A DNA stretch of 64,000 nucleotides from Candidatus Jorgensenbacteria bacterium GW2011_GWB1_50_10 (GTDB lineage Bacteria; Patescibacteriota; Minisyncoccia; UBA6257; GWB1-50-10). The notes under the pieces are model-generated. The model was not told the DNA's origin, searched no databases, and saw nothing but the letters and a program-made list of their open reading frames with translations. Positions within the stretch are counted from its first letter, which is position 1. The number at the start of each line of letters is the position of its first letter. The stretch covers positions 46,805 to 110,804 of the forward strand of contig LCQK01000003.1 in NCBI GenBank assembly GCA_001004105.1, written 5' to 3'. Positions 1 through 64,000 of this stretch are shown here, one piece after another. A program made the position numbers and the translations under genes.

Positions 1-246
1 AAAGAAGGGCACAAAATTTTCGCGGTCGAACAATCGCGGCAATCGGTACCTTATTACAAATACTCCATTTATAGACGACCGTTCATAAATGGAGTTGTGC
101 TGGTTTTGGGAAACGAGGTGAAAGGGCTGCCGCCGTCAATTTTGAAAAAAGCTGACAAGATTCTGGAAATTCCAATGAAAGGTAAGAAGGAGTCGCTGAA
201 TGTCAGCGTGGCGTTTGGGATCGTGGTTTACGGTTTGCAATATTAA
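1..246 (+). CDS. SpoU/TrmH-family RNA methyltransferase, C-terminal fragment (5' end outside window)
   Basis: Frame 1 is open from base 1 to TAA at 244-246. The translation ...VLVLGNEVKGLPPSILKKADKILEIPMKGKKESLNVSVAFGIVVYGLQY resembles the SpoU C-terminal knot motifs. Confidence 0.6.
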   Translation, partial: KEGHKIFAVEQSRQSVPYYKYSIYRRPFINGVVLVLGNEVKGLPPSILKKADKILEIPMKGKKESLNVSVAFGIVVYGLQY

Positions 247-259
247 AAAGGTGCAGCCC

Positions 260-697
260 CTATTGGGGCTGCGAGCTGTAGTAGGTGATGGGCAGAGTAT
301 CTGGATCGGGGATGAGTTCCTCGTGGTAGGTGCCGTCTTGGTCTGTGAAAGCGAACACCGGGACTCCGGCGATGAAAAAATCACCCATCGGCGCGAGGTT
401 GGTTTGGACAGCGCTCAAAATCTTCCGCCAGATGTGCTTCCACTGGAAAAGGTCGCCCTTTCTCACGGTTATTTCGTAACGCTTGAGCTCCACTTCGGCG
501 ACCCCATCAATCTCGAAGAGATCTTTGACGAGGTTCCCTACTTCACCATCAAGCGTTTCCAGCGTGTCCCCGTCTTCGCCAACCGAAACCCACGTGACCT
601 TTGGCCCTTCCAGGAGCGGCGTTGATGATTCAACCACCAGTTCGTCCACTTTAATTGAGAGGACGTTCTGCGGCCGATAAATCATCTTGTAGCGCAT
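260..697 (-). CDS. hypothetical protein (weak Nfu/NifU N-terminal-like resemblance)
   Basis: 145-aa ORF convergent with the methyltransferase. The segment LFEIDGVAEVELKRYEITVRKGD only loosely recalls Nfu_N, so no function is assigned. Confidence 0.45.
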   Translation of the reverse strand: MRYKMIYRPQNVLSIKVDELVVESSTPLLEGPKVTWVSVGEDGDTLETLDGEVGNLVKDLFEIDGVAEVELKRYEITVRKGDLFQWKHIWRKILSAVQTNLAPMGDFFIAGVPVFAFTDQDGTYHEELIPDPDTLPITYYSSQPQ

Positions 698-813
698 GAT
701 CCCTCCGCCCGTTGATTGTTTGTTTTACTCTAATTGCTCACTCCAGCATACACCTTTTCGTTTATATCTCAAGTCAGGTTGTTTATAATTATTAGTGGTT
801 AGACATTACTGAA

Positions 814-1308
814 ATGTCCGGGTTTTTCATAAAATTCATAGTGGTTGTCTTCGGCGTTATTTTGGCGTCTACTTTATTCGTTGCGCCCTACGTGAACCAG
901 ATATCGGCTGTGAAAAGAAAATCGGAAATCAAGATTAATGACCAGTTAATTGTCGCGGAAGTTGCGAAAACCGAGGGAGAACGAGCTCGAGGCCTTGGCG
1001 GCCGGGAGGATATCGGCGTGAATGAGGGCATGCTTTTTCTTTTTGATAATGTAGGAGTTTACCCCTTTTGGATGAAAGGGATGAAGTTTGCGATAGACAT
1101 TGTTTGGATTAACGGCGACAAAATCGTGGATATTACGGAGAACGTTGCACCGGAGCCGGGAGAGAGCGATGCGGAACTGGCGGTTTATTATCCTTCAGTG
1201 CCGGTGAATAGGGTTTTAGAATTACGGGCCGGCCGGGTGCGCCTTTTGCGGACGGTGGAAGGCGATTTGGTGAAAATCCGGCCGCTCATTCCGGGAATAA
1301 CAAAATAG
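814..1308 (+). CDS. DUF192 domain protein with N-terminal TM/signal segment
   Basis: The motif GMLFLFDNVGVYPFWMKGMKFAIDIVWINGDKIV is typical of DUF192. A hydrophobic N-terminus is present, and a GTTTATAAT box lies at 781-789. Confidence 0.75.
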   Translation: MSGFFIKFIVVVFGVILASTLFVAPYVNQISAVKRKSEIKINDQLIVAEVAKTEGERARGLGGREDIGVNEGMLFLFDNVGVYPFWMKGMKFAIDIVWINGDKIVDITENVAPEPGESDAELAVYYPSVPVNRVLELRAGRVRLLRTVEGDLVKIRPLIPGITK

Positions 1309-1329
1309 ATAGTTTATAATAATTGAGAT

Positions 1330-2358
1330 ATGGCGAAAATCGCGATAAACGGGTTTGGGAGAATTGGGAGATTGTTTTTTAGGGCTGCCTTCGGTCAGAA
1401 AGGATTGGATATTGTCGCGATTAACGATTTGGGCGACTGCGAAAATCTCGCATATCTTTTGAAATACGACACGGTCTATGGCCGCTACCCCAAAGAAGTT
1501 AAAAGTCAGAATCTAGAATCTAGAAGTTATCTTACCGTTGACGGTAAGAAAGTCTTGTTTTTGCAGGAGAAAGAGCCGACGCGCCTGCCGTGGAAAGATT
1601 TGAAAGTTGATATTGTGATTGAGTCAACCGGCGTTTTTGAGTCGTACGAAAAAGCCAAAGTTCATATAGAAGCGGGCGCAAAAAGGGTGGTCTTGACGGC
1701 GCCCTCCAAAGACCCGGACGGCACGGAGGGGAAAACGGTTTTGGTCGGCGTAAACGACGATGAGGCAAAAGGCGTGGTTTTGACGTCAAACGGGAGCTGC
1801 ACCACGAACGCCGCTTCACCGGTAATTCAGATAATGTCCGAAAATCCCGGCATCAAGAAAGCGATTTTGAACACAGTGCACGGCTACACGGCGACGCAGA
1901 ATTTGGTGGACGGGCCGACTAAGGGTAAGGATTACCGGCGGGGGCGGGCGGCGGCCCAAAACATTGTTCCTTCCACAACCGGAGCGGCGACGGCAGTCAC
2001 GCGCACCATCCGCGAACTGGAGGGAAAATTTGACGGCATCGCCATGCGGGTGCCGGTCGTAAACGGCTCCATCGCCGACATAACTTTTCTTGCTTCGCGA
2101 AAGACAAGCATTGAAGAAATAAATGATATTTTCCGGAAAGCGGCTAAAAACGCCCGCTGGAAGGGGATTTTGGCGGTTTCCGAAGACCCGATTGTTTCAT
2201 CAGACATCATCAACGAACCCTACGGCGCAGTCGTGGATTTACAGTTTACAAAAGTAATCGACGGCGACTTGGTGAAGGTTCTTTCCTGGTACGACAACGA
2301 AGCCGGCTACGTGGCTACCTTAATTAAGCACGTTTTGAATGTGGCGAGTTTGATTTAA
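1330..2358 (+). CDS. gap: glyceraldehyde-3-phosphate dehydrogenase, type I
   Basis: N-terminal INGFGRIGR Rossmann motif, catalytic SCTTN, and WYDNE near the C-terminus. A TATAAT box at 1315-1320 lies 9 nt before the ATG. Confidence 0.95.
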   Translation: MAKIAINGFGRIGRLFFRAAFGQKGLDIVAINDLGDCENLAYLLKYDTVYGRYPKEVKSQNLESRSYLTVDGKKVLFLQEKEPTRLPWKDLKVDIVIESTGVFESYEKAKVHIEAGAKRVVLTAPSKDPDGTEGKTVLVGVNDDEAKGVVLTSNGSCTTNAASPVIQIMSENPGIKKAILNTVHGYTATQNLVDGPTKGKDYRRGRAAAQNIVPSTTGAATAVTRTIRELEGKFDGIAMRVPVVNGSIADITFLASRKTSIEEINDIFRKAAKNARWKGILAVSEDPIVSSDIINEPYGAVVDLQFTKVIDGDLVKVLSWYDNEAGYVATLIKHVLNVASLI

Positions 2359-2359
2359 T

Positions 2360-2839
2360 ATGGTTATTTATATCGGTGCGGATCACAGAGGATTTGAATT
2401 AAAAGAAAATCTAAAAAGTTTTTTGAAAGCCAAAGGATATCAGGTGGTGGATTTGGGGGCGGAGAGTTATGACAAGGACGATGACTACCCGGATTTTGCC
2501 TCTGCGGTTGCGCGGAAAGTGAGTTTGGATTATGAGAATGCCCGCGGGATTTTGATTTGCGCCTCCGGCGTGGGCATGGACGTGGTTGCCAATAAATTCC
2601 GCAATGTCCGTTCGGCGCTAGTGCTCTCGCCCGACCAGGCCTTTGATTCCCGAAACGACGACAACGCGAACGTTTTAGCTCTCGCGGCGGAATATTTGAA
2701 ACCCGAGGAAGCGGAGAAGATCGTTACGGTTTGGATTGAAACGCCTTTTGCCGGTGACGAGGAGAGATTCAGAAGGCGGCTGGATAAGATTTCGCGGCTG
2801 GAACTCAAGGTTACGCATCCCGTAGACGACGAGGAGTAG
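2360..2839 (+). CDS. rpiB: ribose-5-phosphate isomerase B (RpiB/LacA/LacB family)
   Basis: IYIGADHRGFELKENLK and ILICASGVGMDVVANK motifs. The gene is tightly coupled to gap. Confidence 0.9.
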   Translation: MVIYIGADHRGFELKENLKSFLKAKGYQVVDLGAESYDKDDDYPDFASAVARKVSLDYENARGILICASGVGMDVVANKFRNVRSALVLSPDQAFDSRNDDNANVLALAAEYLKPEEAEKIVTVWIETPFAGDEERFRRRLDKISRLELKVTHPVDDEE

Positions 2840-2852
2840 TGATAAGATTAAT

Positions 2853-3494
2853 TTGATGCAAATTATTCCGTCTATCAATGAAACCGATTTTGAAGAGATA
2901 AGACGCAAAATCGGGTTAGCGGCTTCTTTTGCGGAGTGGGTACATTTTGACGTCTCGGACGGAGAATTCACGGATTTTAAAAACTGGAATGAGCCGGAGA
3001 AGCTTCTGGAGTTAAGTGATGAGCTTTCAGGCATAAGATGCGAAGTTCATTTAATGGTCGCAGAACCGCAGGCGGAGGTTGAACGGTGGCTATCTGCTGG
3101 AGCGGCGAGAATAATTGTCCATGCCGAGATGGTGGAGGACGGCTGGCCGATGGTGATAGACAAAATGGATAATTTCGGCGCGGAGCTGGGGATTGCAGTA
3201 AACCCCGAGACGCCGCTCGAGATCTTGAAACCTTATTTGAAAGCTGTACCTTTCATTCAGCTTCTGGCAGTAAAACCCGGGCCCTCCGGTCAGAAGTTTA
3301 ATGAAACAATTTTGAGTAAAATCAGAATCGTTAAAAGAGAAAATCCCGAGACGCGAGTTGAAATTGACGGTGGGATTAATCTTGAAACGGCAAAATTGGC
3401 CAAAAAGGCCGGTGCGGATATTTTAGTTTCCGGCTCCTATATTTGGCAGAGTCCTGAACCTGAAAAAGCTTATGAAGCGCTCAAAGAAATCTAA
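2853..3494 (+). CDS. rpe: ribulose-phosphate 3-epimerase
   Basis: PSI..D...HFDVSDGEF, HLMV and VDGGIN motifs in a pentose-phosphate gene context. Confidence 0.85.
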   Translation: MMQIIPSINETDFEEIRRKIGLAASFAEWVHFDVSDGEFTDFKNWNEPEKLLELSDELSGIRCEVHLMVAEPQAEVERWLSAGAARIIVHAEMVEDGWPMVIDKMDNFGAELGIAVNPETPLEILKPYLKAVPFIQLLAVKPGPSGQKFNETILSKIRIVKRENPETRVEIDGGINLETAKLAKKAGADILVSGSYIWQSPEPEKAYEALKEI

Positions 3495-5085
3495 AAAGCA
3501 GCCGAACCTCATATTCATTACCGGCGGGACGGTTTCCGGCATCGGCAAGGGGATTAGCGTTGCCTCTCTCGCCGCCCTTTTAAAAATGCGGGGCTTGGAG
3601 GTTGTGCCGATTAAGATTGACCCGTATTTGAACCGCGATGCGGGGACGATGAATCCTTACCAGCATGGAGAAGTATTTGTGACCGAGGACGGCGCGGAAA
3701 CGGATTTGGATTTAGGTCACTATGAGCGATTTATTAACATTAATCTGGATGGCCGGTCAAACTTCACGACTGGCAGCGTTTACGAACATGTTATCGGCCT
3801 AGAGCGCCACGGCGATTATTTGGGGAAGACCATTCAGATTATTCCTCACGTGACCGACGAGATTAAAAGGCGGATTGTGAGCGTTTTCCATTCAAACGGC
3901 GCCGATGTGGCGGTGGTGGAAATTGGCGGGACGGTGGGCGACATTGAAGCCGAGCCGTTTTTGGAGGCCGCCCGGCAGATGTTTAGAGAACATGGTCCGA
4001 ACCGCGTTATTTTCATTCACGTGGTCAAAGTTGATTACGTTTTTCCTTCCGACGAGGAAAAAACAAAACCGATTCAGCAGTCAGTGGCGCTTCTGCGCCA
4101 GCGCGGCATTCAGCCGGATTTCTTAATTGTCCGTTCTAAGCGGCCGATTGACTTGGAGAATATTGAGAAAATTTCGCTTTTTACCAACGTTCCGCCGAAA
4201 CACGTTATCCCGGCTGTCGACGTGAGCACTATTTACGAAGTGCCGGTAAATTTCAGGCGGAGCGGCTTTGACGAATTAATCTTGAAGAAATTTGGCCGGC
4301 GATTCGGGAAATCAAACTTCGCCGTCTGGCGCCGGGCGGTAAGCAAGATGACGAGAGCGAAGAAAGTCGTACCCATCGCACTGGTGGGCAAGTACATTGA
4401 GCATGACGACGCCTATCTTTCGGTTGAGGAAGCGGTGGCCCACGCCGCCGCCGCCTCCGGAGTGAAAGTAGATTTGCTTCGGATTGATTCCGAAAGTCCG
4501 GTTTTGCTCAAAAAATTAAGAGAGATGAAAGGTATTATCGTGCCCGGCGGGTTTGGTAAAAGAGGAATTGACGGGAAAATCAGAGCGATTAGATTTGCCC
4601 GCGAGAATAATATTCCCTTTTTGGGATTGTGTCTCGGCTTACAGGTCGCGGTCATTGAGTTTGCCCGAAATGTTTGCCATCTTGGCGGCGCAAACAGCAC
4701 GGAGTTCAACCGCCGGACGCCGCATCCAGTCATTGACATAATGCCTGAGCAGAAAAAAGTGAAAGACAAGGGTGGGACGATGCGCTTGGGCACCTATAAA
4801 GCAACGCTCGCGAAGAATTCCCTGGCGCGCCGCCTTTACGGTACCCCACTTATTTTTGAGAGACACCGCCATCGTTATGAGGTGAATCCCAAATATCACA
4901 GTATCTTAAGAAGGCGAGGTCTGGTTTTATCCGGCTTGAATCTGCCGGACAGGCGGCTCGTCGAATTCATTGAGCTTCCAGAAGCAAAATTTTTCATCGC
5001 CACCCAAGCCCACCCGGAATTCAAATCCAGATTTTTGAAGCCGCACCCGCTTTTCCTGGGTCTCGTCAGGGCGTCCTTAATGTGA
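3472..5085 (+). CDS. pyrG: CTP synthase
   Basis: IFITGGTVSGIGKGI N-terminus and a GATase domain with GLCLGLQ and HRHRYEVN. Confidence 0.95.
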   Translation: MKRSKKSKKQPNLIFITGGTVSGIGKGISVASLAALLKMRGLEVVPIKIDPYLNRDAGTMNPYQHGEVFVTEDGAETDLDLGHYERFININLDGRSNFTTGSVYEHVIGLERHGDYLGKTIQIIPHVTDEIKRRIVSVFHSNGADVAVVEIGGTVGDIEAEPFLEAARQMFREHGPNRVIFIHVVKVDYVFPSDEEKTKPIQQSVALLRQRGIQPDFLIVRSKRPIDLENIEKISLFTNVPPKHVIPAVDVSTIYEVPVNFRRSGFDELILKKFGRRFGKSNFAVWRRAVSKMTRAKKVVPIALVGKYIEHDDAYLSVEEAVAHAAAASGVKVDLLRIDSESPVLLKKLREMKGIIVPGGFGKRGIDGKIRAIRFARENNIPFLGLCLGLQVAVIEFARNVCHLGGANSTEFNRRTPHPVIDIMPEQKKVKDKGGTMRLGTYKATLAKNSLARRLYGTPLIFERHRHRYEVNPKYHSILRRRGLVLSGLNLPDRRLVEFIELPEAKFFIATQAHPEFKSRFLKPHPLFLGLVRASLM

Positions 5086-5105
5086 ATAGTTTATAATGAG
5101 AGATA

Positions 5106-5972
5106 ATGGAGCCTTTACACGAGGGCAAATTAAAGCATTTAGAGGAGAAAGCAAACACAATAAGGGAGAAGGTTATTGAAACGCTCTTGGAGGCCGGTTC
5201 GGGGCACTCGGCCGGGCCCCTGGGGATGGCGGATATCTTCACCGCTCTTTATTTTCATGTTTTGCGGCATGACCCGAAGAAGCCGGATTGGGCCGACAGG
5301 GACAGATTAATACTCTCAAACGGCCACATTTGCCCGGTGCGCTACGTCGCGATGGCCTACGCCGGCTATTTTCCGGTGGAAGAATTGAAGACCCTCCGCA
5401 AATTGAACACGCGGCTGCAGGGCCACCCGCACCGGAGCGCTCTCCCCGGAGTGGAGACAACCTCGGGGCCCTTGGGTTCGGGGATTTCGCAGGCAATTGG
5501 CGTCGCTTTGGCCGCCCGGCTGGACAATAAAAAACACCGGGTCTATTGCATCACCTCCGACGGCGAGCATCAGGAGGGGAACACTTGGGAGGCGATAATG
5601 TTTGCCGGAAAAATGAAGCATCGCTTGAGTAACCTCACCGTTATTTTGGACCGGAATAACATCCAGATTGACGGTTACACTGAGAATGTGATGCCGCTGG
5701 AGCCCCTACGCGATAAATACGAAAAGTTCAGCTGGCACGTGATAGAAATTGACGGCCACAGCATGGTGCAGTTTACGGATGCGGTCGCCGAAGCGAGCGC
5801 GATTTATGAAAAGCCGACGGTGATTATCGCCCACACTATTCCGGGGAAAGGCGTGAGTTTTATGGAGCGCGACTTTACCTGGCACGGCAAGCCGCCGAAC
5901 AAGGAAGAGGCGGAAAAAGCTTTGACCGAGCTCCGCACGTTGGGTCAGAGAATTAAATCAGAACACGAATAA
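5106..5972 (+). CDS. transketolase, N-terminal (TPP-binding) subunit
   Basis: SGHSAGPLGMADI, SNGH and GPLGSG motifs; this is the split-type tkt. A TATAAT box at 5092-5097 lies 8 nt before the ATG. Confidence 0.9.
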   Translation: MEPLHEGKLKHLEEKANTIREKVIETLLEAGSGHSAGPLGMADIFTALYFHVLRHDPKKPDWADRDRLILSNGHICPVRYVAMAYAGYFPVEELKTLRKLNTRLQGHPHRSALPGVETTSGPLGSGISQAIGVALAARLDNKKHRVYCITSDGEHQEGNTWEAIMFAGKMKHRLSNLTVILDRNNIQIDGYTENVMPLEPLRDKYEKFSWHVIEIDGHSMVQFTDAVAEASAIYEKPTVIIAHTIPGKGVSFMERDFTWHGKPPNKEEAEKALTELRTLGQRIKSEHE

Positions 5973-6964
5973 TGGTAAATCCCGAAGCAAAACTTAATCC
6001 GAAGATTTTCGACAAAGACGTGGAAATGAAACCGACGCGGGACGGGTATGGCGATGGTCTGGTTTTGGCTGCTGACCATAATCCTAACGTGGTCGCGCTC
6101 TGCGCCGATTTGACGGAATCAACGCGAGCGGAGGCCTTTGCGAAGAAATATCCAGATAGGTTTTTTGAATGCGGGGTGGCCGAGCAGAATATGGCAACCA
6201 TTGCCGCGGGCCTTGGCATCTCCGGGAAAATTCCCTTCATTTCTTCTTACGCGACTTTTTCGCCGGGCCGGAACTGGGAGCAGATTCGGACGACGATTGC
6301 CTACAACGACTCCAACGTGAAAATCGCCGGGCATCACGCCGGCGTCTCGGTGGGACCGGACGGCGCGACTCACCAGGCAACGGAAGACATCGCCATCATG
6401 CGCGCGATGCCCAACATGAAAGTTTTCGTGCCATGCGACGCGATTGAGGCAAAAAAACTGGTGGTCGCCTCCGCGAAAATATGGGGGCCGGTGTATATGC
6501 GTTTCGGCCGGGAGAAAAGCGCGGTTATCACGACCGCAAGAACCCCCTTTACGCCTGGCAAGGCGGAAATATTTTGGGAATCAAAAGGAAAAATCCAATG
6601 CGCGATTATCGCCTGCGGGATACTGGTCAAGAACGCACTTCTTGCGGCGAAAGAACTGGAGGAGGAAGGCATAAAAACTATTGTTATCAACAACCACAGC
6701 ATCAAGCCGATTGACGAGCAGAAAATCATTGAAGCGGCGGAAAAAGCCGGGGCAGTCGTCATAGTGGAAGAACATCAGGTCTCAGGCGGTTTGGGCGGGG
6801 CGGTAGCCGAAGTTTTGGCAAAACATGCCCCCACGCCCATTGAATTCGTGGGCATGCAGGACACTTTCGGTGAATCGGGCCCGCCCCATGAACTCATTGA
6901 GAAATACGGGATGGGAGTGAGAGACATAAAAGCGGCAGTTAGGCGTGTCATCAAGAGAAGATGA
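5972..6964 (+). CDS. transketolase, C-terminal (pyrimidine-binding) subunit
   Basis: FECGVAEQNM and GPDGATHQATEDIA motifs. The start overlaps the stop of the N-terminal subunit. Confidence 0.9.
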   Translation: MVNPEAKLNPKIFDKDVEMKPTRDGYGDGLVLAADHNPNVVALCADLTESTRAEAFAKKYPDRFFECGVAEQNMATIAAGLGISGKIPFISSYATFSPGRNWEQIRTTIAYNDSNVKIAGHHAGVSVGPDGATHQATEDIAIMRAMPNMKVFVPCDAIEAKKLVVASAKIWGPVYMRFGREKSAVITTARTPFTPGKAEIFWESKGKIQCAIIACGILVKNALLAAKELEEEGIKTIVINNHSIKPIDEQKIIEAAEKAGAVVIVEEHQVSGGLGGAVAEVLAKHAPTPIEFVGMQDTFGESGPPHELIEKYGMGVRDIKAAVRRVIKRR

Positions 6965-8205
6965 TGAAAAGAACCAATGGCTTCACTCTCATTGAACTTT
7001 TAATCGTCATCGCCATTCTTGCCGTCTTCGCAACGGTGACTGTTTTGGTCATCAACCCCGCCGAGCTCATCAGGGCCCGTCGCGACTCCACCCGGCTCTC
7101 CGACCTTAACACCATCAATAAGACCCTGGGCCTTCTCCAAACCGACCAACCTGGCGCCTCTTTCGGCTCTAGCAACAAGGTTTACGTTTCCATCCCCGAC
7201 ACCTCCGCGACCTGCGTGAACCTCGGCCTGCCCGCCCTCCCTTCCGGCTGGACTTACGGCTGTGTCACAACTGCCAACCTCTACAATGTTAACGGCACGG
7301 GCTGGATTCCTGTGAATCTCATGAGCTTTTCCGCCGGTTCGCCCCTCTCCCGCCTGCCCGTTGACCCCATCAACGCCACCTCAACCGGCAACTACTACAC
7401 CTACGTTACCGGGGGGAGTTGGGAGTTCACCGCTTTCCCGGAATCCTCCAAGTACAAAATGGGCGGCGGGAGCGACAAGACATCAGGTGACGGCGGTCCC
7501 TATCCCGAACTTTTTGAAATCGGTTCCAATTTAGCCCTTCACCCGGTGTCCAGAGACACTTCGCTTAAGGGCTATTGGAATTTTGAAGAGGGAAGCGGAG
7601 CGACGACTTATGACTCTTCGGGCGCCGGTAATGTCGGCACCTGGAACGGTTCAGGCAGTCACTGGGCTTCCGGGCGGGTAGGAACGTATGGGGGGCAATT
7701 CAACGGCACGAATGATTATTTGGATGTTGGAAATACAAGCTCCTTAAATATCACGGGCAATATCACTTTTATGGCTTGGGTTTATCTTACTTCTCTGCCC
7801 GGCACTGGCCAATATCGGGTTATCAATCGGGGCGTTGATGGGGGGTTCGGTATGTATGTAGGCGCTGGCGATCATCCTGATGACATAGAATGCGGTATCC
7901 GAACCTCAAATGGAGGCCGAGCGATATCTTCGGACGGTTACGCTTCAAATATTTTAAATATGTGGACACACTTAGCCTGCGTTTATGACGGGTCGGCCCT
8001 TCGTTTGTATGTGAACGGTTCTCAAATTGGTTCGGCGAGCGCCTCCGGAGAAAACAATGTCGGCGGTTATAATACCAGTGTCCGGATCGGATCGGATTGG
8101 CTACCCGGCAAATTTTTTCCGGGCAGAATTGACACGGTCCGCATTTACGACCGGGGTCTTTCAGCCGATGAAGTACGGGCAATCTATGAATCCGCTAACA
8201 ACTGA
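6961..8205 (+). CDS. type IV pilin-like protein with C-terminal LamG (concanavalin A-like lectin) domain
   Basis: Prepilin leader and methylation motif NGFTLIELLIVIAILAV, then a pilin-like core (GWIPVNL...SPLSRLPVDP). The C-terminal part has YWNFEEGSGATTYDSSG...FNGTNDY and a RIDTVRIYDRGLSADEV LamG signature. Confidence 0.8.
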   Translation: MMKRTNGFTLIELLIVIAILAVFATVTVLVINPAELIRARRDSTRLSDLNTINKTLGLLQTDQPGASFGSSNKVYVSIPDTSATCVNLGLPALPSGWTYGCVTTANLYNVNGTGWIPVNLMSFSAGSPLSRLPVDPINATSTGNYYTYVTGGSWEFTAFPESSKYKMGGGSDKTSGDGGPYPELFEIGSNLALHPVSRDTSLKGYWNFEEGSGATTYDSSGAGNVGTWNGSGSHWASGRVGTYGGQFNGTNDYLDVGNTSSLNITGNITFMAWVYLTSLPGTGQYRVINRGVDGGFGMYVGAGDHPDDIECGIRTSNGGRAISSDGYASNILNMWTHLACVYDGSALRLYVNGSQIGSASASGENNVGGYNTSVRIGSDWLPGKFFPGRIDTVRIYDRGLSADEVRAIYESANN

Positions 8206-8237
8206 CGCGAATCCCATTTTGTGGTAAAATTAGTTAA

Positions 8238-9245
8238 TTGATGTTTGATGTAATCACCATCGGCACGGCAACACGGGATGTGTTTCTCACAAGCCCGTTT
8301 TTTAAGGTTTTGAAGGACCCGAAGCACTTGAAGCATATCGGTATGCCGATGGGTGAGGCGCAGTGCTTCGCTTTAGGCGCAAAAATTGAGGTGGAGCAAC
8401 CAATTTTAACGGTTGGCGGCGGCGCGGCGAACGCGGCCGTAACTTTCGCAAGACAAGGACTTAAAACCGGAGCGGTTATAGGCGTAGGCACGGACCCTAA
8501 CGGTGAGGCAGCGGTCAGAGAGCTTAAGAACGAAAAAATCAGGGTTTTCCCCGTTTACGACCCCAAGGACATGACCGGTTATTCGGTCATTCTTATCTCG
8601 TCAGGAGGGGAGCGCACCATTCTTCACTCTCGCGGCGCCTCGCGAGGAATAAAAGGCGGAGAATCAGTTTTCAAGAGAGTTAGAACCAAGTGGGTCTACG
8701 TGAGTCCGGGCGGGATACCCATTGCGGCGATGCAAAAGATTGTAATGCATTTCAAGGAAAGAGGGGCGAAAATCGCCATGAATCCCTCAAAGGATTATCT
8801 CGAAGCCGGAGCGGCAAAATTGAAGACGATTTTAAGGATTCTTGATGTTGTGATTGTAAACCGCGAGGAAGCGTCGTATCTGACAGGCGCCGACTATTCT
8901 GACCCGCGGCGGATTTTCAAAAAGTTTTCGGAGATGGTTGACGGCACTGCGGTAATGACCGACGGACCCAAAGGTTCTTACGTTGCCGACGAGGAGTATT
9001 TTTATCGGTCGGGAATATTCAAAGAAAAGAAACTGATTGACCGGACTGGGGCGGGTGACGCCTTTGGCTCGGGATTCGTCGCCGGTCTCATCCAGAAAAA
9101 AGATGTCTGGCGGGCTCTGCGCCTGGCGAACGCCAACGCCACTTCGGTCGTGGAAGCGGTGGGGGCGGAAGAGGGAATTTTGCGCAAAAAAGATTTAAGC
9201 GCCAAGCGCTGGCAATATCTGGACATGGATTTTGAAACACTATAA
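8238..9245 (+). CDS. PfkB-family carbohydrate kinase
   Basis: DVITIGTATRDVF N-terminus and the TGAGDAFGSGFVAG anion-hole motif. Confidence 0.85.
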   Translation: MMFDVITIGTATRDVFLTSPFFKVLKDPKHLKHIGMPMGEAQCFALGAKIEVEQPILTVGGGAANAAVTFARQGLKTGAVIGVGTDPNGEAAVRELKNEKIRVFPVYDPKDMTGYSVILISSGGERTILHSRGASRGIKGGESVFKRVRTKWVYVSPGGIPIAAMQKIVMHFKERGAKIAMNPSKDYLEAGAAKLKTILRILDVVIVNREEASYLTGADYSDPRRIFKKFSEMVDGTAVMTDGPKGSYVADEEYFYRSGIFKEKKLIDRTGAGDAFGSGFVAGLIQKKDVWRALRLANANATSVVEAVGAEEGILRKKDLSAKRWQYLDMDFETL

Positions 9246-10513
9246 TGCTAAACGATTCGAAAACAGCGGCGGAAAAAATAGCGAGGATTCTCCGGACCGA
9301 TAAGGATTTCATTGCGAAAATTGAAAGCCGGTTTTCGGCCGTGACCGGCAAGAAAAACGCTTTGGAAAAAATCGTTGAAGAGAATAGAAGCCGCATTAAG
9401 GACCGGCTTTTGACGCTTGGCGCTTCTTCCGAGGCGACGGCTCGTGAAATTTACAACGCCCTGATTTCAAAGATTGAAGCCGATGACAACATCATTTCTC
9501 GGGCGCTCGGCAACCTCGTCTGCTCCAAAAAAGAGGATTGCAACAAGGTTTTGGATATAGCGAGGAAAGTGATGAATTCCCAAAAAGGATTTTTTCTGAA
9601 AATCGACAAAGCACGGGAGTTTTTAATGAACGAGCCGCCAAAAAAAATTCTTTCTTTTTTGGGTTATGACTCGGTTCAAGACATGCTCCAAAAGGAAGAT
9701 TTATTGGAAGTTTATGCGGCCTTGAGGTTCATTGAAGGCAATGAATGGCTGAACAACGTTTTTTTCAAACAGTACGAAACTTTAACGCCGGCTGATTTCG
9801 AAGAGAGAGAAATTACTTTAAAGGCCCTGTCTCCCCGATGGGACCAAGCGGCCCAAACCTTTGTCGCGAAAAAACACCATAACATCAGTCACTTGAAGGA
9901 ATTGGGTTTGGTGTTTGTTATTCCCATTGCACTCGGCATCTCTGGGGAACTTCTGCGGATGTTAAGTTTGGTGCTTCATTACCTTCACGAAATCCCGTTT
10001 TATTCGGAAATGTTCCGGCGGATTGCCGAGACGCCGACCAATTTCTCCTTAAATTTTGTTTCTCTCTTGAGGGGTGATGTTTTTGACGGGCGGGTGCCCG
10101 AAGGCGAGAAATCGCTTTGGCTCGTCGTTCAAAGATACCTTGCCAAGGACGATGAAAACGACTGGCGGCTTTTTTATCCGCACATTAACCCCGAGGCCAT
10201 TCATTGGTACAAAGCTGAAAGAGATTTGGTGGAAATCGGCAACAAATTTAACCACTTCGGAACCGAAGTCGGTTTCTGGCACCATTTGGACTGGGTAGGC
10301 GATTATTTCAAAGACGAGGCCGGCGTGCCAGTCTTGGTGAGTTTCGACTTGGTGGATACGGTAATGTCTTTAGTCAAAGAGAAAGAAATGACAAAATACT
10401 TGTATCATCACCAAGAGGCGCTTTGGAACAAAATTTTCCGGGAATACTTCAGCCACGACGAGTTAGAAAAATACGCTAAGGATCATTTGTTGCAGGGATA
10501 CTTTGAAATTTAA
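9245..10513 (+). CDS. conserved-looking hypothetical protein (422 aa), no recognisable family
   Basis: Long ORF translationally coupled between the PfkB kinase and fba. I can name no motif in it. Confidence 0.6.
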   Translation: MLNDSKTAAEKIARILRTDKDFIAKIESRFSAVTGKKNALEKIVEENRSRIKDRLLTLGASSEATAREIYNALISKIEADDNIISRALGNLVCSKKEDCNKVLDIARKVMNSQKGFFLKIDKAREFLMNEPPKKILSFLGYDSVQDMLQKEDLLEVYAALRFIEGNEWLNNVFFKQYETLTPADFEEREITLKALSPRWDQAAQTFVAKKHHNISHLKELGLVFVIPIALGISGELLRMLSLVLHYLHEIPFYSEMFRRIAETPTNFSLNFVSLLRGDVFDGRVPEGEKSLWLVVQRYLAKDDENDWRLFYPHINPEAIHWYKAERDLVEIGNKFNHFGTEVGFWHHLDWVGDYFKDEAGVPVLVSFDLVDTVMSLVKEKEMTKYLYHHQEALWNKIFREYFSHDELEKYAKDHLLQGYFEI

Positions 10514-11411
10514 CATGAGAAGTTTACTGGAGATAATCCGGGAAACGGAAAAAGATAAGGTTGCAATAGGCCATTTCAATATTTCCAACCTGGAGCAGTT
10601 AAAGGCGATATCGCATGTCGCGGCGAAACTCAACGTACCGGTCATTATCGGCACATCGGAGGGCGAACGGGACTATATTGGTGTTCATCACGCCGTTGAT
10701 CTCGTCAAAAGTTACAACAAGGAGCACGCAAAAGGAAATTATCGGCTGTTTTTGAACGCCGACCACACCCATACTTTAGAGAACGCGAGGAAAGCGGCTG
10801 AAGTCGGTTATGACGCGATATTATTTGACGGCGGCAAACTGCCCCTTGAAGAAAATATCAGGGCTACGAAAGAAGTCGTAGAAATGGTGAGAAAAATCAA
10901 CAAAAACATCTTAGTTGAAGGTGAGCTGGGCTATATCGGTTCGTCTTCGGAAGTAAGGAAGGAAATTCCGGAAGGGGCGGCGATTAATCCCGGGGATTTG
11001 ACCAGACCGGAGGAAGCAGCGAGGTTCGTTGAAGAAACCGGCGTGGATATGCTTGCGCCGGCGGTGGGGAACATTCACGGCATGTTCGCGAACGCTCCGG
11101 AGCCGCGGCTTGATATAGAACGCATCCGGGAAATCAAGAAAGCGGTTGAAAACCTGCCTGCCGGCAGGCAGGTCCCGCTTGTTTTGCACGGCGCCTCCGG
11201 CAACACCGATGAAGATTTAAGTGTGGCAATCGATGCTGGAATTTCCATAATCCACATTTCCACCGAGCTTCGCGTTGCTTGGCGCAAGGGTTTGGAAGAA
11301 GCTTTGAAGGAGAATCCTGACGAAGTCGCGCCCTACAAGCTGATGCCCGAGGATTTGGCAGAAATGGAGAAAGTGGTGGAGAGAAAATTACGCCTCTTCA
11401 ATAAACTGTAA
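10503..11411 (+). CDS. fba: fructose-bisphosphate aldolase, class II
   Basis: GHFNISN, DHTH and PLVLHGASG motifs. The gene contains an in-frame copy of the 20-bp palindrome (ENLPAGRQVPLVLHG). Confidence 0.9.
   Translation: MKFNMRSLLEIIRETEKDKVAIGHFNISNLEQLKAISHVAAKLNVPVIIGTSEGERDYIGVHHAVDLVKSYNKEHAKGNYRLFLNADHTHTLENARKAAEVGYDAILFDGGKLPLEENIRATKEVVEMVRKINKNILVEGELGYIGSSSEVRKEIPEGAAINPGDLTRPEEAARFVEETGVDMLAPAVGNIHGMFANAPEPRLDIERIREIKKAVENLPAGRQVPLVLHGASGNTDEDLSVAIDAGISIIHISTELRVAWRKGLEEALKENPDEVAPYKLMPEDLAEMEKVVERKLRLFNKL
11153..11172. repeat. 20-bp perfect palindrome CCTGCCTGCCGGCAGGCAGG, copy 1 (inside fba, read as LPAGRQ)
   Basis: Exact 20-mer that equals its own reverse complement. One flanking base on each side (A/T) extends it to 22 bp. 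Confidence 0.95.
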
Positions 11412-11437
11412 GAAGCAAAAGATTAGAAATACGCTTA

Positions 11438-11453
11438 CTATGACATGTCATAG
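11438..11453. repeat. 16-bp perfect palindrome CTATGACATGTCATAG (left copy; 19-bp identity ACTATGACATGTCATAGCG)
   Basis: The identical 19-mer recurs at 11877-11895. The two copies bracket the TrpR-like gene. Confidence 0.9.
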
Positions 11454-11457
11454 CGCG

Positions 11458-11856
11458 TCAATAATGGTGCATGTAGACTTTTCCGTATTTAGTGCGGCGG
11501 TAGTATCTATAGGGTTTCTTTTTAGAAGGGTGACTGCTGTTGTATACTTTCTTTTTCCGCCCCGTTTTGCCTCGTTCCCGGTAGCTCCGATAACCACTCC
11601 CTTCCAGCGCTTTTTTGATACTGCTTACGGTCTGCGGCGAGAGATGGAGTTCCTCGACAATCTGCACGAATTTTTTCCCTGAATTCATGCGGTCTGCTAC
11701 CGCGGCGCGCATAACAAGATTATGACGTTCGTTGGAGGTGGTAAATAGTTCCAAGAGTTCTCTGGATTCTGATATCTTCTTCCAGCACGCTCTTTCCCAT
11801 TCCTTACGCGAAGAGTACTGGTTGGTTGGCGGCAACGATAATAAATTCCTGGTCAT
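11458..11856 (-). CDS. TrpR/YerC/YecD-like HTH protein with basic C-terminal tail
   Basis: The segment LFTTSNERHNLVMRAAVADRMNSGKKFVQIVEELHLSPQTVSSIKKALE resembles the Trp-repressor-like family. The C-terminus is lysine/arginine/tyrosine-rich. Confidence 0.6.
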   Translation of the reverse strand: MTRNLLSLPPTNQYSSRKEWERACWKKISESRELLELFTTSNERHNLVMRAAVADRMNSGKKFVQIVEELHLSPQTVSSIKKALEGSGYRSYRERGKTGRKKKVYNSSHPSKKKPYRYYRRTKYGKVYMHHY

Positions 11857-11877
11857 AAGGTAAGTTTAACATATCAC

Positions 11878-11893
11878 TATGACATGTCATAGC
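11878..11893. repeat. 16-bp perfect palindrome CTATGACATGTCATAG (right copy)
   Basis: Lies 22 bp upstream of the TrpR-like start codon and 52 bp upstream of the DGR target promoter -35 box. Confidence 0.9.
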
Positions 11894-11944
11894 GTTTTTA
11901 CTGGGTAGTCAGTTGTTTTGTTGCTCTATTCTCGCATATAAAAT

Positions 11945-11973
11945 TGACAAGCTTGTATAAATAGGGTATACTT
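11945..11973 (+). promoter_or_regulatory. sigma-70-type promoter of DGR target gene 1
   Basis: TTGACA (11945-11950), a 17-bp spacer, then TATACT (11968-11973). This is about 80 nt upstream of the ATG at 12054. Confidence 0.6.
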
Positions 11974-12053
11974 TAGGGCAGTACAATAATGGTGAGTCTG
12001 CGGGTCTGGTAAATGCCGGACTGGGGGACGAACCACAAAAAGAGAGGTACAAG

Positions 12054-12749
12054 ATGGCGAAAAAGACGGATGAACTGGTGCAGTTTGCGGGCCACTTCCA
12101 GTCGCTCGCGACTGCGGTTTCCCGCAACCTCGAAGAGCGCGGCGTAAACGTTGTTGAGGCAATCGCGGAGGCCGCAAAGCCGCAAGGCGCTCGGGCGGTC
12201 GCGAAGATCGTAGACGCGCTCGCCGAACTCGTTGAAAACGGCAAGCGGGTCGTCGGCGCTCTCAATCTCATCGTGGCCGACATCGCCGTGAAGACCGAAC
12301 TCTTCACAAAAAATTCGTTCTTCGGCGAGGGGAGCCCAGTAAAACTCTACATCTGGGATAACTTCCGGAACTGGGTACTCACGGCTATCCTTGAGAATAT
12401 ACCTGCGTTCCAGGGTATGCTCGTGAAGCACCAACTCACGAAGGGGATGTATGACTCGGAGATTCTCTCCGGACTCGGGCATCCCACGCCGTTCTCACCA
12501 ACCGAGTTCGCGGCTGTCATTCGCGACCTCATCTCCAAGCAATCGAGAGGCGAGGAGGGCCTTCTCCTCACGAACGGCTACGCCAACATCTTCTATGTAC
12601 AGTTGCCTGCCGGCGCAGGCGGGGAAGATGCACGCGTGGTCGCGGTGCGCGTGACCTGGAACGCCGGGGACGACGACTGGCACCTGGACGCCTACGGCTT
12701 GGACGACGACGGGTGGGGTGACGGTGTCTGCGTGTTCTCTCGCAGCTGA
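12054..12749 (+). CDS. DGR target (variable) protein 1, 231 aa, unassigned family
   Basis: GC-rich ORF whose last 37 codons are the VR. It has no signal peptide or TM segment, and an SD-like AGAGAGG lies upstream of the ATG. A paralog lies at 48342..48932. Confidence 0.85.
   Translation: MAKKTDELVQFAGHFQSLATAVSRNLEERGVNVVEAIAEAAKPQGARAVAKIVDALAELVENGKRVVGALNLIVADIAVKTELFTKNSFFGEGSPVKLYIWDNFRNWVLTAILENIPAFQGMLVKHQLTKGMYDSEILSGLGHPTPFSPTEFAAVIRDLISKQSRGEEGLLLTNGYANIFYVQLPAGAGGEDARVVAVRVTWNAGDDDWHLDAYGLDDDGWGDGVCVFSRS
12602..12623. repeat. decayed copy of the 20-bp palindrome (17/20 with a 2-nt insertion) inside target 1, read as LPAGAGG
   Basis: GTTGCCTGCCGGCGCAGGCGGG lies 9 bp upstream of the VR. 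The paralog has a 6-codon shorter segment at this point (PEDGP versus LPAGAGGEDAR). Confidence 0.6.
12632..12743 (+). repeat. DGR variable repeat VR1
   Basis: 112 bp with 99/112 identity to the TR. All 13 differences lie at TR adenines. Confidence 0.9.
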
Positions 12750-12782
12750 TCTCGGATTTTCGGTCTCTTGGCAATAGTAGTG

Positions 12783-12823
12783 CGCCCCGTTCGAGTTCTT
12801 CGGAACTTGGACGGGGCGTTTTT
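12783..12823 (+). terminator. hairpin with UUCG loop plus T5 downstream of VR1 (intrinsic terminator and/or DGR target-recognition hairpin)
   Basis: 16-bp stem (12783-12798 pairs with 12803-12818, two G-U pairs), loop TTCG, then TTTTT. It starts 40 nt after the end of the VR. Confidence 0.7.
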
Positions 12824-12831
12824 GTTATAAT
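12823..12831 (+). promoter_or_regulatory. extended -10 box TGTTATAAT, candidate promoter of the TR-containing RNA
   Basis: A perfect TGnTATAAT sits directly after the terminator and about 170 nt upstream of the TR. I saw no convincing -35 box. Confidence 0.45.
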
Positions 12832-12998
12832 AAAAATGAAATTTTTTGACATCACTGCGGTCAAGGCTTCAGTGGGAAGATTTCAAAAAACAGAAAGGTC
12901 AGCTGGTGTAGGGCGCTAACGGGTGCGAAAGACCCGGCATTAGATGCAACGCTTAGAGGAATCAAAGCGCAGTGGCAAGGGCGGCGCTTTACACGATA

Positions 12999-13110
12999 AC
13001 GCGTGGTCGCGGTGAACGTGAACTGGAACGCCGAGAACGACGACTGGAACCTGAACGCCAACGGCTTGGACGACGACAGGTGGAATGACGGTAACTGCGT
13101 GTTCTCTCGC
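12999..13110 (+). repeat. DGR template repeat (TR)
   Basis: Non-coding and rich in AAC codons in the VR frame (encodes ...VNVNWNAENDDWNLNANGLDDDRWNDGNCVFSR). It is the adenine-bearing partner of VR1. Confidence 0.9.
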
Positions 13111-13125
13111 CGCTTACCTTTTATA

Positions 13126-13470
13126 TCAGTTCTTTGGGAGCTGTTTTAGCCAACCGCCCAGCATTTTTCCAACTTCGTCAACTTTTCCAGAAAGCGCGGC
13201 GTATTTTTTCGTGTCCAGAGATTTGATTTGCCAGGCAATTTGGAGGAAAAATTTTAGTGAGTCAAGTTTAAAAGAGGAATTCCTGATTTTTGCAAACCGT
13301 TCGGCTGGCGTGAGAGGGGCGGCTGAGAAAATTTCTTCGATAATATCCAAGAAAAGCAAATCTACTTTTACGCCGAGAGTATAGCGCGAGGTTTTGGGAA
13401 AATGAGGCGCGAATTCTTGCCAAAGCGTGTAGGCCGCGATTAGTTTCTGAATAATTGGCAGTTCATTCCG
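13126..13470 (-). CDS. avd: Avd-like accessory variability determinant (four-helix-bundle / 23S-IVS protein family); start codon unresolved
   Basis: The reading frame encodes NELPIIQKLIAAYTLWQEFAPHFPKTSRYTLGVKVDLLFLDIIEEIF...KYAALSGKVDEVGKMLGGWLKQ, a typical Avd pattern. There is no in-frame ATG, GTG or TTG upstream of 13359. An ATG at 13519 is out of frame by one base across a G9 tract. Confidence 0.7.
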   Translation of the reverse strand, partial: RNELPIIQKLIAAYTLWQEFAPHFPKTSRYTLGVKVDLLFLDIIEEIFSAAPLTPAERFAKIRNSSFKLDSLKFFLQIAWQIKSLDTKKYAALSGKVDEVGKMLGGWLKQLPKN

Positions 13471-13472
13471 TC

Positions 13473-13481
13473 GGGGGGGGG
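13473..13481. repeat. homopolymeric G9 (C9 on the avd strand) tract
   Basis: Nine consecutive G, 18-26 nt upstream of the RT ATG and inside the 5' region of avd. Loss of one base would fuse the ATG at 13519 to the avd frame. Confidence 0.9.
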
Positions 13482-13498
13482 TTAGAGGACGGGAATTT

Positions 13499-14482
13499 AT
13501 GAAAATTCAATTGAGCCATAAATTCGAAGATATTATTTCACTGGAAAATCTTTTGGAAGCATGGCGAGAATTTTTGCGCGGCAAGAGAAATAAAAGAGAC
13601 GTTCAGGAATTCTCATCGCGTTTAATGGATAACATTCTATTACTTCACAGCGAACTTCGCAATAAAACCTACAAGCACGGGAAGTACGAAGCCTTTAACA
13701 TCTCCGACCCCAAACCGAGAAACATCCACAAAGCCGCCGTCCGCGACCGCCTACTTCATTACGCTATTTACAGGGTTTTATATCCGTTTTTTGATAAGGT
13801 ATTCATCGCCGATTCTTTTTCCTGCCGTTTGGGAAAAGGGACGCACAGAGCCATCAACCGCTTTAGAACTTTTGCTTATAAAGTGAGTAAAAATAATACC
13901 AAAACCTGCTGGGTTTTAAAGTTGGATATTAGGAAATTCTTCGCGAGTATTGACCATGAAATTTTGATAAAAATTCTTGAGGAATACATACCCGACCAAG
14001 ACATTATCTGGTTGCTGAAGAAAGTGATAGAAAGTTTTTATTCGACCGAACCCGGCAAGGGCCTGCCTTTAGGCAATTTAACCTCCCAGCTTTTAGTAAA
14101 TGTTTACATGAACAAGTTTGACCAATTTGTGAAACACAAGTTCAAGGCCAAGTATTACGTGAGATACGCCGATGATTTTGTGATTGTGTCGAAAAACGGA
14201 ATATGGCTTGAAAGTTTAATTCCGAGAATCAGCGAATTTCTAAACAGAGAATTGAAGTTAAAACTTCACGACGATAAGATATTCATTAAAACTTTAGCTT
14301 CGGGAGTAGATTTCCTTGGCTGGGTTCACTTTCCGGATTACCGAGTTCTGCGAACCACGACCAAAAGAAGAATGTTTAAAAGAATCAAAGAACATCCCGC
14401 GCCGGAAACAATAAATTCTTATTTGGGATTATTAAGGCACGGGAACGCTTATAAATTAAAAAGAAAAATTATTGCTGAATAA
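13499..14482 (+). CDS. DGR-type reverse transcriptase
   Basis: 327 aa. The N-terminus reads [20 protein letters not shown]. Motif 4 [20 protein letters not shown] carries the SQ typical of DGR RTs, and the catalytic motif is [11 protein letters not shown]. There is no maturase or endonuclease extension, and the gene is visibly AT-rich. Confidence 0.9.
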
Positions 14483-14498
14483 TTTTTTTTGTGTTTTA

Positions 14499-15242
14499 AT
14501 GGCGTTTATGGAAGCTAGTATTAGCAAGATAATTTTAGAGATTCGGGCGGGCACGGGCGGGGACGAGGCCTCGCTTTTTGCCGGCGATTTGGCGCGGATG
14601 TATCAGAGGTTTGCCGCCCGGCGGGGCTGGAAATTCTCGACGCTCGATGCGAGCGAGTCCGGCGCGCGCGGCTATAAGACGTTCATCGCGGAGATCGGCG
14701 GCCCGGGCGTCTACGAGGCATTGAAGAACGAATCCGGCGTGCACCGGGTGCAGAGAGTGCCGGATACCGAACGGGGCGGCCGGGTGCATACCTCAACCGT
14801 ATCGGTCGCGGTTTTACCCGTAGTGGAAACCAAGGATTTTCAAATTAAAGAAAGCGATTTGGAAGTGACTTTCTCCCGCGCCGGCGGTCCCGGCGGCCAG
14901 AACGTGAACAAAGTGGAAACTGCGGTTCGAATCACCCATAAACCCACCGGCGTTGTCGTAGGTTCCAGGGAAGAACGGAGCCAGCACGCCAATCGCGAGA
15001 AAGCGATGGAGGTCTTGCGGGCCAAGCTTTACGAGGCGCAGAAAGAACAGCAAGTGGGGTCGGTTGCGGAGTTGCGGAGAGGGCAGATCGGCTCGGCCGG
15101 ACGGGCGGAGAAGGTAAGGACATATAATTTTCCGCAGGATAGAATTACAGATCACAGAGTAAGTAAAAAATGGAGTAATATTGAAAAGATATTAGAAGGT
15201 AATCTTGACCCAATCATACAGGCATTTTTGAAAGTCAATTAA
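14499..15242 (+). CDS. prfA: class I peptide chain release factor (RF1-like, PxT-type) lacking the N-terminal domain
   Basis: [27 protein letters not shown] (P-x-T), GGPGGQNVN (GGQ) and [14 protein letters not shown] motifs. RF1 homologs have about 100 more N-terminal residues. The start at ATG 14499 is inferred; the ORF track uses TTG 14472. Confidence 0.8.
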
Positions 15243-15248
15243 AAAATC

Positions 15249-15268
15249 CCTGCCTGCCGGCAGGCAGG
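15249..15268. repeat. 20-bp palindrome, copy 2 (junction between prfA stop and the displaced prfA 3' remnant)
   Basis: Exact CCTGCCTGCCGGCAGGCAGG, 6 nt after the prfA stop codon. Confidence 0.95.
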
Positions 15269-15379
15269 CGCACCTATAATTTTCCGCAGGACAGGATAAC
15301 CGACCACCGTCAGGGCAAAAAGGTTTCAAATATTCTGAAAGTTCTCGACGGCGATTTGGACAAACTAACCGGCCGTTAA
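15269..15379 (+). pseudogene. displaced original 3' end of prfA (36 codons plus stop, out of frame with prfA)
   Basis: Encodes [36 protein letters not shown]. It shares the 17-mer TATAATTTTCCGCAGGA with 15123-15139 and is GC-rich like the prfA core. Confidence 0.75.
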
Positions 15380-16870
15380 AATTTCTATATCCTTTTGGAA
15401 TTGCTGGGCTTTCACGACCACCGGTTCGCCGTAAGCCCAGCGGTAGTAATACCACCGGCCACCGGCGTAGTATCTTGCCGCGGCGCAGCGTTCGGCAAGG
15501 ACTTGGGCATCGGCGATGTTTCTGTTTTCGCTCACGTAATTCCGGCAAGCGCTGGAATTCAGGGCGTCTTTGAGATACAAGGAAGTCGCAACGAAAGCGT
15601 CGGCGTTTGACCAGGGATTGGAAGGAGTTTGGCCGGTGATTTTCCCAATATAATCCTTGCTTTGGTTATACTCCCAGGAACTGCCGTTTTTCTCCCAACC
15701 GCCGTAGATGGCCCAGGTTGAGGGAATGAATTGGGCCGGGCCCATGGCGCCGCCGTAGGCGCCGTCTCTGTTGGCACAGGAAACCTTCGCCACGGTTGAA
15801 TTCGGGTCAATGCCGAGCTTGGAAAGAATGGCGAGGAAAATCGGAACGTCGCGGGTGGGGTGCATGGCGCCCTGGTAGCTGCAGCGGCCGACGTTTTTCC
15901 CCAGAAGAGATTCTTGCTGAAGAATGGCGAGAAGAAAAGCGGCCCGGACCCCGGTTGCGCCTTCGGCAAGGCGGGCGTATTTATAGGCCTCTTCAAAAGT
16001 GAGTTCGCCGCCTCCCAAAAGACGGAAAATTCTGCTTCTTATTTGAGCGGCAGTGGCTTGGGTTTCTTTCAGGATTTTTTGGTATTCGGATTCTTTGCCT
16101 TTGGTTACGGTCAGAAGCTGATTTTTTTCCGCTTGGGTCGTCGCGACGCTCTTTTTTTGCGATTCCTGATAATTCTTGAGATTTTCCACGTCGGATTTTT
16201 CCGCGGCGAGCTCCTGTTTTTGCTCAAGCAATTCCACCCGAAGGGCGACAACTTCGTTTAAGGCCGTCCGGATGTTGGACTGAACCAGGGTTATGTTGTT
16301 GACGTCACCGAAGAAATCCGAAAGATTGGCATTGGCCAGCAACACCTCGATCAAGCTTTGGGCGTCGGCTTCATAGAGGTCGCGGACGCCTCTCGCAAGG
16401 GCCGTTTTATGGCCGTCAATTCTGTTTTCGGTAACGTTTATGTTCTTTTGAGTGCTCGTTATTTCGTCGTCCAATTTCTGGAGATTCAGGTTGACCGCTT
16501 TAATTTGGAGGTTCAACTGGCTGATTTTGGCGTTCAGGGATTTTATTTCGTTAGTGAGGGTTTTGCCCTGTTTTTGATATTCGGCAACCGTACTTTGATG
16601 TTCAAGGATTTGGCGCTCCAATTCGGCAAGTTCGTTTTCAAGTTTCTCCCGTTCTTCCTGGCTGGTCGCGCCGTTTTCCGTGCCCGTCATCTCGGCTGCC
16701 TGGGTCGGAGTGTTCAGTTTGGTTCCGAGAAGAAGCCCCGAAAAAGCGAGGAGAACCAAAACTCCTCCTACGAATTTGATTGATTTGGTAAGAGGGATCC
16801 GGATAGCGGTCGAATAGGAGAGATTGAGACGTCTTTTACGGCTGGCCTTAATATCGTAGATTTTGCGCAT
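15365..16870 (-). CDS. membrane-anchored coiled-coil protein with C-terminal lytic-transglycosylase-like domain
   Basis: N-terminal TM segment and a long heptad-like region ([16 protein letters not shown]...). The C-terminal part has [12 protein letters not shown] and [13 protein letters not shown], which are SLT/MltB-like motifs. Confidence 0.7.
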
Positions 16871-16979
16871 CTACTTAATATAATAACACTGATATATATT
16901 CTGTTTCATCCCGTTAGAGATTGCGCTCGCGCGCAAGCTCGCCCGAAAGGCCTTTGGGGCGGGCTATCTCTAAAAAGGA

Positions 16980-17669
16980 TTATTTTTTCTTCTCTTCTTC
17001 CTTGGGCGGTGTTTCTTTTTTCTCCGGCTCCGCTGCCTGCCTGCCGGTAGGCATGGCTTTCGCTTCGGTTTCGGCCGGAGCGGCCGGTGTTTCGGCTATC
17101 GGAGGCGGCGCAACAACTTCCTCCTTCACTTTTTCGGTTACGGTCGCAATCACGGTTTCCTCCGGCGCGAGAATTTTTACTTCGGAAGGCGCGCGCAGGT
17201 CGCTAACGTGGATGCTGTCGCCCATTTTCTCCAGCTTGCCCAAATCAACCTGAAAGGAGTGGGGGATTTTGTCGGGTAGGGATTTGACTTCAATTTCGTG
17301 CAGCACCCGGACGATCACCAAACCGGCTTTTTCCGCCGGAGCGGTGCCTGTGAATTCCACCGGCACTTTTGTTTCAATCGCCTCATCCATTTTAATTTGA
17401 TGGAAATTCACCGAAAGCGTTTTTCTGGTCAGGGGATGTTCCTGAACCTCGGAAATTAAGATTGGAATTTTTCCGCCCTTCTCGTTTATCAAATAAACGA
17501 CGGTGTGGCTGCCGGCTTTGCGGTAGACTTTAACGAAATCGTTTTCCGAAACGGCAAGGTGCTGGTTTAGAACGCCGCTCCCGAAAAGTTCGGCCGGAAC
17601 CAAACCCGCCCTCCGGAGGGATTTCACTTTTTTCCCCAAAATTTCCCTTGTTTTGACTGCGAGTTCCAT
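16980..17669 (-). CDS. rplY: 50S ribosomal protein L25/Ctc with low-complexity C-terminal tail
   Basis: GKKVKSLRRAGLVPAELFG N-terminus and the two-domain Ctc form. The Glu/Lys/Pro-rich tail contains a decayed palindrome copy. Confidence 0.85.
   Translation of the reverse strand: MELAVKTREILGKKVKSLRRAGLVPAELFGSGVLNQHLAVSENDFVKVYRKAGSHTVVYLINEKGGKIPILISEVQEHPLTRKTLSVNFHQIKMDEAIETKVPVEFTGTAPAEKAGLVIVRVLHEIEVKSLPDKIPHSFQVDLGKLEKMGDSIHVSDLRAPSEVKILAPEETVIATVTEKVKEEVVAPPPIAETPAAPAETEAKAMPTGRQAAEPEKKETPPKEEEKKK
17036..17055. repeat. decayed copy (18/20) of the 20-bp palindrome inside the rplY tail (MPTGRQA)
   Basis: CCTGCCTGCCGGTAGGCATG, with two substitutions relative to the consensus. Confidence 0.7.
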
Positions 17670-17675
17670 TTCTTT

Positions 17676-17900
17676 TTATTTTTTTGTTTTCTTCGTCCCA
17701 GCCTTAGCGCGTCTCGCCCGGAAGCGTTCCACCCGACCGGTTGTGTCAATCAACGTCTTCGCACCGGTGTAGAACGGGTGGCACTTGGAACAAATTTCCA
17801 CCTCGATTTTTTCCATGGTGGCGCCGACCGTAAATTTGTTGCCGCAGGCGCAAGTAACGTGGGCTTTGGGGTAGTATTGCGGGTGGATATCTTTTTTCAT
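17676..17900 (-). CDS. rpmE: 50S ribosomal protein L31
   Basis: [23 protein letters not shown]...[10 protein letters not shown]. The ORF-track start at 17984 was trimmed back to the conserved MKKDIHP start. Confidence 0.9.
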
Positions 17901-17912
17901 AGGTTTTAGCTC

Positions 17913-17932
17913 CCTGCCTGCCGGCAGGCAGG
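17913..17932. repeat. 20-bp palindrome, copy 3 (12 nt upstream of rpmE start codon)
   Basis: Exact 20-mer. On the rpmE strand its 3' end together with the next base reads AGGGAG, 9 nt before the ATG. Confidence 0.95.
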
Positions 17933-17969
17933 TATTATTTATACATATAGTAATAGGACTGGCAAGTGC

Positions 17970-17997
17970 TTGACACCGATACAAAGTTTCCTATAAT
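17970..17997 (+). promoter_or_regulatory. consensus sigma-70 promoter for the 16S rRNA gene
   Basis: TTGACA (17970-17975), a 16-bp spacer, then TATAAT (17992-17997). This is about 170 nt upstream of the mature 16S 5' end. Confidence 0.7.
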
Positions 17998-18115
17998 GAA
18001 AGCATTATGTAGCACGGGTTTTTAAAACTTCTGTAATATGAGTTTTAAGACACCCGCGATGGGTGTTTTGTTATCCCCGATACATAACGCAAATTGAAAA
18101 CTCCACCAGTAATTG

Positions 18116-18137
18116 AAAACTTTTTTAGTTGTCCCAA
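18116..18137 (+). other. 5' arm of the pre-16S processing stem
   Basis: AAAACTTTTTTAGTTGTCCCAA is the perfect reverse complement of 19780-19801. Confidence 0.8.
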
Positions 18138-18165
18138 TTTATTTTGAATTTGGAAAGCCAAATTC

Positions 18166-19651
<1,486 letters not shown>

Positions 19652-19779
19652 TATTCTCTTCAGAGAGAGTAATAGTCGATTGCAAGATTGCTGACTGCAG
19701 GGTTCGTAATTCAGAATTCTGCAATGAGCAATTAGCAATAAAATTAGAGGTGTTAGTCGTGGAGCCTGAAGTCACGACC

Positions 19780-19801
19780 TTGGGACAACTAAAAAAGTTT
19801 T
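19780..19801 (+). other. 3' arm of the pre-16S processing stem
   Basis: TTGGGACAACTAAAAAAGTTTT pairs perfectly (22 bp) with 18116-18137. The stem encloses the 16S gene only. Confidence 0.8.
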
Positions 19802-19806
19802 TAATG

Positions 19807-19948
19807 AAAAGAAAGCGAGAATACCCTCGCTACCGTTCGCTCGCCCAGCGAGCTCGCTCACTTGCACTCTCGCCTCGCTCGTCCCGCCAAGCGGGACACC
19901 GTGCCCGCTCGGCTCAAGAGCGGCGCTCGAATATTCTCGCTTTCTTTT
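19807..19948 (+). other. 142-nt GC-rich multi-hairpin element closed by a 17-bp stem (terminator or unknown structured RNA)
   Basis: AAAAGAAAGCGAGAATA (19807-19823) pairs with TATTCTCGCTTTCTTTT (19932-19948). The interior holds three small hairpins: GCTCGC/GCGAGC, TCCCGC/GCGGGA and CCGCTC/GAGCGG. Confidence 0.5.
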
Positions 19949-19981
19949 GCGTGGGGCAGGAAGGAATAGTATAATAATGTT

Positions 19982-20359
19982 ATGCCCGACCAGAAAACCA
20001 TCCTTTTAGTTGAAGACGAACCGCTTCTTGCGAATCTTCTGAAGCAGCGCCTGGAGAAAGAGGGTTACACAATGCTTTCCGCCGGCGACGGAGAGGAAGC
20101 GCTTTCCGTTCTAAAGGCAAATCATCCGGACCTGATACTTCTTGATATCATTTTGCCAAAAATGTCCGGCTTTGAACTGATGGAAAAATTGAAGGACAAC
20201 CCGGCTTACGGCTCATCGCCCATCGTTATCATTTCCAATTTGGGGCAGGACTCAGATATAGAGAAAGGAAAGATACTCGGCGCTATCGGTTACTTTGTCA
20301 AGGCCAAGCTTTCCATTGAGGATTTAATTAAAAGAATCAAGAGTTTTCTTAACGCCTGA
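19982..20359 (+). CDS. single-domain response regulator (CheY-like receiver)
   Basis: ILLVEDEPLL...DLILLDIILPKMSGFEL...KAK receiver motifs. A TATAAT box at 19970-19975 lies 6 nt before the ATG. Confidence 0.9.
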   Translation: MPDQKTILLVEDEPLLANLLKQRLEKEGYTMLSAGDGEEALSVLKANHPDLILLDIILPKMSGFELMEKLKDNPAYGSSPIVIISNLGQDSDIEKGKILGAIGYFVKAKLSIEDLIKRIKSFLNA

Positions 20360-20440
20360 TTTATTCAAGTAAACCTAGGTTGCATACCCCCTGTGGATAA
20401 GTGCACTATCCGGGAGGGGTTAATTTGATATACTAAAAGA

Positions 20441-21038
20441 ATGAAAAAAGGTTTTACTCTTATCGAGCTTCTGGTCGTTATCGCCATTTTGGCGGTTCTT
20501 GCGACCGCAGTGGTCTTGGCTATCAACCCGGCCGAGCTCGGCCGAGCTCATTCGGCAGGCGCGGGATTCCACGAGAATCTCGGATTTGGCGGCAATAAAC
20601 AGCGCCATCGCTCTCTATTTGTCGGACATTACTTCTCCCGGCTTGGGTGGTCCGAATGGTGCTTCCTGCACTAACGCTGCCCGTTGCACTTCTGGGACAA
20701 CCGAATTTTTCTCGGCGAGCATTGGGAGCTGCGGGACAAACGCCACGACCACTGTTGACGGCAACGGCTGGGTGTCGGTTGATTTAGCGGACATCTCGAG
20801 CGGTTCGCCGCTCTCCCGTCTGCCCCTTGACCCCAATAATGGCCAAGGAAGCGGCGATTGCGCCGCCGATGGCACGACTATTTGCTTCTACGCCTTCGGC
20901 TGTAATGGCACGAACTACGAAATTAACGCGGTAATGGAGAGCACGAAATTCGCCGATGACGGCGGTGCCGCCGTTGAAGATACGGACGGCGGGGACCAAC
21001 TGGATATCTACGAAGTAGGGAACAATCTAGCCCTATAG
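20441..21038 (+). pseudogene. type IV pilin gene A, frameshifted by a 10-bp tandem duplication
   Basis: MKKGFTLIELLVVIAILAVLATAVVLAINPAEL runs in frame 1. GGCCGAGCTC is then duplicated (20530-20539 and 20540-20549), and the pilin continues in another frame (IRQARDSTRISDLAAINS...EVGNNLAL*). Removing one unit restores a pilin of about 195 aa. Confidence 0.8.
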
Positions 21039-21043
21039 CTTCA

Positions 21044-21596
21044 ATGAAAAAAGGTTTTACTCTTATCGAGCTTCTGGTCGTTATCGCCATTTTGGCGGTT
21101 CTTGCGACCGCAGTGGTCTTGGCTATCAACCCGGCGCGTTTCTGACATTGCCGCGGTTAATAGTGCGGTTATTCTTTATCTTGCTGATGTTAGAACTCCT
21201 GGCTTAGGCGGTCCTAATGATGCGGCCTGTTCTTCGGCAACGGAACGTTGCACTGCCTCAAGCACAACAGCCAGGAAAACCGGCGGCGGTTCTTGCACCA
21301 CGCATAATACATCAACTATCGTTGACGGCAACGGTTGGGTGTCGGTTGATTTTTTGAATATTTCTTCGGATTCACCGCTATCTCGACTGCCATTCGACCC
21401 GAATAATGGGTCAACTATCTGCGGAACAGGCGTTAATGCTTGCTACTACTCATTTATTTGCAACGGCACAAGTTTTGAGATAAATGGCGCGATGGAGAGT
21501 ACTAAATTTTCTAATACTGGCGGCTCTGACGTGGAGTCCGATGATGGCGGCAATCAGGCAGACCTCTACGAGGTAGGCAACAAGCTGGATATTTAA
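21044..21596 (+). pseudogene. type IV pilin gene B, frameshifted by a deletion of about 32 nt
   Basis: The first 92 nt are identical to gene A. After INPA, the region coding ELIRQARDST is missing (1 nt in place of 33), which gives a stop at 21140-21142. The rest of the pilin (RVSDIAAVNS...EVGNKLDI*) continues in another frame. Confidence 0.75.
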
Positions 21597-21605
21597 TTTA
21601 AGTTA

Positions 21606-22196
21606 ATGAACTTTGCCGGCGCTTCTTCTTTGGCGGTTTTAGTTGCCGCTTTTATTTTTCAGCTCGTTGTCTATTGGTTTAAGTCCTATAAATCTAATTG
21701 GACTCTTATTGCTTATAGGGTTAACAAGTCGCTCTTTTGGCTTGCCGCCGTTTTTGTTTTTCTTCTCTACCTCTACCTCGTCTATGCTCAATTTATTGCC
21801 TGGCGTGATGGCGGGGAACTGCTAAAACGTTTAGTGCCCCCTTACCAGAGCGTCACCTATGTTTTCGGTTATCATTTCACCCGTTTCGCGCTCTATTATT
21901 TGATTTCATTTGCCGCCTCCGTGTTGTTTTTATCGGCGGTAACTTTTTTAAATAAAAAGTTCAACGAGAAGTTCTTCGAAAAAGAAGAGCCTTATCTCGG
22001 CGCTATCGCCATTTTTCTGCTCGGCAATCCTTTATGGCGATTTGCCTGGATTTATTATTTGATAGCGTTACTTGCCGTTGCTTTTGTCGGGTCATTAGTC
22101 GTGAGTCACGTGTTAAAGAAAAGCGAGCGTTTCTCTTTATATTATTTATGGCTGCCGGTTGCTATTCTTACCTTGTTGCTGGTGAAATTTTTGTGA
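21606..22196 (+). CDS. polytopic membrane protein, unknown function
   Basis: About 6 predicted hydrophobic helices by eye. No prepilin-peptidase Asp motifs are recognisable. Confidence 0.6.
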   Translation: MNFAGASSLAVLVAAFIFQLVVYWFKSYKSNWTLIAYRVNKSLFWLAAVFVFLLYLYLVYAQFIAWRDGGELLKRLVPPYQSVTYVFGYHFTRFALYYLISFAASVLFLSAVTFLNKKFNEKFFEKEEPYLGAIAIFLLGNPLWRFAWIYYLIALLAVAFVGSLVVSHVLKKSERFSLYYLWLPVAILTLLLVKFL

Positions 22197-22367
22197 TTGG
22201 CTACCCACGCCCTAATTTTGTAAGTGTTTCCGCGGCAACCCGCTTCGCCCACCGAGGGGTGTGCCTATTCGGCACACGCAGGTTGGTGGAGATTGACTAA
22301 AATTGTGTTAGTTCAAAATTTGGAAAGGTTCTCACGGCAAAATTAGAGCGGGGTACTCAATTTTATG

Positions 22368-22395
22368 TTAAAATTTAACCAAGGTTAAATTTTAA
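22368..22395. promoter_or_regulatory. 28-bp AT-rich palindrome upstream of pilB
   Basis: TTAAAATTTAACC AA GGTTAAATTTTAA has 13-bp perfect arms and ends 10 nt before the pilB ATG. Confidence 0.5.
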
Positions 22396-22405
22396 TAAAA
22401 TTGGT

Positions 22406-24124
22406 ATGATAAACCTCCCTCCCGAAAAATTGAAAGATATTTTGGTAAAGCAGGGGCTTATTGACCCCGCTCTTTTTGATAATCTTCAAATTGAATCCCA
22501 GAGAAAAAGGCAAGACCTCGCGGATATTCTCATCTCGCAGGGCTTGGTCAATAAAGATTACCTTTATCTTCTAATCGCCCGGGCGCTTGGCGTGGAACGG
22601 GTTAATCTGGGAGTGATGAAAATAGACGAAAACATCCTTCGTTTGATTCCTGAAGACGCCGCCCGGCGCCGAAATGTGATTGTCTTCGGCCGGGAAGCCG
22701 ACGGCAGATTTCAAGTGGCGATGGATAACCCAACCGATTTAGAAACCATTGATTTTCTCCAGCTTCGTTTGGGCGGGCCCGTGAAACCGTATCTTGCGAC
22801 TGACGAAGATTTAAACCGCGGTTTTTCGCTTTACGAAAAACGCCTCACCCAGGATTTCAAGAAAATAATTGAGGAGAGTGTCAAAGAGTCGCTGCGCTCC
22901 AAAGCCAAGGGCGATTTAAAAGAAGCGGCCTCCGATTTGCCGATCGTCGCCATCGTTGACAATCTGATGGCTTACGCGCTCTCTTCCCGCGCTTCGGACA
23001 TTCACTTTGAGGTTTTAGACGATGGAGTTTTGGTTCGCTATCGGATTGACGGTGTGCTCCACGAGGTTATCAGGATGCCGAAGGAAATCCACGCTGCCAT
23101 TGTCGCCCGCATAAAGATTTTGGCAAGCCTGCGCGTTGACGAGCACTACCGCCCCCAAGACGGCCGCTTCCGCCATAAAATCGGCGACGAATTAGTGGTG
23201 GATGTCCGCGTCTCCATCATCCCAACTTTTTACGGCGAAAAGGTTGAGCTGCGGCTTCTAGCTGCCGCCCAGAAACCCCTATCGCTTTCCGAAATCGGCG
23301 CCTCCGAAGACACGGTAAAGGTTATTCGGGAAGCCATTAAAAAAAGCTACGGAATGGTTTTAATTTGCGGTCCGACTGGTTCCGGTAAAACGACCACGCT
23401 GTACTCCATTATGAACATTTTAAATAAGCCAGACGTGAACATCATTACCGTTGAAGACCCGATTGAGTACGACATGCGCTACGTAAATCAAGTGCAGGTG
23501 AATGTCCAGGCTGGCATTACTTTTGCCTCCGGCCTGCGTTCTCTTTTAAGACAGGACCCGAACATCATTATGGTCGGCGAAATCCGCGACTCGGAAACCG
23601 CCAACATCGGCGTACAGGCGGCCCTGACCGGCCACCTGATGCTTTCTAGTTTGCACACCAATGATGCCCCGACCGCCGTGCCGCGGCTTATGGATATGGG
23701 TATCCCACCGTTTCTCGTGGCCGCAGTTTTGAATGCCGTGAGCTCCCAACGCTTGGCCCGCCGGATTCATTTGGAGTGCATTGAATCATACGCGCCCGAG
23801 GCAAGCGTTCGTGCATCCATCAGCAAAACTCTAGAGGAAATCGGCGCCGACCAGAGCCAAGTCAGAATCCCCAAGATATTTTATCGGGGCCGGGGCTGCG
23901 CCGCCTGTAATCATTCCGGTTATTACGGCCGCATAGGTCTCTTTGAAACTTTAGACGTCACCGAAAACGTGAGGAAAATCATTATTGACAGGAATTTTAG
24001 TTTGGACAATTTGCGGAAGGTCGGTCGCGAAGAGGGGATGACGACGATTTTTGAAGACGGTTTGCGGAAGGTGGAGCGCGGCTTAACAACCATCGAAGAA
24101 TTATTTAGAGTTATAAGAGAGTAA
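22406..24124 (+). CDS. pilB: type IV pilus assembly ATPase (GspE/PilB family)
   Basis: Walker A GPTGSGKTTT, an Asp box, Walker B IIMVGEIRD, a His box, and a tetracysteine CxxC...CxxC region. Confidence 0.92.
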   Translation: MINLPPEKLKDILVKQGLIDPALFDNLQIESQRKRQDLADILISQGLVNKDYLYLLIARALGVERVNLGVMKIDENILRLIPEDAARRRNVIVFGREADGRFQVAMDNPTDLETIDFLQLRLGGPVKPYLATDEDLNRGFSLYEKRLTQDFKKIIEESVKESLRSKAKGDLKEAASDLPIVAIVDNLMAYALSSRASDIHFEVLDDGVLVRYRIDGVLHEVIRMPKEIHAAIVARIKILASLRVDEHYRPQDGRFRHKIGDELVVDVRVSIIPTFYGEKVELRLLAAAQKPLSLSEIGASEDTVKVIREAIKKSYGMVLICGPTGSGKTTTLYSIMNILNKPDVNIITVEDPIEYDMRYVNQVQVNVQAGITFASGLRSLLRQDPNIIMVGEIRDSETANIGVQAALTGHLMLSSLHTNDAPTAVPRLMDMGIPPFLVAAVLNAVSSQRLARRIHLECIESYAPEASVRASISKTLEEIGADQSQVRIPKIFYRGRGCAACNHSGYYGRIGLFETLDVTENVRKIIIDRNFSLDNLRKVGREEGMTTIFEDGLRKVERGLTTIEELFRVIRE

Positions 24125-24130
24125 AATTTT

Positions 24131-25342
24131 ATGCAATATCATTACATCGCATCGCAGCCGGACGGCAAGGTGTCTGAAGGTGACGTTGACGCCAAGGACG
24201 TTGCCGAAGTCCTGACGTATCTTACCTCGCATGGGCTTCGGCCGGTTTCCGTAAAGCCGATTGCGCAAATTTCCAAAAAGAAAAGGTTGGGTCTTTTTGG
24301 CGGGACCATTAATCTAACCGACCAGATATTCCTCTCAAAATATCTGGCGCTGATGCTCAAAATCGGCACAAGCTTATTGCAAGCTATTAATATCTTGGTT
24401 GAAGATTTTCAGAAATCGTCCGTGCGGGCTTTTTTAGTGGAAATCCGCTCCAACCTTGAAAAGGGCCGACCCTTTCATACAACCTTCGCCAAATATCCGA
24501 AAATCTTCAGCCAGGTCTACATTAATCTGGTGAAAGCCGGCGAGGCCTCCGGCAACCTGGAAAATGTTTTTGAAAACCTGACGGCATCTCTCTCTAAAGA
24601 AAAAATGCTCAAAGACCAGATGCGGAGCGCGCTCGTTTACCCGATTTTGCTTCTTGTTACTTCCGCACTGATTTTGGTGTTTCTCGTCACCTTTGCCCTG
24701 CCGAAAATAGCCGGCGTTTTTTTGGAATCGGGTTTTGAGCCGCCTCTTTTTTCAAGAGTTGTTTTTAGTATCGGCCTTTTCTTCGGCAAGTTCGGGATTC
24801 TTGTGATAGCTGCCGTCTTCGGCGGTGCGATTGCGCTTGTTGCGGCCTACCGTTCCTTGCTTTTGTTCAAAAAATTCGTCACCTCCGTCATAAGTGAAAT
24901 CCCCGTCATTAAAGACATTATCAGAAAAATTGCCCTCCAGCGTTTTGCCGCTACCCTTGCATCGCTCATTAAAGCCGGCGTGCCATTAACCAATGCTCTT
25001 GAAATTACTGCTGATGCCGCTGGCAACATTGAGTTGAAACAGGCGCTTTTGCGGATTTCTCGGGAAGGATTAATGAAAGGGCTTACCGTGGGCGATGCCT
25101 TTAAAAGGGAACCATTTTTCCCGCGAACCGTCGTTAATTTAGTCGCTATTTCCGAAAAAGCCGGTCATATTGAAGAGGTTTTGGAAACGCTTGCTGATTT
25201 CTACACTTCGGAAATTGATAGTTCCTTAAAGACGCTTGTTTCATTCCTCGAGCCCGCTCTTCTTCTTGTTATCGGTTTTATAATTGGCTTGATTGCCCTT
25301 GCTATAATAGTGCCTATTTACCAGCTTACCACCCAATTCTAA
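24131..25342 (+). CDS. pilC: type IV pilus platform protein (GspF/PilC family)
   Basis: Two T2SSF repeats with a three-TM-block topology, located directly after pilB. Confidence 0.9.
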   Translation: MQYHYIASQPDGKVSEGDVDAKDVAEVLTYLTSHGLRPVSVKPIAQISKKKRLGLFGGTINLTDQIFLSKYLALMLKIGTSLLQAINILVEDFQKSSVRAFLVEIRSNLEKGRPFHTTFAKYPKIFSQVYINLVKAGEASGNLENVFENLTASLSKEKMLKDQMRSALVYPILLLVTSALILVFLVTFALPKIAGVFLESGFEPPLFSRVVFSIGLFFGKFGILVIAAVFGGAIALVAAYRSLLLFKKFVTSVISEIPVIKDIIRKIALQRFAATLASLIKAGVPLTNALEITADAAGNIELKQALLRISREGLMKGLTVGDAFKREPFFPRTVVNLVAISEKAGHIEEVLETLADFYTSEIDSSLKTLVSFLEPALLLVIGFIIGLIALAIIVPIYQLTTQF

Positions 25343-26430
25343 TGAGGGGCTTTACTCTTATAGAAGTTTTAATAACGGTCGCAATTATTACAGCCGTTTC
25401 CGCGGCCGGTTATGTCGCGTTTTCCAAGTTCAAAGGTTCGCAAGCCGTTGAGCTCACAATGAACGAAATTACGGCCGTCATAAAGGACGTCCAAAAAAGA
25501 GCAGTGACACAGCAGGACGGCAAGCAATGGGGGCTCCGTTTCACTAATTCAACGTCAACCACGCACAGCTATCAGGTTTGGAGCGGTCCGAGCTATGCTT
25601 CGGGAACGATTAGCAGGACCTATTACCTCGGTCGCGGCACGCTCTTCGGCAACCCCGCCGACGATCTGAATGTAGACGAAATTTTCTCGGCGATAAGCGG
25701 GAAGCTCTTGGAGACAAGAGTCATTTCTTTAATAAATCGAAGAAAAGATGGTGTTGTCGGCGACATAATTCTTACTTCCCGGGGCGCGATTACAACGAGA
25801 AAAGAGAGCGGTCTTGTCGGCTATTGGCATTTTGACGAGAGTACAGCAACAACGACTTATGACGCTTCGGGGTTTGCCAATGCCGGCACGCTCACCAACG
25901 GTCCGGCATGGCAATCGGCGTCTAATTGCAAGGCGGGGACATGTTTGAGTTTTGACGGGACGAATGATTATGTGAATGTGATTGATTCAGCCTCACTCGA
26001 TATCACTGGCGCAATCACTGTTAGCGCTTGGGTATACGCGGATAGTTACCCCTCTACTTATCCAACGGTAGTGGCAAAAGGAAACTCCGCAAGCGCTTGG
26101 GAGCTTGACGTGAAGAATGATGGAACGATCGAATGGGAAGGGTTTATCGGTGGTACTCAAAGGATTTGCAATGGTGGCTCATTTAACCTTAACCAGTGGG
26201 TTTATATTGTAGGCCTATTTGATGGTAGCGACATGAAAATATTCGTTAATGGTTCAGAGGTGAAGTCATGTTCTTTCCCAGGGGTGTTAGGTACAAATAA
26301 TTCTGCCTTGGAAATCGGTTCCAGAACCAATGGAGGCGCCGTTTGGGACGGTTTTATTGATGGAGTCCGTATCTACAACAGCGCCTTGAGCGCCCAGGAA
26401 ATTTTGAATTTATATAATGATTTAAAATAA
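25342..26430 (+). CDS. prepilin-type pseudopilin with LamG domain
   Basis: MRGFTLIEVLITVAII leader and methylation motif, then GLVGYWHFDESTATTTYDASG...FDGTNDY and GVRIYNSALSAQEI. Confidence 0.8.
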   Translation: MRGFTLIEVLITVAIITAVSAAGYVAFSKFKGSQAVELTMNEITAVIKDVQKRAVTQQDGKQWGLRFTNSTSTTHSYQVWSGPSYASGTISRTYYLGRGTLFGNPADDLNVDEIFSAISGKLLETRVISLINRRKDGVVGDIILTSRGAITTRKESGLVGYWHFDESTATTTYDASGFANAGTLTNGPAWQSASNCKAGTCLSFDGTNDYVNVIDSASLDITGAITVSAWVYADSYPSTYPTVVAKGNSASAWELDVKNDGTIEWEGFIGGTQRICNGGSFNLNQWVYIVGLFDGSDMKIFVNGSEVKSCSFPGVLGTNNSALEIGSRTNGGAVWDGFIDGVRIYNSALSAQEILNLYNDLK

Positions 26431-26434
26431 ATTT

Positions 26435-27700
26435 ATGAGAAGGTTCTGGCGCGATATAAAAGGACAAAGTTTGATTGAAGTTTTAATCGGTTTGGCGATT
26501 GGTGCCGTTTTAATCGGCGCTGCGAGTTTGGGCGTTACTTTCATGCTTCGCTCTAGCGCCGCCAGTCAGAATGTTCAGATTGGAACGGGTCTTGCCCAAG
26601 ATTTGGTGGACAAGGCTCGTTCCGTATCGGCCGCCAAGTGGCAGGATATTTACCACCTCACCAAAGGAACGAGCACATCTTATTTTGTAAATGCTTTTGG
26701 CACGCAGCTTGTTGTTGTAGAAGGTCAGGAAGGCGTTATCAGCAATGAAAATACGAATGGTTTGGTCGGTTACTGGAAGTTTGATGAGGCGACGAGTACG
26801 GCGACTACTACGACCTTCGACGCTTCCGGAAAGTCCAACCACGGCACTCTCACGAGCGGCGTTTCAAGAGCTACCTCAACTTGTAAAGTTAGTTATTGTT
26901 TGGATTTTGATGGAGTGGATGATTATGTTGATTCCGGAAGCGGTTCAAGTTTGGATATTACTCAAAATGTAACACTCGTGTCGTGGGTTAAGTTGGATAC
27001 TTATACCTCGGGCGGCACTAACACTGACAGGGCAAGCATTGTGCAGAAGACGGGGCAATATTATATGACAGTGAATTCAGCAAACGGAACACTCGACGCC
27101 TTCTTTGGTGGGGTCACTGGTAGTCATACGCCTTCAAATTCTACAGTTTCATTGAATCAGTGGATGCACACCGCAATCACTTATGATGGTGCAAATATAA
27201 AATGGTATATAGACGGTGTTTTAGACAAAACATCGGCCGCGACCGGTACCATTACTAGTGATCCCCGAAGCGTTCGTATCGGCGGGGAACCGGCTTTTGG
27301 TCGTTTTCTGAACGGTTCCATTGACGAAGTCCGCGTCTACAACCGCGCTCTTTCCGCCGACGAAATCCAGCGGCTTTGGAATTCCGTGCCTTTCACGCAT
27401 TACTTTAACGTTGGAAACGTAAACCGCGATACGAACGGCAATATTGTTTCCTCCGGCGGAAATGAAGATCCTTCAACCCAAAAAATCACGGTGACTGTGC
27501 AGTGGCCGGGGAGCGGCAGTAATGTCGGTCAGATTCAAATTGTTGATTATTTAACCCGCTGGCAGAACCAAGTGTTTCAGCAAAGCGATTGGCTGGGTGG
27601 TTCTGGCCAAATAGGCCCGATTACCTTACCGAATTCTAAATACGACAGCGCGACGAGCGTTTCCAACCCCGCCGGTTCAATCAGAATTCAAGGACTATAA
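26435..27700 (+). CDS. prepilin-type pseudopilin with LamG domain
   Basis: GQSLIEVLIGLAIGAVLIG N-terminus, then GLVGYWKFDEATS...FDGVDDY and EVRVYNRALSADEI. Confidence 0.75.
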   Translation: MRRFWRDIKGQSLIEVLIGLAIGAVLIGAASLGVTFMLRSSAASQNVQIGTGLAQDLVDKARSVSAAKWQDIYHLTKGTSTSYFVNAFGTQLVVVEGQEGVISNENTNGLVGYWKFDEATSTATTTTFDASGKSNHGTLTSGVSRATSTCKVSYCLDFDGVDDYVDSGSGSSLDITQNVTLVSWVKLDTYTSGGTNTDRASIVQKTGQYYMTVNSANGTLDAFFGGVTGSHTPSNSTVSLNQWMHTAITYDGANIKWYIDGVLDKTSAATGTITSDPRSVRIGGEPAFGRFLNGSIDEVRVYNRALSADEIQRLWNSVPFTHYFNVGNVNRDTNGNIVSSGGNEDPSTQKITVTVQWPGSGSNVGQIQIVDYLTRWQNQVFQQSDWLGGSGQIGPITLPNSKYDSATSVSNPAGSIRIQGL

Positions 27701-27765
27701 TATTAGAAGGACTATAACATTAGAAGCAGATTCAAGTTTATCCGCTTCTATTAAAAAATTTCAAT

Positions 27766-27799
27766 GCTTCAATTTATCCCATATGGGATAAATTGAAGC
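27766..27799. terminator. 34-bp perfect palindrome, bidirectional terminator between convergent genes
   Basis: GCTTCAATTTATCCCA TA TGGGATAAATTGAAGC has a 16-bp stem and lies between the 27700 (+) and 27846 (-) gene ends. Confidence 0.65.
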
Positions 27800-27845
27800 G
27801 GGTCTAAATTTTACTAAACAACCTTAACTTTTCTCCTACCAACCT

Positions 27846-29288
27846 CTACAATGTAACTACAAAACTCCCACTCGGGATATTGGTGATTTCCTGCGGTAAG
27901 ATAAAGCGCAGGTTTTTCTCCTTTTGTTTTTCAGGGAGGTAGGTGTCGGTCAAGAACATTACGGTTTGGGCCGGCGAGCCGATTTTGCGGATGTCGTGGC
28001 CACCGGTGTCTACGACCAGATATTTTGCCGTTGCCGGGGGCAAAGCATTTATCTCTTCGGCAATTTGAACATATTTCGCGTTGAATGCTTCCGCCACGTC
28101 CGCCCGTTTCGCCCAATCAAGGAAGTAAGTTTGGTAGGCGTTTAGAATAAGTAAAATAAGAAAGAGAAAACTGATTGCTTTAAGTAAACGGCTGTTAGTT
28201 TCCGTTTTCAAAAATTCGTAGAGCGAGGCGCCGCCCAAAGCCGCAATTATGAAAACCGGGGGAGCCATAAGAAACGAGCGGAGCGCGTGCGGCAGGCCTT
28301 CGTTTGAAACAACAACGGGAAGAGTGGCAACGATGAGCCAACTGAACAAAATCCAAAAAGCGAAGCGGCCCGGCATTTTTTTGTTGAGGAGACCATAAAG
28401 CAATCCCAGAGCGAAAAGAATTCCAACTGGCCAATAAAGAAGCGGCTCACCCGGAAGGTTGTGCCGCGGGTTCCAGTCGCCCGCAAAATTGAACATGCCG
28501 GCGGTCTTTAGGATATTCAACCCCAAATCTTTTAGCGGAGTAAGGGAATTAAAAATTGAGATTTCACTCGTGCGGCCGAAGAAGTCCTGTGGATGGCTCC
28601 AAAAATAAATTCCGAGCGGCAGAGAAATAAGAACGGCCGCAACAACAAAGATTGAACCGATGCGCAAACTTTTCCGCCAGCCGAATATTTTTCCGCAGAA
28701 AACAAGAATCAAGATGACGAGAAGCGGGGTAGCCCGGTAAGCGATGTAGGAATACATTCCCAAGCTGTAAATAATTCCGGCCAAGGCCGGCAGCCACTTT
28801 GTTTGCCGCCTGAACGACAAGAGGAGAAAATACAATCCCCATGTCAGGAAAAATGGCGCCATGATTGCCCGAAAGCCAACGCGAGAGAAATTTATATGCC
28901 AGAAACTCGTAGCGATTAGAAAAGTAGCGAGTAGCGCGATTCGTTTATCCTCAAATAGCTCTCTCGTTAAAAAATAGATTCCCAAGACGGTTAAGATGCC
29001 GAAAATCGCGCTCGGCAACCTTAATACCCACGGTTCATTCGCACCAAAAATTTTTAAGAACAGCGCTTGAATATTGATGAAAAGCCCTTCCCGGCCGTTG
29101 TTTTCTTCATAGAAAACCTTGAATCCGCCGGCTGGCGGAGCCGCTTGCAGCGCTTGTACCGCGTTATTGCCGTTCATTGCTTCATCGGAGTAAAGGCCAG
29201 GCGGAAGGTTTTTAAAGTCATAAAACCTAAAGAAAGAAGCAATAAGGACAATCAAAAGAATCAGGAAAATTTTTGAACGAGAGTGCAT
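27846..29288 (-). CDS. GT39/ArnT-like (PMT_2) polyprenol-phosphate-dependent glycosyltransferase
   Basis: Polytopic membrane protein with an N-terminal FFRFYDFKNLPPGLYSDEAMNG loop typical of the family. Confidence 0.75.
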   Translation of the reverse strand: MHSRSKIFLILLIVLIASFFRFYDFKNLPPGLYSDEAMNGNNAVQALQAAPPAGGFKVFYEENNGREGLFINIQALFLKIFGANEPWVLRLPSAIFGILTVLGIYFLTRELFEDKRIALLATFLIATSFWHINFSRVGFRAIMAPFFLTWGLYFLLLSFRRQTKWLPALAGIIYSLGMYSYIAYRATPLLVILILVFCGKIFGWRKSLRIGSIFVVAAVLISLPLGIYFWSHPQDFFGRTSEISIFNSLTPLKDLGLNILKTAGMFNFAGDWNPRHNLPGEPLLYWPVGILFALGLLYGLLNKKMPGRFAFWILFSWLIVATLPVVVSNEGLPHALRSFLMAPPVFIIAALGGASLYEFLKTETNSRLLKAISFLFLILLILNAYQTYFLDWAKRADVAEAFNAKYVQIAEEINALPPATAKYLVVDTGGHDIRKIGSPAQTVMFLTDTYLPEKQKEKNLRFILPQEITNIPSGSFVVTL

Positions 29289-29309
29289 TTGTTTTATAAT
29301 TATATCATT

Positions 29310-29726
29310 ATGGAAACAAAGAACTTTGACGAAAATCTCGAAAAGAGTTTATCACGGCTGGGGAAACAAATAGAGACCGAGAGCCGAGTGCCGGAGGCAA
29401 AAGAGCTCCACGAAAAAGAATTGGTTAAACTTTCCTTGAAATCCATTGCCGAAGAATCAAAAAGCGAACGGTCGACCGAAGAAGAATCCGCTCCGCCGGT
29501 CCGGGAACCCAAAGCCACTCTTCTTCCTTCTTATCTTCAAAATGACGGCGTTCCGGAGAACGTCAAAACCGAAATTGAGGGACTGATAAACCTTGTTTTT
29601 GCGGAAGGCCTGGAAAAAGCGCTCGTTGAGGCGGAGCGGCACGGCCCGTTTGTGGAAGACGCTTTTCACGACGCACTGGTGGACAAACTTCTGCCCGAAC
29701 TGAAAAAGAGGGGAATCTTAAGCTGA
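29310..29726 (+). CDS. small acidic hypothetical protein
   Basis: The start was moved to ATG 29310, 9 nt after the TATAAT box at 29295-29300. The gene is coupled to the downstream ATPase. Confidence 0.55.
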   Translation: METKNFDENLEKSLSRLGKQIETESRVPEAKELHEKELVKLSLKSIAEESKSERSTEEESAPPVREPKATLLPSYLQNDGVPENVKTEIEGLINLVFAEGLEKALVEAERHGPFVEDAFHDALVDKLLPELKKRGILS

Positions 29727-29727
29727 A

Positions 29728-32076
29728 ATGTTTTATTTCATTTTAATAGCCGTTTGCGCCGCTCTTTTAATTTGGGGCGGCTGGTTTCTAAGAAAGCGTT
29801 TAAAATTACGCCATCACCTTGATGTTTTGGGGATGAAGCTGTATCTTGTGCGTCTCCCGAAGAGCGGAAAAGAAGGCAAGGACTTGAAACAGGAAATAAA
29901 TTTGTCCGAGCAGCTTTTTACGGCCCTCGCGAGTTTCGGTAAGCCATTTGTTTTTGAAATCGCCGTGCCGTACGTGGGCGAAGAGATTCATTTTTTTGTC
30001 GGCGTTCACCGCTCTTTCAGCGAGGCGTTAGTGCGCCAAATTCAAGCTATTTGGCCCGACGCCGATGTCCGCCCCACCGACGATTACAATATTTTCAATT
30101 ACTCGGGCCGGACCTTGGGCGCGAGCGTGGTTTTGAGCGAGAGATTTGTTTTGCCGGTCCGGACTTATGTCGAAGTCGGCGCTGACACGTTCCTGCCCTT
30201 TTTGGGCGCTTTCTCCAAAATCAGCGAGCTCGGCGAGGGCGGCGCCATTCAGTTCGTGATTCGGCGGGCCGAAAGAAGCCGTTATAAAAAAGAAATAAAT
30301 TCCGCTCTGAAGTTTTTGAAGAAAGGCGGCAGTTTGAGTGAAATTCTCAGTCACCCCCTTTCGCTTTCTTTGGAAGATGTTGGTAAAGTGCTCCACGGCG
30401 AAGAAAAATTAAAAAAAGGAAATTATATTCTCGATGAAGCGAGCATTAAAACGCTTGAAATCAAGCTCGCCAAACAGCTTTTTGAAGTGAATGTCAGGAT
30501 TTTTGCTTCGGGACCGAGCAATTTCAAGGCAGAGGAGATTTTCGGGGGACTCGCCGCCGGCTTTTCTCAATTTGGAGCGCTCCAACGTAATTCTTTTAAA
30601 GTCGTTCAGCCGAAAAACATCAAAGGTCTGGTTCACGAGTTTTCTTTCCGCGAATTTAATTCTAACGAAGCAATGGTTCTTACAAGCGAAGAATTGGCAA
30701 GTATTTTTCATTTCCCGACGGCTTTTACTGAAACGCCGAAAATCAAGGAATTGAAAGCTCGGGAGGCGACGCCGCCGGCGAACCTTCCCAAAAACGGCGT
30801 GATGTTGGGCCTTGCTTCTTTTCGGGGCGGGAGCGAGGAGGTAAAAATCACCGACGACGATCGGCGGCGCCATCTTTACCTTATCGGCCAGACCGGCACC
30901 GGCAAATCCAATTTGCTTCTTAATATGGTCTCCGACGACCTGCGGAACGGGAAGGGACTCGCTGTTTTGGACCCCCACGGCGATTTGGTGGAGGAAATTT
31001 TAGGGCTTATGCCGAGCGGAAGAATGAAGGATGTCGTCGTTTTTGACCCGGGCGACATTGAGCGGCCTCTGGGTTTAAACATGATTGAATACAATTTCAG
31101 CCGGCCGGAGGAGAAGACGTTTATCGTGAATGAAATGCAGAATATTTTCAACAAGCTTTTTACGGCTGAAACAATGGGACCGATGTTCGAGCAGTATATG
31201 CGCAACGCCCTGTTGCTTTTGATGGAGGATATGCAGAGCGACCCGGCGACCTTAATGGAAATTTCACGGGTTTTCACCGACTCCCTTTTTCGGAAAACAA
31301 AACTCACTCGGACCAAAAATCCGGCGGTCTATGATTTTTGGGAAAAGGAAGCAGTTAAAGCCGGCGGCGAGGCGGCACTCGCCAATATGACTCCCTACAT
31401 CACTTCCAAGTTCAATAATTTTACGGCGAACGATTTTATGCGCCCCATCATCGGCCAGGTTAAATCGGCTTTTAACTTCAGAGAATTGATGGACGACGGC
31501 AAGATCTTGCTCGTCAATTTGTCCAAAGGCAGAATCGGCGACATCAACGCCAATCTCTTGGGTATGATTATTACCGGCAAGATTTTGATGGCCGCGCTCT
31601 CAAGGGTGGACGTCCCCGAAGACAAAAGAAAAGATTTTTATCTCTACATCGACGAGTTCCAGAATTTCACGACCGATTCCATTGCCGTGATTTTGTCGGA
31701 AGCGCGGAAATACCGGCTGAACCTCGTGATTGCCCACCAGTTTATCGGCCAGCTTACCGAGAAAATAAGGGATGCGGTTTTTGGCAACGTCGGGTCGCTC
31801 GTTGCTTTCCGGGTCGGGGCGCAGGATGCCGAATTTCTAACGAAGCAGTTTGCGCCCGTCTTCAGCGAGCAGGACCTTTTGAACATTGATAATTTCAACG
31901 CCTACGTTAAACTTCTTATAAATGGGGAGACCTCAAAACCCTTTAATATCAAAACCGTGCCGGCGCCGAAGGGGGAAAGAAACCTAGCAGAGCGCATTAA
32001 AGAAAATTCCAGAAATTTTTACGGTCGGGGGCGCGCCGAGGTGGAAGAAGAAATATACAAGCGATTGAGAACTTAA
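29728..32076 (+). CDS. TraD/VirD4-like (T4SS coupling protein-like) P-loop ATPase fused to an N-terminal TM plus uncharacterised domain
   Basis: Walker A GQTGTGKSNLL and Walker B LYIDEFQNF, plus an AHQFIGQL motif. N-terminal residues 1 to about 330 are homologous to the separate ORF 60165..61556. Confidence 0.75.
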   Translation: MFYFILIAVCAALLIWGGWFLRKRLKLRHHLDVLGMKLYLVRLPKSGKEGKDLKQEINLSEQLFTALASFGKPFVFEIAVPYVGEEIHFFVGVHRSFSEALVRQIQAIWPDADVRPTDDYNIFNYSGRTLGASVVLSERFVLPVRTYVEVGADTFLPFLGAFSKISELGEGGAIQFVIRRAERSRYKKEINSALKFLKKGGSLSEILSHPLSLSLEDVGKVLHGEEKLKKGNYILDEASIKTLEIKLAKQLFEVNVRIFASGPSNFKAEEIFGGLAAGFSQFGALQRNSFKVVQPKNIKGLVHEFSFREFNSNEAMVLTSEELASIFHFPTAFTETPKIKELKAREATPPANLPKNGVMLGLASFRGGSEEVKITDDDRRRHLYLIGQTGTGKSNLLLNMVSDDLRNGKGLAVLDPHGDLVEEILGLMPSGRMKDVVVFDPGDIERPLGLNMIEYNFSRPEEKTFIVNEMQNIFNKLFTAETMGPMFEQYMRNALLLLMEDMQSDPATLMEISRVFTDSLFRKTKLTRTKNPAVYDFWEKEAVKAGGEAALANMTPYITSKFNNFTANDFMRPIIGQVKSAFNFRELMDDGKILLVNLSKGRIGDINANLLGMIITGKILMAALSRVDVPEDKRKDFYLYIDEFQNFTTDSIAVILSEARKYRLNLVIAHQFIGQLTEKIRDAVFGNVGSLVAFRVGAQDAEFLTKQFAPVFSEQDLLNIDNFNAYVKLLINGETSKPFNIKTVPAPKGERNLAERIKENSRNFYGRGRAEVEEEIYKRLRT

Positions 32077-32078
32077 AA

Positions 32079-32681
32079 ATGAAGAGAAAGGACCTATATT
32101 TAGCGGCTGGCATCGGTTTTATCTTCGGTGTTTTGCTGCTTTTGCCCCTGAAAAACATCGGGTTTGCCGTCACGCCGAAGCTGATTTTTCTTTCGGTTTT
32201 CGGATTTGCGGTTTTTGCTCCCTTCGCACTCTTCGTTCTTTACGTTGCAAGCCGTTTTATTCCGGCTCTTTACCAATTCGGCAAATTTGCGGCCGTAGGC
32301 GCCTTAAACACCGTGATTGATTTGGGGGCTCTGAATTTTTTGATAATCTTGACCGGCATTTCAACGGGCATTTATTATAGTTCTTTCAAGGCCATCTCGT
32401 TTCTTGCGGCAGTCGGAAACAGTTATTTCTGGAACAAGTTCTGGACTTTTGGAAGCGCGAGACCAGCTTCGGCCAAGGAATTCAGCCGCTTTATTTTTTT
32501 CACCTTCATTGGGCTGATCATCAACGTCGGAGTAGCAACCCTTATTGTTGACATTGCCAGTCCGGTTTTCGGCGCACCCGCCAAACTAATGGCCAATGTC
32601 GGCGCAGTGGTCGCGACCGTTGTTTCGCTTCTCTGGAATTACTTCGCCTATAAGAGGTTTGTTTTTAAATCAACGCCATGA
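32079..32681 (+). CDS. GtrA-family membrane protein
   Basis: FGKFAAVGALNTVIDLGALNFL and YFWNKFWTF motifs. Confidence 0.8.
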   Translation: MKRKDLYLAAGIGFIFGVLLLLPLKNIGFAVTPKLIFLSVFGFAVFAPFALFVLYVASRFIPALYQFGKFAAVGALNTVIDLGALNFLIILTGISTGIYYSSFKAISFLAAVGNSYFWNKFWTFGSARPASAKEFSRFIFFTFIGLIINVGVATLIVDIASPVFGAPAKLMANVGAVVATVVSLLWNYFAYKRFVFKSTP

Positions 32682-33406
32682 AGCCATTTCTTTCGGTTAT
32701 AATTCCGGCTTACAATGAGGAAAAAAGGCTTCCCGCCACGTTGATTGACGTTGATAGATATTTAAGAAGCGCAGACTTCTCCTGCGAAATTATTGTGGTT
32801 GACGACGGTTCTAAAGACGGCACAGCGGAAATTGTTAAAAAATTTGAAGATTCTATTGGAAACCTGCGCCTGATTAAAAACGAAGAAAATCACGGCAAGG
32901 GACACGCGGTGAAACAGGGAATGCTCGCGGCCGAAGGCGAATATCGGCTTTTTATGGATGCCGATAATTCCACTTCGGTAGACCAATTCCAAAAAATTCT
33001 ACCTTTCCTAAAAGAAGGGTACGAGGTTATTATCGGTTCCCGTGATATTAAAGGAGCAGAGCTTGTGCCGCCGCAGCCTCTTTACAAAAGAGCATTGGGT
33101 AATATCGGTAATTTAGTTATTCAAATTCTTCTTCTTTGGGGGATTTGGGATACGCAGTGCGGTTTTAAATGTTTTAGCGGTAAAGCCACCCAAAGGATTT
33201 TTAGTTTAGTCACGATTGAGCGGTGGGGGTTTGACGTTGAGGCTTTGGCGCTGGGGAAGAAAATGGGTTATAAAATAAAAGAAGTGCCAGTGAGGTGGGT
33301 TAACAATCCTTATTCACAAGTAAAATTAAGCGGATATCTCACGTCTCTTTGGGATGTTTTCAAAATAAGGTTTCGGCTTTGGAAAGGGGATTATAAATAT
33401 GAGTAA
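32678..33406 (+). CDS. family 2 glycosyltransferase (polyprenol-phosphate sugar transferase-like)
   Basis: LSVIIPAYNEE, VDDGSKDGT and FMDADNS (DxD) motifs. Confidence 0.85.
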   Translation: MKPFLSVIIPAYNEEKRLPATLIDVDRYLRSADFSCEIIVVDDGSKDGTAEIVKKFEDSIGNLRLIKNEENHGKGHAVKQGMLAAEGEYRLFMDADNSTSVDQFQKILPFLKEGYEVIIGSRDIKGAELVPPQPLYKRALGNIGNLVIQILLLWGIWDTQCGFKCFSGKATQRIFSLVTIERWGFDVEALALGKKMGYKIKEVPVRWVNNPYSQVKLSGYLTSLWDVFKIRFRLWKGDYKYE

Positions 33407-34397
33407 TAACTATTCAGAACTTAGGCAAGATTTGGTCTCCGGCGACTGGATTTTGGTTGCGCCAAAGCGGGGCGCGAAACCCCACACTTTTTTAAGAAAG
33501 AAAGCGCGCTCGCCGGCCCCGCTCAAGAATTGCCCCTTCGAAAACATTCTAAAGACACACAAACCAATTTTTGTTTATAACGGCGGCGGGAAAAATGATA
33601 GTTGGGAAGTTGTGATCGTTGAAAATAAATATCCGGCGGTGGTTCATAAGAACGTTTGCGCCAAAAGTTTTCGTCACGGCATTTATTCCCTGGTCGGCGG
33701 CGTTGGCCACCATAACCTTATTGTTACGCGGGACCATAACCGTAACTTTGCGGCCCTAACGTCTTTGGAAGCCAATCAAGTGTTCCAAGTTTTCCGCGAC
33801 CGCTATTTAATGCTTCTTAACGATTCTTGTCTTGCTTATATCTTAATTTTTCATAATTGGGGGCCGGATGCCGGCGCCACCATTTATCATCCCCATTACC
33901 AGCTTATTGCCGTCCCTGTAGTGCCGCCCGACGTTCGGCATTCTCTTACCGGTTCTTCAAATTACTTTAAAAAATACAAGCACTGCGTTCATTGCGATAT
34001 GATTAAAGCCGAAAAAAAAGAAGGGAAGAGGATTGTTTATGAAAACCGAGGAGCCGTTATTATTGCTCCTTTTGTTTCTCGCGAGCCTTTTGAGCTCCGG
34101 ATTTTCCCCAAAAAACATTCACCCTATTTCGAAAATATTCTTGATACCGAATTGGAAGACGTTGTCTCCGCTCTTCAGCTCGCTTTGAAAAGAATTGAGA
34201 AAAAATTAGGCAATTCCGATTACAACTTTTTCATCCATACGGCGCCCGTCAAGGAAAAGGAGAAATACCGCCATTACCATTGGCATATCGAAGTTATCCC
34301 CAAAACGAACATTTCCGCAGGTTTCGAGCTCGGCACCGGCATCGAGATAAACGTCGTTGATCCGGACGCGGCCGCAAGAATCTTGAGGACAAGATAA
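33399..34397 (+). CDS. GalT-like HIT-superfamily nucleotidyltransferase/phosphorylase
   Basis: WILVAPKRGAKP, ENKYPAV and the IYHPHYQLIA (HxHxQ) motif. Confidence 0.7.
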   Translation: MSNNYSELRQDLVSGDWILVAPKRGAKPHTFLRKKARSPAPLKNCPFENILKTHKPIFVYNGGGKNDSWEVVIVENKYPAVVHKNVCAKSFRHGIYSLVGGVGHHNLIVTRDHNRNFAALTSLEANQVFQVFRDRYLMLLNDSCLAYILIFHNWGPDAGATIYHPHYQLIAVPVVPPDVRHSLTGSSNYFKKYKHCVHCDMIKAEKKEGKRIVYENRGAVIIAPFVSREPFELRIFPKKHSPYFENILDTELEDVVSALQLALKRIEKKLGNSDYNFFIHTAPVKEKEKYRHYHWHIEVIPKTNISAGFELGTGIEINVVDPDAAARILRTR

Positions 34398-34404
34398 ATC
34401 CAGA

Positions 34405-34860
34405 ATGAACGAGATTCTTACCACGATTCTTGTCGCCGCCTCGCCTATTTTTGAAATCCGGGGAGCAATACCTCTTGCGATTTTTGGGTTTAATATGCCG
34501 CCGTTTGAGGCCTACGTCTTGGGAATAATAGGGAATTTTTTGCCGGTTTTGCCGCTCCTTTTCTTTTGGAATTTCCTTTACGAAAAACTTGTGCACCGGC
34601 TCTACCAGCTTAACCGTTTTTTCAACTGGCTTTTTGAGAGAACGAGAGCCAAGCACGCCGACCATTTTGCCCTTTGGCAGGACGTCGCTCTTTTGGTTTT
34701 TGTGGCCATTCCTCTGCCCATGACCGGGGCCTGGAGCGGGACGGTTGCGGCTTTTGTTTTCGGGGTGCCGATAAAGCAGGCGGCGCTCATGATTTGCCTT
34801 GGCAATATGATATCGGGCTTGATTGTTTTATTATTATCCAAGGGCGTTTCGCTCATATGA
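34405..34860 (+). CDS. small membrane protein (COG2426 / small multidrug export-like)
   Basis: ASPIFEIRGAIPLAI N-terminus and four hydrophobic segments. Confidence 0.6.
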   Translation: MNEILTTILVAASPIFEIRGAIPLAIFGFNMPPFEAYVLGIIGNFLPVLPLLFFWNFLYEKLVHRLYQLNRFFNWLFERTRAKHADHFALWQDVALLVFVAIPLPMTGAWSGTVAAFVFGVPIKQAALMICLGNMISGLIVLLLSKGVSLI

Positions 34861-35585
34861 GTAAACTCATCATTGCCAACTGGAAAATGAATCCGTCCAC
34901 TGTGTCGCAAGCAGTGAAGCTCGCACGCGCGGAGGATAAGAAAGGCGTGGTTATCGCGCCGCCGTTTCCTTTCCTTCCGTTGGTTTCAAAAGTTTTAAGG
35001 AAAGCAAAATTGGGGGCACAGGACGCTTTTTGGGTGCCGAAAGGCGCCTATACCGGCGAGGTTTCCATCCATCAACTTAAAACTTTGCGCGTTAAATACG
35101 TGATAATCGGCCACTCCGAGCGCAGGGGGCTTGGCGAAACGGATTGGTTGATCAATAAGAAAATCAGAGCCGCTCTTGCCGAAGACCTCACGGTTATTTT
35201 GTGCGTCGGCGAACCGTGGAGGGTTCGACGCAAAGGACTTGCCGCCGCAAAAAGATTTGTAAAACAGCAACTTCAAAAAGATTTAAAGGGAACTGATAAG
35301 CTAACGAAGTTGAAAGCTGAAAGCTTAATTACTGCTTACGAGCCCGTCTGGGCCATCGGCACCGGCCATGCCGACAGGCCCGAAGGTGCAGTTGAAATGA
35401 TTAAATTCATTAAAAAAAATCTACAATCTAAAACCTATAACCTAAAATCTAGAGTACTGTACGGCGGGTCGGTTACCGGGAGGAACGCAGCCGGGTTTTT
35501 GAAACAAAAAGAAATTGGTGGCGCTCTGGTCGGCGGGGCGAGTTTGAAACCATCCGAATTTAAGAGAATCATCCGGAGTTTATAG
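34857..35585 (+). CDS. tpiA: triosephosphate isomerase
   Basis: MSKLIIANWKMNPS start, overlapping the previous stop as ATGA. IIGHSERR and AYEPVWAIGTG motifs. The longer ORF-track start at 34674 was rejected. Confidence 0.9.
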   Translation: MSKLIIANWKMNPSTVSQAVKLARAEDKKGVVIAPPFPFLPLVSKVLRKAKLGAQDAFWVPKGAYTGEVSIHQLKTLRVKYVIIGHSERRGLGETDWLINKKIRAALAEDLTVILCVGEPWRVRRKGLAAAKRFVKQQLQKDLKGTDKLTKLKAESLITAYEPVWAIGTGHADRPEGAVEMIKFIKKNLQSKTYNLKSRVLYGGSVTGRNAAGFLKQKEIGGALVGGASLKPSEFKRIIRSL

Positions 35586-35590
35586 TTTTT

Positions 35591-36664
35591 ATGGTTAGTT
35601 CCTGGCGAAAATTTGACTGGCTTCTTTTTTCCGCGCTTCTTGCGATTGCTCTTGCGAGCTTGGTTTCGCTTTTGAGTTCCAATGCAATCCTTTTTTACAA
35701 ACAGCTTGTTTGGTACATAATCGCGTTCTGTCTCATTCTTTTCTCCATCCGTATCGACTGGCGCGGCCTTATCAAAGAGTCTTATTTCCGCTACGGGATT
35801 TACTGGTTCGCCGTCGCTCTTCTTCTTATAGTTGACTTATCGGGGAAAACCATAAGAGGCGTAACAAGCTGGCTCCAATTCGGTGATTTTCAATTTGAAC
35901 CGGCCGAACTCGCCAAACTTGGGCTGATTCTGCTCCTTGCCGGATTTTTTTCCAGGCGCCACATCGCCGCTTGGGTCGGCAAAAACATCGCCCTCTCTTT
36001 TTTCTACGCCTTAATCCCGACGGTCCTCGTCGCCGTTCAACCCGACCTCGGTTCGGCGCTCGTCGTTTTCGGAATTTGGATCGGTTTTTTGCTTCTTTCC
36101 GGAATAAATAAAAAAAGATTAGCCGTGGGTTTCTTGGTAGCTATCCTCTTTGCCGGCCTGCTTTGGGGTTTCTTTCTTAAGCCCTATCAAAAAGACCGGC
36201 TTCTCGGGTTCGTCAATCCCGAACGCGACCCGCTGGGCGTAAACTACAACGTTATCCAGTCGAAAATCGCCATCGGTTCAGCAGGATTCTGGGGCAAAGG
36301 TTTTGGCGCGGGCACGCAAGTCCAGTTCGGTTTTCTTCCCGAGGCGGAGACCGATTTTATTTTCGCCGCCTTCGTTGAGGAATGGGGGATCGTGAGCGGG
36401 CTCATTATTATTCTCGCTTTTCTCCTCGTAGTTTCCCGGATTGTAAAAATCGGCATTGAGGCGAAGAACAACGACTACAAATTCATTACTTTGGGGACGG
36501 CGCTTGTTCTCGCTATTCATTTTCTCCTTAATATCGGCTCAAACTTGGGTTTTTTGCCCGTGACGGGCATTAATTTCCCGTTTTTAAGCTACGGCGGTTC
36601 CAATATCTTGACAGTCGCGATTCTCGTAAGTATAGTAGAAAGAATCAAGCTTGAATCCTCATGA
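35591..36664 (+). CDS. FtsW/RodA/SpoVE-family peptidoglycan polymerase
   Basis: Ten-TM pattern by eye, with QPDLGSALV, ETDFIFAAF and PFLSYGGSN motifs. Confidence 0.88.
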   Translation: MVSSWRKFDWLLFSALLAIALASLVSLLSSNAILFYKQLVWYIIAFCLILFSIRIDWRGLIKESYFRYGIYWFAVALLLIVDLSGKTIRGVTSWLQFGDFQFEPAELAKLGLILLLAGFFSRRHIAAWVGKNIALSFFYALIPTVLVAVQPDLGSALVVFGIWIGFLLLSGINKKRLAVGFLVAILFAGLLWGFFLKPYQKDRLLGFVNPERDPLGVNYNVIQSKIAIGSAGFWGKGFGAGTQVQFGFLPEAETDFIFAAFVEEWGIVSGLIIILAFLLVVSRIVKIGIEAKNNDYKFITLGTALVLAIHFLLNIGSNLGFLPVTGINFPFLSYGGSNILTVAILVSIVERIKLESS

Positions 36665-37698
36665 TTAACGAAAGAGGCCTTTTAAATTTGCGTTTCCTTA
36701 TTGCTTTAGGAGGCGTTTTATTTTTAATACTTGCGACCGCTTATTTTTTCTACGGTTTGGAACCGAATCTCGCCTCCGGCGAGTCGAGAAATGACAGTCC
36801 CTCCGCCGCCGCCTCGGTTTTCAAAATTTCCAAAGGCGAAGGTCTGAAAGAAATCGGCGCCCATCTCTCGCAAGGCGACTTCATTAAATCCATCACGATT
36901 TTCAAACTTTATTCGTTATTCTCCGGCAACGCCCAGAAATTTAAGCCGGGCATCTACGAAATAAATTCCGGGATGAGCGTTCCGGAAATAGTGAAGGTAT
37001 TGACCGCCGGCGGAGAGAATGAAGTGACAATTGTTATTCCCGAGGGCACCGCTTTGAAAGACATCGATTCCGTCCTCGCCGCCTCCGGCATCATAGAGAA
37101 AGGTTCTTTGGTGAAATATTCATTTGCCGCGCTCCGGCCGGATTATCCGTTCTTAAACGACGTGAGTTCGCTCGAGGGTTTTCTCTTTCCTGATACTTAT
37201 CGTTTTGAAGTCTCTTCGCAAACCGAAACGGTTGTGAAAACAATGCTTGATAATTTCAAAGTCAAAGTTTGGGAGGGCTTGAGTTCCAAAAACAATTGGT
37301 ATGATACGCTTATTCTCGCTTCCTTTCTGGAGCGGGAAGTGATTGATTTCGCTGACCGGCAGATTGTGGCCGGAATCCTATTGAAAAGACTCAAACTCGG
37401 CATGCCCTTGCAAGTTGATGCCACTATAAGCTATCTTAAATGTAATGGTGAACTCAAGGGGTGCCGAGGGGCCCTCATCACTAAAAAGGATCTGAGTTTG
37501 CCTTCGCCATACAACACTTATCAGAGGTTAGGTTGGACGCCAACCCCCATTTCTAATCCGGGGGAGGTCTCCATTTCTGCGGCTTTGAATCCCGTTTCCA
37601 GTTCTTATTTGTATTATCTTTCCGCCAAAGGAACTCAGGAAACGATTTTTGCGAAGACGCTCGAGGAACACAACCGCAACCGGGCTAAATATCTATAG
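36661..37698 (+). CDS. mltG: endolytic transglycosylase MltG (YceG-like)
   Basis: N-terminal TM segment, LASFLEREV with a catalytic-Glu context, and LPSPYNTYQRLGWTPTPISNPG. Confidence 0.85.
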   Translation: MINERGLLNLRFLIALGGVLFLILATAYFFYGLEPNLASGESRNDSPSAAASVFKISKGEGLKEIGAHLSQGDFIKSITIFKLYSLFSGNAQKFKPGIYEINSGMSVPEIVKVLTAGGENEVTIVIPEGTALKDIDSVLAASGIIEKGSLVKYSFAALRPDYPFLNDVSSLEGFLFPDTYRFEVSSQTETVVKTMLDNFKVKVWEGLSSKNNWYDTLILASFLEREVIDFADRQIVAGILLKRLKLGMPLQVDATISYLKCNGELKGCRGALITKKDLSLPSPYNTYQRLGWTPTPISNPGEVSISAALNPVSSSYLYYLSAKGTQETIFAKTLEEHNRNRAKYL

Positions 37699-37772
37699 AC
37701 CTCAAAGTGCTACATCCCGTTTAACCGAGAGAAGCCTTTCGCGTTTCAATCGTCTTAAAATAAAAGGGCATT

Positions 37773-40700
37773 ATGTCAAAAGTAAAAGTTTTTTCATATT
37801 ACAAGGGACCCAAGTTCACAGGACCGAATCTCATAGAATTTCAGCTCAATTCCTTCAATTGGTTTCTGAAGACGGGCCTGAAGGAGCTTTTTGATGAGAT
37901 TTCGCCGATTAAGGACCACACTGGGAACGAGTTGGAACTTCATTTTTTGGATTACAAGTTCGACCCGCCCAAATACACCGAAGAGCAATCCAAATACAAA
38001 GACCTGACCTATGAGGCCGCTCTTCGGGTCAATTTAAAGCTCGTTGACAAGACCGTGAAGCAGAGCCGGACCCAGGAAGTTTATCTCGGCGACTTTCCGA
38101 TAATGACCGAGCGCGGCACCTTCATTATCAACGGCGTGGAGCGGGTGGTCATCGCCCAGCTCATCCGTTCGGCCGGTGTCTATTTTACCGCGTCCGTTTT
38201 CCGGGGGCGGAAGCTTTTCGGCGCCAAAGTGATTCCCAACCGCGGCAGTTGGATAGAATTAGAAACTGATGCAAGCGGCCTTATCGGCGTGAAAATTGAC
38301 CGCAAGAGGCGGGTGCCCGTAACCTCGCTCCTCCGGATTTTCGGTCTGCAGTCGAATGATGCAATTTTGAAGAAATTTGCCAACGTTGATACCGGCAAAA
38401 TCAAATTCATTGAAGCAACTTTAAAACAGGATGATGCCAAAACCGTTGATGAGGCCTATATTGAAATTTACAAGCGCCTTCGGCCGGGGGATTTGGCGAC
38501 CGCCGACAACGCCCGGTCCTTGATTGAACCAATGTTCCAGCGTTTCGACCGCTACGATCTGGGCGCCGTCGGCCGCTTCAAATTCAATCAGCGATTGGAA
38601 ATAACCAAAAAGAAAAACGGCCTTTTGGATTTGGAAGATGTCGCTCAGCTAGTCAAAGAAGCAATCAGATTGAACAATGATTTACTTGCCGAGCCGGACG
38701 AAATCGACCATCTGGGGAACCGCCGGGTAAGAGCGGTCGGGGAACTGATGCAGTCGCGCCTCCGCGTCGGCTTCGCGAGAATGCGCCGCGGCGTCCAGGA
38801 CCGGATGTCCACTCTGGAACGGAAAGGACTCCAGCCCGCCCAGCTCGTAAACTACAAAGTACTGACCGCCGTTATCCGCGATTTTTTCACTTCTTCCCAG
38901 CTTTCGCAATTCATGGACCAAGTGAACCCTTTAGCTGAATTGGAACACAAGCGGCGGCTATCCGCCATGGGTCCCGGGGGTCTCACGCGTGAGCGAGCCG
39001 GCTTTGAGGTCCGCGACGTGAACCCATCCTATTATGGGCGGATTTGTCCCATTCAGACGCCGGAAGGCGCGAACATCGGTCTCGTCAACTACTTGGCCAA
39101 TTACGCCCGTTTGAATGACTTTGGGTTTTTGGAAGCACCTTATTTTGCTGTCTTGAGGGGCAAGGTTACTTCTAAAGTCGTTTGGTTGGATGCGATCGAG
39201 GAGCAGAAGCACATTATCGGCCAGGCTGACACCAAAACCGACGAGGACGGCCGCATTGCGAAGGAAAGGGTGGCCGCGAGAATCAAAGGCAAGCCGGGGC
39301 AGTGCAAGCGGGAAGAGTTGGAATTCATGGACGTTTCGCCCAACCAGTTCGTGAGCATCGCCACATCTCTCATTCCTTTTCTGGAACATGATGACGCGAA
39401 CCGGGCGCTCATGGGCTCCAACATGCAGCGCCAGGCCGTTCCTTCTATTAAACCGCAGGCGCCCTTGGTCGGCACCGGCGTTGAAGAAAAAGCAGCTTAC
39501 GATTCCCGGCAGGTTTTAATTTCCGACCACGACGGCGTGGTCGCGGCCGTCGACGGCAAGGAAATCGTGATTAAAACCGATGGCGGCGAAAAGGTTTACA
39601 ACATCATCAAATTCCGCCGGTCCAATCAGTCCACTTGTCTTTCCCAACAGCCGGTGGTTCGGGTGGGCGACAAAGTGAAGAGTGGAACGCTTCTCGCCGA
39701 CGGTCCCGCGACCGAAGGGGGAGTGCTTGCCCTGGGCCAGAATCTTTTGGTCGCTTTTATGCCCTGGCACGGCGGCAATTACGAGGATGCCATCATTTTA
39801 TCGGAGCGCGTCCAACAGGAGGATTTATTCACCTCCATTCACATTGAAACGTTCGTTTGTTCCGTCCGCGACACCAAACTGGGTCCCGAGATGACGACGC
39901 CGGACATTCCAAACGTAGCCGAAGACAAATTAAGGAACCTGGACGAAGAGGGCATTGTCCGCATCGGTGCCGAAGTGCGGGCGAACGACATTTTGGTCGG
40001 AAAGATTTCTCCCAAAGGCGAATCGGAACTCACCTCCGAAGAGCGGCTCCTGCGGGCCATCTTCGGCGAGAAGGCGCGGGACGTTAAAGATTCATCTCTC
40101 ACTATTCCCCACGGCAAGCAAGGTCGTGTGATTGGCGTGAAAATCTTCTCGCGCGACAAAGGTGACAAACTCGAACCGGGTATCATTAAAAAAATCCAGA
40201 TTGAGATCGCCCAACTACGCAAAATCCGGGCCGGCGACAAGCTGACTGGCCGGCACGGCAACAAAGGCGTTATTTCCCAAATCAGGGCCGTTGAAGACAT
40301 GCCCCATCTTGAGGACGGCACGCCGGTGGACGTCATTTTGAATCCCCTGGGTGTTGTCTCCCGAATGAACCTCGGCCAGGTTCTGGAAACGCATCTCGGC
40401 TTTGCCGCCAAAAAACTTGGCTACCGCGCCGTGGTGCCGCCCTTTGTTGGCGCCTCCGAAGAAGAAATTAAATCGGAAATGGAAAGCGCGGGTATTCCTA
40501 AGACGGGGAAGATTAAGGTTTACGACGGTTTGACCGGCGAGCCCTTCCGAGAACCGGTGATGGTGGGTTATGTCTACATAATGAAACTCAACCACTTAGT
40601 TGAGGACAAAATCCACATGCGCTCCACCGGTCCTTATTCTTTGATTACCCAGCAACCTTTGGGTGGCAAGGCCCAGCTCGGCGGCCAGCGCTTCGGCGAA

Positions 40701-40952
40701 ATGGAGGTTTGGGCCCTTGAGGGCTACGGGGCCGCTCATACCCTTCAGGAGATGCTTACTATAAAATCCGACGATGTTCTCGGCCGATCAGCGGCCTTTG
40801 AATCTATTATTCGCGGCCAGGATATTAGAAAGCCGAATATTCCCGCTTCTTTCAACGTGCTCGTTTCGGAATTGAAGGCTCTGGGTTTGGGCGTTGATAC
40901 CGTGGGCGGCGAAGACGGCGAGAAAGACAATAAAGAAGAACATGACGAATAG
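37773..40952 (+). CDS. rpoB: DNA-directed RNA polymerase beta subunit
   Basis: GTFIINGVERVVIAQL, RLSAMGPGGL, NMQRQAVP and GRHGNKGVIS motifs. Confidence 0.97.
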   Translation: MSKVKVFSYYKGPKFTGPNLIEFQLNSFNWFLKTGLKELFDEISPIKDHTGNELELHFLDYKFDPPKYTEEQSKYKDLTYEAALRVNLKLVDKTVKQSRTQEVYLGDFPIMTERGTFIINGVERVVIAQLIRSAGVYFTASVFRGRKLFGAKVIPNRGSWIELETDASGLIGVKIDRKRRVPVTSLLRIFGLQSNDAILKKFANVDTGKIKFIEATLKQDDAKTVDEAYIEIYKRLRPGDLATADNARSLIEPMFQRFDRYDLGAVGRFKFNQRLEITKKKNGLLDLEDVAQLVKEAIRLNNDLLAEPDEIDHLGNRRVRAVGELMQSRLRVGFARMRRGVQDRMSTLERKGLQPAQLVNYKVLTAVIRDFFTSSQLSQFMDQVNPLAELEHKRRLSAMGPGGLTRERAGFEVRDVNPSYYGRICPIQTPEGANIGLVNYLANYARLNDFGFLEAPYFAVLRGKVTSKVVWLDAIEEQKHIIGQADTKTDEDGRIAKERVAARIKGKPGQCKREELEFMDVSPNQFVSIATSLIPFLEHDDANRALMGSNMQRQAVPSIKPQAPLVGTGVEEKAAYDSRQVLISDHDGVVAAVDGKEIVIKTDGGEKVYNIIKFRRSNQSTCLSQQPVVRVGDKVKSGTLLADGPATEGGVLALGQNLLVAFMPWHGGNYEDAIILSERVQQEDLFTSIHIETFVCSVRDTKLGPEMTTPDIPNVAEDKLRNLDEEGIVRIGAEVRANDILVGKISPKGESELTSEERLLRAIFGEKARDVKDSSLTIPHGKQGRVIGVKIFSRDKGDKLEPGIIKKIQIEIAQLRKIRAGDKLTGRHGNKGVISQIRAVEDMPHLEDGTPVDVILNPLGVVSRMNLGQVLETHLGFAAKKLGYRAVVPPFVGASEEEIKSEMESAGIPKTGKIKVYDGLTGEPFREPVMVGYVYIMKLNHLVEDKIHMRSTGPYSLITQQPLGGKAQLGGQRFGEMEVWALEGYGAAHTLQEMLTIKSDDVLGRSAAFESIIRGQDIRKPNIPASFNVLVSELKALGLGVDTVGGEDGEKDNKEEHDE

Positions 40953-43900
40953 AAATTCCGACGTTAAATCAATATCCATCAGAATGGCTTCGCCTGGGGA
41001 AATTCTACAGTGGTCTCACGGTGAAGTTATTAAGCCCGAAACGTTGAATTACCGCACCCAGCGGCCGGAGAAGGACGGGCTTTTTTCCGAACGGATTTTC
41101 GGTCCGACCCGAGATTACGAGTGCTACTGCGGCAAATACAAGAAAATCCGGTACAAGGGCGTGGTCTGCGAGAAATGCGGCGTAGAAGTGACGCGGGCCC
41201 AGGTCCGACGCGAAAGGATGGGACACATCAATCTCGCCACCCCCATCGTTCATATCTGGTTTTTGAAAACCGTGCCGAGTCGCTTGAGCTTGCTTTTGGA
41301 CATCTCCGTGCCGAAGCTGGAGAAAGTCATCTATTACGCCGCTTTTGTCGTGACTTCAGTGAATGAAGAAGCGAAATCTCAAACTCTCCTTAAGCTGAAG
41401 CAAGAATTCAAATCCCTGAAGAAAGAAAAGAAAAGCGCCGAAGACAACCTAGAAGAAGCGAAGGAACGGCAGGAGGAAATCCTCTCCGTTTTGAAGCCGG
41501 GTTTGATTCTTACGGAAGCCGAGTACTACGCCCTTTCGCGGGTTTTCGGCGACGTTTTTGAAGCCGACCGCGGCGCGGGAGCCGTGAGGAAAATTCTTGA
41601 AGGCATAGATTTGAACATTCTCGTGAAGGATTTAAATAAAGAACTTGAAACTTTAAAAGATGTCACGCGCCGCCGCCGCGTCTTGCAGCGTTTGCGGCTT
41701 ATCAGGTCGCTGCAAAAATCAGGGCTACGGCCCGAGTGGATGGTTTTGACCGTGCTCCCGGTTCTCCCGCCGGAATTGCGGCCGATGGTCGCCTTGGACG
41801 GCGGGCGTTACGCCACCGCCGACTTGAACGATCTCTATCGCCGCGTCATCAACCGCAACAACCGGCTCAAAAAACTCGTTGATTTGAAAGCGCCGGAGGT
41901 CATTGTCGTGAACGAAAAGAGAATGCTTCAGGAAGCAGTTGACGCTTTAATTGATAATTCTTCGAGTTTGGGCACTCAGATTCTTTCCACCCGTCGCCGC
42001 CCGCTCCGGTCGCTCGCCGACCTTTTGAAAGGCAAGCAAGGCCGGTTCCGCCAGAACCTGCTCGGCAAACGGGTTGATTACTCGGGCCGCTCGGTCATCG
42101 TCGTCGGCCCCGAATTGAAATTGAACGAATGCGGCCTGCCGAAAAATCTCGCTCTTGAGCTTTTCCGGCCGTTTGTCATCAACAAAATCATTGAACGGGG
42201 CCACGCTTACAACATCAAGCAGGCCAACCGCTTAATTGAACAGGGAACTTCCGACGTCTGGGCTATTTTGGAAGAAGTGATGGCGAACAAGAGGATTCTT
42301 TTAAACCGCGCACCCACTCTCCACCGTCTCGGCATTCAGGCCTTCAAACCGCTCCTTATTGAAGACCTCGCCATTCGGATTCCGCCGCTCGTCTGTTCGG
42401 CCTTCAACGCCGACTTCGACGGCGACCAAATGGCCGTTCACTTGCCGCTCACCGTTGAGGCGCAGTACGAAGCCAAATATTTAATGGACGCCGCCAAGAA
42501 CTTATTGAAACCGGCCAACGGCGAGCCGATTGTGACGCCTACCCAAGATGTGGTTTTGGGAATTTATTACCTGACGAGAGGGAAGAAGGACGCGAAAGGT
42601 GAAGGCAAAATATTTTCTGATTTCACGGAAGCGATGCTTGCTTATGAGGCCGGTCTTTTGGATCTGAACGCCGAGATTAGAGTAAGGCATGATGGCAAAA
42701 TAATCGCGACGACTTACGGCCGGCTGATTTTTAACAGTATCCTGCCGGAGGGATTTGGCTTTGTGAACGACCATCTCACCAAATCCAAGCTGGCAAAGTT
42801 GGTGAGCCGCATTATTGATAAATATGGAATTGAATCCTCCCACGAGTATCTGGACAGAATCAAAAACCTCGGTTTTCTTTACGCCACTATTTCCTCAATC
42901 AGTTTCAGCATTGACGACACGATAATTCCGAAAGAAAAAGAGGAAATTCTTGCGAAGGGCAACGATGAGGTGGCCGCGATTGAAGCGCAGTACCACGAAG
43001 GGCTTTTAACCGAAAAAGAGCGCCAGCGCAACATTATTGGTGTCTGGACTCGCGTTTCGGGACAGGTGAGCGACTTAGTTGCCAAAGAACTGTCGCCGTC
43101 AAATCCGCTCTATTCCATCATCAACTCCGGTGCCCGCGGCACCTGGGCTCAACTGCACCAGGTGATGGGCATGAAGGGACTTCTCACGAACCCGAAGAAC
43201 GAAACCATCGAATTGCCCGTCAAATCCTCCTTTAAGGAAGGCCATAAGGTCCTGGAGTATTTTATTTCCACCCACGGCGCCCGCAAGGGTTCGACCGACA
43301 CCGCCCTAAAGACCGCCTCCGCCGGCTACTTGACGCGCCGGCTCGTTGACGTGGCCCAAGACGTAATCGTGAAAGAAAAAGACTGCAAAACGGAGAAGGG
43401 TATAGAGCTTATAAGAAAGGAAGGCGACGCCTATGGCTATGACTTCGGCGACCGGGTTTATTCCCGAACCACCCTGGAAGACGTGAAAATCGGCCGGAGG
43501 GCCGTGGTAAAAGCCGGCGAAGTTATAAGCCGCGCCGCCTCCGAAGAAATTCAGACCTCCGACATCGCTTCTGTCAAAGTGCGTTCGCCCATCACCTGCA
43601 ATTCGCTCTACGGGATTTGTTCCGCCTGTTACGGTTGGGATTTGGCTACGGAAAAACCCGTTCTAATCGGCGAAGCGGTTGGCATTGTGGCGGCGCAGTC
43701 CATCGGTGAGCCGGGCACCCAGCTTACCATGCGAACTTTCCACATCGGAGGAGTCGCGGGCGTGGACATCACCGCCGGCCTCCCTCGGGTGGAGGAGGTT
43801 TTTGAGGCAAGGCCGCCGAAAGGCAAAGCCGTGCTTGCCAAGGACGGCGGCACGGTTGTGGGCATTGAAGAACAAGGTCTCACTAAAGTCATCAAAATTA

Positions 43901-44592
43901 AGGAAACCGTTCCCAAGAGCAAAACTAAGAAAAACGCCTTTGTTGAGTATCTAGTGCCGGCGGGTGTAACCCTTAACGTCAAAGAAAGCGACGTTGTCAA
44001 AAAAGGCGATTTGCTTTCCGAAGGCCATCTTGATTTGAAAGAACTTCTGGAGTACCGCGATATTGAAGCGGTGAAGCATTATATCATCAACGAAGTTCAA
44101 AAAATTTACGTCCCCGAAGGCACCTCCATCAACGACAAGCACGTGGAAATTATCGTCCGGCAGATGCTCTCCAGGGTGCTCGTCAAAGACTCGGGTGACA
44201 CGAACTTTATGGCGGGGGACATTCTTGAAAAATCAAAATTCCGGGAAGTCAATCTGGGAATGAAACGTGAGGGCAAGAATCCGGCCAAAGCATTGCAGCT
44301 TATTTTGGGCATCACCCGTGTGGCACTCACCACCGAAAGCTTCCTTTCCTCAGCTTCGTTTCAGGAGACAAGCCGGGTGCTGGTGGGCGCTTCCGTGGAA
44401 GGCAAGGTTGACACCTTGCGCGGCCTTAAGGAGAACGTCATTATCGGCAAGCTCATTCCGGTCGGCAGCGGTTACCGCGGCATTCCTGAGGGCGAAATTG
44501 CACGCCTTAAGGAAATCTTTTACCCAGCCGTTGCCCCGCCGGAAGAAGAAATGCCGCCCACGCCCTCAATTGACGTTCCGGAAAACGCCTGA
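40942..44592 (+). CDS. rpoC: DNA-directed RNA polymerase beta' subunit
   Basis: The start was set at ATG 40942 (MTNRNSDVKSISIRMASPGEILQWSHGEV), overlapping rpoB by 11 nt. Zn-finger CYCGKYK...CEKCGVEV, the NADFDGDQMAVH catalytic loop and a trigger-loop region are present. Confidence 0.97.
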   Translation: MTNRNSDVKSISIRMASPGEILQWSHGEVIKPETLNYRTQRPEKDGLFSERIFGPTRDYECYCGKYKKIRYKGVVCEKCGVEVTRAQVRRERMGHINLATPIVHIWFLKTVPSRLSLLLDISVPKLEKVIYYAAFVVTSVNEEAKSQTLLKLKQEFKSLKKEKKSAEDNLEEAKERQEEILSVLKPGLILTEAEYYALSRVFGDVFEADRGAGAVRKILEGIDLNILVKDLNKELETLKDVTRRRRVLQRLRLIRSLQKSGLRPEWMVLTVLPVLPPELRPMVALDGGRYATADLNDLYRRVINRNNRLKKLVDLKAPEVIVVNEKRMLQEAVDALIDNSSSLGTQILSTRRRPLRSLADLLKGKQGRFRQNLLGKRVDYSGRSVIVVGPELKLNECGLPKNLALELFRPFVINKIIERGHAYNIKQANRLIEQGTSDVWAILEEVMANKRILLNRAPTLHRLGIQAFKPLLIEDLAIRIPPLVCSAFNADFDGDQMAVHLPLTVEAQYEAKYLMDAAKNLLKPANGEPIVTPTQDVVLGIYYLTRGKKDAKGEGKIFSDFTEAMLAYEAGLLDLNAEIRVRHDGKIIATTYGRLIFNSILPEGFGFVNDHLTKSKLAKLVSRIIDKYGIESSHEYLDRIKNLGFLYATISSISFSIDDTIIPKEKEEILAKGNDEVAAIEAQYHEGLLTEKERQRNIIGVWTRVSGQVSDLVAKELSPSNPLYSIINSGARGTWAQLHQVMGMKGLLTNPKNETIELPVKSSFKEGHKVLEYFISTHGARKGSTDTALKTASAGYLTRRLVDVAQDVIVKEKDCKTEKGIELIRKEGDAYGYDFGDRVYSRTTLEDVKIGRRAVVKAGEVISRAASEEIQTSDIASVKVRSPITCNSLYGICSACYGWDLATEKPVLIGEAVGIVAAQSIGEPGTQLTMRTFHIGGVAGVDITAGLPRVEEVFEARPPKGKAVLAKDGGTVVGIEEQGLTKVIKIKETVPKSKTKKNAFVEYLVPAGVTLNVKESDVVKKGDLLSEGHLDLKELLEYRDIEAVKHYIINEVQKIYVPEGTSINDKHVEIIVRQMLSRVLVKDSGDTNFMAGDILEKSKFREVNLGMKREGKNPAKALQLILGITRVALTTESFLSSASFQETSRVLVGASVEGKVDTLRGLKENVIIGKLIPVGSGYRGIPEGEIARLKEIFYPAVAPPEEEMPPTPSIDVPENA

Positions 44593-44604
44593 TAAAGTGG
44601 CAAT

Positions 44605-45000
44605 ATGTATGAATTAACCGCCGTTACCAAAGAAGAAAATTTTGCGCCCCTGAAGGAGGTTCTCGCAAGAAGCGGTGTAAAGATATTAAGCGAAGAAGCG
44701 CCGAAAAAAATTCACATGTTTTACCCTGTGAAAAAAGAAAGGTACGGCTTTTTAGGTGTCTTTAAATTTGAAAGCGCTCCCGAGGCGCTAGGGCGACTCT
44801 CGGCCGATTTGAATCTAAAAGGGGAAGTTCTCCGTTTTGTTATTGTCAAACCAAAAAAGGTGAAAATTAGGGAAAACGAGAGCCCGACTAGATCTACCGC
44901 CCCCCGCGATTTTTTAAAGGCTCCGATTGTGAAAAAGCCGGCTGAGGCCGCCTTGACCAACGAAGAGCTTGAGAAAAAGATAGAGGAAATTCTAAAATAA
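44605..45000 (+). CDS. rpsF: 30S ribosomal protein S6
   Basis: MYELTAV... with FLGVFKFE and LRFVIVK, in the S6-SSB-S18 operon order. Confidence 0.85.
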   Translation: MYELTAVTKEENFAPLKEVLARSGVKILSEEAPKKIHMFYPVKKERYGFLGVFKFESAPEALGRLSADLNLKGEVLRFVIVKPKKVKIRENESPTRSTAPRDFLKAPIVKKPAEAALTNEELEKKIEEILK

Positions 45001-45005
45001 AAACA

Positions 45006-45470
45006 ATGAACTTAAACAGAGTCATTTTAATCGGACGGCTCACGGGAGATCCGCAGCTCCGAACCACGCCAGCCGGCCAGCCGGTTACAACTATTTCGCT
45101 TGCAACGAACAGGGTTTGGACCAATAAAGCGGGCGAGAAGCAGCAGGATGTCCAGTTTCACAATGTCGTTATCTGGGGCAGGCAAGCGGAAGTCGTCAAT
45201 CAATTCCTGAAGAAAGGAAGTTTGGCAATGGTGGAAGGGCGGCTCCAAACCCGCACTTGGCAGGACAACCAAGGGCAGAACCGGCGGACGACGGAAATCG
45301 TCTGCGAGCGGATTCAATTCGGCCCGCGGGCGGGCGGTTCGCCTGCGCCGGCGGGAGAGGGCACCGATGCCGCTCCCGCGTTTGGAGGAACCGACAGCGA
45401 AGTTAAAGAAACGCTCCCGGAAATAAACATTGATGGCGACGAGATAAAACCGGAAGACATCCCTTTTTAA
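45006..45470 (+). CDS. ssb: single-stranded DNA-binding protein
   Basis: MNLNRVILIGRLTGDPQLR OB-fold start, a Gly/Pro-rich linker and an acidic C-terminus DIPF. Confidence 0.92.
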   Translation: MNLNRVILIGRLTGDPQLRTTPAGQPVTTISLATNRVWTNKAGEKQQDVQFHNVVIWGRQAEVVNQFLKKGSLAMVEGRLQTRTWQDNQGQNRRTTEIVCERIQFGPRAGGSPAPAGEGTDAAPAFGGTDSEVKETLPEINIDGDEIKPEDIPF

Positions 45471-45473
45471 AAT

Positions 45474-45674
45474 ATGCGCCAGTGCAATTTTTGCTCTCAA
45501 AATGTAAAAGCGATAGATTTTAAGGATGTCGCCGTTCTGCGCCGCTATATTTCGGGTCAGGCGAAAATCATTGACCCTCGCCACACCGGCGTCTGCGCCA
45601 AACACCAGCGCCAGCTCGCGAGGGCCGTGAAACGCGCCCGTGTCATGGCTCTTCTGCCTTTTGTCCGCCGTTGA
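45474..45674 (+). CDS. rpsR: 30S ribosomal protein S18
   Basis: IDFKDVAVLRRYISGQAKIIDPRHTGVCAKHQRQLARAVKRAR. Confidence 0.92.
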   Translation: MRQCNFCSQNVKAIDFKDVAVLRRYISGQAKIIDPRHTGVCAKHQRQLARAVKRARVMALLPFVRR

Positions 45675-45676
45675 AG

Positions 45677-46192
45677 ATGGACAGGGCTCTTTTTGAATTT
45701 TTCCATTCGCTTGCTAACCGGGCCGCGTTCTTGGACGGCCTCATTGGCTTTCTGGCGGTTTATTTTGTCTATTTTTTAGTTGCCGGGCTTTTGTTTTTTT
45801 TGTACAAAATGAAAGCTGCACCGAGGCACAAGGTTTTTGCGTTTCTTACGCTTTCTTTAGGTGCCGTTCTTTCCCGGGGAATTTTCACCGAAATCATCAG
45901 GTTCTTCTACGACCGGCCAAGGCCCTTTGAGGTTTTGAACATCACCCCGCTTTTTCTTGACGAAAACCCCGCTTTCCCTTCGGGACACACCGCCCTTTTA
46001 TTCGCTCTTTCGTTCGCTCTTCTTCATTTCAATAAAAAACTGGGTTATTGGTTTTTGGGATTTTCCTTACTTGTTGGCATCTCAAGAATCATTGCCGGCG
46101 TCCATTGGCCGAGCGATATTTTGAGCGGCATAGTCGTCGCTTTTATCTCGGTTTGGATCGTCCGCCTCCTTTTGAAGAAATACGAGATTTAG
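45677..46192 (+). CDS. PAP2-family phosphatase (BcrC/undecaprenyl-diphosphatase-like)
   Basis: RPRP, PSGHTA and SRIIAGVHWPSD motifs. The ATG at 45677 is preferred over the TTG at 45671. Confidence 0.8.
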   Translation: MDRALFEFFHSLANRAAFLDGLIGFLAVYFVYFLVAGLLFFLYKMKAAPRHKVFAFLTLSLGAVLSRGIFTEIIRFFYDRPRPFEVLNITPLFLDENPAFPSGHTALLFALSFALLHFNKKLGYWFLGFSLLVGISRIIAGVHWPSDILSGIVVAFISVWIVRLLLKKYEI

Positions 46193-46251
46193 TTTAAAGT
46201 TACCTTTGTTATACCCCTATGCACCTTAAGCACGGGGGTCTTATCGCGTTT

Positions 46252-48228
46252 ATGGGTCAATTTCAAATCACAAAAACATTTCAGCCGGACGGTGACCAAC
46301 CAAAAGCGATAAAGGCGCTTGTTGAAGGGCTAAATTATGGTTACGGAAACCAGACGCTTTTGGGCGTGACCGGTTCGGGCAAAACCTTTACGGTTGCAAA
46401 TGTCATCGAAAAAATCGGCAAGCCCACACTCTACATTGCTCACAACAAGACCCTGGCGGCCCAGCTCTGCAATGAGCTCCGGGAGTTTTTTCCGGGAAAT
46501 TCTGTCCATTATTTCGTCTCCTACTACGACTACTATCAGCCGGAGGCCTACATGCCCATAACTGACACTTATATCGGCAAGGAAGCGATGATTAACGACG
46601 AGATAGACAAGTTGCGCCACGCGGCGACAACTGCGCTTTTGACGCGCAATGACGTGATTGTGGTCGCGTCCGTCTCCTGCATTTACGGCCTTGGCGCGCC
46701 CGAGGTTTACGCCGAGAATATCTTCCATTTCAAAGCCGGCGACAAAGTGGACCGTTCCAAATTCGTGCGCAAGCTCGTGGAATTGCAGTTTAAGCGGACG
46801 AGCGCCGACCTGAAACGCGGCACTTTCCGGTTGCGGGGCGACAATTGGGAAATCATGCCGCCGGATCGGGAAGTGATTTACAATCTGGAATTGGAGAAAG
46901 GAAAAATAAAAACCATTTACGAAATTGACCCGGTAAAAGGTTTTCAAAAGGAAAAAACACCCACCCTTTCTGAAATTTACATTGCCCCCGCTAGACATTT
47001 CATCACACCTTTACCGGAGCGCGAGCGGGCGATTAAAGCGATTGAAGCGGAACTTGCAGAGCGGCTGAAATATTTTGAAAGGGAGGGAAAACTGCTTGAG
47101 GCCGAGCGGCTGGAACGCCGGACAAGAGGGGACTTAGCCATGATTCGGGAAATCGGCTACTGCAACGGCATTGAGAATTATTCGCGCCATCTCTCCGGCC
47201 GCCGAGCTGGTGAGCCGCCGGAGACGCTGCTTGATTATTTTCCAAAGGACTTCTTGACCGTGATTGACGAATCGCATGTTACTGTGCCTCAACTTCACGG
47301 TATGTACGAGGGTGATGCCTCGCGGAAGAAAACGCTCATTGAATTCGGTTTCCGGCTGCCTTCCGCCGCCGACAATCGGCCGCTTATGTTTCCGGAATTC
47401 GAAAGCAAAGTGGGGCAGGTAATTTACACTTCGGCGACCCCGGGCCCGTACGAGAGGAGAAAAAGCAATCAGATCGTAGAGCAAATCATCCGGCCGACCG
47501 GTTTGGTTGACCCGGAAATAGTTATTCGACCGGCTCGAGGCCAGGTTGACGATTTGATTCCGAGAATTAAAGAAAGAGTAGACGTGAAAGAGCGCGTTTT
47601 AGTGACCACGCTTACCAAGCGAATGGCCGAAGATTTAAGTTCTTATTTGGAAGAGCAGGGCATTAAAGTGACGTATCTCCACAGCGACGTTAAAACTTTG
47701 GATAGAATCAGGATTTTGACGAATTTGAGAAGAGGTAATTTCGACGTTCTGGTCGGCGTGAATCTGCTCCGCGAAGGACTGGACCTGCCGGAAGTTTCGC
47801 TTGTCGCGATTTTGGACGCGGATAAGGAGGGGTTTCTGCGTTCGGAAACCTCGCTTATCCAGACCATTGGCCGGGCCTCCCGCAATGTCAGTGGCCAAGT
47901 TTTGATTTATGCCGATAACATTACCGGTTCGGTAAAGCGCGCCGTGGATGAAACTGAACGCCGCCGCAAAATCCAGATTGAATATAACTTGCGTCACGGC
48001 ATCACGCCGAAAACAATCGTGAAGAAAATCACCGACATCGTGCCGGTCGAGGAAATCCTGAATTTGGAAATGAAACCCTTGCCGCGCTCTAAAGCGGAAA
48101 TTAAGAAAATAATCGCCGGAAAAGAAAAAGAAATGAGAGAAGCAGCAAGTAGACTTGATTTTGAACTCGCGGCAGTTTTAAGAGATGAAATTAAAGCTTT
48201 ATCTAAGAAGGCGGGGAAGCAGTTTTGA
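46252..48228 (+). CDS. uvrB: excinuclease ABC subunit B
   Basis: [20 protein letters not shown] start, [10 protein letters not shown] Walker A, and a C-terminal UVR domain [15 protein letters not shown]. Confidence 0.95.
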
Positions 48229-48341
48229 GAAGTTGACAAGATTAGATTTTTGTGCTAAAGCTTAAACTAGCACGAACTGGCAACCTAAAGCCCCAACGAA
48301 TGTTGAGGGTGAGAGGAAACCATAACAAGGAGAGGCAAAGA

Positions 48342-48932
48342 ATGATGAAGGGAACGAACGGACTCGAGTGGCTTGCGGACCGCTGGCAGTCGGTTGCGAC
48401 TGCAGTTCCCCGCCGCTTTGAGAATCGTGGAGTTAGCGGCGGGGAGGTAATTGCCGCCGTAACCAAGCCCCAGACCAGGAGTATTGTGGTCCAGACCGAG
48501 CCCTTTGCTAAGGACTCGTTCTTTGGGGAGAGCGGTCCCGCGGAGCTCTGCATTTGGGACAACTTCCGAACCCAGGTGCTATCAGCAGTTTCCGAGACCG
48601 TGCCCGCGTTTCGAGGCACGCTCACGAGAACTGAGCTTGAGGAGCACATGGGGGACTCCGAGATTTTCGCCAACGGGACATCCCGGCCGCTCCTCTCGCC
48701 GGACGATTTTGTTGCGGTCGTCCGTGACCTCATCTCCCGCCAGCCGAGAGGTGAGAGGGGAATCCTTCTCACAAACGGGGATGCCAACATCTTCCATGTG
48801 CAGCCGGAGGATGGACCTGTGGTTGCGGTGCGTGGGCGCTGGCGCGTTGGTCTCGGCGGTTGGAGCCTGCGCGCGTATGGCCGGGACGACGTCAGATGGC
48901 TCAAAGGCCACTGCGTGTTCTCCCGCGGCTGA
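48342..48932 (+). CDS. DGR target-family paralog 2 (196 aa) with diverged VR-like C-terminus
   Basis: The start at ATG 48342 follows AAGGAGAGG, and [22 protein letters not shown] aligns with the MAKKTDELVQFAGHFQSLATAV start of target 1. Shared blocks include IWDNFR, PAF.G, VIRDLIS.Q.RGE.G.LLTNG.ANIF.VQ and the C-terminal CVFSR. Confidence 0.8.
48819..48926 (+). repeat. VR-like repeat (VR2), diverged from the TR at both adenine and non-adenine positions
   Basis: Aligns codon-for-codon with TR 13003-13110. By hand count there are about 19 mismatches at TR adenines and about 17 elsewhere. The conserved ends are GTGGT.GCGGTG and CTGCGTGTTCTC.CGC. Confidence 0.6.
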
Positions 48933-48965
48933 CCCATCTACCGCAGTTCTCGCAAAGTAGCACAG

Positions 48966-48998
48966 ACAGGCCGCAAGAGGTTTCCTCTTGCGGCCTGT
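48966..48998 (+). terminator. perfect 15-bp hairpin downstream of VR2 (terminator and/or DGR-type hairpin)
   Basis: ACAGGCCGCAAGAGG TTT CCTCTTGCGGCCTGT, then TCCTGTTTTT. It starts 40 nt after the end of VR2, the same spacing as at VR1. Confidence 0.7.
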
Positions 48999-49062
48999 TC
49001 CTGTTTTTACTAAACTTGAGATACTACCCCTATATGAACCAAAAAGAGGGGCAGTTTCTGTT

Positions 49063-51588
49063 ATGCAGGACAAAATTGTTATAAAAGGAGCAAGAGAGCA
49101 TAATCTCAAGAACGTCAATCTGGAAATTCCTCGCGACAAAATGGTGGTTTTTACCGGGCTTTCCGGGTCGGGGAAATCCTCGCTGGCTTTTGACACGATT
49201 TTTGCCGAGGGCCAGCGCCGCTACATTGAATCGCTCTCGGCCTATGCCCGGCAGTTTTTAGGTCGTTTGGACAAGCCTGATGTTGACGAAATTGACGGAT
49301 TATCGCCCGCGATTTCCATTGACCAGAAAAGCCATTCTCACAACCCGCGCTCCACGGTCGCGACCGTCACGGAAATTTACGATTATCTCCGCGTTCTTTT
49401 CGCCCGCGTGGGCATTCCCCATTGTCCGAAGTGCGGCCGGGAAATCAAAAAAATGACGAACGAGGAAATTGTGGATACCGTGCTCCGGATTTATCAAAAC
49501 AAAAAATCCGACAAAAACCTCGTGGTTTTGGCGCCGGCTGTCCGCGGCCGGAAAGGGGAATATTATCAGCTCCTTTACGATTTCTTAAACGCCGGTTTTC
49601 GAGAAGCACGCATTGACGGTAAGATTCATAACTTGCGGGAAAGAATTGAGCTTAGCCGTTACAAACAGCACACAATAGAGCTCGTGGTGGATAGATTGCC
49701 TGACGGTTTGGATATGCGCGAGAAGGACAATCGCTTGCGTTTGGCCGAAGCGGTGGAGTCGGCCTTGAAATACGGCAACGATGTTGTAACCGTGATTGCC
49801 GATGAAGAAGAAACTTCGCTCTCCGCCAAATTCACTTGTCCCAACGACAGTTACTCTTTTCCGGAAATAGAGCCGCGACTTTTTTCCTTCAACAGCCCCT
49901 ACGGCGCCTGCGAGGTCTGCCACGGTTTAGGGACGGAGAGCATTTGGTCGGAAAAACCCTGTCCCAAATGTTTAGGCAAGCGTCTGCGAGACGAAGCGTT
50001 AAGTGTTCTCATTGCTGATAAAAGCATTGCCTCGGTTGTGGCAAATTCTATAAGCAACGCCCGTAAATTCTGCGATGAAGTGGAAGGAAAAATTGACGAG
50101 AATTTCAAGGAGGTGGTTTCAGCGCCACTGCGCGAAATCAAAAACCGGCTGAAATTCATGATTGATGTCGGTTTGGAATATCTCACGCTTGAACGGCGAG
50201 CCGGGACGCTCTCGGGCGGCGAAGCTCAGCGTATCCGCCTCGCCTCCCAAATCGGTTCGCGTCTCACCGGCACGCTCTACATATTGGACGAACCGACTAT
50301 CGGTCTTCACCAGCGCGACAACGCGAAACTCATCGCTACTCTCCAAGATTTGCGGGATTTAGGGAACACCGTCCTCGTTGTGGAGCACGACGAGGAAACC
50401 ATCCGCCAGTCGGATTATCTCGTGGACATCGGGCCGGGCGCCGGCGTCCACGGCGGTAAAATCGTGGCCCAAGGGTCGATTCCCGAAATTCTCTCCGACA
50501 AAAAATCCAAGTCGCTCACCATCGATTACCTGAACGGCAGGGAATTCATTCCCGTGCCGGAGAAAAGACGGCCGGTGACGCGGAAGGGCGACTTTTTGGT
50601 GATAAAGGGCGCAAGCGCGAATAATCTGAAAGACATTGACGTGCAAATTCCCTTGCACCGGTTTGTGGCCGTAACCGGTGTTTCCGGCTCAGGAAAAAGT
50701 TCCTTGGTTTATGATGTCATCTACAAAGCGCTCGCCAATGCCTGGAACGGCGCAAATTATAAAGTCGGCGCGCATAAAGGCATGACCGGTTTGGAAAATT
50801 TGAACCGTGTGATTAATATTGACCAGTCGCCGATAGGTCGTACCCCGCGTTCCAATCCAGCCACTTATGTCGGCGCTTGGACTTTTATCCGCGAGCTTTT
50901 TGCCGCAACCGAAGACGCCCGCGTCCGCGGCTACAAGCCGGGACGCTTCAGTTTCAATGTCCGCGGCGGGCGGTGCGAAAACTGTGAAGGCCACGGCACG
51001 ATTGCGATTGAAATGCACTTTTTGCCGACCGTTTACGTCACTTGCGACGTCTGCAAAGGCAAGCGTTTTGATCGCGAGACTCTGGAAGTTGAATATAAAC
51101 ATAAGAACATTTATGACATCTTAAAGATGACCGTGGAGGAAACAGTGGAGTTTTTCCGCGATATTCCCTGGCTTTACGACCGGCTGAAAATTCTGGAAGA
51201 AGTGGGTTTGGGCTATTTAACGCTGGGGCAGTCGGCGACGACTTTGTCTGGCGGCGAGGCCCAGCGGATAAAACTCACGGCCGAACTCGGCAAGCGCGAC
51301 ACTAGGAAAACGATTTATCTTCTTGATGAACCGACGACCGGTCTTCATTTTGCCGACGTTCAGAATCTTTTGAAAGTTTTGGACCGGTTGGTCGCGCGCG
51401 GCAATACTGTTGTTGTGATTGAACATAACTTGGATGTCATCAAGACCGCTGACTGGGTGATTGACTTGGGGCCCGAAGGCGGCGAAAAGGGCGGGGAGAT
51501 GATTGTCGCCGCGCCACCCGAAGGCGTCATGAAAAAAGCCGGTAGTTTTACGGGCGCTTACCTCAAGAAAGCCCTCGCTAAAAAATGA
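49063..51588 (+). CDS. uvrA: excinuclease ABC subunit A
   Basis: The start was set at [18 protein letters not shown]. Two ABC modules ([12 protein letters not shown] and [11 protein letters not shown]), Zn fingers and LSGGE signatures are present. The ORF-track start at 48988 was rejected. Confidence 0.95.
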
Positions 51589-52814
51589 AAAAACTTCACG
51601 CCAAAATGCCAGATTCGCCGGGCGTCTACTTAATGAAAAACGCTCGCGGCCGGATTCTTTATATCGGCAAGGCGGCAAATTTAAAAAGGCGGGTTTCCAG
51701 TTATTTTTTGCGTCCCGCACGCCTGCCTGCCGGCAGGCAGGATTCGCGAATTGAAAAAATGGTGAGCGAGGTGCGCAAGATTGATTACAAAAAAACCGAC
51801 ACTGCTTTGGAAGCACTAATTTTGGAGGCGACTCTTATTAAAAAACACGAACCGCCCTATAACGTCAGAGAAAAAGACGACAAGAGCTTCCTTTACGTGG
51901 AAATAACGAAAGATAAATTCCCGCGAGTGCTTTTGGTGCGCGGCCGTGCCTACCGGCAGGCAGGCAAAAGCCGGGCGGGAGGGGATAGATTTGGACCGTT
52001 TACTTCTGCTTCAAGTGCGCGGGAGGCGCTCCGCATCATCCGCAAAATTTTTCCGTTCAGCGTCCATCCGGCGGATAAAATCGGCAAATTCAAGAAACCC
52101 TGTTTTGACTACGAAATTGGTCTTTGTCCGGGTACTTGCGCCGGTCTTATAGATAAGACCGATTATCTGAAGAACGTCAGAAACATCAAACTGCTTTTCC
52201 AAGGCAAGAAAGCGGCCATATTGAGGACGCTAAAACGGGAAATGGAAGCGGCGAGCAAGCGGCTGGACTTCGAAAAAGCCGCCAAATTACGGGGCCGGAT
52301 TTTCGCGCTGGAGCACGTGCAGGACGTGGCGCTCATCAAGAGCGAGGAAGACAGCGGTACGGAAAACAAGGCAAGAATTGAAGGATACGACATTTCCGAT
52401 ATTTCCGGGACATCGGCCGTGGGAGCGATGGTTGTTTTTCGCGGCGGCAGACCGGCACCGAATGAATACCGGAAGTTCAAAATCGGCACGGTTTTTAAAC
52501 CGAACGATACTGCAATGTTGAAAGAAGTGATTGGCCGGCGTTTGAACCATCGGGAATGGCCGCTGCCCGATTTATTCCTGATTGACGGCGGCAAGCCGCA
52601 GGTGAACGCCGCAAAAAAGATTCTCAGAGATTCCGGTTTCGTGATTCCGGTCGTGGGCATCGCCAAGGGCGCGAAACGAAAGAAAAACGAATTCATTGGT
52701 TCTATACCCTACAACCTATCACCTATAACCTTGATTAAGGTTCGCAACGAAGCCCACCGTTTCGCCCAAAGTTACCACAAAAGGTTAAGGAAAATAATCT
52801 CACTAGGTTTGTAA
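51585..52814 (+). CDS. uvrC: excinuclease ABC subunit C (short form, 409 aa)
   Basis: GIY-YIG N-terminus (GVYLMKNARGRILYIGKAANLKRRVSSYF), a UVR domain (DFEKAAKLRGRIFALE) and an RNase H-like endonuclease region. It carries one perfect and one decayed palindrome copy in-frame. I did not see a C-terminal (HhH)2 region. Confidence 0.88.
   Translation: MKKLHAKMPDSPGVYLMKNARGRILYIGKAANLKRRVSSYFLRPARLPAGRQDSRIEKMVSEVRKIDYKKTDTALEALILEATLIKKHEPPYNVREKDDKSFLYVEITKDKFPRVLLVRGRAYRQAGKSRAGGDRFGPFTSASSAREALRIIRKIFPFSVHPADKIGKFKKPCFDYEIGLCPGTCAGLIDKTDYLKNVRNIKLLFQGKKAAILRTLKREMEAASKRLDFEKAAKLRGRIFALEHVQDVALIKSEEDSGTENKARIEGYDISDISGTSAVGAMVVFRGGRPAPNEYRKFKIGTVFKPNDTAMLKEVIGRRLNHREWPLPDLFLIDGGKPQVNAAKKILRDSGFVIPVVGIAKGAKRKKNEFIGSIPYNLSPITLIKVRNEAHRFAQSYHKRLRKIISLGL
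51722..51741. repeat. 20-bp palindrome, copy 4 (inside uvrC, RLPAGRQD)
   Basis: Exact 20-mer within a loop of the GIY-YIG domain. Confidence 0.95.
51945..51964. repeat. decayed palindrome copy (18/20) inside uvrC (RAYRQAGK)
   Basis: CGTGCCTACCGGCAGGCAGG. Confidence 0.7.
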
Positions 52815-52842
52815 AGGATTGAATTTATTGCTTGAATTTAAC

Positions 52843-52878
52843 GCCTCAAAATATCAGTATATGCTGAGATTTTGAGGC
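52843..52878. terminator. hairpin GCCTCAAAAT..ATTTTGAGGC after uvrC (member of a 2-copy hairpin family)
   Basis: GCCTCAAAATATCAGTATATGCTGAGATTTTGAGGC shares the core TCAGTATATGCTGAG with 53417-53458. Confidence 0.6.
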
Positions 52879-52899
52879 AAGCTCTGTTATAATAAACTT

Positions 52900-53412
52900 G
52901 TGGCCAAGACATCAAGAGATGCAAGAAGACATATAAGGGCAATAAGTGAGTTTTTTGCTGCCGGGAAAGCTGTAACCGAAGCCGCAGTTAATGATTTTAT
53001 CGGCACCTACAAAAAGAGGAAATTCTTAAAGCAAAGTTTGCGCCGGCTAATTGAAAAGGGTTTGGTTGAAAAGAAAAATAACAAGTTTGTTCCGACTCTC
53101 GCTGGTATCAGGTTTTTTCGTTCAAACATTGAGAGATCGTTGAAACCAAAAAATTGGGATGGTAAGTGGTACCTTTTAAGTTTTGACGTTCCGGTTAAAC
53201 TGAACGTAAAGAGAGACTATTTAAGAAGGGTGCTTAAAAGTTATGATTTTTATCCGCTCCAAAAGAGCGTTTGGGTGGGCCCGAATAAATTCGGCGACGA
53301 CCTTTGGGAATTTGTCGTTCAAAAGGAACTTAATAAATATTGCCGGGTTATGGTGGTGAGCGTTTTAGAAGGGGATGAGGATTTAAAAAAGTATTTCAAA
53401 ATCGGGTTTTAA
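52900..53412 (+). CDS. PaaX-like / Cas2-fold-containing putative regulator (GTG start)
   Basis: A winged-helix-like N-terminus (LRRLIEKGLVEKKNNKFVPTLAG) is followed by WDGKWYLLSFDVPVKLNVKRDYLRRVLKSYDFYPLQKSVWVGP. A TGTTATAAT box at 52885-52893 lies 6 nt before the GTG. Confidence 0.55.
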   Translation: MAKTSRDARRHIRAISEFFAAGKAVTEAAVNDFIGTYKKRKFLKQSLRRLIEKGLVEKKNNKFVPTLAGIRFFRSNIERSLKPKNWDGKWYLLSFDVPVKLNVKRDYLRRVLKSYDFYPLQKSVWVGPNKFGDDLWEFVVQKELNKYCRVMVVSVLEGDEDLKKYFKIGF

Positions 53413-53416
53413 TTTG

Positions 53417-53458
53417 TGTGCCTCAAAAACTCAGTATATGCTGAGTTTTTGAGGCACA
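53417..53458. terminator. 18-bp-stem hairpin after the PaaX-like gene (second family member)
   Basis: TGTGCCTCAAAAACTCAG TATATG CTGAGTTTTTGAGGCACA. Confidence 0.65.
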
Positions 53459-53503
53459 AACATGGTTAATTTGTTTAAATATTCAGTGGTATAATATTTA
53501 GTA

Positions 53504-55267
53504 ATGTCAGAAACGAGAATTTGCCAGAATTGCAAGCAACAATTCACGATTGAGCCGGACGATTTCGCGTTTTATAAAAAGATAAGCGTCCCGCCACCGA
53601 CGTGGTGCCCGGAGTGCAGGTTAGTGAGAAGGTTAATTGTTCGTAATGAACGGAGTTTGTATAGAAGAATCTGTGATCTTTGTGGAAAAGAGAAAATAAT
53701 GATGTTTTATCCTCAAAGTCCTTTCAAGGTATATTGCTACGAATGTTGGTTTGGCGATAACTGGAATCCAATGGGGTATGGGAAAGAATATGACTTTTCA
53801 CAGCCCTTTTTCGAACAGTTTAGTGATTTGCTCCATGTGGTACCGAGGCCGGGGATTCTAAAACAAGGATTCGCTATTGAGAGTGAATACACCAACCGAG
53901 TCAGCGAAATTAGAAATTGTTATCTTATTTTTGGCTCAACAGCTAGCGAAAACTGTTTTTACGGTTCGTGGGTAAATGATTCTAAAGAATGCGTTGACTG
54001 TTACAACCTCGGCAAATGCGAAAGATGTTATGACTGCACCGATTGTGTCGGTTGCTATAACCTTCAGTACTCTCGTGACTGCCATAGTTGCAGTAATTCT
54101 TATTTTCTTTTGAATTGCCGCAACTGCGAGAGTTGCTTTGGTTGCACGAATCTCCGCAATAAAAGCTACTGTGTTTTTAATAAACAATACGGCAAGGAGG
54201 AATATCAAAAACTACTCGAGGAACACAATTTGAAAAGCTCAGCCGCTATCAAAAGACTCCAGTCCCGGTTCATTTCGGAGCGTTCCAAGCATATTGTGCC
54301 GTCAATAATCCAACATCACAGTACGGATGTAAGCGGTAACTGGATTGAAGAATCCAAGAATGTTCATTACAGCTTCAACTGCCGAAATGTCGAGGATGGT
54401 AAGTACGTACTGGCGGCAGTAATTGCAAAAGATGTAATGGATTATGCTCATTTCGGACGCGGCGTTGAACGTATTTATGATTCAATCAACATTGGCCGCC
54501 AAGCCTCATCCGTCTTTTTTAGCAATGAAAGCTGGGACCAATCTTCAAATTTGCAGTATTGCATGAATTGCCGAGGTTCACAGAACCTTTTCGGGTGCAT
54601 CGGAGTTCGTAACAAAAGTTACTGTATCTTGAACAGGGAATATACCAAAGAAGAATACGAGAAGCTGGTTCCCCGCATTATTGAGCACATGAATACTATG
54701 CCCTACGCCGACAAGAAAGATAGGGTATACAAGTACGGCGAATTTTTCCCGCCGGAAATAACGCCATTCGCTTATAACGAGTCCCTCTCCCAAGAATTTT
54801 TTCCTCTAACAAAAGAAAGAGCGTCAGAACTCGGGTACCGCTGGAAAGATGAAGAGAATCGGAGCTACAAGATAACTGTAAAAAATAACGAAATTCCTGA
54901 TACTATTCGACTTGTTTCCGACGCGATACTCGATGATGTCATTGGCTGCGAACATGGTGGAAAATGCAACGAACAGTGCACGACGGCTTTTAAAATTGTT
55001 CCTCAAGAGCTTAATTTTTATAGACAATTTAATATTCCCCTTCCAAATCTTTGTCCCAACTGCCGTCATTATCAGAGATTAAAACAAAGAAATCCCCTAA
55101 AGCTTTGGCACAGAAAATGTATGTGTGATTACCAGGTTTATAAAAATACGGTGAAGCACGTTCATCATCCGGAAGGAAAGTGCCCGAACGAATTTAAAAC
55201 GTCCTACGCCCCCGAGAGGCCGGAAATCGTCTACTGCGAGCAGTGTTATAATTTCGAGGTAGTATGA
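53504..55267 (+). CDS. cysteine-rich protein with N- and C-terminal zinc-ribbon-like modules and internal Cys-repeat region
   Basis: CQNCKQQFTIEPDDFAFYKKISVPPPTWCPECR, repeated C..C..C.NL..S..C units (residues about 150-215), and a C-terminal CPNCRHYQRLK...CEQCY. A TATAAT box at 53490-53495 lies 8 nt before the ATG. Confidence 0.6.
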   Translation: MSETRICQNCKQQFTIEPDDFAFYKKISVPPPTWCPECRLVRRLIVRNERSLYRRICDLCGKEKIMMFYPQSPFKVYCYECWFGDNWNPMGYGKEYDFSQPFFEQFSDLLHVVPRPGILKQGFAIESEYTNRVSEIRNCYLIFGSTASENCFYGSWVNDSKECVDCYNLGKCERCYDCTDCVGCYNLQYSRDCHSCSNSYFLLNCRNCESCFGCTNLRNKSYCVFNKQYGKEEYQKLLEEHNLKSSAAIKRLQSRFISERSKHIVPSIIQHHSTDVSGNWIEESKNVHYSFNCRNVEDGKYVLAAVIAKDVMDYAHFGRGVERIYDSINIGRQASSVFFSNESWDQSSNLQYCMNCRGSQNLFGCIGVRNKSYCILNREYTKEEYEKLVPRIIEHMNTMPYADKKDRVYKYGEFFPPEITPFAYNESLSQEFFPLTKERASELGYRWKDEENRSYKITVKNNEIPDTIRLVSDAILDDVIGCEHGGKCNEQCTTAFKIVPQELNFYRQFNIPLPNLCPNCRHYQRLKQRNPLKLWHRKCMCDYQVYKNTVKHVHHPEGKCPNEFKTSYAPERPEIVYCEQCYNFEVV

Positions 55268-56895
55268 TTGCAGAAGAACTTAAAAAAATCGCGGGAGAAA
55301 TAGCGAACGACGCCGAAACACTTGAAAAATACAGCCGGGATGCGAGTTTATTTGAGATTAAGCCGGAGGTAGTTGTTTTTCCGAAGGACGCGGAAGACGT
55401 TAAAAAACTTGTTGCTTTCGTAGGTAAAAACAAGAAAAAGAACAAAAATTTATCGCTCACGCCGAGGGCGGGCGGGAGCGATATGACGGGCGGACCCCTC
55501 ACCGAATCAATTGTCGTTGATTTCAAGCATTTCGACCGTATCAAGGCGATAGGAGACGATTACGCCGTTGCCGAACCCGGCGTTTTTTACCGTGATTTCG
55601 AAAGGGAAACACTAAAGAAAAATTTGATTTTGCCGACCTATCCGGCCTCGCGTGAGATGTGCGCTCTGGGCGGAATGGTCGCGAACAACGCCGCTGGCGA
55701 GAAAACCTTAAAATACGGCAAAACCATTGACTATGTGGAAGAAATCAAAACCGTCCTTGCCGACGGCAAAGAATATCTGATTAAGCCGCTCAATCAGAAA
55801 GAATTGGCTAAGAAGATTAAAGGAAAGGGTTTTGAGAATAAAGTCTACCGTGAGATTTTCCGGTTAATCAAAAGAAATTACGAAATAATCCGGAAAGCAA
55901 AGCCAAGCGTTTCCAAAAATTCAGCAGGGTTAAATCTTTGGGATGTCTGGGACGGCAAAACTTTTGACCTCGTCAAACTTTTCGTCGGTTCCCAGGGGAC
56001 GCTCGGGCTTATTACGGAAGCGAAGCTGCGGCTCGTGCCGGCCGGGAAGTACTCGGGTTTGCTCGTAATTTTCATGAAAGACATGGCGGCTTTACCGGAA
56101 GTCATAAACAAAACTTTGAAATTGAAGCCGGCAAGTTTTGAATCCTTTGACGACCACACCTTCGGACTTGCCCTAAAATTCTTCACCGGCTTTTTGAAAG
56201 TGATGGGCGTGAACATCGTCTCGCTCGGTTTGCAATTTCTGCCCGAATTTTTCCACGTTCTCATAAACGGCATGCCAAAAATGGTTCTTCTTGCCGAATT
56301 TGAAGAAGAAAGCCAGGAAGAAGTGAACCGTAAAATAAGAGAATTAAAGCGTGCCTTGAAACCGTTCGAACTTTCCACCAAAAGCGCACCCACCGCTGAA
56401 TCGTCGAAGAAATACTGGGTGATGCGGCGGGAAAGCTTCAATCTTCTCCGGCACAAGGTGAAAGGGCTGAAAACCGCTCCTTTCATAGACGACGTCATTG
56501 TTCGGCCGGAGCATCTGCCGGAATTCCTGCCCAAACTTTACGAAATTCTGGACCGCTACAAGTTTTTATATACCGTGGCCGGCCACGTCGGCGACGGAAA
56601 TTTCCACATTATTCCGCTTATGGATTTTAACGACCAAAAACAGGTTGACTTGATTCCCAAAGCGGCCGATGAGGTTTATGATTTGGTTTTGCGATACGGC
56701 GGCTCCATCACCGCCGAGCACAATGATGGTTTGATTCGGGGCGCTTATCTTAAAAAGATGTATGGCTCGAAAATCTTCGCTCTTTTCCGGAAAGTCAAAA
56801 AAATATTCGACCCGCAGGATATTTTCAATCCCGGCAAAAAATCCGAGGCGGCAAACCTCAAAACACTTCTTTACAAAAACTTGAGAAAACAATAG
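55264..56895 (+). CDS. FAD-binding oxidoreductase (GlcD / D-lactate dehydrogenase-like)
   Basis: FAD_binding_4-type motifs LSLTPRAGGSDMTGG and GGMVANNAAG, plus a C-terminal GGSITAEHNDG. Confidence 0.8.
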   Translation: MIAEELKKIAGEIANDAETLEKYSRDASLFEIKPEVVVFPKDAEDVKKLVAFVGKNKKKNKNLSLTPRAGGSDMTGGPLTESIVVDFKHFDRIKAIGDDYAVAEPGVFYRDFERETLKKNLILPTYPASREMCALGGMVANNAAGEKTLKYGKTIDYVEEIKTVLADGKEYLIKPLNQKELAKKIKGKGFENKVYREIFRLIKRNYEIIRKAKPSVSKNSAGLNLWDVWDGKTFDLVKLFVGSQGTLGLITEAKLRLVPAGKYSGLLVIFMKDMAALPEVINKTLKLKPASFESFDDHTFGLALKFFTGFLKVMGVNIVSLGLQFLPEFFHVLINGMPKMVLLAEFEEESQEEVNRKIRELKRALKPFELSTKSAPTAESSKKYWVMRRESFNLLRHKVKGLKTAPFIDDVIVRPEHLPEFLPKLYEILDRYKFLYTVAGHVGDGNFHIIPLMDFNDQKQVDLIPKAADEVYDLVLRYGGSITAEHNDGLIRGAYLKKMYGSKIFALFRKVKKIFDPQDIFNPGKKSEAANLKTLLYKNLRKQ

Positions 56896-56909
56896 ACTGG
56901 TTTTCAATC

Positions 56910-58193
56910 ATGCATAACCGAAAGCGGCTCGTTATTTTCTTGATTGTCTTGGTTCTGATTTCGGCGCTTGCCGCCTTTTTTGCTTACGAGCCGCTCTTCC
57001 AAAGGTGGAGCGGTTTTCGGCCGTGGCGGCTGGGATTGGACTTGGCCGGCGGCACTTATCTCGTTTACGAGGTTGACTTGAGCGGCGTGGCGCAGAGTGA
57101 CCGCGATTCAGTGGTGAAAGGTTTGCGCGACGTGATTGAGCGGCGAGTCAATCTTTTCGGCGTCTCCGAACCAAAGGTTTATTTGGAAACCAGCGGCGGC
57201 ATCAATCGCCTTGTTGTGGAGCTGGCCGGCATTAAGGATGTGAGCGCCGCCATCGCCCAAATTGGGGAAACGCCTTTCCTAGATTTCCGTGAGGTAATTG
57301 AAGGCCAAGAAGTGGTAGACGGCGAGGCGACGACAACCGCGAATATTGTCCCGACTGAACTTACTGGCCGCTACGTCAAGGGCGCCCAGCTCGGTTTTGA
57401 TTCGGTGAGCGGTCAGCCCCAGATTTATCTTCAGTTCACCGACGAGGGCGCCAAAATCTTTGAAGAAGTGACCGGCCGCAACGTCGGCAAGCCGCTCTGC
57501 ATATTCTTGGACAATCAAATCCGGAGCTTTGAAGAGGACTGCCCGATCGTGCAGGCGAAGATTTCCGGCGGCAACGCCCAAATTACCGGCCGGTTTACGA
57601 CCGCCGAGGCGCGGCAGATCGTTGAAAGATTCAACGCCGGAGCCTTGCCCGCGCCCATCAAGCTCATCAATCAGCAAACAATAAGCGCCGACTTCGGCAA
57701 GGATTCCCTCACTAAGGCGGTTTTTGCCGGCGCCATCGGCACCGCCGTCGTCATTCTTTTCATGCTTATTTATTACCGCCGCCTTGGGATTTTCGCCGCC
57801 GCCGCGCTTCTCATGTATGTTGCTCTCACGCTCGGCGTTTTTAAAATCATTCCCGTTACCATGACTTTGGCGGGCATTGCCGGTTTCATTCTTTCCATCG
57901 GCATGGCCGTTGACGCGAACATTCTTGTTTTCGAGCGGACCAAGGAAGAAATCAAAAAGGGTCTTTCCAAAACCGCGGCGATTGAAGAAGGTTTCCGCCG
58001 AGCCTGGACTTCCATCCGCGATTCCAATGTGAGCACGATGATCACTTCGGCCGTGCTCTATTATTTCACTTCCAGTTTCGTGAAAGGATTCGCCCTCGCC
58101 CTATTCCTCGGCGTCGTCGTTTCCATGTTTTCCGCGATCACGATAACGAGGGTGCTGCTCCGGGTTTTCACCAAGGACATTCCAAAAACATGA
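56910..58193 (+). CDS. secD: protein translocase subunit SecD
   Basis: LGLDLAGGTYLVYEVD, a periplasmic domain, then six TM segments with GMAVDANILVFER. Confidence 0.9.
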   Translation: MHNRKRLVIFLIVLVLISALAAFFAYEPLFQRWSGFRPWRLGLDLAGGTYLVYEVDLSGVAQSDRDSVVKGLRDVIERRVNLFGVSEPKVYLETSGGINRLVVELAGIKDVSAAIAQIGETPFLDFREVIEGQEVVDGEATTTANIVPTELTGRYVKGAQLGFDSVSGQPQIYLQFTDEGAKIFEEVTGRNVGKPLCIFLDNQIRSFEEDCPIVQAKISGGNAQITGRFTTAEARQIVERFNAGALPAPIKLINQQTISADFGKDSLTKAVFAGAIGTAVVILFMLIYYRRLGIFAAAALLMYVALTLGVFKIIPVTMTLAGIAGFILSIGMAVDANILVFERTKEEIKKGLSKTAAIEEGFRRAWTSIRDSNVSTMITSAVLYYFTSSFVKGFALALFLGVVVSMFSAITITRVLLRVFTKDIPKT

Positions 58194-59074
58194 TTGACGT
58201 CATCAAACATAAAAATATATACCTCGGTGTTTCTTTGGCGCTCGTCGTTTTGAGCTGGGCTTTGGTCGGTTTCCTAGGTTTGAAGCCGGGCATTGATTTG
58301 GTTGGCGGCACGGTCTGGCAGATTGACGCGCCGGAGGCGGATTTGGATGAAGTGCGGTCGGTTTTGAACGAAAATGGAGCGGCGGATTTTCAGATCAAGA
58401 TTGCGGGCGACGGCAGCTTCATTATCCGGTTGAAGGATTTGAGCGAAGAAAATCACCAAGGTTACTTGAGAGCGCTCCAGGATGAATTTCCCGCCGTAAC
58501 CGAGATGAATTTCTCGAGCATCGGCCCGACCATCGGCTCGGAACTCCGCCGAAGCTCCATTTGGGCGATTATTCTGGTTTTAATCGGCATCTCGCTCTAC
58601 GTCGCTTTCGCTTTCCGGAAAGTTTCCGAACCGGTCAAATCCTGGAAATACGGTTTGATTACTCTCCTTACGCTCCTTCATGACGTGAGCATTCCGGCCG
58701 GCCTTTTGGCCGTTTTGGGTGAGTGGAAAGGAATTGAGATAGACACCAATTTCATTGTCGCCCTTCTCGTGGTAATGGGCTTTTCCGTCCACGACACGAT
58801 AGTCGTTTTCGACCGGGTTCGGGAAAATCTTCAGCTTTTCCGCGGGCGCAACACGCCATTGGGTGAAATTGTGAACCGAAGCGTCAATGAAACCATAGCC
58901 CGCTCAATCAACACGTCGCTCACGCTGGTCCTTGTTCTTTTGGCGCTCATGGTTTTCGGTCCCGCCCCGCTTTTCTATTTTGTTCTTACGATTCTCTTCG
59001 GCACCGTCGTCGGCACCTATTCCTCCATTTTCGTCGCTAGCCCTATGCTGTACCTTTGGCAGAAAAAGAGGTGA
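58190..59074 (+). CDS. secF: protein translocase subunit SecF
   Basis: GIDLVGGT, LHDV and GFSVHDTIVVFDRVREN motifs. The gene overlaps the secD stop. Confidence 0.9.
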   Translation: MIDVIKHKNIYLGVSLALVVLSWALVGFLGLKPGIDLVGGTVWQIDAPEADLDEVRSVLNENGAADFQIKIAGDGSFIIRLKDLSEENHQGYLRALQDEFPAVTEMNFSSIGPTIGSELRRSSIWAIILVLIGISLYVAFAFRKVSEPVKSWKYGLITLLTLLHDVSIPAGLLAVLGEWKGIEIDTNFIVALLVVMGFSVHDTIVVFDRVRENLQLFRGRNTPLGEIVNRSVNETIARSINTSLTLVLVLLALMVFGPAPLFYFVLTILFGTVVGTYSSIFVASPMLYLWQKKR

Positions 59075-59138
59075 GTGGGTGGGGATTGACGCCCTTTCCC
59101 AAAAGTGCTAAAGTTTAGATTAATAATTTGTTACCAAT

Positions 59139-60158
59139 ATGGTTGATTTAGACAAATTCATTGCCAAAGTTACAGCCGATTTCAGCCCCAAACACCGCCG
59201 GGTAATTGAGGGCCGTTTTGGCCTGAAGTCCGGCAACCGGGCCACCCTGCAGAAAATAGGCGACGAGCTTCACATCACCCGCGAGCGGGTGAGGCAAATA
59301 GAAAGCCAGGCGGTGGGTAAACTTAAAACCAGGGTTGCGGCGGAGGCCGACAGCATCATTGCCGCATCACGGACATATTTAGCCGGAGCGGGTGGCATAA
59401 TGCGGGACGACAAATTCATCCGCGACCTGACCCACGTTTTGGAAACCGCCGATAAAAACACGAAATATCCGGAAGCCAAAATCAGGTTCGTTCTTTTGGT
59501 TGCCGGCGTTCCCAATTTCCAGGCCGCCGACGATTTCATGCACGGCTTTTGGTATACCGACGAAAAAGCCCGGGACGGTTTTTTGGGTTTCGTTAAAAGA
59601 GTCAAGAAGACCCTTGAAACGAGCCGCCGGGACGAAGTTTTGGAGAAAAAAGTTTATCTTGCCGAGTGTAAGGATTGCGCCACGGCTCATTTTTTGAACG
59701 TGCCGCGCATTTTTGGCGTGAATGTCTTCGGCGATTTTGGTTTGCGGGAATGGCCCGAGATTGAACCAAAAACCGTCCGCGACAAGGCCTATTTGGTTTT
59801 GAAAAAGGAGGGAAAGCCGCTGCATTTTTCCGATATCGCCAAATTCATTACCCGCGCTGGTCTTTCCAAAAGAACGGCTCACGTTCAGACCGTTCACAAC
59901 GAACTCATTAAAGACAACCGGTTCGTTTTGGTCGGCCGTGGCATTTACGCTCTCACCGAGCACGGCTTTGAGCCGGGCACTGTTCGGGAAGTAATCGGCA
60001 AGCTTTTGAAAAAGAAAGGACCGCTCTCTTCCACCGAAGTGGTGCGGCTTGTGAACCAACAGAGAATTTTGAAAGAAAACACCATCCTTTTGGGTTTGCA
60101 GAATAAGCGCCACTTCAAGCGTTTGACCGACGGACGTTATCATATAAGAGAAGCGTAA
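59139..60158 (+). CDS. sigma-70 region-4-like HTH protein with C-terminal HARE-HTH-like domain
   Basis: RFGLKSGNRATLQKIGDELHITRERVRQIESQAVGKLK, followed later by AYLVLKKEGKPLHFSDIAKFI. A candidate promoter TTGACG-17-TAAAGT lies at 59086-59114. Confidence 0.6.
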   Translation: MVDLDKFIAKVTADFSPKHRRVIEGRFGLKSGNRATLQKIGDELHITRERVRQIESQAVGKLKTRVAAEADSIIAASRTYLAGAGGIMRDDKFIRDLTHVLETADKNTKYPEAKIRFVLLVAGVPNFQAADDFMHGFWYTDEKARDGFLGFVKRVKKTLETSRRDEVLEKKVYLAECKDCATAHFLNVPRIFGVNVFGDFGLREWPEIEPKTVRDKAYLVLKKEGKPLHFSDIAKFITRAGLSKRTAHVQTVHNELIKDNRFVLVGRGIYALTEHGFEPGTVREVIGKLLKKKGPLSSTEVVRLVNQQRILKENTILLGLQNKRHFKRLTDGRYHIREA

Positions 60159-60164
60159 AAGCGC

Positions 60165-61556
60165 ATGCTTAAAAATCTCTTCGGCCACATCCTCGACGTT
60201 ATTGAAGAACTTTTCAAGCAGGAGGAGGTTTGGGTTTTTTTGTTTCTGATACTGCTCGGCGGGGCTTTAATTCTGTTTTTGCCCATAAAATACATCATCT
60301 GGGCGCTTTTGCCTTTTATAATTTTTGTGATTATTTTCTCACTCACCCGCTCGCTCTGGCTTTTCTGGCGGCAAGAAATGTACAAGCAAAAACATTTTAA
60401 GTGCGTGCTTTTAGAGCTCCGAATCCCGCGGCAGATTAAGAAAACGCCGGAGGCGATGGAACAGGTTTTGGCGGCGATGCATTCGCTACGGAACACGGCC
60501 AATAATCTTGGAGAAAAATATTGGGACGGTGAAATAACGCGTTGGTTCTCTCTAGAAGTTGTAAGTTTTGGCGGCGAAGTTCACTTCTATATCCGGGTTT
60601 ATGAAAAACAAAGAAACCTGCTTGAAGCCGCCCTTTTCTCTTATTATTCGGATATTGAAGTGGTGGAAGTGGAAGATTATGTTAATACATTTCCGCGGGA
60701 TTTACCCGAGGTGTACCGGCGGGATATGGACCTGTGGGGCAGCGAGATGGTCTTGAGGAAAGAAGACCTTTTCCCCATCAAAACTTACCCTTCTTTTGAA
60801 GCGGAGCTGGAAGAAAGACAGAACGACCCGATGTCCACCTTTTTGGAGGTTTTAGGCAAAGTTAAGCCCAGTGAAGTTGTCGGCATCCAAATTTTAATTG
60901 CCCCGGGTCTGGATGACTGGGATAAAAAATGGGAACCCCTTGTAAATAAATTAAAAGAACCAAAAACCAAAAAAGAGGAGAAGAAAGGCGCCGAGGGGCA
61001 AATGGAAAGTTTTGCGCGGTTTATTGCCCGGTCGCCGGTGGAAACCGACGTCTTGAAAGCCGTTGAAGAGAACCTTTCTAAGCCCGCTTTTAATACTTTA
61101 GTTCGTTTTATCTATCTCTCGCCCAAAAATATTTTTTATGACAGTTTTGCCCGCCGCGGCTTATCTGGCGCTTTCAATCAATACTCAACCCTCCATCTGA
61201 ACGGTTTTGTGCAAAATTACAAAATGAGTACGAGAACGCTTATTTGGCACTGGCCTCACCTTTTTCCCAGGTGGCGCAATGAATATAGAAAACAGCGACT
61301 CCTCTTCACATATCTCCGAAGAGAAGTGCCGCCCGAGACCTGGATGGGCCGGTTCATGACATCATATCCGTTAAACTTTAATTTTACCTCCCATCGTTTT
61401 CATCTGAACATAGAGGGAGCGGCTACTGTTTTTCATCCGCCGAGCTTAATCGTTCTTACCGAGCCGCATATCAGGCACTTGGAGAGCCGCCGCATGGGTC
61501 CGCCGTCCGGTTTGCCGATTTTCGGCGAAGACGAGGAGGTGGAAAAATACAAGTAG
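60165..61556 (+). CDS. TM protein homologous to the N-terminal half of ORF 29728..32076
   Basis: The blocks LLELRIPR, FSLEVVSFGGEVHFYIRV, PIKTY and VGIQILIAP align with LYLVRLPK, FVFEIAVPYVGEEIHFFVGV, PVRTY and GAIQFVIRRA. Confidence 0.65.
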   Translation: MLKNLFGHILDVIEELFKQEEVWVFLFLILLGGALILFLPIKYIIWALLPFIIFVIIFSLTRSLWLFWRQEMYKQKHFKCVLLELRIPRQIKKTPEAMEQVLAAMHSLRNTANNLGEKYWDGEITRWFSLEVVSFGGEVHFYIRVYEKQRNLLEAALFSYYSDIEVVEVEDYVNTFPRDLPEVYRRDMDLWGSEMVLRKEDLFPIKTYPSFEAELEERQNDPMSTFLEVLGKVKPSEVVGIQILIAPGLDDWDKKWEPLVNKLKEPKTKKEEKKGAEGQMESFARFIARSPVETDVLKAVEENLSKPAFNTLVRFIYLSPKNIFYDSFARRGLSGAFNQYSTLHLNGFVQNYKMSTRTLIWHWPHLFPRWRNEYRKQRLLFTYLRREVPPETWMGRFMTSYPLNFNFTSHRFHLNIEGAATVFHPPSLIVLTEPHIRHLESRRMGPPSGLPIFGEDEEVEKYK

Positions 61557-62081
61557 ATGAATTTACTGCAGTCAATCATCAATGCCGTTTCCGATTTTCC
61601 CTGGGTGCGCACTTTTTGGAGCGTCCGTTTCATTTTCATTGTTTTGAACATAATTCTCGCCGTTCTTTTCGTTTACGTTTTCATCCGGGCCCTGAAATAC
61701 CGGCCGAAGTTTTACTTCGATTCGGAAGCACTCGCCAAAAGAAAGAAAATCATAAGAGAAGGCGCGAAGTGGGGAGATAAGTGGAAATATCTTTTGGAAA
61801 AAGCCCGAGCGCATCCGCCGCAGTCGCTCTTTATGGGCGTGGTTGAAGCCGACGGTTTGGTGGATAGCGTTTTGAAAAAAATAGGCGTGCCTGGGGAACA
61901 CATGGCCGACCGCCTGGAGCGGCTTGCCGGCCGGAACTTGAAGACCATTGAGCGCCTCTGGAGAGCGCATAAAGTCCGCAATGACCTGGCTCACACGCCG
62001 GGCTTCACGCTTGATTCACACGACGCTGAGGAGATTTTGGGGGATTACGAAGCATTCCTAAAAGAAATAGGAGCGATATAG
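61557..62081 (+). CDS. single-TM hypothetical protein with an R-x4-H (HEPN-like) motif
   Basis: The start abuts the previous stop. One hydrophobic helix is followed by ...LWRAHKVRNDLAHTPGFTL.... Confidence 0.5.
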   Translation: MNLLQSIINAVSDFPWVRTFWSVRFIFIVLNIILAVLFVYVFIRALKYRPKFYFDSEALAKRKKIIREGAKWGDKWKYLLEKARAHPPQSLFMGVVEADGLVDSVLKKIGVPGEHMADRLERLAGRNLKTIERLWRAHKVRNDLAHTPGFTLDSHDAEEILGDYEAFLKEIGAI

Positions 62082-62105
62082 TTTGAAAATTGAAAATTTT
62101 TTGAC

Positions 62106-63587
62106 ATGCCTAAGCCTGGAAAAATACAAATAATCCGTTATGCGCCGCCGCCGCCGGACCTGCCGGTCTACGGCCGCATTGACCCGAAAGACGTTTCTTT
62201 CATCGGCCGGACCAATTACGTGGCGGCCCTGGAAGAGAAAAAATTCATCTTCGGTATCAAGCGCCACGACCGGAGGCGGCACCTTTACGTCATCGGCAAA
62301 AGCGGTGTCGGCAAGTCCAAGGCGCTGGAGCTTTTAATCCGGCAGGATATTGCTTTCGGGCACGGCCTTTGCCTCATTGACCCGCACGGCGACGTGATTG
62401 AGGCGACTTTGGATTTTGTGCCGCAAAGCCGCGTGGAGGACGTGGTGATTATTGACCCGTCGGATTCGGAGCATCCAGTTTCTTTTAATCCTCTTCAGAA
62501 TGTTGACCCGTTTTTCAAACATCAGCTGACTCAAGGGCTGATTGAGGTGATGGAGAAGCAGTTCGGCGCAAACTGGACGCCGCGCCTGGAGCATGTTTTC
62601 CGTTTCACTTGCCTTGCTCTTTTGGATTATCCTCACGGCACGATGCGGGGGATGATTTCCATGCTCACCGACCGCAATTACCGGCAAAAAGTCATTGAAT
62701 ACATCGGCGACGATATGGTCAAGCGTTTCTGGGCCATTGAATTCGCCGACTGGTCGGAGAAATTCGACACCGACGCTATCATCCCGCTCGTGAACAAGCT
62801 CGGCCAGTTCCTTTCCGACCCGATGCTCCGGAATATCTTCGGCCAGAAAGAAAATAAGATTGATTTGGAAGAACTGATGAACAAAAAGAAAATTATTTTG
62901 ATTAACCTTTCTAAGGGCCGGCTCGGCGAGGAAAATTCCAGTTTTTTCGGCTCCATGTTCATCACCAAAATCAAACAGGCGGGCATGGCCCGGGCTAAGA
63001 TACCCGAGTCGGCGCGGCACGATTTTTATCTTTATGTTGACGAGTTTCAGAACGTTGTGACTGAAACTTTCGAAAATTTGCTGACCGAAGCGAGAAAATA
63101 CGGTCTTTGCATGACTATTGCCCATCAGTACCTAGGTCAGCTTCTGCCGAAAGTGAAAGCCGCAGTTTTGGGCAATGTCGGCAGCCTGATTGTTTTCCGG
63201 GTTGGCGGTGAGGACGCGGAGACGCTGGAGCCAGAAATGGCGCCACTTTTCAAAAACAAAGACATGATTAACCTCGGCATGCAGGAGTTTTACATCAAAA
63301 TGATAATCGACGGCGAGTCCTACGACCCGTTCTCGGCGGAAACCTTGAAAATATTGCCCTCACCCCACGGTTCGCTCAAAAAGGAAATCATCGAGGCCTC
63401 GCGCCGGAAATATTCCATTCCCGCCGATGCCGCCAAAAAACTCATTGAAGAAGAAGAGTCAACGATTATCAGGAGCGCCCAGGAAAAAGCCATTATTACC
63501 GGCGGCAAGGATAAAAAAGACCTGCCTGCCGGCAGGCAGGAAAGTGAAGAAAGCGACGCCGCCAAAATGGAAGAGCCACTCATATAG
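62106..63587 (+). CDS. TraD/VirD4-like P-loop ATPase (stand-alone version of the C-terminal half of ORF 29728..32076)
   Basis: RRHLYVIGKSGVGKSKALE (Walker A), LYVDEFQNV (Walker B), AHQYLGQL and GNVGSLIVFRVGGEDAE. The C-terminal tail carries palindrome copy 5. Confidence 0.78.
   Translation: MPKPGKIQIIRYAPPPPDLPVYGRIDPKDVSFIGRTNYVAALEEKKFIFGIKRHDRRRHLYVIGKSGVGKSKALELLIRQDIAFGHGLCLIDPHGDVIEATLDFVPQSRVEDVVIIDPSDSEHPVSFNPLQNVDPFFKHQLTQGLIEVMEKQFGANWTPRLEHVFRFTCLALLDYPHGTMRGMISMLTDRNYRQKVIEYIGDDMVKRFWAIEFADWSEKFDTDAIIPLVNKLGQFLSDPMLRNIFGQKENKIDLEELMNKKKIILINLSKGRLGEENSSFFGSMFITKIKQAGMARAKIPESARHDFYLYVDEFQNVVTETFENLLTEARKYGLCMTIAHQYLGQLLPKVKAAVLGNVGSLIVFRVGGEDAETLEPEMAPLFKNKDMINLGMQEFYIKMIIDGESYDPFSAETLKILPSPHGSLKKEIIEASRRKYSIPADAAKKLIEEEESTIIRSAQEKAIITGGKDKKDLPAGRQESEESDAAKMEEPLI
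63521..63540. repeat. 20-bp palindrome, copy 5 (inside ATPase tail, DLPAGRQE)
   Basis: Exact 20-mer. Confidence 0.95.
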
Positions 63588-63630
63588 GGCTATAATAATT
63601 GAATAAAGGTCGCACAATTTAAGCCGTAAA

Positions 63631-63936
63631 ATGGTTTTAATTTACACTACCTGCAAAGACGTGGAACAGGCGAAAAAGCTGGGGCAAACGCTCGTGGAAA
63701 AGAAACTCGCCGCCTGCGTCAATGTTTGGCCCTTGAATACCATGTACTTCTGGGAGGGGAAGCTTACTGATGACACCGAGGCGGCACTTCTCATAAAGAC
63801 GAACGAGCCGAAGATTGCCGAGGTTGAGAGTTTCATTTTGAAGAATCACTCTTATTCCACCCCTTTTGTCGGGTCGGTTCTTGTTCACCGTTTGAATCGC
63901 GAATACAAAGAATGGATGGGAACGGTGCTGGCTTAA
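63631..63936 (+). CDS. cutA: divalent-cation tolerance protein CutA
   Basis: LIYTTC...LAACVNV...YFWEGK...EAALLIKT...HSYSTP pattern. Confidence 0.85.
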   Translation: MVLIYTTCKDVEQAKKLGQTLVEKKLAACVNVWPLNTMYFWEGKLTDDTEAALLIKTNEPKIAEVESFILKNHSYSTPFVGSVLVHRLNREYKEWMGTVLA

Positions 63937-64000
63937 GAAGCTGTCAAAACTGTAAGCAAGAATTCCGAATTGAGCCGGAAGATTTCGATTTTTATGAAAA
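63912..64000 (+). CDS. N-terminal fragment of a second Cys-rich zinc-ribbon protein (paralog of 53504..55267; 3' end outside window)
   Basis: MDGNGAGLRSCQNCKQEFRIEPEDFDFYE matches CQNCKQQFTIEPDDFAFYK. It overlaps the end of cutA by 25 nt. Confidence 0.55.
   Translation, partial: MDGNGAGLRSCQNCKQEFRIEPEDFDFYE

What the first reader, a model, noticed from the sequence alone, without database searches (positions are those of the whole stretch)
12744..12823. Equally spaced strong hairpins 40 nt downstream of both VRs
Downstream of VR1 there is a 16-bp stem with a UUCG tetraloop at 12783-12818, followed by T5. Downstream of VR2 there is a perfect 15-bp stem at 48966-48998, followed by a T-rich run.

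The hairpin sequences differ. In both loci, however, the hairpin starts exactly 40 nt after the last shared VR base (12743->12783 and 48926->48966). The spacers share short motifs (xGCTGAyC..., GCAAyAGTAG).

In the Bordetella phage DGR, a hairpin/cruciform just 3' of the VR/IMH is required for efficient target recognition (Guo et al. 2011). Conserved spacing with non-conserved sequence fits a structural rather than purely terminator role, although both hairpins also look like ordinary intrinsic terminators.
Basis: partly seen in the sequence, partly recalled or inferred. Interest (0 to 1): 0.5.

Follow-up and report, generated by a model that had tools for sequence, protein, structure and literature searches.

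The report
Terminator hairpins after DGR target genes
Two strong stem-loops that follow two related hypervariable-protein genes of a groundwater Jorgensenbacteria (CPR) genome are real and look like ordinary transcription terminators; such a hairpin follows almost every gene of this family, but its distance from the variable region is not conserved, so the exact equal spacing in this genome carries little meaning.

Summary
Both hairpins exist as described. HP1 (12783-12818) has 16 bp including 2 G·U pairs, a C(UUCG)G loop and a T5 run. HP2 (48966-48998) has 15 perfect bp. Each starts 39 nt after the conserved Arg codon that ends the variable region, and 34 nt after the TGA stop.

Only the first locus is a current DGR target: VR1 differs from the TR at 13 adenine sites and at no other site. 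"VR2" is a 46%-identical paralogue between uvrB and uvrA, with 20 non-adenine mismatches.

In 131 non-redundant homologous loci from other CPR genomes, 124 (95%) have a hairpin plus T-run after the variable region. That includes all 59 loci with their own TR, against 21% of other ORF ends. The distance runs from 3 to 108 nt, and from 26 to 76 nt among the closest relatives.

The position that is conserved is hairpin-to-TR (191-193 nt in the close clade). The T-run abuts a TATAAT box and a conserved leader.

T-runs, UUCG loops and sense-strand G·U pairs point to RNA-level intrinsic terminators. A second role as the known DGR homing stem-loop is possible but untested. Hairpins downstream of VRs, at flexible distance, were described by Guo et al. 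in 2011.

The parts
12054..12749 (+). DGR target gene 1 (231 aa, no Pfam domain, ends CVFSRS*). It is 100% identical to a hypothetical protein of Candidatus Jorgensenbacteria GW2011_GWA1.
   Evidence: ORF list. No Pfam match. P0001 is 100% identical.
12632..12743 (+). VR1, the active variable repeat.
   Evidence: Ungapped match to TR 12999-13110. It has 13 mismatches at the 27 TR adenines and 0 elsewhere.
12728..12771 (+). IMH-like 3' end of VR1 plus its flank. The first 16 nt are identical to the TR; the next 28 nt are a diverged copy of the TR flank and include the stop codon at 12747-12749.
   Evidence: Repeat D1 extends to 12771/13138. Register comparison.
12782..12823 (+). HP1: stem 12783-12798 / 12803-12818, loop TTCG 12799-12802, optional G·U pair 12782/12819, and T5 run 12819-12823. 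It looks like an intrinsic terminator.
   Evidence: Orthologous hairpins show covariation.
12823..12831 (+). TGTTATAAT, a putative extended -10 box that directly abuts the T-run. This assignment is inferred.
   Evidence: The TATAAT box is conserved at the same place in L083, L169, L165 and L166, with one-base variants in L084 and L002. The promoter scan did not call it because there is no -35 element.
12832..12998 (+). Conserved leader between the hairpin/promoter and the TR. It is probably the 5' part of the TR RNA.
   Evidence: Alignment A4. The hairpin-to-TR distance is 191-193 nt in W, L083 and L084. No Rfam match.
12999..13110 (+). Template repeat (TR).
13127..13147 (+). Weak 6-bp hairpin (CAGTTC/GAGCTG) plus TTTT, just after the TR and overlapping the end of avd on the other strand.
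   Evidence: DNA fold. In 21 of 59 family loci a hairpin follows the TR, in most of them starting 11-14 nt after its end.
13126..13455 (-). Avd accessory protein, encoded on the opposite strand.
   Evidence: Pfam bAvd, E = 1.6e-14. The same layout is seen in L165 and L166.
13499..14482 (+). DGR reverse transcriptase.
   Evidence: Pfam RVT_1, E = 9.7e-27.
48300..48932 (+). Paralogue of the target gene (46% aa identity), located between uvrB and uvrA, ending CVFSRG*.
   Evidence: The gene call of P0014 in L161 is 100% identical in DNA over the aligned 3' part of the gene and the flank up to the uvrA start.
48815..48926 (+). VR-like region ('VR2'). It is diverged and is not a current copy of the window's TR.
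   Evidence: It has 19 of 27 A-site and 20 of 86 non-A mismatches to the TR. The A-site enrichment has p = 1.5e-5.
48962..49008 (+). HP2: perfect core 48966-48980 / 48984-48998, loop TTT, outer 4 bp 48962-48965 / 49001-49004 across a 2-nt bulge, and T5 run 49004-49008. It looks like an intrinsic terminator, about 55 nt upstream of the uvrA start codon.

Best explanation
HP1 and HP2 are Rho-independent (intrinsic) transcription terminators of two paralogous genes of one DGR target family in a Jorgensenbacteria (CPR) genome.

HP1 belongs to a conserved class of long, G+C-based hairpins that follows essentially every variable region of this family. Members often have UUCG loops and are always followed by a T-run. 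HP1 ends the target-gene transcript immediately before a -10 box and a conserved leader that start the separate TR RNA. It therefore insulates the template RNA from read-through. HP2 ends the paralogue's transcript ahead of uvrA.

The identical 39-nt spacing reflects a 3' flank of common origin with no net indel. VR1, VR2, the TR and L169 share this flank in or near the same register. The spacing is not a conserved constraint.

Shown here: the structures, their T-runs, their family-wide presence, the variable VR-to-hairpin distance, the fixed hairpin-to-TR distance, and covariation.

Inferred: actual termination, promoter activity of the TATAAT box, and insulation. Whether HP1 also serves as the DGR homing stem-loop remains open.
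For: - Structure and significance.
- T-run directly after the helix: 69 of 75 strong hairpins near targets have at least 5 T in the next 8 nt.
- Family-wide presence: 124 of 131 targets against 69 of 330 other ORF ends. At -20 kcal/mol or lower it is 96 of 131 against 22 of 330, Fisher p about 1e-47. All 59 DGR-linked VRs have one.
- Spacing from the VR end varies from 26 to 76 nt in the close clade and from 3 to 108 nt overall.
- The hairpin-to-TR distance is 191, 192 and 193 nt in W, L083 and L084. In those same loci the VR-to-hairpin distance is 39, 58 and 72.
- The T-run abuts a conserved TATAAT box and leader.
- Signs of RNA-level selection on the sense strand:
  - 127 of 996 stem pairs are G·U.
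  - The sense RNA is more stable than the antisense RNA in 54 of 68 unique hairpins, and less stable in 4. For HP1 the values are -31.7 and -22.0 kcal/mol.
  - C(UUCG)G loops occur in 35 of 124 targets against 0 of 69 other hairpins. The extra stability of UUCG loops in RNA but not in DNA is stated from my own knowledge.
- HP2 is kept behind a gene that shows no recent homing.
- Hairpins are equally frequent at family members with and without a TR in the fetched locus: 36 of 66 against 34 of 61.
- Compensatory changes occur in 7 of 13 basal pairs of HP1's orthologues.
Against: - There are no transcript-end data, so termination is inferred from sequence alone.
- A generic terminator would not need the conserved stem-base sequence. 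GACCC is found in 59 of 124 and GGGTC in 55 of 124 target hairpins, against 0 of 69 other terminator-like hairpins.
- A generic terminator would also not be about 5-fold (at -14 kcal/mol) to 11-fold (at -20 kcal/mol) commoner after these genes than after their neighbours. Both facts leave room for a DGR-specific function.
- The loci are phylogenetically related, so the Fisher tests overstate independence.
- Sense-strand G·T pairs would also be compatible with a hairpin in single-stranded sense DNA.
- Exact equality of spacing has only about 1-4% prior chance.
Confidence: 0.7

Rival explanations
1. Dual-function element. The hairpin is a terminator and is also the stem-loop that the DGR machinery uses for efficient retrohoming, as in Bordetella phage BPP-1. 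It forms in transiently single-stranded sense DNA next to the IMH and keeps the target open for cDNA pairing. In this family the DGR has adapted to terminator-type hairpins, much as group IIC introns target terminators.
For: - It is present in all 59 DGR-linked VRs. All 7 targets without a hairpin lack a TR in the fetched locus (p = 0.016).
- There is strong enrichment over other gene ends.
- The conserved stem-base motif GACCC/GGGTC is absent from other terminators in the same contigs.
- Measured from the end of the diverged VR/TR flank homology (12771), HP1 starts 11 nt away. That is inside the 4-34 bp range of Guo et al..
- No strong hairpin follows the TR in this window.
- Guo et al. themselves proposed targeting upstream of terminator-like stem-loops.
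- Deleting the stem-loop strongly lowers BPP-1 homing in E. coli (PMC12875486).
Against: - The loops are UUCG or UUU, not the GRNA loop that is sequence-critical in BPP-1.
- The stems are 15-16 bp against the optimal 8-10 bp; longer insertions reduced BPP-1 activity.
- The distance from the VR is very variable.
- HP2 has the hairpin at the same distance, yet its VR-like region has 20 non-A mismatches and so shows no recent homing.
- Hairpins are equally common with and without a nearby TR.
- A small hairpin also follows the TR in 21 of 59 loci.
Confidence: 0.3
2. Spacing-dependent structural signal. The hairpin must sit exactly 40 nt from the VR end for target recognition, and this is why both loci have the same distance despite different hairpin sequences.
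For: - The distance is identical in the two loci.
- The chance of identity for unrelated family members is about 1.3%.
Against: - The closest homologues have 26, 29, 36, 43, 51, 57, 71 and 76 nt, and several of them are active DGR targets with A-only mismatches: L083, L084 and L002.
- The second locus is not an active VR of this TR.
- The start of HP2 shifts by 4 nt if the bulged outer helix is counted.
- In BPP-1, extending the spacer by 6 bp did not move the integration site, and the natural range is 4-34 bp.
Confidence: 0.05
3. The hairpins have no selected function. They are chance inverted repeats or remnants of mobile-element ends.
For: Other strong hairpins without T-runs exist in the window: 27765-27800 and 53417-53458.
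Against: - z is about -8.
- A hairpin is present in 95% of homologous loci, with compensatory substitutions.
- The placement is consistent: after the stop codon and before a T-run.
Confidence: 0.02

Closest known systems
Rho-independent (intrinsic) transcription terminators
   Same: - G+C-rich stem-loop immediately followed by a T/U-run.
- On the sense strand, 34 nt after a stop codon, in an intergenic gap.
- C(UUCG)G tetraloop.
- G·U pairs tolerated.
- Structure conserved through compensatory changes.
   Different: - In this family the stem base carries a conserved sequence (GACCC...GGGTC; GCCCC...GGGGC in HP1) that is not seen in other terminator-like hairpins of the same contigs.
- The element is about 5-fold (-14 kcal/mol) to 11-fold (-20 kcal/mol) commoner after these genes than after their neighbours.
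DGR target-site hairpin/cruciform downstream of VR/IMH (Bordetella phage BPP-1; Guo et al. 2011, PMC3240598)
   Same: - Inverted repeat just 3' of the variable repeat of an active DGR target.
- In this window, no comparable strong hairpin after the TR.
- The stem sequence varies while pairing is kept.
- The distance to the VR is flexible.
   Different: - Stems are 15-16 bp instead of 7-10 bp.
- Loops are UUCG or UUU instead of GRNA.
- The hairpin is followed by a T-run.
- The distance from the last shared VR base is 39 nt, outside the 4-34 bp range unless it is measured from the end of the diverged flank homology.
- One of the two hairpins follows a gene that is not being diversified.
Group IIC intron target sites (insertion downstream of terminator stem-loops)
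   Same: A retroelement related to DGRs recognises terminator-type stem-loops as single-stranded DNA, with structure dependence but no dependence on stem sequence (as discussed in PMC3240598).
   Different: Nothing is inserted here. Any use of the hairpin by the DGR is hypothetical.

Membership tests
Intrinsic (Rho-independent) terminator | Stable G+C-rich stem-loop in the transcript | tested here: met
   HP1 is -32.2 and HP2 is -31.2 kcal/mol as RNA, z about -8.
Intrinsic (Rho-independent) terminator | U-run directly 3' of the helix | tested here: met
   HP1 has T5 at 12819-12823. HP2 has T5 at 49004-49008, directly after the extended bulged helix and 5 nt after the perfect core.
Intrinsic (Rho-independent) terminator | Located after the stop codon on the coding strand, at the end of a transcription unit | tested here: met
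   Both start 34 nt after the TGA. HP1 is followed by a TATAAT box and the TR leader; HP2 is followed by the uvrA upstream region.
Intrinsic (Rho-independent) terminator | Transcripts actually end there | not testable with these tools
   This needs Term-seq, 3' RACE or metatranscriptome read ends.
DGR VR-proximal hairpin/cruciform (BPP-1 type) | Lies just downstream of the VR/IMH of a target that the DGR diversifies | tested here: inconclusive
   Met for HP1, because VR1 has A-only mismatches. Not met for HP2, because there are 20 non-A mismatches to the TR.
DGR VR-proximal hairpin/cruciform (BPP-1 type) | G+C-rich stem of 7-10 bp | tested here: not met
   The stems are 16 bp and 15 bp (19 bp with the bulged extension).
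DGR VR-proximal hairpin/cruciform (BPP-1 type) | 4-nt loop with GRNA on the sense strand | tested here: not met
   The loops are TTCG and TTT. Across the family, TTCG occurs in 35 of 124 and GAAA/GCAA in 9 of 124.
DGR VR-proximal hairpin/cruciform (BPP-1 type) | 4-34 bp from the 3' end of the VR | tested here: inconclusive
   The distance is 39 nt from the last base identical to the TR, but 11 nt from the end of the diverged VR/TR flank homology at 12771. The family range is 3-108 nt.
DGR VR-proximal hairpin/cruciform (BPP-1 type) | Absent after the TR (IMH*) | tested here: inconclusive
   There is no strong hairpin after the TR in the window (z = +1.2), only a 6-bp hairpin plus TTTT at 13127-13147. 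In 21 of 59 family TRs a hairpin of -14 to -22 kcal/mol follows.
DGR VR-proximal hairpin/cruciform (BPP-1 type) | Needed for efficient retrohoming | not testable with these tools
   This needs a homing assay.

The most novel reading that the evidence does not exclude
In this CPR lineage the DGR may have co-opted a specific terminator-type hairpin as its target-site signal. The hairpin has a conserved GACCC/GGGTC (or GCCCC/GGGGC) stem base, often a UUCG loop, and a T-run. One element would then end the target mRNA, insulate the TR-RNA promoter that abuts it, and mark the adjacent variable region for cDNA integration. That would be a DGR counterpart of group IIC intron targeting of terminators. 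It would explain why the hairpin is nearly universal after these genes, why it is sequence-constrained, and why it is rare elsewhere in the same genomes.
Probability: 0.25. Interest if true: 0.6.

Novelty: new member of a known kind. Interest (0 to 1): 0.3.

Why it matters
How DGR cDNA finds and replaces its target is still unresolved (PMC12875486). The stem-loop after the VR is one of only two known cis signals.

This family gives a large natural data set: 131 loci, 59 of them with their own TR. The hairpin is nearly universal, terminator-like, sequence-constrained at its base and free in its spacing.

That argues against a ruler-like spacing model. It also supplies concrete variants for a reconstituted assay. 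In addition, it defines the likely boundaries of the TR RNA unit (promoter, leader, TR, small 3' hairpin) in CPR DGRs, which have no experimental system.

As it stands, the finding itself is an ordinary pair of terminators next to a known type of element.

Tried and rejected
- **Rfam** (E up to 1) around both loci gave only chance miRNA hits.
- **Orthologue of the second locus.** The only close orthologue found (L161) is 100% identical in DNA, so it gives no information on covariation or on VR2 variability.
- **P0025** turned out to share only the N-terminal part of the protein and has no VR.
- **First hairpin detector.** It allowed only perfect or G·U stems, one mismatch and loops of 3-8 nt, and it under-called: 50-67% of targets. 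Inspecting the 'negatives' showed bulged or large-loop hairpins ending in GGGTC plus a T-run. I replaced it with a fold-based detector and applied the same detector to controls.
- **Loci with two targets** (L066, L068), and the 7 targets without a hairpin, could not show whether loss of the hairpin goes with loss of diversification. No TR was present in those loci.
- **Recent duplication** as the cause of equal spacing was considered and rejected. VR1's protein is closer to proteins of other genomes (up to 59%) than to its paralogue (46%).

Full report
**What is in the window**

The first locus is a complete diversity-generating retroelement (DGR).
- A 231-aa gene (12054-12749, +) ends in a variable repeat, VR1 (12632-12743).
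- A template repeat (TR) lies at 12999-13110 on the same strand.
- An Avd gene lies on the opposite strand (13126 to about 13455; Pfam bAvd, E = 1.6e-14).
- A reverse transcriptase follows (13499-14482; RVT_1, E = 9.7e-27).
- VR1 differs from the TR at 13 of the 27 TR adenines and at no other position. This is the signature of current adenine mutagenesis.
- The target protein is 100% identical to a hypothetical protein of Candidatus Jorgensenbacteria GW2011_GWA1, a CPR bacterium.

The second locus is a paralogue (about 48300-48932, +) with 46% amino-acid identity. It sits between uvrB and uvrA.
- Its VR-like region (48815-48926) has 19 mismatches at TR adenines and also 20 mismatches at the 86 other positions.
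- The excess at adenine sites is significant (p = 1.5e-5). It is therefore probably an old or foreign-template VR.
- It is not a present-day copy of this TR.

**The observation**

Both hairpins are real and lie at the stated coordinates.
- HP1: 12783-12798 pairs with 12803-12818. It has 16 bp including two G·U pairs, a C(UUCG)G loop, and T5 at 12819-12823.
- HP2: 48966-48980 pairs with 48984-48998. It has 15 perfect bp and a UUU loop.
- As RNA they fold at -32.2 and -31.2 kcal/mol, with z about -8 and 0 of 200 shuffles as good. As DNA they fold at -16.6 and -20.2 kcal/mol.
- Both start 39 intervening nt after the Arg codon of the conserved C-terminal CVFSR motif, and 34 nt after the TGA stop.

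Two caveats apply.
- In the minimum-free-energy fold HP2 extends through a 2-nt bulge to 48962/49004. Only that longer helix abuts its T5 run at 49004-49008. The 'start' of HP2 therefore depends on the definition used.
- The spacers are only 16/39 identical without gaps (p about 0.04).

**Comparative test of the spacing claim**

The target protein belongs to a family found in CPR/Patescibacteria. I fetched 160 loci from genome and metagenome collections, plus loci of six of the closest homologues.

About half of the non-redundant loci carry their own TR with almost only A-site mismatches. This is therefore a genuine DGR target family. The codon aligned to Arg230 is a good proxy for the VR end, because strict VR/TR identity stops 0-10 nt after it in most loci.

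In the closest clade (43-59% identity, same CVFSRS* ending) every locus with enough flank has a strong hairpin plus T-run. The intervening distances are:

| Locus | Distance (nt) |
|---|---|
| L001 | 26 |
| L082 | 29 |
| L170 | 36 |
| Window, both loci | 39 |
| L165, L166, L168, L169 | 43 |
| L002 | 51 |
| L083 | 57 |
| L084 | 71 |
| L167 | 76 |

L083, L084 and L002 are active targets with A-only or nearly A-only mismatches.

Across the family the distance runs from 3 to 108 nt, with a median near 55.

Pairs of family members with dissimilar hairpins share exactly the same distance in 1.3% of cases. The equality in this genome is thus mildly unusual but was noticed post hoc.

The simplest account is a 3' flank of common origin without net indels.
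- VR1 and VR2 align in one register for about 30 nt past the Arg codon.
- The TR flank is offset from that register by 1 nt.
- L169 aligns with VR1 without internal gaps up to the hairpin.

**What is conserved**

*Presence.* I used a fold-based detector that requires a single hairpin domain of -14 kcal/mol or lower, directly followed by at least 5 T in 8 nt.

| Set | Hairpin at -14 or lower | Hairpin at -20 or lower |
|---|---|---|
| Target loci | 124 of 131 | 96 of 131 |
| Other ORF ends in the same contigs | 69 of 330 | 22 of 330 |
| Other ORF ends in the window | 8 of 48 | 3 of 48 |

The target-versus-other comparison gives Fisher p about 1e-52 and 1e-47. All 59 DGR-linked VRs have the hairpin.

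*Position relative to the TR.* In W, L083 and L084 the hairpin end lies 191, 192 and 193 nt before the same point in the TR, the start of its last 100 nt. In the same three loci the VR-to-hairpin distance is 39, 58 and 72. In the wider family the hairpin-to-TR distance clusters at about 253-299 nt.

The alignment shows why. The T-run abuts a conserved TATAAT box (12826-12831; TGTTATAAT from 12823). This is followed by a conserved leader of about 170 nt that runs into the TR. All the indels lie between the stop codon and the hairpin.

*Sequence class.* Target hairpins carry GACCC at the 5' base in 59 of 124 loci, GGGTC at the 3' base in 55 of 124, and UUCG loops in 35 of 124. None of these occurs in any of the 69 other terminator-like hairpins.

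HP1 (GCGCCCCGTTCGAG...) shares its basal helix with L083, L167, L001, L082, L084 and L170. Compensatory changes occur in 7 of 13 pairs. HP2 has none of these sequence features.

**RNA or DNA**
- Of 75 strong hairpins near targets that were found without asking for a T-run, 69 are followed by one.
- 127 of 996 stem pairs are G·U on the sense strand.
- The sense RNA is more stable than the antisense RNA in 54 of 68 unique hairpins, and the reverse holds in 4. For HP1 the values are -31.7 and -22.0 kcal/mol.
- C(UUCG)G is an RNA-specific extra-stable loop; this is from my own knowledge.

The BPP-1 class of DGR hairpins differs. It has 7-10 bp stems and GRNA loops whose sequence is critical, and it lies 4-34 bp from the VR at a 'quite flexible' distance (PMC3240598; criteria restated in PMC6602519). 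A survey found inverted repeats after only 34% of DGRs and terminators after a minority (PMC5758913).

The features here therefore fit intrinsic terminators best. Sense-strand G·T pairs would also be compatible with a hairpin in single-stranded sense DNA. That is the state proposed to help cDNA pairing in the recent E. coli reconstitution, where deleting the stem-loop strongly reduced homing but did not abolish it (PMC12875486).

**Interpretation**

The best-supported reading (confidence about 0.7) is as follows.
- Both hairpins are intrinsic terminators.
- HP1 ends the target mRNA right before the promoter and leader of the TR RNA, and so separates the two transcripts.
- HP2 ends the paralogue's mRNA ahead of uvrA.

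A generic terminator does not explain two facts: the near-universal presence and the base-sequence constraint in this family. These keep a dual role as the DGR homing stem-loop alive (about 0.3).

Three facts count against that dual role.
- The loops are not GRNA and the stems are long.
- HP2 persists without homing.
- Hairpins are equally frequent with and without a nearby TR (36 of 66 against 34 of 61).

The spacing-ruler idea is contradicted (about 0.05).

**Novelty**

Hairpins after VRs, with flexible distance and a suspected link to terminators, were described in 2011. This is a new, well-populated example of a known kind, with a terminator-type variant of the hairpin. I score interest at 0.3.

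Noticed in passing
window 12823-12998; L083, L084, L169, L165, L166, L002: Directly after HP1's T-run there is a conserved TATAAT box and then a conserved leader of about 170 nt that runs into the TR. Conserved blocks include GAAATTTTTTGA, GGTCAGCTGGTG and GCGCAGTG. It has no Rfam match. It is probably the promoter and the structured 5' part of the TR RNA in this DGR clade.
   Followed up: partly
window 13127-13147; 21 of 59 family loci: A small hairpin plus T-run follows the TR, in most of these loci starting 11-14 nt after the TR end. In the window it is a weak 6-bp stem that overlaps the stop codon of avd on the other strand. It may be the 3' end or the priming structure of the TR RNA.
   Followed up: partly
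window 13126-13497 (- strand): Avd is encoded on the strand opposite to the target, TR and RT; L165 and L166 have the same layout. The reading frame is open to 13497, but the mechanical ORF starts only at a TTG at 13359, while the Pfam bAvd match begins upstream, near 13413. The start codon is therefore unclear.
   Followed up: no
window 48815-48926: The VR-like region of the paralogue between uvrB and uvrA differs from the TR preferentially at TR adenines (19 of 27 against 20 of 86). This fits a decayed VR or one served by another TR outside the window. It is identical in a second assembly (L161).
   Followed up: partly
L083 4532-4575, L167 3170-3220, L084 283-320: In some close relatives the VR-to-terminator spacer carries an additional small hairpin, for example TCCGCTGGAGGCGGA or CCCGACTGCCTGACGCAGTCAGGCGGG. 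This accounts for their longer spacing.
   Followed up: no
window 15249-15268 and 17913-17932: The same 20-nt palindrome, CCTGCCTGCCGGCAGGCAGG, occurs twice, 2.6 kb apart. It brackets two minus-strand ORFs (15365-16870 and 16980-17669).
   Followed up: no
window 27765-27800 and 53417-53458: Two other very strong hairpins (16 bp at -23.5 kcal/mol and 19 bp at -30.9 kcal/mol) are not followed by a T-run. Their role is unknown.
   Followed up: no
window 6969-7376, 20440-20842, 21043-21409: There are three paralogous genes with type IV pilin-like N-termini (KGFTLIELLVVIAIL). Two of the N-terminal segments are 100% identical over 93 nt.
   Followed up: no
window 53516-53580 and 63936-64000: A 65-nt direct repeat (78% identity) lies at the starts of two ORFs about 10 kb apart. 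The second copy runs off the end of the window.
   Followed up: no

Follow-up and report, generated by a model that had tools for sequence, protein, structure and literature searches.

In the window, by which we mean the whole 64-kb stretch of DNA analysed here, there is a diversity-generating retroelement (DGR) whose parts follow one another in the order target gene with its VR, TR, reverse-strand avd, and RT. The target gene (12054..12749, + strand) is an open reading frame of 231 amino acids with the variable repeat (VR) at its 3' end, and its protein gave 0 matches against Pfam and NCBIfam. The VR (12631..12746, + strand) ends 3 nt before the stop of this frame and aligns without gaps, at an offset of 367 nt, with the template repeat (TR; 12998..13113, + strand), from which it differs by 15 mismatches in 116 nt, 14 of them at TR adenines and 1 at a non-A position at the 3' edge. 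The reverse transcriptase (RT; 13499..14482, + strand, 327 amino acids) scores 94.5 bits against Pfam RVT_1 and contains LGNLTSQ, an instance of the [LIV]GxxxSQ motif that defines DGR RTs. Among the features by which a DGR is recognised, the RT motif, an A-specific TR/VR pair whose VR occupies the 3' end of an ORF, and Avd are found here, and the A-to-N differences between TR and VR imply past activity at this locus. The exact target protein, VR included, is present on 17 contigs, and the exact RT protein on 14.

Just downstream of the VR, a GC-rich hairpin of 17 bp with a T run behind it (12782..12819, + strand) is terminator-like and is a candidate for the DGR inverted repeat that comes after the IMH; terminator- and promoter-like matches in the region, this hairpin included, are no commoner than in shuffled sequence. 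The TGTTATAAT box (12823..12831, + strand), extended -10-like and read directly from the sequence, is a possible, putative start of the TR(-RT) transcript, and was not called by a two-hexamer promoter scan. On the opposite strand, a promoter-like site (TTGCGA-17-TAGAAT, 13634..13662) precedes the avd ATG by about 115 nt and falls within the RT coding sequence; at 1 match against 0.8 expected by chance, it counts as weak evidence.

The avd gene is on the minus strand, and its body, that is the four-helix-bundle part with the stop (13126..13470; codons 13470->13129, TGA at 13128-13126), scores 54.1 bits against Pfam bAvd (cut-off 40) and aligns from L20 onwards with the complete NCBIfam profile DivGenRetAVD (1-104/104) at 61.9 bits, below the cut-off of 80. 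A PDB sequence-profile search with this Avd gave no match, and BPP-1 Avd was reached by fold search: the AlphaFold (AF2) model is a bundle of four helices (pLDDT 85.8) that Foldseek matches to BPP-1 Avd 4dwl with TM scores of 0.73/0.87, and also to 8ub7. The frame of the body is open from 13506 and, as the initial annotation had claimed, its first ATG, GTG or TTG codon is the TTG at 13359. The nearest ATG (13519-13517) opens a 5' segment (13482..13519, - strand) that runs up to a homopolymer of G9 on the plus and C9 on the minus strand (13473..13481), the sole G/C homopolymer of at least seven nucleotides in the window. This segment is offset by +1 relative to the body, and the frame from its ATG was confirmed to end at the TGA at 13465-13463. 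Deleting one G (G9 -> G8) does yield the intact 130-aa Avd that had been predicted, and starting from C9, an in-frame Avd needs either the loss of one C or the gain of two. The tract lies within the avd 5' coding region and also within the RT 5' UTR, 18-26 nt upstream of the RT ATG at 13499, a distance that, like the coordinates first assigned to all the described features, proved to be correct. The two start regions overlap divergently over 21 nt (13499..13519), each gene's ATG being antisense to the seventh codon of the other (CAT in the RT), and this geometry is common to the 108 related loci used for comparing starts. The L20 codon of the window is CTG, and the public annotation of its avd is a 74-aa fragment. 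Judged by its sequence, the window locus is in the OFF phase, in which the upstream ATG is out of frame with the Avd body.

Homopolymers are error-prone, and the frame break could be an artefact, with G8 as the true tract, or else an inactivating frameshift, now fixed, in a DGR that is decaying. We regard this reading as highly improbable. It can draw on the VR, in which no variation was found among the six assemblies or the 17 contigs of the window locus (all of them consensus sequences), and on a related group of loci, L172-L177, with an internally deleted RT. Against it, G9 is present in all six assemblies, obtained from five samples with different assemblers, which refutes, at the window locus, the homopolymer sequencing error that had been offered as an option. 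The full-length product of the window locus is likewise absent from a collection of 15 billion proteins, in which exact look-ups of its G8, G11 and G5 protein products found none present, and the avd body and RT of the window carry no other lesion. Length variants of the window tract were found neither among the six assemblies, which as consensus assemblies cannot reveal minority alleles, nor in an exact-flank scan of metagenome contigs, a collection that does not contain the locus and whose closest RT is 75% identical.

The position of avd, inverted between TR and RT, had been considered unusual. The inversion stands and the oddity does not: according to Wu et al. 2018 (PMC5758913), architecture B3, "TR-(avd)-RT", makes up 90% of CPR DGRs, and the window core, TR-(avd)-RT with reverse-strand avd, is B3 by the definition given there. 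Among the 155 relatives fetched for layout, 153 have a reverse-strand avd in this same arrangement. The window shares order and orientation with the B3 DGRs of CPR/Patescibacteria (PMC5758913) and DGR clade 2 of Roux et al. 2021 (PMC8144416), together with the host group (groundwater CPR) and a target without recognisable domain; what could be read of the two surveys makes no mention of an avd repeat, of the 21-nt start overlap or of an out-of-frame avd. With the BPP-1 DGR (mtd-avd-TR-brt), the window has in common the [LIV]GxxxSQ motif of the RT, the A-specific TR/VR differences, the GC-rich hairpin after the VR and the four-helix bundle of Avd (Foldseek 4dwl, 8ub7). In contrast, the avd of BPP-1 precedes TR in the same direction and belongs to the DGR RNA, whereas that of the window is antisense, has TR on one side and RT on the other, shares a divergent overlap with the RT start and contains a frameshift-prone repeat; sequence identity is about 17%.

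We also found that the tract, first described as if it were a local peculiarity, is instead a clade-wide feature. The comparison with relatives that the initial annotation had proposed revealed a homologous, pure C8-C14 run at the same avd position in 137 of the 154 related loci used for tract counts (~90%), with lengths of C8 in 17 loci, C9 in 49, C10 in 48 and C11 in 18. Other repeats occur at the tract site in L057, which has (ACGA)9, and in L079 and L080, which have (GA)6 and (GA)7, respectively; since (GA)n and (ACGA)n occupy the very same spot, the property shared by all these loci would be the instability of the repeat, not a G/C-specific function. Because the run is conserved in 137 of 154 loci, while just 5 other G/C runs of at least 8 nt exist in 899 kb of the relatives' flanks and CCC accounts for 22% of the Pro codons in the avd bodies, the tract appears to be under selection at the nucleotide level. 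L122, which had been a candidate for a tract-less, out-of-frame locus, was rejected as such, given that it has a C17-18 run next to a deletion of 32 nt.

From the ATG antisense to RT codon 7, the reading frame stays open as far as the tract in 107 of the 108 loci (control frames, 19 and 13 of 108), the N-terminus MAQLNFH...PPP is conserved in Avd homologues, and 7 of the 7 loci without tract or repeat have this ATG in frame, compared with 44 of the 137 tract loci (Fisher p = 5e-4). Taken together, the in-frame repeat-free loci, the open frame and the shared N-terminus indicate that the upstream ATG is most likely the real avd start. The 44 tract loci with the ATG in frame with the Avd body (32%) are referred to as ON and the remaining 93 as OFF; dereplication leaves 128 loci, 38 of them in frame, and the phase offsets 0/+1/+2 are found in 38/59/36 loci, which is close to random. 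Of the 93 OFF loci, 91 have an intact Avd body and 89 an intact RT in spite of about 50% amino-acid divergence, and for this reason these loci do not seem to be decaying. That about two thirds of the 137 diverged loci have this kind of frame break, with Avd body and RT intact, is not what independent decay would leave behind and speaks against a dead gene.

A different reading, raised in part by the initial annotation and given a small chance here, dispenses with the upstream ATG: Avd would be translated from the L20 codon (TTG, ATG or GTG, with CTG in the window), the run would be a non-coding control element of avd/RT, serving for example in promoter spacing, in the RT 5' UTR or as part of the TR-RT RNA, and RT codon 7 would give rise to the upstream ATG frame as a mere side effect. 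Such a start is consistent with L20-21 as the point where the NCBIfam Avd profile as well as the modelled fold begins, with residues 1-17 being disordered, and with the tract, which ends 7-11 nt upstream of the L20 codon in most loci and is also within the RT 5' UTR; moreover, TTG makes up 50% of the Leu codons at L20 against a baseline of 17%, a three-fold enrichment that is equal in ON and OFF loci, and about one third in frame is the neutral expectation. However, the stretch from the tract to codon -10 lacks any ATG, GTG or TTG in 34 of the 93 OFF loci, among them the window, internal starts are not enriched in OFF versus ON loci (63% vs 66%, p = 0.85), and most loci have no Shine-Dalgarno-like motif before L20. 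The repeat-free loci with their in-frame ATG and the frame open to the tract also speak against it, and the differing repeat types argue against a sequence-specific element. In the RNA analysis, which also counts against this reading, Rfam gave no credible family and local folds around the tract were not significant on either strand. We also considered a leader peptide with termination-reinitiation, which was rejected because the out-of-frame stops are scattered and show no coupling geometry.

A non-coding tract would also be expected to leave about one third of the loci in frame, and the TTG enrichment at L20 hints at an internal start by which Avd would escape the tract in about half of the loci; both run counter to a switch.

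The tract also differs in length between near-identical contigs. One C is the sole difference across 5975 nt between L114 (C10, OFF) and L118 (C9, ON), the same one-C pattern is found across about 5 kb between L153 (C10, OFF) and L157/L158 (C9, ON), and L178 (C9) is separated from L179/L180 (C10) by 2 other differing sites in 3.2 kb; the tract changes faster than the surrounding sequence. Given that the direction of the difference is opposite in two sister samples, a sample-specific sequencing bias is argued against; single-C differences between assemblies could in part be homopolymer errors, and some of the MAGs come from long-read assemblies. In the ON/ON pair L084/L085, all 27 differing positions are within the VR, whereas the OFF locus of the window has an identical sequence, VR included, in its six assemblies and one exact target protein on 17 contigs; DGR activity thus fits the tract phase, in what is an anecdotal handful of pairs. 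The pair L142/L149 was discarded as a case of VR variation linked to a phase change, L149 being a TR/VR-collapsed contig, and its tract difference alone was kept.

Instead of or besides DNA switching, the phase might be bypassed at the RNA or ribosome level, the tract acting as a throttle that keeps Avd scarce, a reading that we find unlikely, with an appreciable chance of being correct. A C/G run of at least 9 would let the RNA polymerase slip, or peptidyl-tRNA-Pro would re-pair on CCC-C during a poly-proline stall, and a fixed low fraction of in-frame product would result whatever the DNA length. tRNA-Pro shifts +1 on CCC-C, poly-C encodes Pro in all frames, the +1 state, which is that of the window, is over-represented (59 vs 36), and all three phases have persisted through long spans of evolution without damage to the body, each of which is in accord with a bypass. 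So are the tract lengths, which cluster at 9-11, from near the length of the RNA:DNA hybrid; transcriptional slippage would call for a homopolymer of at least 9, and most tracts have 9-11 nt, but 17 loci are at C8 and three have (GA)n or (ACGA)n. These last repeats are, however, classic substrates of DNA slippage and poor ones for polymerase or ribosome slippage, the direction of the shift is not fixed, as the three offsets attest and unlike in programmed ribosomal frameshifting of the prfB or dnaX type, and there is no conserved stimulator, since zero-frame stops occur anywhere in the range of -10 to +205 nt around the L20 codon and no local fold is significant. Length differences between otherwise identical contigs, moreover, exist in the DNA itself. 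As a separate observation that runs counter to a switch, the inequality of the two OFF phases might point to a decoding event.

The idea of a slipped-strand switch, already raised in the initial annotation, receives strong comparative support from tract conservation, phase statistics, the in-frame ATG of every repeat-free locus, the intactness of OFF loci and the single-C differences between contigs, all of which, like the anatomy of the cassette, are direct observations. We consider it moderately probable that a conserved hypermutable repeat makes the expression of Avd, and hence mutagenic retrohoming, stochastic. The tract would be the window's copy of a simple-sequence repeat conserved in the avd 5' coding region of CPR-type (B3) DGRs, where the avd ORF would run from the ATG at 13519 through the C-run, read as proline codons, and a disordered leader of about 19 aa into the bundle from L20. 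Slippage gaining or losing single C's would place the body now inside, now outside the reading frame of the ATG, so that, per lineage or cell, Avd would be made (ON) or not made (OFF); we infer that this switching acts on the DNA and can be reversed. The bRT of BPP-1 shows no RT activity by itself and needs Avd (Handa et al. 2018, PMC6182149), and because of this, by analogy with the Bordetella phage DGR, the repeat would gate mutagenic retrohoming, with Avd presumably being required in CPR DGRs as well and OFF presumably meaning no retrohoming. Most cells would thereby keep a stable target protein while a subpopulation diversifies.

This predicted switch has much in common with the poly-G/C contingency loci of Campylobacter jejuni, Neisseria and Haemophilus (PMC4965091, PMC5084427), which likewise have a homopolymer of at least 7 near the 5' end of an ORF, natural ON and OFF phases, over-representation against the genome background, and tetranucleotide or dinucleotide alternatives. 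In our case, the repeat inside the ORF (C9, between ATG 13519 and L20) has a unit length that is not divisible by 3, the tract is over-represented against background and conserved despite its changes in length, and ON and OFF lengths are both natural and leave the ORF behind them undamaged; among the relatives, sequences that are otherwise identical differ in tract length, the window locus being G9 throughout. In those host-adapted pathogens, surface structures or restriction-modification genes are under such control, whereas the gene gated here would be the cofactor of a mutagenic RT in free-living or episymbiotic groundwater CPR, which are uncultured. The G-tract switch of the Bifidobacterium breve pilus (PMC9187656) is similar in that the length of a coding-region G-tract sets the reading frame, and in the debate between transcriptional and DNA replication slippage; it differs in the gated function, and in having been settled experimentally by maximum-depth sequencing. 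Phasevarions, that is phase-variable methyltransferases controlling regulons (PMC5149525), share the principle of a repeat in a small gene that randomly switches not one structural product but a downstream system, which in them is methylation-dependent expression and in the window would be the targeted hypermutation of one gene. In the literature searched, which did not extend to Paul et al. 2017 (Nat Microbiol), no published link of avd or DGRs to repeats or phase variation was present, and we found no earlier report of what appears to be a conserved repeat in the avd of CPR-type DGRs.

If the switch is real, the random gating of an RT cofactor would be a form of natural regulation of DGR activity for CPR, the most DGR-rich bacterial group, and the hypermutation of a target protein would itself be toggled at random by a second, simpler hypermutable element. 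We give an even chance to the broader proposition that the main DGR type of CPR, across the whole clade, has a contingency switch built into its own cofactor gene and would thus be a two-tier evolvability device. About two thirds of the avd genes in these genomes are likely mis-called, being truncated, missing or wrongly started, and because of this DGR surveys may score such cassettes as being without avd. The phase of the tract could, in turn, predict DGR activity from sequence alone.

A direct check of the window located, each in its place, every element named in the initial annotation. The target ORF (12054-12749) carries at its 3' end the VR (12631-12746), which matches the TR (12998-13113) except at 14 TR adenines and one non-A site at the 3' edge, and is followed by a GC-rich, 17-bp hairpin and then a T run. 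The RT (13499-14482) has an LGNLTSQ motif and an RVT_1 match, and the avd body, that is, the four-helix-bundle part, lies on the minus strand (13470->13129) and matches Pfam bAvd with 54 bits (cut-off 40). The NCBIfam Avd profile was matched in full length from L20, the Leu codon just past the tract (13461-13459), with 61.9 bits, under its cut-off of 80. The structure model of this Avd, made with an alignment of 31 homologues as input, contains four helices (residues 21-39, 42-66, 71-97 and 103-126; pLDDT 85.8) and disorder at residues 1-17, and among its best structural matches are the Bordetella phage Avd (4dwl) and a DGR ribonucleoprotein (8ub7).

The inverted avd was correctly described in the initial annotation but is not the unusual feature that it was taken for, as this is the known B3 architecture, "TR-(avd)-RT", which makes up 90% of the CPR set of Wu et al. 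2018 (PMC5758913). We collected 80 related loci by Avd similarity in genomes and 80 by RT similarity in metagenomes, nearly all from Patescibacteria (CPR), and in 153 of the 155 loci having both genes, avd and RT point away from each other from neighbouring starts. In the window (13499-13519) and in 108 related loci the divergent overlap is exactly 21 nt, so that each ATG lies opposite codon 7 (CAT) of the partner gene, with the avd ATG exactly antisense to RT codon 7 in those 108 loci, and MAQLNFH of Avd mirrors MKIQLSH of RT. It follows from this overlap that the promoter of each gene must sit within the coding sequence of the other, and that the avd and RT mRNAs have complementary 5' ends.

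The G9 tract (13473-13481) is the sole G/C run of at least 7 nt within the 64-kb window. Upstream of 13359, none of ATG, GTG and TTG occurs in the avd frame, and the ATG at 13519 is off by one base from the avd body and meets a stop at 13465-13463, while in silico removal of one G restores a 130-aa Avd. A homopolymer sequencing error, one of the two explanations first offered, is refuted for this locus: public contigs encode the exact RT protein in 14 cases and the exact target protein in 17, and G9 is present in each of the six assemblies covering the tract, which were made from five samples with several assemblers (ENA, JGI, Logan); one of them has one mismatch to the window and the rest have none. 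The protein products of G8, G11 and G5 are absent from a collection of 15 billion sequences, in which this avd is represented only by a 74-aa C-terminal gene call. As a separate observation, the RT Shine-Dalgarno GAGGA (13485-13489) and G9 lie in a loop closed by a 5-bp stem, CCGTC...GACGG (13468-13492, plus strand), whose stability is not above that of shuffled sequence and which is not evident in relatives.

The comparison with related genomes that had been proposed as a check found an uninterrupted C8-C14 run, as read on the avd strand, in 137 of 154 analysable loci (C8 in 17, C9 in 49, C10 in 48, C11 in 18), which makes the tract a clade-wide feature. The run is separated from the downstream L20 codon by 5-23 nt, mostly 7-11 nt. 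Given that the flanks of the same loci (899 kb) hold only five other G/C runs of at least 8 nt and that in avd bodies Pro is encoded by CCC in only 22% of cases, the homopolymer is selected as DNA or RNA and not as poly-proline; the "PPP" of protein alignments is frame-independent because CCC is Pro in all three frames. At the tract site, three loci have (ACGA)9, (GA)6 and (GA)7 instead (L057, L079 and L080, respectively), suggesting that the common property is repeat instability and not G/C sequence.

The frame of the upstream ATG is open to the tract in 107 of 108 loci, compared with 19 and 13 for two control frames, and this ATG is in frame in all seven loci without tract or repeat vs. 44 of 137 with tract (Fisher p = 5e-4), which points to it as the true avd start. 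L122, a candidate exception without tract and out of frame, was rejected, since it carries a C17-18 run; the near-identical L019 has C14, and L122 lacks 32 nt just after the run, and with them the beginning of helix 1, reflecting either instability beside the tract or an assembly artefact.

The Avd body is offset to the upstream ATG by 0, +1 and +2 in 38, 59 and 36 loci, and the dereplicated set has 38 of 128 loci in frame, so the phase looks close to random in a gene that is nonetheless maintained. The out-of-frame (OFF) loci are not in decay, having an intact Avd body in 91 of 93 and an intact RT in 89 of 93 at a protein divergence of ~50%; with G9 reproduced as well, error or pseudogene is effectively excluded. 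For purifying selection to act on an avd that two thirds of lineages carry out of frame, frequent reversion or bypass would be needed.

The best-supported reading is that a hypermutable repeat would make Avd expression, and hence retrohoming, stochastic, with the window locus in an OFF phase. The slippage switch of the initial annotation gains strong comparative support from tract, phase and single-C differences, although the tract was treated there as local and is really clade-wide. One C is the sole difference across 5975 nt between L114, which has C10 and is out of frame, and L118, which is in frame with C9, and the same single-C pattern over ~5 kb separates L153 (C10) from the C9 loci L157 and L158; in the two sister samples the length difference is reversed between the two loci, which argues against sample-specific bias. 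L178 (C9) and L179/L180 (C10) have two further differences in 3.2 kb, and two cassettes in one genome (L059 and L068) differ in phase. The tract thus probably evolves faster than its surroundings, and DNA-level switching is supported by this assembly polymorphism together with the di- and tetranucleotide alternatives.

Slippage of RNA polymerase or of the ribosome on the C run may also bypass the phase, possibly alongside DNA switching, as would fit the concentration of tract lengths at 9-11 and the excess of the +1 state; the direction of shift is, however, not fixed among loci and the position of the zero-frame stop is not conserved, so this would not be a classical programmed frameshift. 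An internal start at L20 may yield a short Avd isoform, TTG being three-fold enriched there (50% of Leu codons vs. 17% in avd bodies overall), to the same degree in in-frame and out-of-frame loci, but such starts are no commoner in OFF than in ON loci, and 34 of 93 OFF loci, including the window (CTG), have no canonical start there.

That Avd is required here is taken from the Bordetella phage, whose bRT alone is without reverse-transcriptase activity (PMC6182149). The in-frame pair L084/L085 has 27 VR differences and three differing positions elsewhere in 3.9 kb, and at the out-of-frame window locus no VR change was found in any assembly, the VR being identical across all six; these few observations are consistent with the switch model. 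Contingency repeats and DGRs are each well known, and their combination, with a repeat gating the cofactor of the mutator throughout a clade, seems to be new: our full-text search, which did not take in Paul et al. 2017, the main paper on CPR DGRs, found no paper that connects simple repeats, phase variation or frameshifts within avd to DGRs or to avd.

Several other features accompany these cassettes. Six Hainich groundwater contigs (L172-L177) carry a degenerate cassette with an RT lacking residues 98-262 and a still open avd body, with C7 in three and C9 in three, the in-frame length, C8, lying between. A second Avd-like match in L004 (5625-5984), 1.6 kb downstream of the first, may mean two cassettes or two avd genes. 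L142 has a perfect tandem repeat of 81-nt period upstream of RT (221-632), and L149, without separate TR and VR, aligns to L142 minus the TR-VR interval; this suggests that TR and VR were collapsed into one during assembly and calls for caution when calling DGRs on short contigs. In the window, a release-factor 1 gene directly downstream of RT (14472-15242, plus strand) lacks the N-terminal ~110 residues, matching positions 104-339 of 347 in the NCBIfam RF1 profile and aligning by tblastn only to residues 112-346 of E. coli RF1, and no RF1 N-terminal domain was found anywhere in the 64 kb; just downstream, a second short RF1-like fragment (15269-15367, plus strand) resembles RF1 residues 308-340.

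Follow-up and report, generated by a model that had tools for sequence, protein, structure and literature searches.

A predicted DGR of the standard CPR type and a family-wide GC contrast between its target and reverse transcriptase genes

The first survey of DGRs in CPR bacteria is reportedly the one that Paul et al. published in Nat Microbiol in 2017. In the CPR set of Wu et al. (2018, NAR, PMC5758913), architecture B3, TR-(avd)-RT, accounts for 90% of the DGRs, and the same study used the GC content of the whole DGR compared with that of the host as a signal of transfer. DGR clade 2 is limited to Patescibacteria and has targets without recognisable domains (Roux et al. 2021, PMC8144416).

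Here, we present an analysis of a DGR-like locus in the window, by which we mean the whole 64-kb stretch of DNA that was analysed. The initial annotation of this locus had described a DGR-type reverse transcriptase (RT) gene that is compositionally unlike its own target gene and template repeat (TR), and had taken this difference to suggest modular assembly or recent acquisition of the RT module. By combining profile and structure searches, base composition and codon usage analyses and a comparison with related loci, we arrive at another reading, which we hold to be very probable: the locus is an ordinary complete CPR DGR, the contrast in composition is intrinsic to it and family-wide, and the whole cassette is the unit of gain or loss.

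The reverse transcriptase and the surrounding DGR

The locus comprises the following features (coordinates in the window):

11944-11972, plus strand: sigma-70-like promoter, near-consensus TTGACA-17-TATACT with 11/12 matches, ~81 nt 5' of the target ATG
12054-12749, plus strand: DGR target gene, 231 aa, 59.9% GC, GC3 0.75
12632-12743, plus strand: variable repeat (VR), encoding the last ~37 residues of the target
12782-12819, plus strand: GC-rich 17-bp hairpin followed by a T-run, terminator-like, 33 nt after the target stop
12999-13110, plus strand: TR, with 27 adenines and 8 AAC codons
13126-13461, minus strand: avd accessory gene, convergent with the TR and divergent from the RT gene
13127-13147, plus strand: weak hairpin CAGTTCT-TTG-GGAGCTG followed by TTTT, directly after the TR and overlapping the avd stop codon
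13473-13481, plus strand: G9 homopolymer between the avd and RT starts, the sole G/C run of at least 8 in the 64-kb window
13499-14482, plus strand: DGR RT gene, 327 aa, ATG start, intact ORF, 38.5% GC

The product of 13499-14482 is predicted to be a DGR-type RT, a class assignment that rests on score gaps and genomic context. RVT_1 is the only Pfam domain of the ORF (residues 72-275, E 9.7e-27), and Pfam detected neither a maturase (X) nor an endonuclease domain. Thus, the initial annotation was right in describing an RT without maturase X, endonuclease or retron-type extensions, and both of the motifs that it quoted for a DGR-type RT are present in the ORF. The ORF contains LGNLTSQ, which fits the [I/L]GxxxSQ motif of the DGR clade; this motif marks DGR RTs, whereas group II and retron RTs have QGxxxSP at the same place. 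Among solved structures, the top relative is 8ub7_A (328 aa; E 1.1e-40, 143 bits, residues 9-308 aligned), a PDB entry titled only 'Reverse transcriptase' that we take to be the Bordetella-phage Brt, as recognised from the aligned sequence. By comparison, group-II-like RTs in the PDB reach at best 84 bits (E ~1e-22) and retron RTs ~21 bits or less (E 1.5e-3 or worse). Likewise, DGR RTs are the top matches in phage and plasmid collections: those of BalMu-1, BPP-1 (Brt) and an Alteromonas plasmid score 150-236 bits, while the group II RTs in these collections score at most 99 bits with partial coverage.

The names in the source annotations ('retron-type' or 'group II intron RT') would instead make this a retron or group II intron RT, and a defence-associated (DRT/Abi) RT is a related alternative. 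In favour of a non-DGR RT, the best NCBIfam match is group_II_RT_mat (TIGR04416) at 148.9 bits; however, this score is below the cutoff of 300, and NCBIfam holds no model for DGR RTs. The score of retron_St85_RT (60.5 bits; cutoff, 235) is similarly too low, and every group II, retron, Abi and DRT model of NCBIfam and PADLOC scored under its cutoff on the RT. Moreover, an Rfam scan of 11300-14700 (E ≤ 1) returned only a chance miRNA match and no group II intron or retron RNA. Group II and retron RTs share the palm and finger domains (RVT_1) with the RT described here, but their similarity to it is far weaker, and the locus is without a maturase or endonuclease, intron RNA and msr/msd RNA. Together with the gaps between the PDB scores and with the adenine-only TR/VR changes and the avd gene alongside (see below), these observations leave a non-DGR RT with practically no credence.

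A protein identical to this RT is already public; it comes from a genome in the GW2011 groundwater series that is assigned to Candidatus Jorgensenbacteria. Its name at NCBI, 'Retron-type reverse transcriptase', should be corrected to a DGR RT of the standard CPR type. The nearest other RT is 83% identical at the protein level and lies on a 2-kb contig. Where homologues at 64-83% identity are named, nearly all are from CPR/Patescibacteria MAGs, with a few carrying other automatic labels, and we infer that the RT is a member of the DGR clade of Patescibacteria.

For comparison, we assembled 80 related loci from many CPR lineages, scanning one genome per species; their RTs are 64-76% identical. 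With RT, TR and VR, a VR at the 3' end of the target gene and Avd all present, the element in the window reads as a complete DGR. Over the 112 nt of the repeats, TR and VR differ at 13 positions. Each of these is an adenine in the TR and falls on codon position 1 or 2; these adenine-specific differences show past DGR activity. The adenines of the TR as a whole are placed in the same manner, 26 of the 27 lying at codon positions 1-2 and one at a third position. TR and VR share the 3' end CTGCGTGTTCTCTCGC, beyond which the two copies diverge, and this shared end, taken with the GC-rich hairpin past the VR, resembles the IMH of DGRs. The hairpin at 12782-12819 occupies the place that the inverted repeat downstream of the IMH has in other DGRs. 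The VR ends at 12743, 3 nt before the target stop codon (12747-12749); in the relatives, the target stop also lies mostly within ~30 nt of the VR end. The spacing of the element is equally conserved: relative to the RT start, the TR spans ~-530 to -400 and the VR ~-1000 to -870 in the relatives, and the same holds in the window. Finally, avd is on the opposite strand in 75/75 related loci.

The target gene matched no family in Pfam or NCBIfam, and only 39 homologues of it were found. An AlphaFold model (pLDDT 87.7) had no strong fold match in the PDB, and a phmmer search against the PDB returned nothing. By contrast, avd is recognised by Pfam bAvd (E 1.8e-10; 41.7 bits, above the cutoff of 40) and, at a score below the cutoff of 80, by NCBIfam DivGenRetAVD (E 3.6e-17; full profile, positions 1-104, 62.6 bits). 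The avd frame is of full length but has no ATG, GTG or TTG start; the start codon is probably the CTG at 13461-13459, which occupies the site of a TTG in many relatives.

By homology to BPP-1, RNA of the TR would be copied by the RT with the help of Avd, and this copying would be error-prone at adenines. The cDNA would then replace the VR at the 3' end of the target gene, thereby diversifying ~13 codons. Three independent assemblies of the organism are 100% identical over 11401-15300, including the VR, although such consensus sequences cannot reveal minor variants.

Two short elements flank the avd gene. In the relatives, a hairpin with a U-tract follows the TR in the predicted fold of essentially all of 55 loci, with a mean of -17.3 ± 4.8 kcal/mol; the hairpin in the window, at -6.6 kcal/mol, is the weakest of the 56. 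A run of G8-G11 lies 5' of the RT start in 71/80 related loci. Runs of at least 8 occur 71 times at this position versus twice elsewhere in 828 kb of the relatives. A literature search on the G-run gave nothing relevant, and the run was not found in the DGR papers searched. As a separate observation, the probable CTG start of avd and the weakest post-TR hairpin could indicate that the element in the window is weakening.

Cassette borders and the empty site

Synteny with and without the RT could be compared in a sister Jorgensenbacteria genome (L081). This genome has the same neighbourhood, with a prfA of ~73% nucleotide identity and the gene order PfkB, fba, a TrpR-like HTH gene (minus strand), prfA, SLT, L25 and L31, but it has no DGR between the HTH gene and prfA. 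Its homology to the window stops past the HTH gene and the downstream palindrome (by ~11895) and resumes at ~14452-14471. This places the left border of the cassette between 11896 and 11943, with the promoter at the left end. On the right, the last RT codons and the stop codon overlap sequence that is common to the DGR-free sister genome, and it is also at this border that nucleotide homology with other DGRs stops. The cassette is ~2.6 kb (~11896-14470), extends from the promoter to the RT stop and sits in a variable slot between fba-HTH and prfA. Two further relatives have other cargo in the fba-prfA slot, and none of the 80 related loci shares the flanking gene arrangement of the window. No convincing target-site duplication was found at the ends of the cassette, and no recombinase gene was found for it. 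We also asked whether the cassette includes the HTH gene (11458-11856) and the palindromes that flank it, and rejected this since the sister genome without the DGR has them as well.

Because the sister genome lacks the entire cassette, we conclude that the whole cassette, and not the RT gene alone, is the unit of gain or loss. It was either gained in the lineage of the window or lost in the sister lineage, in both cases as one piece.

The RT stop codon (14480-14482) and the prfA ATG (14499) are separated by 16 nt, as originally reported. By contrast, the description of this prfA as truncated does not hold. RF1 is 247 aa here and is without the N-terminal ~100 residues of canonical RF1; however, the best 120 RF1 homologues, from Jorgensenbacteria, Brennerbacteria and others, are all 240-291 aa, and prfA is just as short in the sister genome without the DGR. 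The short form is a lineage-wide trait, and we reject a truncation of prfA by the insertion because an RF1 of 240-250 aa is the norm of the lineage.

Base composition in the window and across related loci

GC content was ranked against the 48 ORFs and the 984-nt sliding windows of the 64-kb window, which has a GC content of 49.2% as a whole. The RT gene has the lowest GC content of the 48 ORFs (z = -2.5) and falls in the bottom 0.29% of the sliding windows. It was therefore rightly singled out as AT-rich, although the estimate by eye of roughly one third G+C is somewhat below the true value of 38.5%. The target gene is the opposite extreme, with the highest GC content of all ORFs (z = +2.5; top 0.27% of the sliding windows). 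The TR has 55.7% and the VR 65.7% GC, and the neighbours are intermediate, with 49.4% for fba and 53.4% for RF1. Thus, the GC-rich target and TR and the intermediate neighbours of the initial annotation are borne out, and the break between RT and target is real and statistically extreme within the window.

The GC deviations of RT and target are due to amino acid composition and to codon choice, each contributing about half. When GC content is predicted from the amino acids with the average codon usage of the window, the RT gene is expected at 43.6% and the target gene at 53.6%. In the RT and Avd, Lys, Ile, Phe, Asn and Tyr are abundant, and Lys, Glu and Gln are encoded by A-ending codons. The abundant residues of the target are Ala, Gly, Val and Asp, and its gene has a strong preference for codons that end in C or G. 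At third codon positions, the RT gene has a GC3 of 0.453 versus 0.553 expected and the target gene 0.753 versus 0.593 expected. The two values differ in rank: the GC3 of the target is the highest in the window, whereas that of the RT is unexceptional (z = -1.6), with four more ORFs as low or within 0.004. At synonymous sites, the gene that stands out is the target rather than the RT. The fraction of C-ending codons is 0.73 in the target gene, compared with 0.55 in a set of rpoB/rpoC and ribosomal-protein genes of the window and 0.50 in the background.

The flanks of the related loci span 28 to 56% GC. The RT gene has a lower GC content than its flanks in 68/72 loci, by 5.6 points on average, and its GC content tracks that of the flanks, and hence of the host (r = 0.74, slope 0.59). 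The RT gene of the window lies at 0.7 residual SD under the family regression on host GC. For the target gene the sign is reversed, with a higher GC content than the flanks in 50/50 loci (+12.5 points; +10.1 points for the part outside the VR); the target gene of the window lies 0.9 residual SD above the family regression. The GC gap between target and RT is 18.1 ± 4.7 points in the family, and the 21.4 points of the window correspond to the 80th percentile. Along the averaged GC profile, there is a step up at the target start, a peak at the VR and a return to host level in the VR-TR spacer, followed by a rise at the TR, a drop over avd and RT and host level again after the RT stop. The slope of 0.59 rather than 1 fits constraint on the RT gene, and also fits repeated transfer among CPR hosts.

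The synonymous sites of the relatives agree with those of the window. RT GC3 lies only 4.6 points under the host-gene value and correlates with it (r = 0.62), while target GC3 exceeds the host-gene value by 20.7 points and is uncorrelated with it (r = 0.15); target GC3 is ~0.63 in the relatives, compared with a host-gene mean of ~0.43. A high GC3 is also found in targets without detectable similarity to that of the window, and it is found across VR classes. This partition of GC content across the family was not found in the DGR papers searched.

Because the contrast is found in all relatives, it is not a mark of a recent RT acquisition. Could the RT gene nevertheless have been acquired alone and recently, or the cassette have been assembled from parts of different origin, with the GC contrast as a relic? 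Two observations speak for this, namely, that RT and target, the two GC extremes of the window, adjoin each other and that, across the family, divergence or replacement is much faster for targets than for RTs. Indeed, in many relatives with equally similar RTs (70-73% identity), the target has no detectable similarity to that of the window. A co-evolution test of RT identity versus target or Avd similarity was uninformative, with RT identities spanning only 64-76%. On the other side, the same contrast, with the same sign and approximately the same size, is present in 50/50 relatives with the same architecture and spacing, and the values of the window are within 1 residual SD of the family regressions. 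In addition, RT GC follows host GC, RT GC3 is no outlier in the window, and the entire cassette, not just the RT gene, is absent from the sister genome. We therefore regard a recent RT swap as very improbable and do not adopt the suggestion of the initial annotation that the element was assembled from modules or acquired its RT recently. Rather, the GC contrast is intrinsic to the cassette and common to the whole family. Target modules may still have been exchanged over long periods.

A different possibility is that the whole cassette was transferred recently and that its composition reflects the donor genome. The empty syntenic site in the sister genome, the other cargo in two relatives and the different genomic context in 80/80 related loci are in line with this possibility, and atypical GC content has been used in the literature as a sign of DGR transfer (PMC5758913). 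However, one donor cannot give a target at +11 points and an RT at -11 points relative to the host, and the family profile shows host-level GC in the VR-TR spacer. Furthermore, with the nearest RT 83% identical and on a 2-kb contig, no very recent donor is seen. We consider a composition inherited from a recent donor unlikely.

The GC content of the target could also be lifted by a local mutational process, either a spill-over of adenine mutagenesis through long cDNAs or GC-biased repair of cDNA/VR heteroduplexes. Consistent with such a process, GC content peaks in the VR (+17 to +22 points) and increases slightly toward it within the target, and targets avoid A-ending codons for Lys, Glu and Gln. 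Yet the profile changes in a step at the target start and is back at baseline right downstream of the VR. In the part of the target outside the VR, T3 is 0.135 versus 0.248 in the background and A3 is 0.141 versus 0.185, with a similar pattern in the meta-profile, and the A fraction at fourfold sites of the window's target is not under background. Spill-over of adenine mutagenesis was rejected because T3 is more depleted than A3, and GC-biased conversion centred on the VR was rejected on account of the step-like profile that reaches baseline just past the VR. Overall, a mutational origin of the target's GC content appears distinctly unlikely.

Under the preferred reading of an intrinsic contrast, each part of the cassette would have its own reason for its composition. 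The TR and VR would be G+C-rich by the design of a DGR, in which adenines are kept only at the codons to be varied. RT and avd would lie ~6 GC points under any host while following host GC, with A/T-ending codons; a GC content lower than that of the host is common in mobile genes generally. The target would use G/C-ending, and especially C-ending, codons regardless of the host. As for the cause of this codon choice, high expression of the target is a plausible explanation on sequence grounds. Strong promoters fit such expression: in addition to the 11/12 promoter in the window, a promoter of at least 10/12 matches lies upstream of the target in 27/48 relatives versus 13/240 control windows, and nine of these promoters are perfect. 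The codon bias of the target exceeds that of the rpoB/rpoC and ribosomal-protein set, so expression alone may not explain target GC3.

We speculate, as a tentative alternative with a small chance of being correct, that the partition is a selected design, with targets of unrelated sequence and VR class held at a GC3 of ~0.63 in any host, AT-rich RT and avd genes, and the G-run and the hairpin as conserved cis elements. If so, the G8-G11 run and the post-TR hairpin might act as an expression switch or as elements of the DGR RNA. No such design was found in the DGR papers searched. The host-independent target GC3 and the conserved G-run may relate to how DGRs are expressed.

These findings bear on how the base composition of DGRs is read. 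A jump in GC content inside a DGR cassette is by itself no evidence of module swapping. Moreover, because the deviations of the two halves of the cassette have opposite signs, a transfer test that compares the GC content of the whole element with that of the host can cancel or mislead.

Comparison with known DGRs

The BPP-1 DGR, with the order mtd-VR, avd, TR and brt, shares most of its components with the element in the window. The RTs have nearly the same length (327 aa here versus 328 aa) and have LGxxxSQ and YxDD in common, and both elements have Avd and an AAC-rich TR for adenine mutagenesis. In both, the target gene carries the VR at its 3' end, and a GC-rich hairpin follows the VR. The RTs themselves are ~29% identical. 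In BPP-1, avd precedes the TR on the same strand, whereas here it is reversed and lies between TR and RT. The BPP-1 DGR is also phage-borne, with a tail fibre as target, whereas the element in the window is chromosomal.

The composition of the phage DGRs differs from that of the CPR family. In BPP-1, the contrast is small, with 65.9% GC for mtd versus 61.3% for brt and a GC3 of 0.86 versus 0.82. In BalMu-1, the target has 44.7% and the RT 35.3% GC, but GC3 is equal, and in Magia the contrast is absent, with 62.5% for the target and 64.3% for the RT. Unlike these three phage DGRs, the CPR clade has a target-RT gap of 18 points with a large GC3 component.

The closest described systems are the CPR DGRs of architecture B3, which have the same order of target-VR, TR, reversed avd and RT, a small target without domains and a chromosomal location. 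Nothing essential differs in the window. The local peculiarities relative to the CPR relatives are the probable CTG start of avd, the weakest post-TR hairpin and an RT stop within the sequence of the empty site. Altogether, we conclude that the element is a typical representative of a class known from earlier work, the CPR DGRs of architecture B3.

The G homopolymer and the avd start

The divergent starts of avd and the RT gene are separated in the window by the following element.

13473-13481: homopolymer of nine G residues (G9)

This G9 is the sole run of eight or more residues within the 64 kb of the window. In the 80 related DGR loci, the corresponding run is most often G10 (range 8 to 14), with the RT start ~19 nt downstream of it; of the runs of at least eight residues in these loci, 71 are found at the avd-RT position vs two elsewhere in 828 kb. 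The run could be a promoter spacer, a phase-variable tract, or an RNA element. When translated in the avd frame, the G9 tract reads 'PPP' immediately upstream of the Avd N-terminus.

The open frame of avd in the window (13126-13461, minus strand) contains no ATG, GTG, or TTG; at the conserved LPIIQKL position, it has CTG, while many relatives have TTG. Because a canonical start codon was likewise not found in 19 of the 76 avd genes considered among the related loci, the sequences suggest non-canonical initiation in the avd gene family.

Some related loci have a second TR/VR pair farther upstream of the RT; its TR is located as follows relative to the RT start.

L045: upstream TR of the second pair, at −1994
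L059: upstream TR of the second pair, at −2920

The second pair in L059 has its own G8 run ~400 nt past its TR. Such pairs could be a tandem or a remnant second cassette.

Target promoters and the predicted hairpin 3' of TR

Near-consensus sigma-70-like promoters precede the targets of the DGR clade to which the window's element belongs, both in the window itself (11944-11972) and in the related loci, and lie up to ~130 nt, often 80 to 120 nt, upstream of the start codon. When the 160 nt preceding each target of the related loci were scored alongside 240 control windows, 17 of 48 loci reached at least 11 out of 12 vs 2 of the 240 controls; in nine of the 48 loci, the target is preceded by a perfect TTGACA-N16-18-TATAAT.

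In an alignment of 56 loci (the window and 55 relatives), essentially all 55 relatives have, just 3' of TR, a predicted 7- to 11-bp hairpin with a U-tract after it, ~20 nt past TR and downstream of a conserved CGCAAC motif. The stem sequences vary among loci in a compensatory manner, and the hairpin of the window (13127-13147) is the weakest of the 56. The element resembles either a terminator, intrinsic or bidirectional, placed between TR and avd, which are convergent, or an element of the DGR RNA.

The fba-prfA interval

RF1 of the window (14499-15242) has 247 aa and lacks the N-terminal domain, and its PCRF profile match begins at position 96. All of the 120 best homologues (240 to 291 aa), which derive from Jorgensenbacteria, Brennerbacteria, and Paceibacterota, share this short form.

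The fba-prfA interval of Jorgensenbacteria is a variable slot; two further relatives have the following genes in it.

L082, 2930-5932: three unknown ORFs
L083, 5109-5624: PaaX_M/Cas2-like gene

A similar PaaX_M-like ORF (52900-53412, 39.4% GC) is present in the window, where it adjoins a 587-aa ORF (42% GC); the two ORFs make up the window's other low-GC island (52900-55267).

The TrpR-like HTH gene of the window (11458-11856, minus strand) is flanked on both sides by a palindrome.

11441-11457: palindrome TATGACATGTCATA
11878-11895: palindrome TATGACATGTCATA

An extended form of the palindrome, GGTGGTATGAC(A/G)TGTCATACCACC, is kept in the DGR-free sister genome L081 at about 5415-5438 and 5880-5903. 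Both copies are probably operator sites of the TrpR-like HTH regulator.

Follow-up and report, generated by a model that had tools for sequence, protein, structure and literature searches.

The 64-kb window, the whole stretch of DNA analysed here, carries an RF1 gene that follows directly on the reverse transcriptase (RT) of a DGR and precedes a convergent SLT-like gene and the genes for L25 and L31. The features of the locus are listed in Table 1. The RT reading frame closes with a TAA at 14480-14482, and two possible ATGs for RF1 lie at +16 nt (14499) and +25 nt (14508), the first of which gives a protein of 247 aa. The in-frame TAA upstream of the ORF is located at 14457-14459 and the stop codon of the gene occupies 15240-15242. 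No Shine-Dalgarno sequence is visible ahead of either start. We favour the start at 14508, as N-termini in the family read M-E-x-x-I-N-K-I-I-L-E. The idea of a leaderless mRNA was dropped, since the candidate element TTGCTG-17-TT(T/A)AAT-7-ATG has no A at position 2 of its second hexamer and the scan made no call.

Table 1. Features of the RF1 locus and its surroundings (positions within the 64-kb window).
Feature	Position	Strand	Remarks
DGR target gene	12054..12749	+	VR at 3' end, ~12632-12743
17-bp hairpin	12782-12819		3' of DGR target gene/VR
DGR template repeat (TR)	12999..13110	+	repeat comparison
DGR reverse transcriptase	13499..14482	+	Pfam RVT_1, E 9.7e-27; directly 5' of RF1
Native RF1 5' leader, ATTGCTGAA…TTGTGTTT(T/A)AATGG(C/T)(G/A)TTT	14473..14507	+	comparison of window with L001
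Domain-1-less RF1 gene	14508..15242	+	244 aa; domains 2, 3 and 4 only; Pfam, NCBIfam, PDB, AF2
PxT 'peptide anticodon' P-D-T	14760..14768	+	read from sequence
GGQ peptidyl-tRNA hydrolysis motif	14892..14900	+	read from sequence
20-nt palindrome CCTGCCTGCCGGCAGGCAGG	15249..15268	.	directly after RF1 stop, beyond A-run
Displaced RF1 3'-end remnant	15269..15379	+	111 nt, out of frame with live gene

By every test bar domain 1 and the score threshold that depends on it, the ORF is an RF1. The Pfam RF-1 domain (PF00472, 1.2e-38) is matched in full length, while the PCRF domain (PF03462, 2.9e-43) is covered at profile positions 100-194 of 194 only. The top NCBIfam models are those of prfA (NF001859, 360.7 bits; TIGR00019, 348.9 bits), ahead of prfB (235.9 bits), prfH (82.7 bits) and ArfB (57.4 bits). 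Both prfA profiles are matched only from position 105/113 on, with positions 1-104/112 empty, and because these ~105 N-terminal positions are missing the protein stays under both curated cut-offs (400 for NF001859 and 423.25 for TIGR00019). Among structures in the PDB, RF1 chains rank first (E 7e-79) and RF2 follows at ~1e-48. The phmmer alignments are gap-free, placing residues 6-241 on T. maritima RF1 86-321 and residues 8/9-241 on E. coli RF1 112-345 and T. thermophilus RF1 107-340, so that the protein begins at about residue 112 of E. coli RF1, give or take a few.

Most bacteria have domain 1 in both RF1 and RF2, and its main purpose is believed to be docking at the L11/L7-L12 stalk and coupling of the factor to RF3. 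Domains 2, 3 and 4 of canonical RF1 correspond residue for residue, without indels, to the short protein (~47% identity to RF1 structures). Domains 2 and 4 bear the PxT loop with its codon-reading residues and the GTGGDEA helix tip, domain 3 bears the GGQ, and the C-terminal RTYNFPQ region is likewise present. The AlphaFold2 model of the protein (pLDDT 77) fits ribosome-bound RF1 at a TM of 0.79-0.80, and it is the helical domain 1 of ~105 residues that is missing from it. An earlier note on this DNA had described an RF1-like ORF that begins 16 nt after the DGR RT, lacks the whole of domain 1 and keeps the PDT, GGQ and C-terminal regions intact; the ATG at 14499, the profile and PDB alignments and the full RF-1 match bear out each part of that description.

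The short form is not peculiar to the window. In a search of 5.8 billion clusters, the closest 120 of 8000 homologs are 73-83% identical to it and all are 240-291 aa long, the named members among them being Jorgensenbacteria, Brennerbacteria, Paceibacterota and 'Patescibacteria group'. In an alignment of ~21-22 close homologs all proteins start 4-6 residues ahead of the same conserved motif, and the longer gene calls differ by nothing more than extra, unrelated residues upstream. The only label that NCBI gives to these relatives is 'PCRF domain-containing protein'. As the short RF1 falls below the prfA thresholds and carries this label, completeness and marker checks may score RF1 as missing.

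The same short gene is found in the same neighbourhood (PfkB/aldolase – RF1 – SLT-like – L25 – L31) in four DGR-free lineages on six contigs, with 23-150 nt of space upstream of RF1, and several of the short homologs sit deep within long contigs. The closest DGR-free relative (L001, GCA_030648515.1, 278 kb) has the order of the window, PfkB-FBA-TrpR-like(-)-RF1(242 aa)-SLT-like(-)-L25-L31, with a 150-nt spacer where the window carries the DGR. In L002/L003 (680-kb contig) PfkB is followed after 23 nt by RF1 and in L212 FBA is followed after 46 nt by RF1, L214 being equivalent to the latter. The window and L001 also have in common the 35-nt RF1 leader with its doublet ATGG(C/T)(G/A)TTTATGGAA, and the final RT codons (ATT GCT GAA TAA) overlap this native leader.

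These comparisons bear on the origin of the short gene, for which the earlier note had left two explanations standing. According to the first, insertion of the DGR/RT within a full-length prfA, or beside it, removed domain 1. The present start would then be secondary and derived from the element. The RT stop lies 16 nt from an RF1 ATG and the first RF1 codons are AT-rich like the RT, as would be expected from such an event. However, in DGR-free relatives the gene is just as short, has an identical starting point and lies in the same synteny, the start and the leader are kept in L001, and the DGR is confined to contigs of the window's species. Since a large group of ultra-small Patescibacteria has the short form, the retroelement is not the cause of the missing domain 1, and we give truncation by the DGR practically no credence. 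The second explanation was that the lineage naturally uses a factor without domain 1, and the proposed look at orthologs in DGR-free relatives, which turn out to be equally short in the same neighbourhood, speaks for it. The comparison thus supports a lineage trait rather than an insertion effect.

The element itself has the parts of a DGR, namely an RT, a TR/VR pair with differences sited at adenines, and a VR at the 3' end of the target gene. The VR and TR form a 140-nt repeat of 82% identity in which 15/25 mismatches fall at TR adenines, the other 10, judged by eye, being located beyond the boundary of the repeat proper. The RT and the target gene are confined to the four contigs of the window's species (L004-L007). 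We picture the DGR (target gene, TR and RT; ~11.9-14.48 kb) as a later insertion in this species only, which entered the short spacer upstream of RF1 (a 150-nt intergenic spacer in L001). Its end would lie inside the native RF1 leader or immediately ahead of it, with the coding sequence unaltered. For RF1 the DGR is a non-event, the element having left the gene untouched.

The base composition at the 5' end of the gene does not alter this picture. GC content is 0.28 ahead of RAGTGG and 0.62 in the core, which agrees with the remark in the earlier note that the first codons are AT-rich and the sequence turns GC-rich from RAGTGG onward. All six of the other short RF1 genes examined have the same shift (5' GC 0.24-0.40, core 0.48-0.62), five of them with no DGR nearby, and the AT-rich first codons are present in L001 as well. 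As AT-richness at the 5' end is common to the short RF1 genes, it says nothing about chimerism, and composition was rejected as a sign of a chimeric 5' end; the earlier note had already rated it as weak evidence, and it turns out to be uninformative. The first dozen codons are AT-rich because they encode an Ile/Asn/Lys-rich N-terminus and not because they derive from RT DNA.

Domain 1 could in principle be encoded yet hidden by a frameshift, by an assembly error or in a separate small ORF. We searched for it with an HMM built from 57 full-length RF1 sequences, for which positive controls (Gracilibacteria, Peregrinibacteria, Andersenbacteria, Saganbacteria and others) scored 1e-16 to 1e-27. No match was found in the six-frame translation of the 64-kb window (best E 1.4), for which the earlier note had likewise reported no detached domain-1 ORF, nor was there one in the 4-6 kb around nine other short-RF1 loci. 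The HMM is weaker on diverged versions of the domain (1e-3 in Kaiserbacteria; E 0.1-0.3 in L036 and L040), the one point in favour of a hidden domain beyond the general possibility. Against it, a complete RT ORF fills the DNA ahead of the gene, an in-frame stop is placed 14 codons upstream, the relatives have just 23-150 nt in which a domain could be placed, and the gene is identical in four independent assemblies of the window's species. A hidden domain 1 is thus exceedingly unlikely.

The sequence of the gene is under strong constraint. In an alignment of 38 homologs ~100/244 columns are invariant. All codon-reading and catalytic residues are among them, namely the helix-tip residues G15, G17, G18 and E20, the Gln ahead of the PxT (Q82), P85 and T87, the HTST segment (H94, T95, S96 and T97) and the GGQ (G129, G130 and Q131), while the middle residue of the PxT motif varies (D/E/V/T/A/I), as is usual for RF1. 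Among six genes compared, dN is 0.14-0.25 with dS saturated, and dN/dS is <= 0.1 where computable. Such constraint argues against a decaying or redundant fragment, that is, a partial copy beside a full-length RF1 elsewhere that does the work. Part of the genome only is visible to us, the score lies under the NCBIfam prfA cut-offs and a fragment of another RF1 3' end adjoins the gene (Table 1), all of which could fit a redundant copy. However, purifying selection is strong with the functional residues invariant across the clade, the housekeeping synteny beside L25 and L31 is kept, and no full-length form occurs among the nearest 120 homologs. When 1.84 billion representatives clustered at 50% identity were searched, many odd lengths among the hits were fragments or frameshift fusions and genuine short forms turned up in a few clusters only. 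Two of these, P0122 (232 aa, 67% identity) and P0124 (242 aa, 58% identity), are the only ones to rank above the full-length RF1s (<=58% identity), of which P0125 (345 aa, 58% identity) is nearest. We regard a redundant or decaying copy as very unlikely.

The search for a second release factor covered 84 kb, made up of the 64-kb window and its 10-kb flanks; the largest contig alone measures 295 kb. No second RF1, RF2 or RF3 is present in the window or these flanks, no second factor was found by tblastn of the short RF1 against the window or the fetched loci of relatives, and genes for PrmC, RF3 and L11/L10/L7-L12 are absent from the 64-kb window. The short RF1 is probably the sole RF1 of the genome, and RF3 may be lacking from it. 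Since ORFs in the window close with TAA (26), TAG (16) and TGA (16) alike, an RF2 activity is to be expected. Scanning metagenomes with a degenerate SPF-loop pattern returned 120 RF2 loci, none of which could be assigned to Patescibacteria; all complete loci among them have domain 1. A masked RF2 query with the GGQ context of the clade retrieved only RF2 of Bacteroidota/Ignavibacteria type, and no RF2 was present in two further short-RF1 neighbourhoods. Two sets of candidates were set aside: the outlier 'RF2' loci with GGQNVQK match Chloroflexi RF1 motifs, and the 248-257-aa entries of the masked query, which resembled short RF2s, are gene-call artefacts that begin at an internal Met (MLSGKDD).

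Domain 1 is also missing from ArfB and from PrfH (RFH, TIGR03072), the latter of which like the short RF1 combines a codon-recognition-like domain with a GGQ, and the short protein gives weak matches to TIGR03072 and ArfB. Hence a specialised factor for rescue or coupled to repair, of PrfH or ArfB type, was considered. The prfA scores of 349-361 bits stand against 83 bits for prfH, where the cut-off is 166.65, and the ~47% identity to bacterial RF1 structures stands against an E of 9e-14 for PrfH. PrfH differs further in its altered recognition motif, its operon with RtcB and its sporadic distribution, whereas the short RF1 has a canonical PxT loop and lies next to FBA, the SLT-like gene, L25 and L31 with no RtcB neighbour. 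The likeness to ArfB (YaeJ)/ICT1 is confined to the GGQ domain (a local match at residues 108-143); ArfB has a basic C-terminal tail and no codon-recognition domain, while domains 2 and 4 of the short RF1 are complete. A role as rescue factor is accordingly extremely improbable.

In our view the gene is very likely an ordinary, functional prfA ortholog that lost domain 1 in the course of evolution, in a form common to a large clade of Patescibacteria. Its most likely role would be housekeeping termination at UAA and UAG without the domain for stalk docking and RF3 coupling. With roles taken from RF1 structures, domains 2 and 4 would read UAA/UAG in the decoding centre and the GGQ of domain 3 would hydrolyse peptidyl-tRNA. 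From established release-factor biology, a protein without domain 1 would make no contact with the L11/L7-L12 stalk and would not be recycled by RF3, and it would have to leave the ribosome spontaneously or with the help of other factors.

Engineered domain-1 deletions of E. coli RF1 and RF2 have the same architecture as the short RF1. As the work of Mora et al. 2003 is summarised in PMC1586002, domain 1 is dispensable for codon recognition and its specificity and for hydrolysis, stimulation by RF3 needs domain 1 and is lost in the deletions, and truncated RF1 is active in vivo, supporting growth. The same article describes RF3 as non-essential and absent from small genomes (PMC1586002). If domain 1 is dispensable to the extent given in that summary, the short RF1 should therefore terminate at UAA and UAG without the stalk or RF3. 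The engineered deletions are laboratory constructs in a host that bears RF3, whereas the short RF1 arose in nature, has become fixed and is maintained by purifying selection throughout a clade. A full-text search of a library of papers returned no description of a domain-1-less RF1 in CPR/Patescibacteria, and in a broad review of how release factors evolved, the PrfH, ArfB-like and MRPS35 lineages are the only ones mentioned as having lost the GTPase-interacting domain.

The size of domain 1 varies among Patescibacteria. Measured as the number of residues ahead of RAGTGG (canonical ~110) in a sample of GTDB species, it comes to 8-15 for the main short clade and for L014, ~30 in L012 and P0147, ~80-87 in Kaiserbacteria, Paceibacterota and one MAG labelled Saccharibacteria, and ~110-115 in Andersen-, Gracili- and Peregrinibacteria and in non-CPR bacteria. 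These four sizes, with a domain of ~110, 80, 30 and 0 residues, are consistent with stepwise loss. In a rough neighbour-joining tree without support values the main short clade falls together, with a second short group and the group with a reduced domain nearby. From these lengths and this tree, domain 1 looks to have been progressively reduced in Patescibacteria and complete loss has possibly occurred more than once.

A wider proposal would be that Jorgensenbacteria, Brennerbacteria and other Paceibacteria terminate at UAA/UAG with an RF1 permanently devoid of domain 1, so that termination free of stalk and RF3 is normal there; we put it forward tentatively, as a possibility we lean slightly against. 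Termination of this kind may have to do with the reduced ribosomes found in Patescibacteria. If the proposal is true, the clade is a natural experiment on the purpose of domain 1 and RF3. A highly conserved domain-1-less RF1 across the clade would mean that what E. coli tolerates as an engineered deletion is viable in nature too. The short-RF1 genomes are a place to ask whether loss of RF3 or changes of the stalk accompany the loss of domain 1, and they bear on the path taken by RF2 and on the unaided departure of release factors from the ribosome.

The 3' end of the gene has a history of its own. The RF1 remnant downstream of the stop codon matches the C-terminus of RF1 in tblastn (67.5% over 40 aa, E 2e-11), representing a second RF1 C-terminus. 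With the live gene it forms a direct repeat, offset by 152 nt, in which an exact core of 17 nt, TATAATTTTCCGCAGGA, is shared. It is present in 4/4 contigs of the window's species and absent from relatives. When the 3' end of P0051/L210, a related short RF1, is taken as the reference, DNA identity is 86% for the remnant and only 61% for the live 3' end. Identity between the live gene and L210 amounts to 82-88% in the middle and to only 27-65% over the last ~200 nt. The live 3' end is unusually AT-rich, with a GC content of 0.29 against 0.47 in the remnant and 0.36-0.51 in relatives. The remnant overlaps the final 15 nt of the convergent SLT-like gene, for which our own translation gives a C-terminus in the window that matches that of L001. 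Read on the minus strand, the palindrome CCTGCCTGCCGGCAGGCAGG is a terminator-like hairpin with a T-run for the SLT-like gene. The simplest reading would be that the remnant is the original RF1 3' end, replaced or displaced by a segment with a different RF1 3' end and the terminator palindrome, perhaps by recombination anchored by one-sided homology.

A palindrome of 18 nt, CTGCCTGCCGGCAGGCAG, is present in five copies in the window, where it is inserted in several genes and its flanks are not conserved. The copy at 11154 lies in frame within the aldolase gene and amounts to an insertion of 7 residues (ENLPAGR) relative to L001.

Downstream of the stop codon of the live RF1 gene, which lacks the N-terminal domain 1, lies a displaced remnant of an RF1 C-terminus, out of frame with the live gene. 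All four contigs of the species carry this remnant, and the relatives lack it. It shares 86% nucleotide identity with the 3' end of the short RF1 of a related species (P0051/L210), and the 3' end of the live gene is divergent and AT-rich; comparison of these sequences therefore suggests that the 3' end of the live gene has been swapped in by recombination. Coordinates of this and the other features are collected in the table.

A complete diversity-generating retroelement (DGR) cassette is located upstream of RF1 at positions 11944-14482 of the window. Its target protein has the same sequence in three independent contigs, and therefore diversification between samples is not apparent. A reverse transcriptase (RT) homolog is also present in L011, another locus with a short RF1 (65% identical), where it lies approximately 1 kb upstream of the RF1 gene and on the opposite strand. 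The proximity of an RT to RF1 in this locus may be a coincidence, or the region may be one that is hit recurrently by insertions.

The palindrome ATGACATGTCAT is conserved in the window and in L001, the closest DGR-free relative. Since it is common to both, it is probably the operator of the TrpR-like/HTH regulator. A second palindrome, CTGCCTGCCGGCAGGCAG, is perfect over 18 nt and occurs five times in the window, with no conservation seen in the flanks of the five copies. The copy within the aldolase gene matches a 7-residue insertion (ENLPAGR) as compared to the L001 ortholog, and the copies at 51723 and 63522 would, in an assumed frame, putatively code for LPAGRQ.

Coordinates of the features in the window and in the compared loci
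Feature	Position	Description
CTGCCTGCCGGCAGGCAG copy	11154	inside fructose-bisphosphate aldolase gene, in frame
CTGCCTGCCGGCAGGCAG copy	15250	minus strand: terminator-like hairpin
CTGCCTGCCGGCAGGCAG copy	17914	
CTGCCTGCCGGCAGGCAG copy	51723	within coordinates of UvrC-like ORF 51585-52814
CTGCCTGCCGGCAGGCAG copy	63522	within coordinates of TraG/VirD4-like ORF 62106-63587
Palindrome ATGACATGTCAT	~11878-11892; L001 ~5887-5904	just upstream of divergent TrpR-like/HTH gene
Near-consensus promoter	11944-11972	TTGACA-17-TATACT; DGR cassette
DGR target gene	12054-12749	without Pfam match
DGR variable repeat	~12632-12743	
Hairpin	12782-12819	17 bp; DGR cassette
DGR template repeat	12999-13110	
DGR RT	13499-14482	
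RT homolog	L011 2433-2957	minus strand; 34% identity to RT of the window
RF1 C-terminus remnant	15269-15379	with 15120-15155; 3' of live RF1 stop
SLT-like coiled-coil gene	15365-16870	convergent; compared with L005/L006, contigs of the same species

For the SLT-like gene, one assembly of the species has a call of 501 aa and two others have a call of 464 aa, which could reflect a differing start site or an indel. Further along the window (34674-44592), TIM, FtsW and YceG precede rpoB-rpoC, and the ribosomal L11-L1-L10-L7/L12 genes that usually occupy this place are not upstream of rpoB-rpoC. The stalk proteins are what domain 1 of a release factor would contact.

Many short RF2 database entries are gene-call artefacts and are not to be confused with loss of domain 1. 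In the public protein collection, many entries with lengths of 248-257, 280 or 313 aa (P0283, P0285, P0327, P0330 and P0362 among others) were rejected as domain-1-less RF2 because they start at an internal Met or Leu, for example at MLSGKDD; the mis-called starts probably stem from the programmed +1 frameshift in prfB. The sequence context of the GGQ motif covaries between RF1 (L030/L027) and RF2 (L166/L152/L105), which is consistent with shared constraints or with gene conversion between the paralogs. For example, FHASGHGGQNVQKV is found both in L030, an RF1 from an Anaerolineae MAG, and in L166, a metagenomic RF2 without taxonomic assignment; from this GGQ context the latter is taken to be of Chloroflexi origin.
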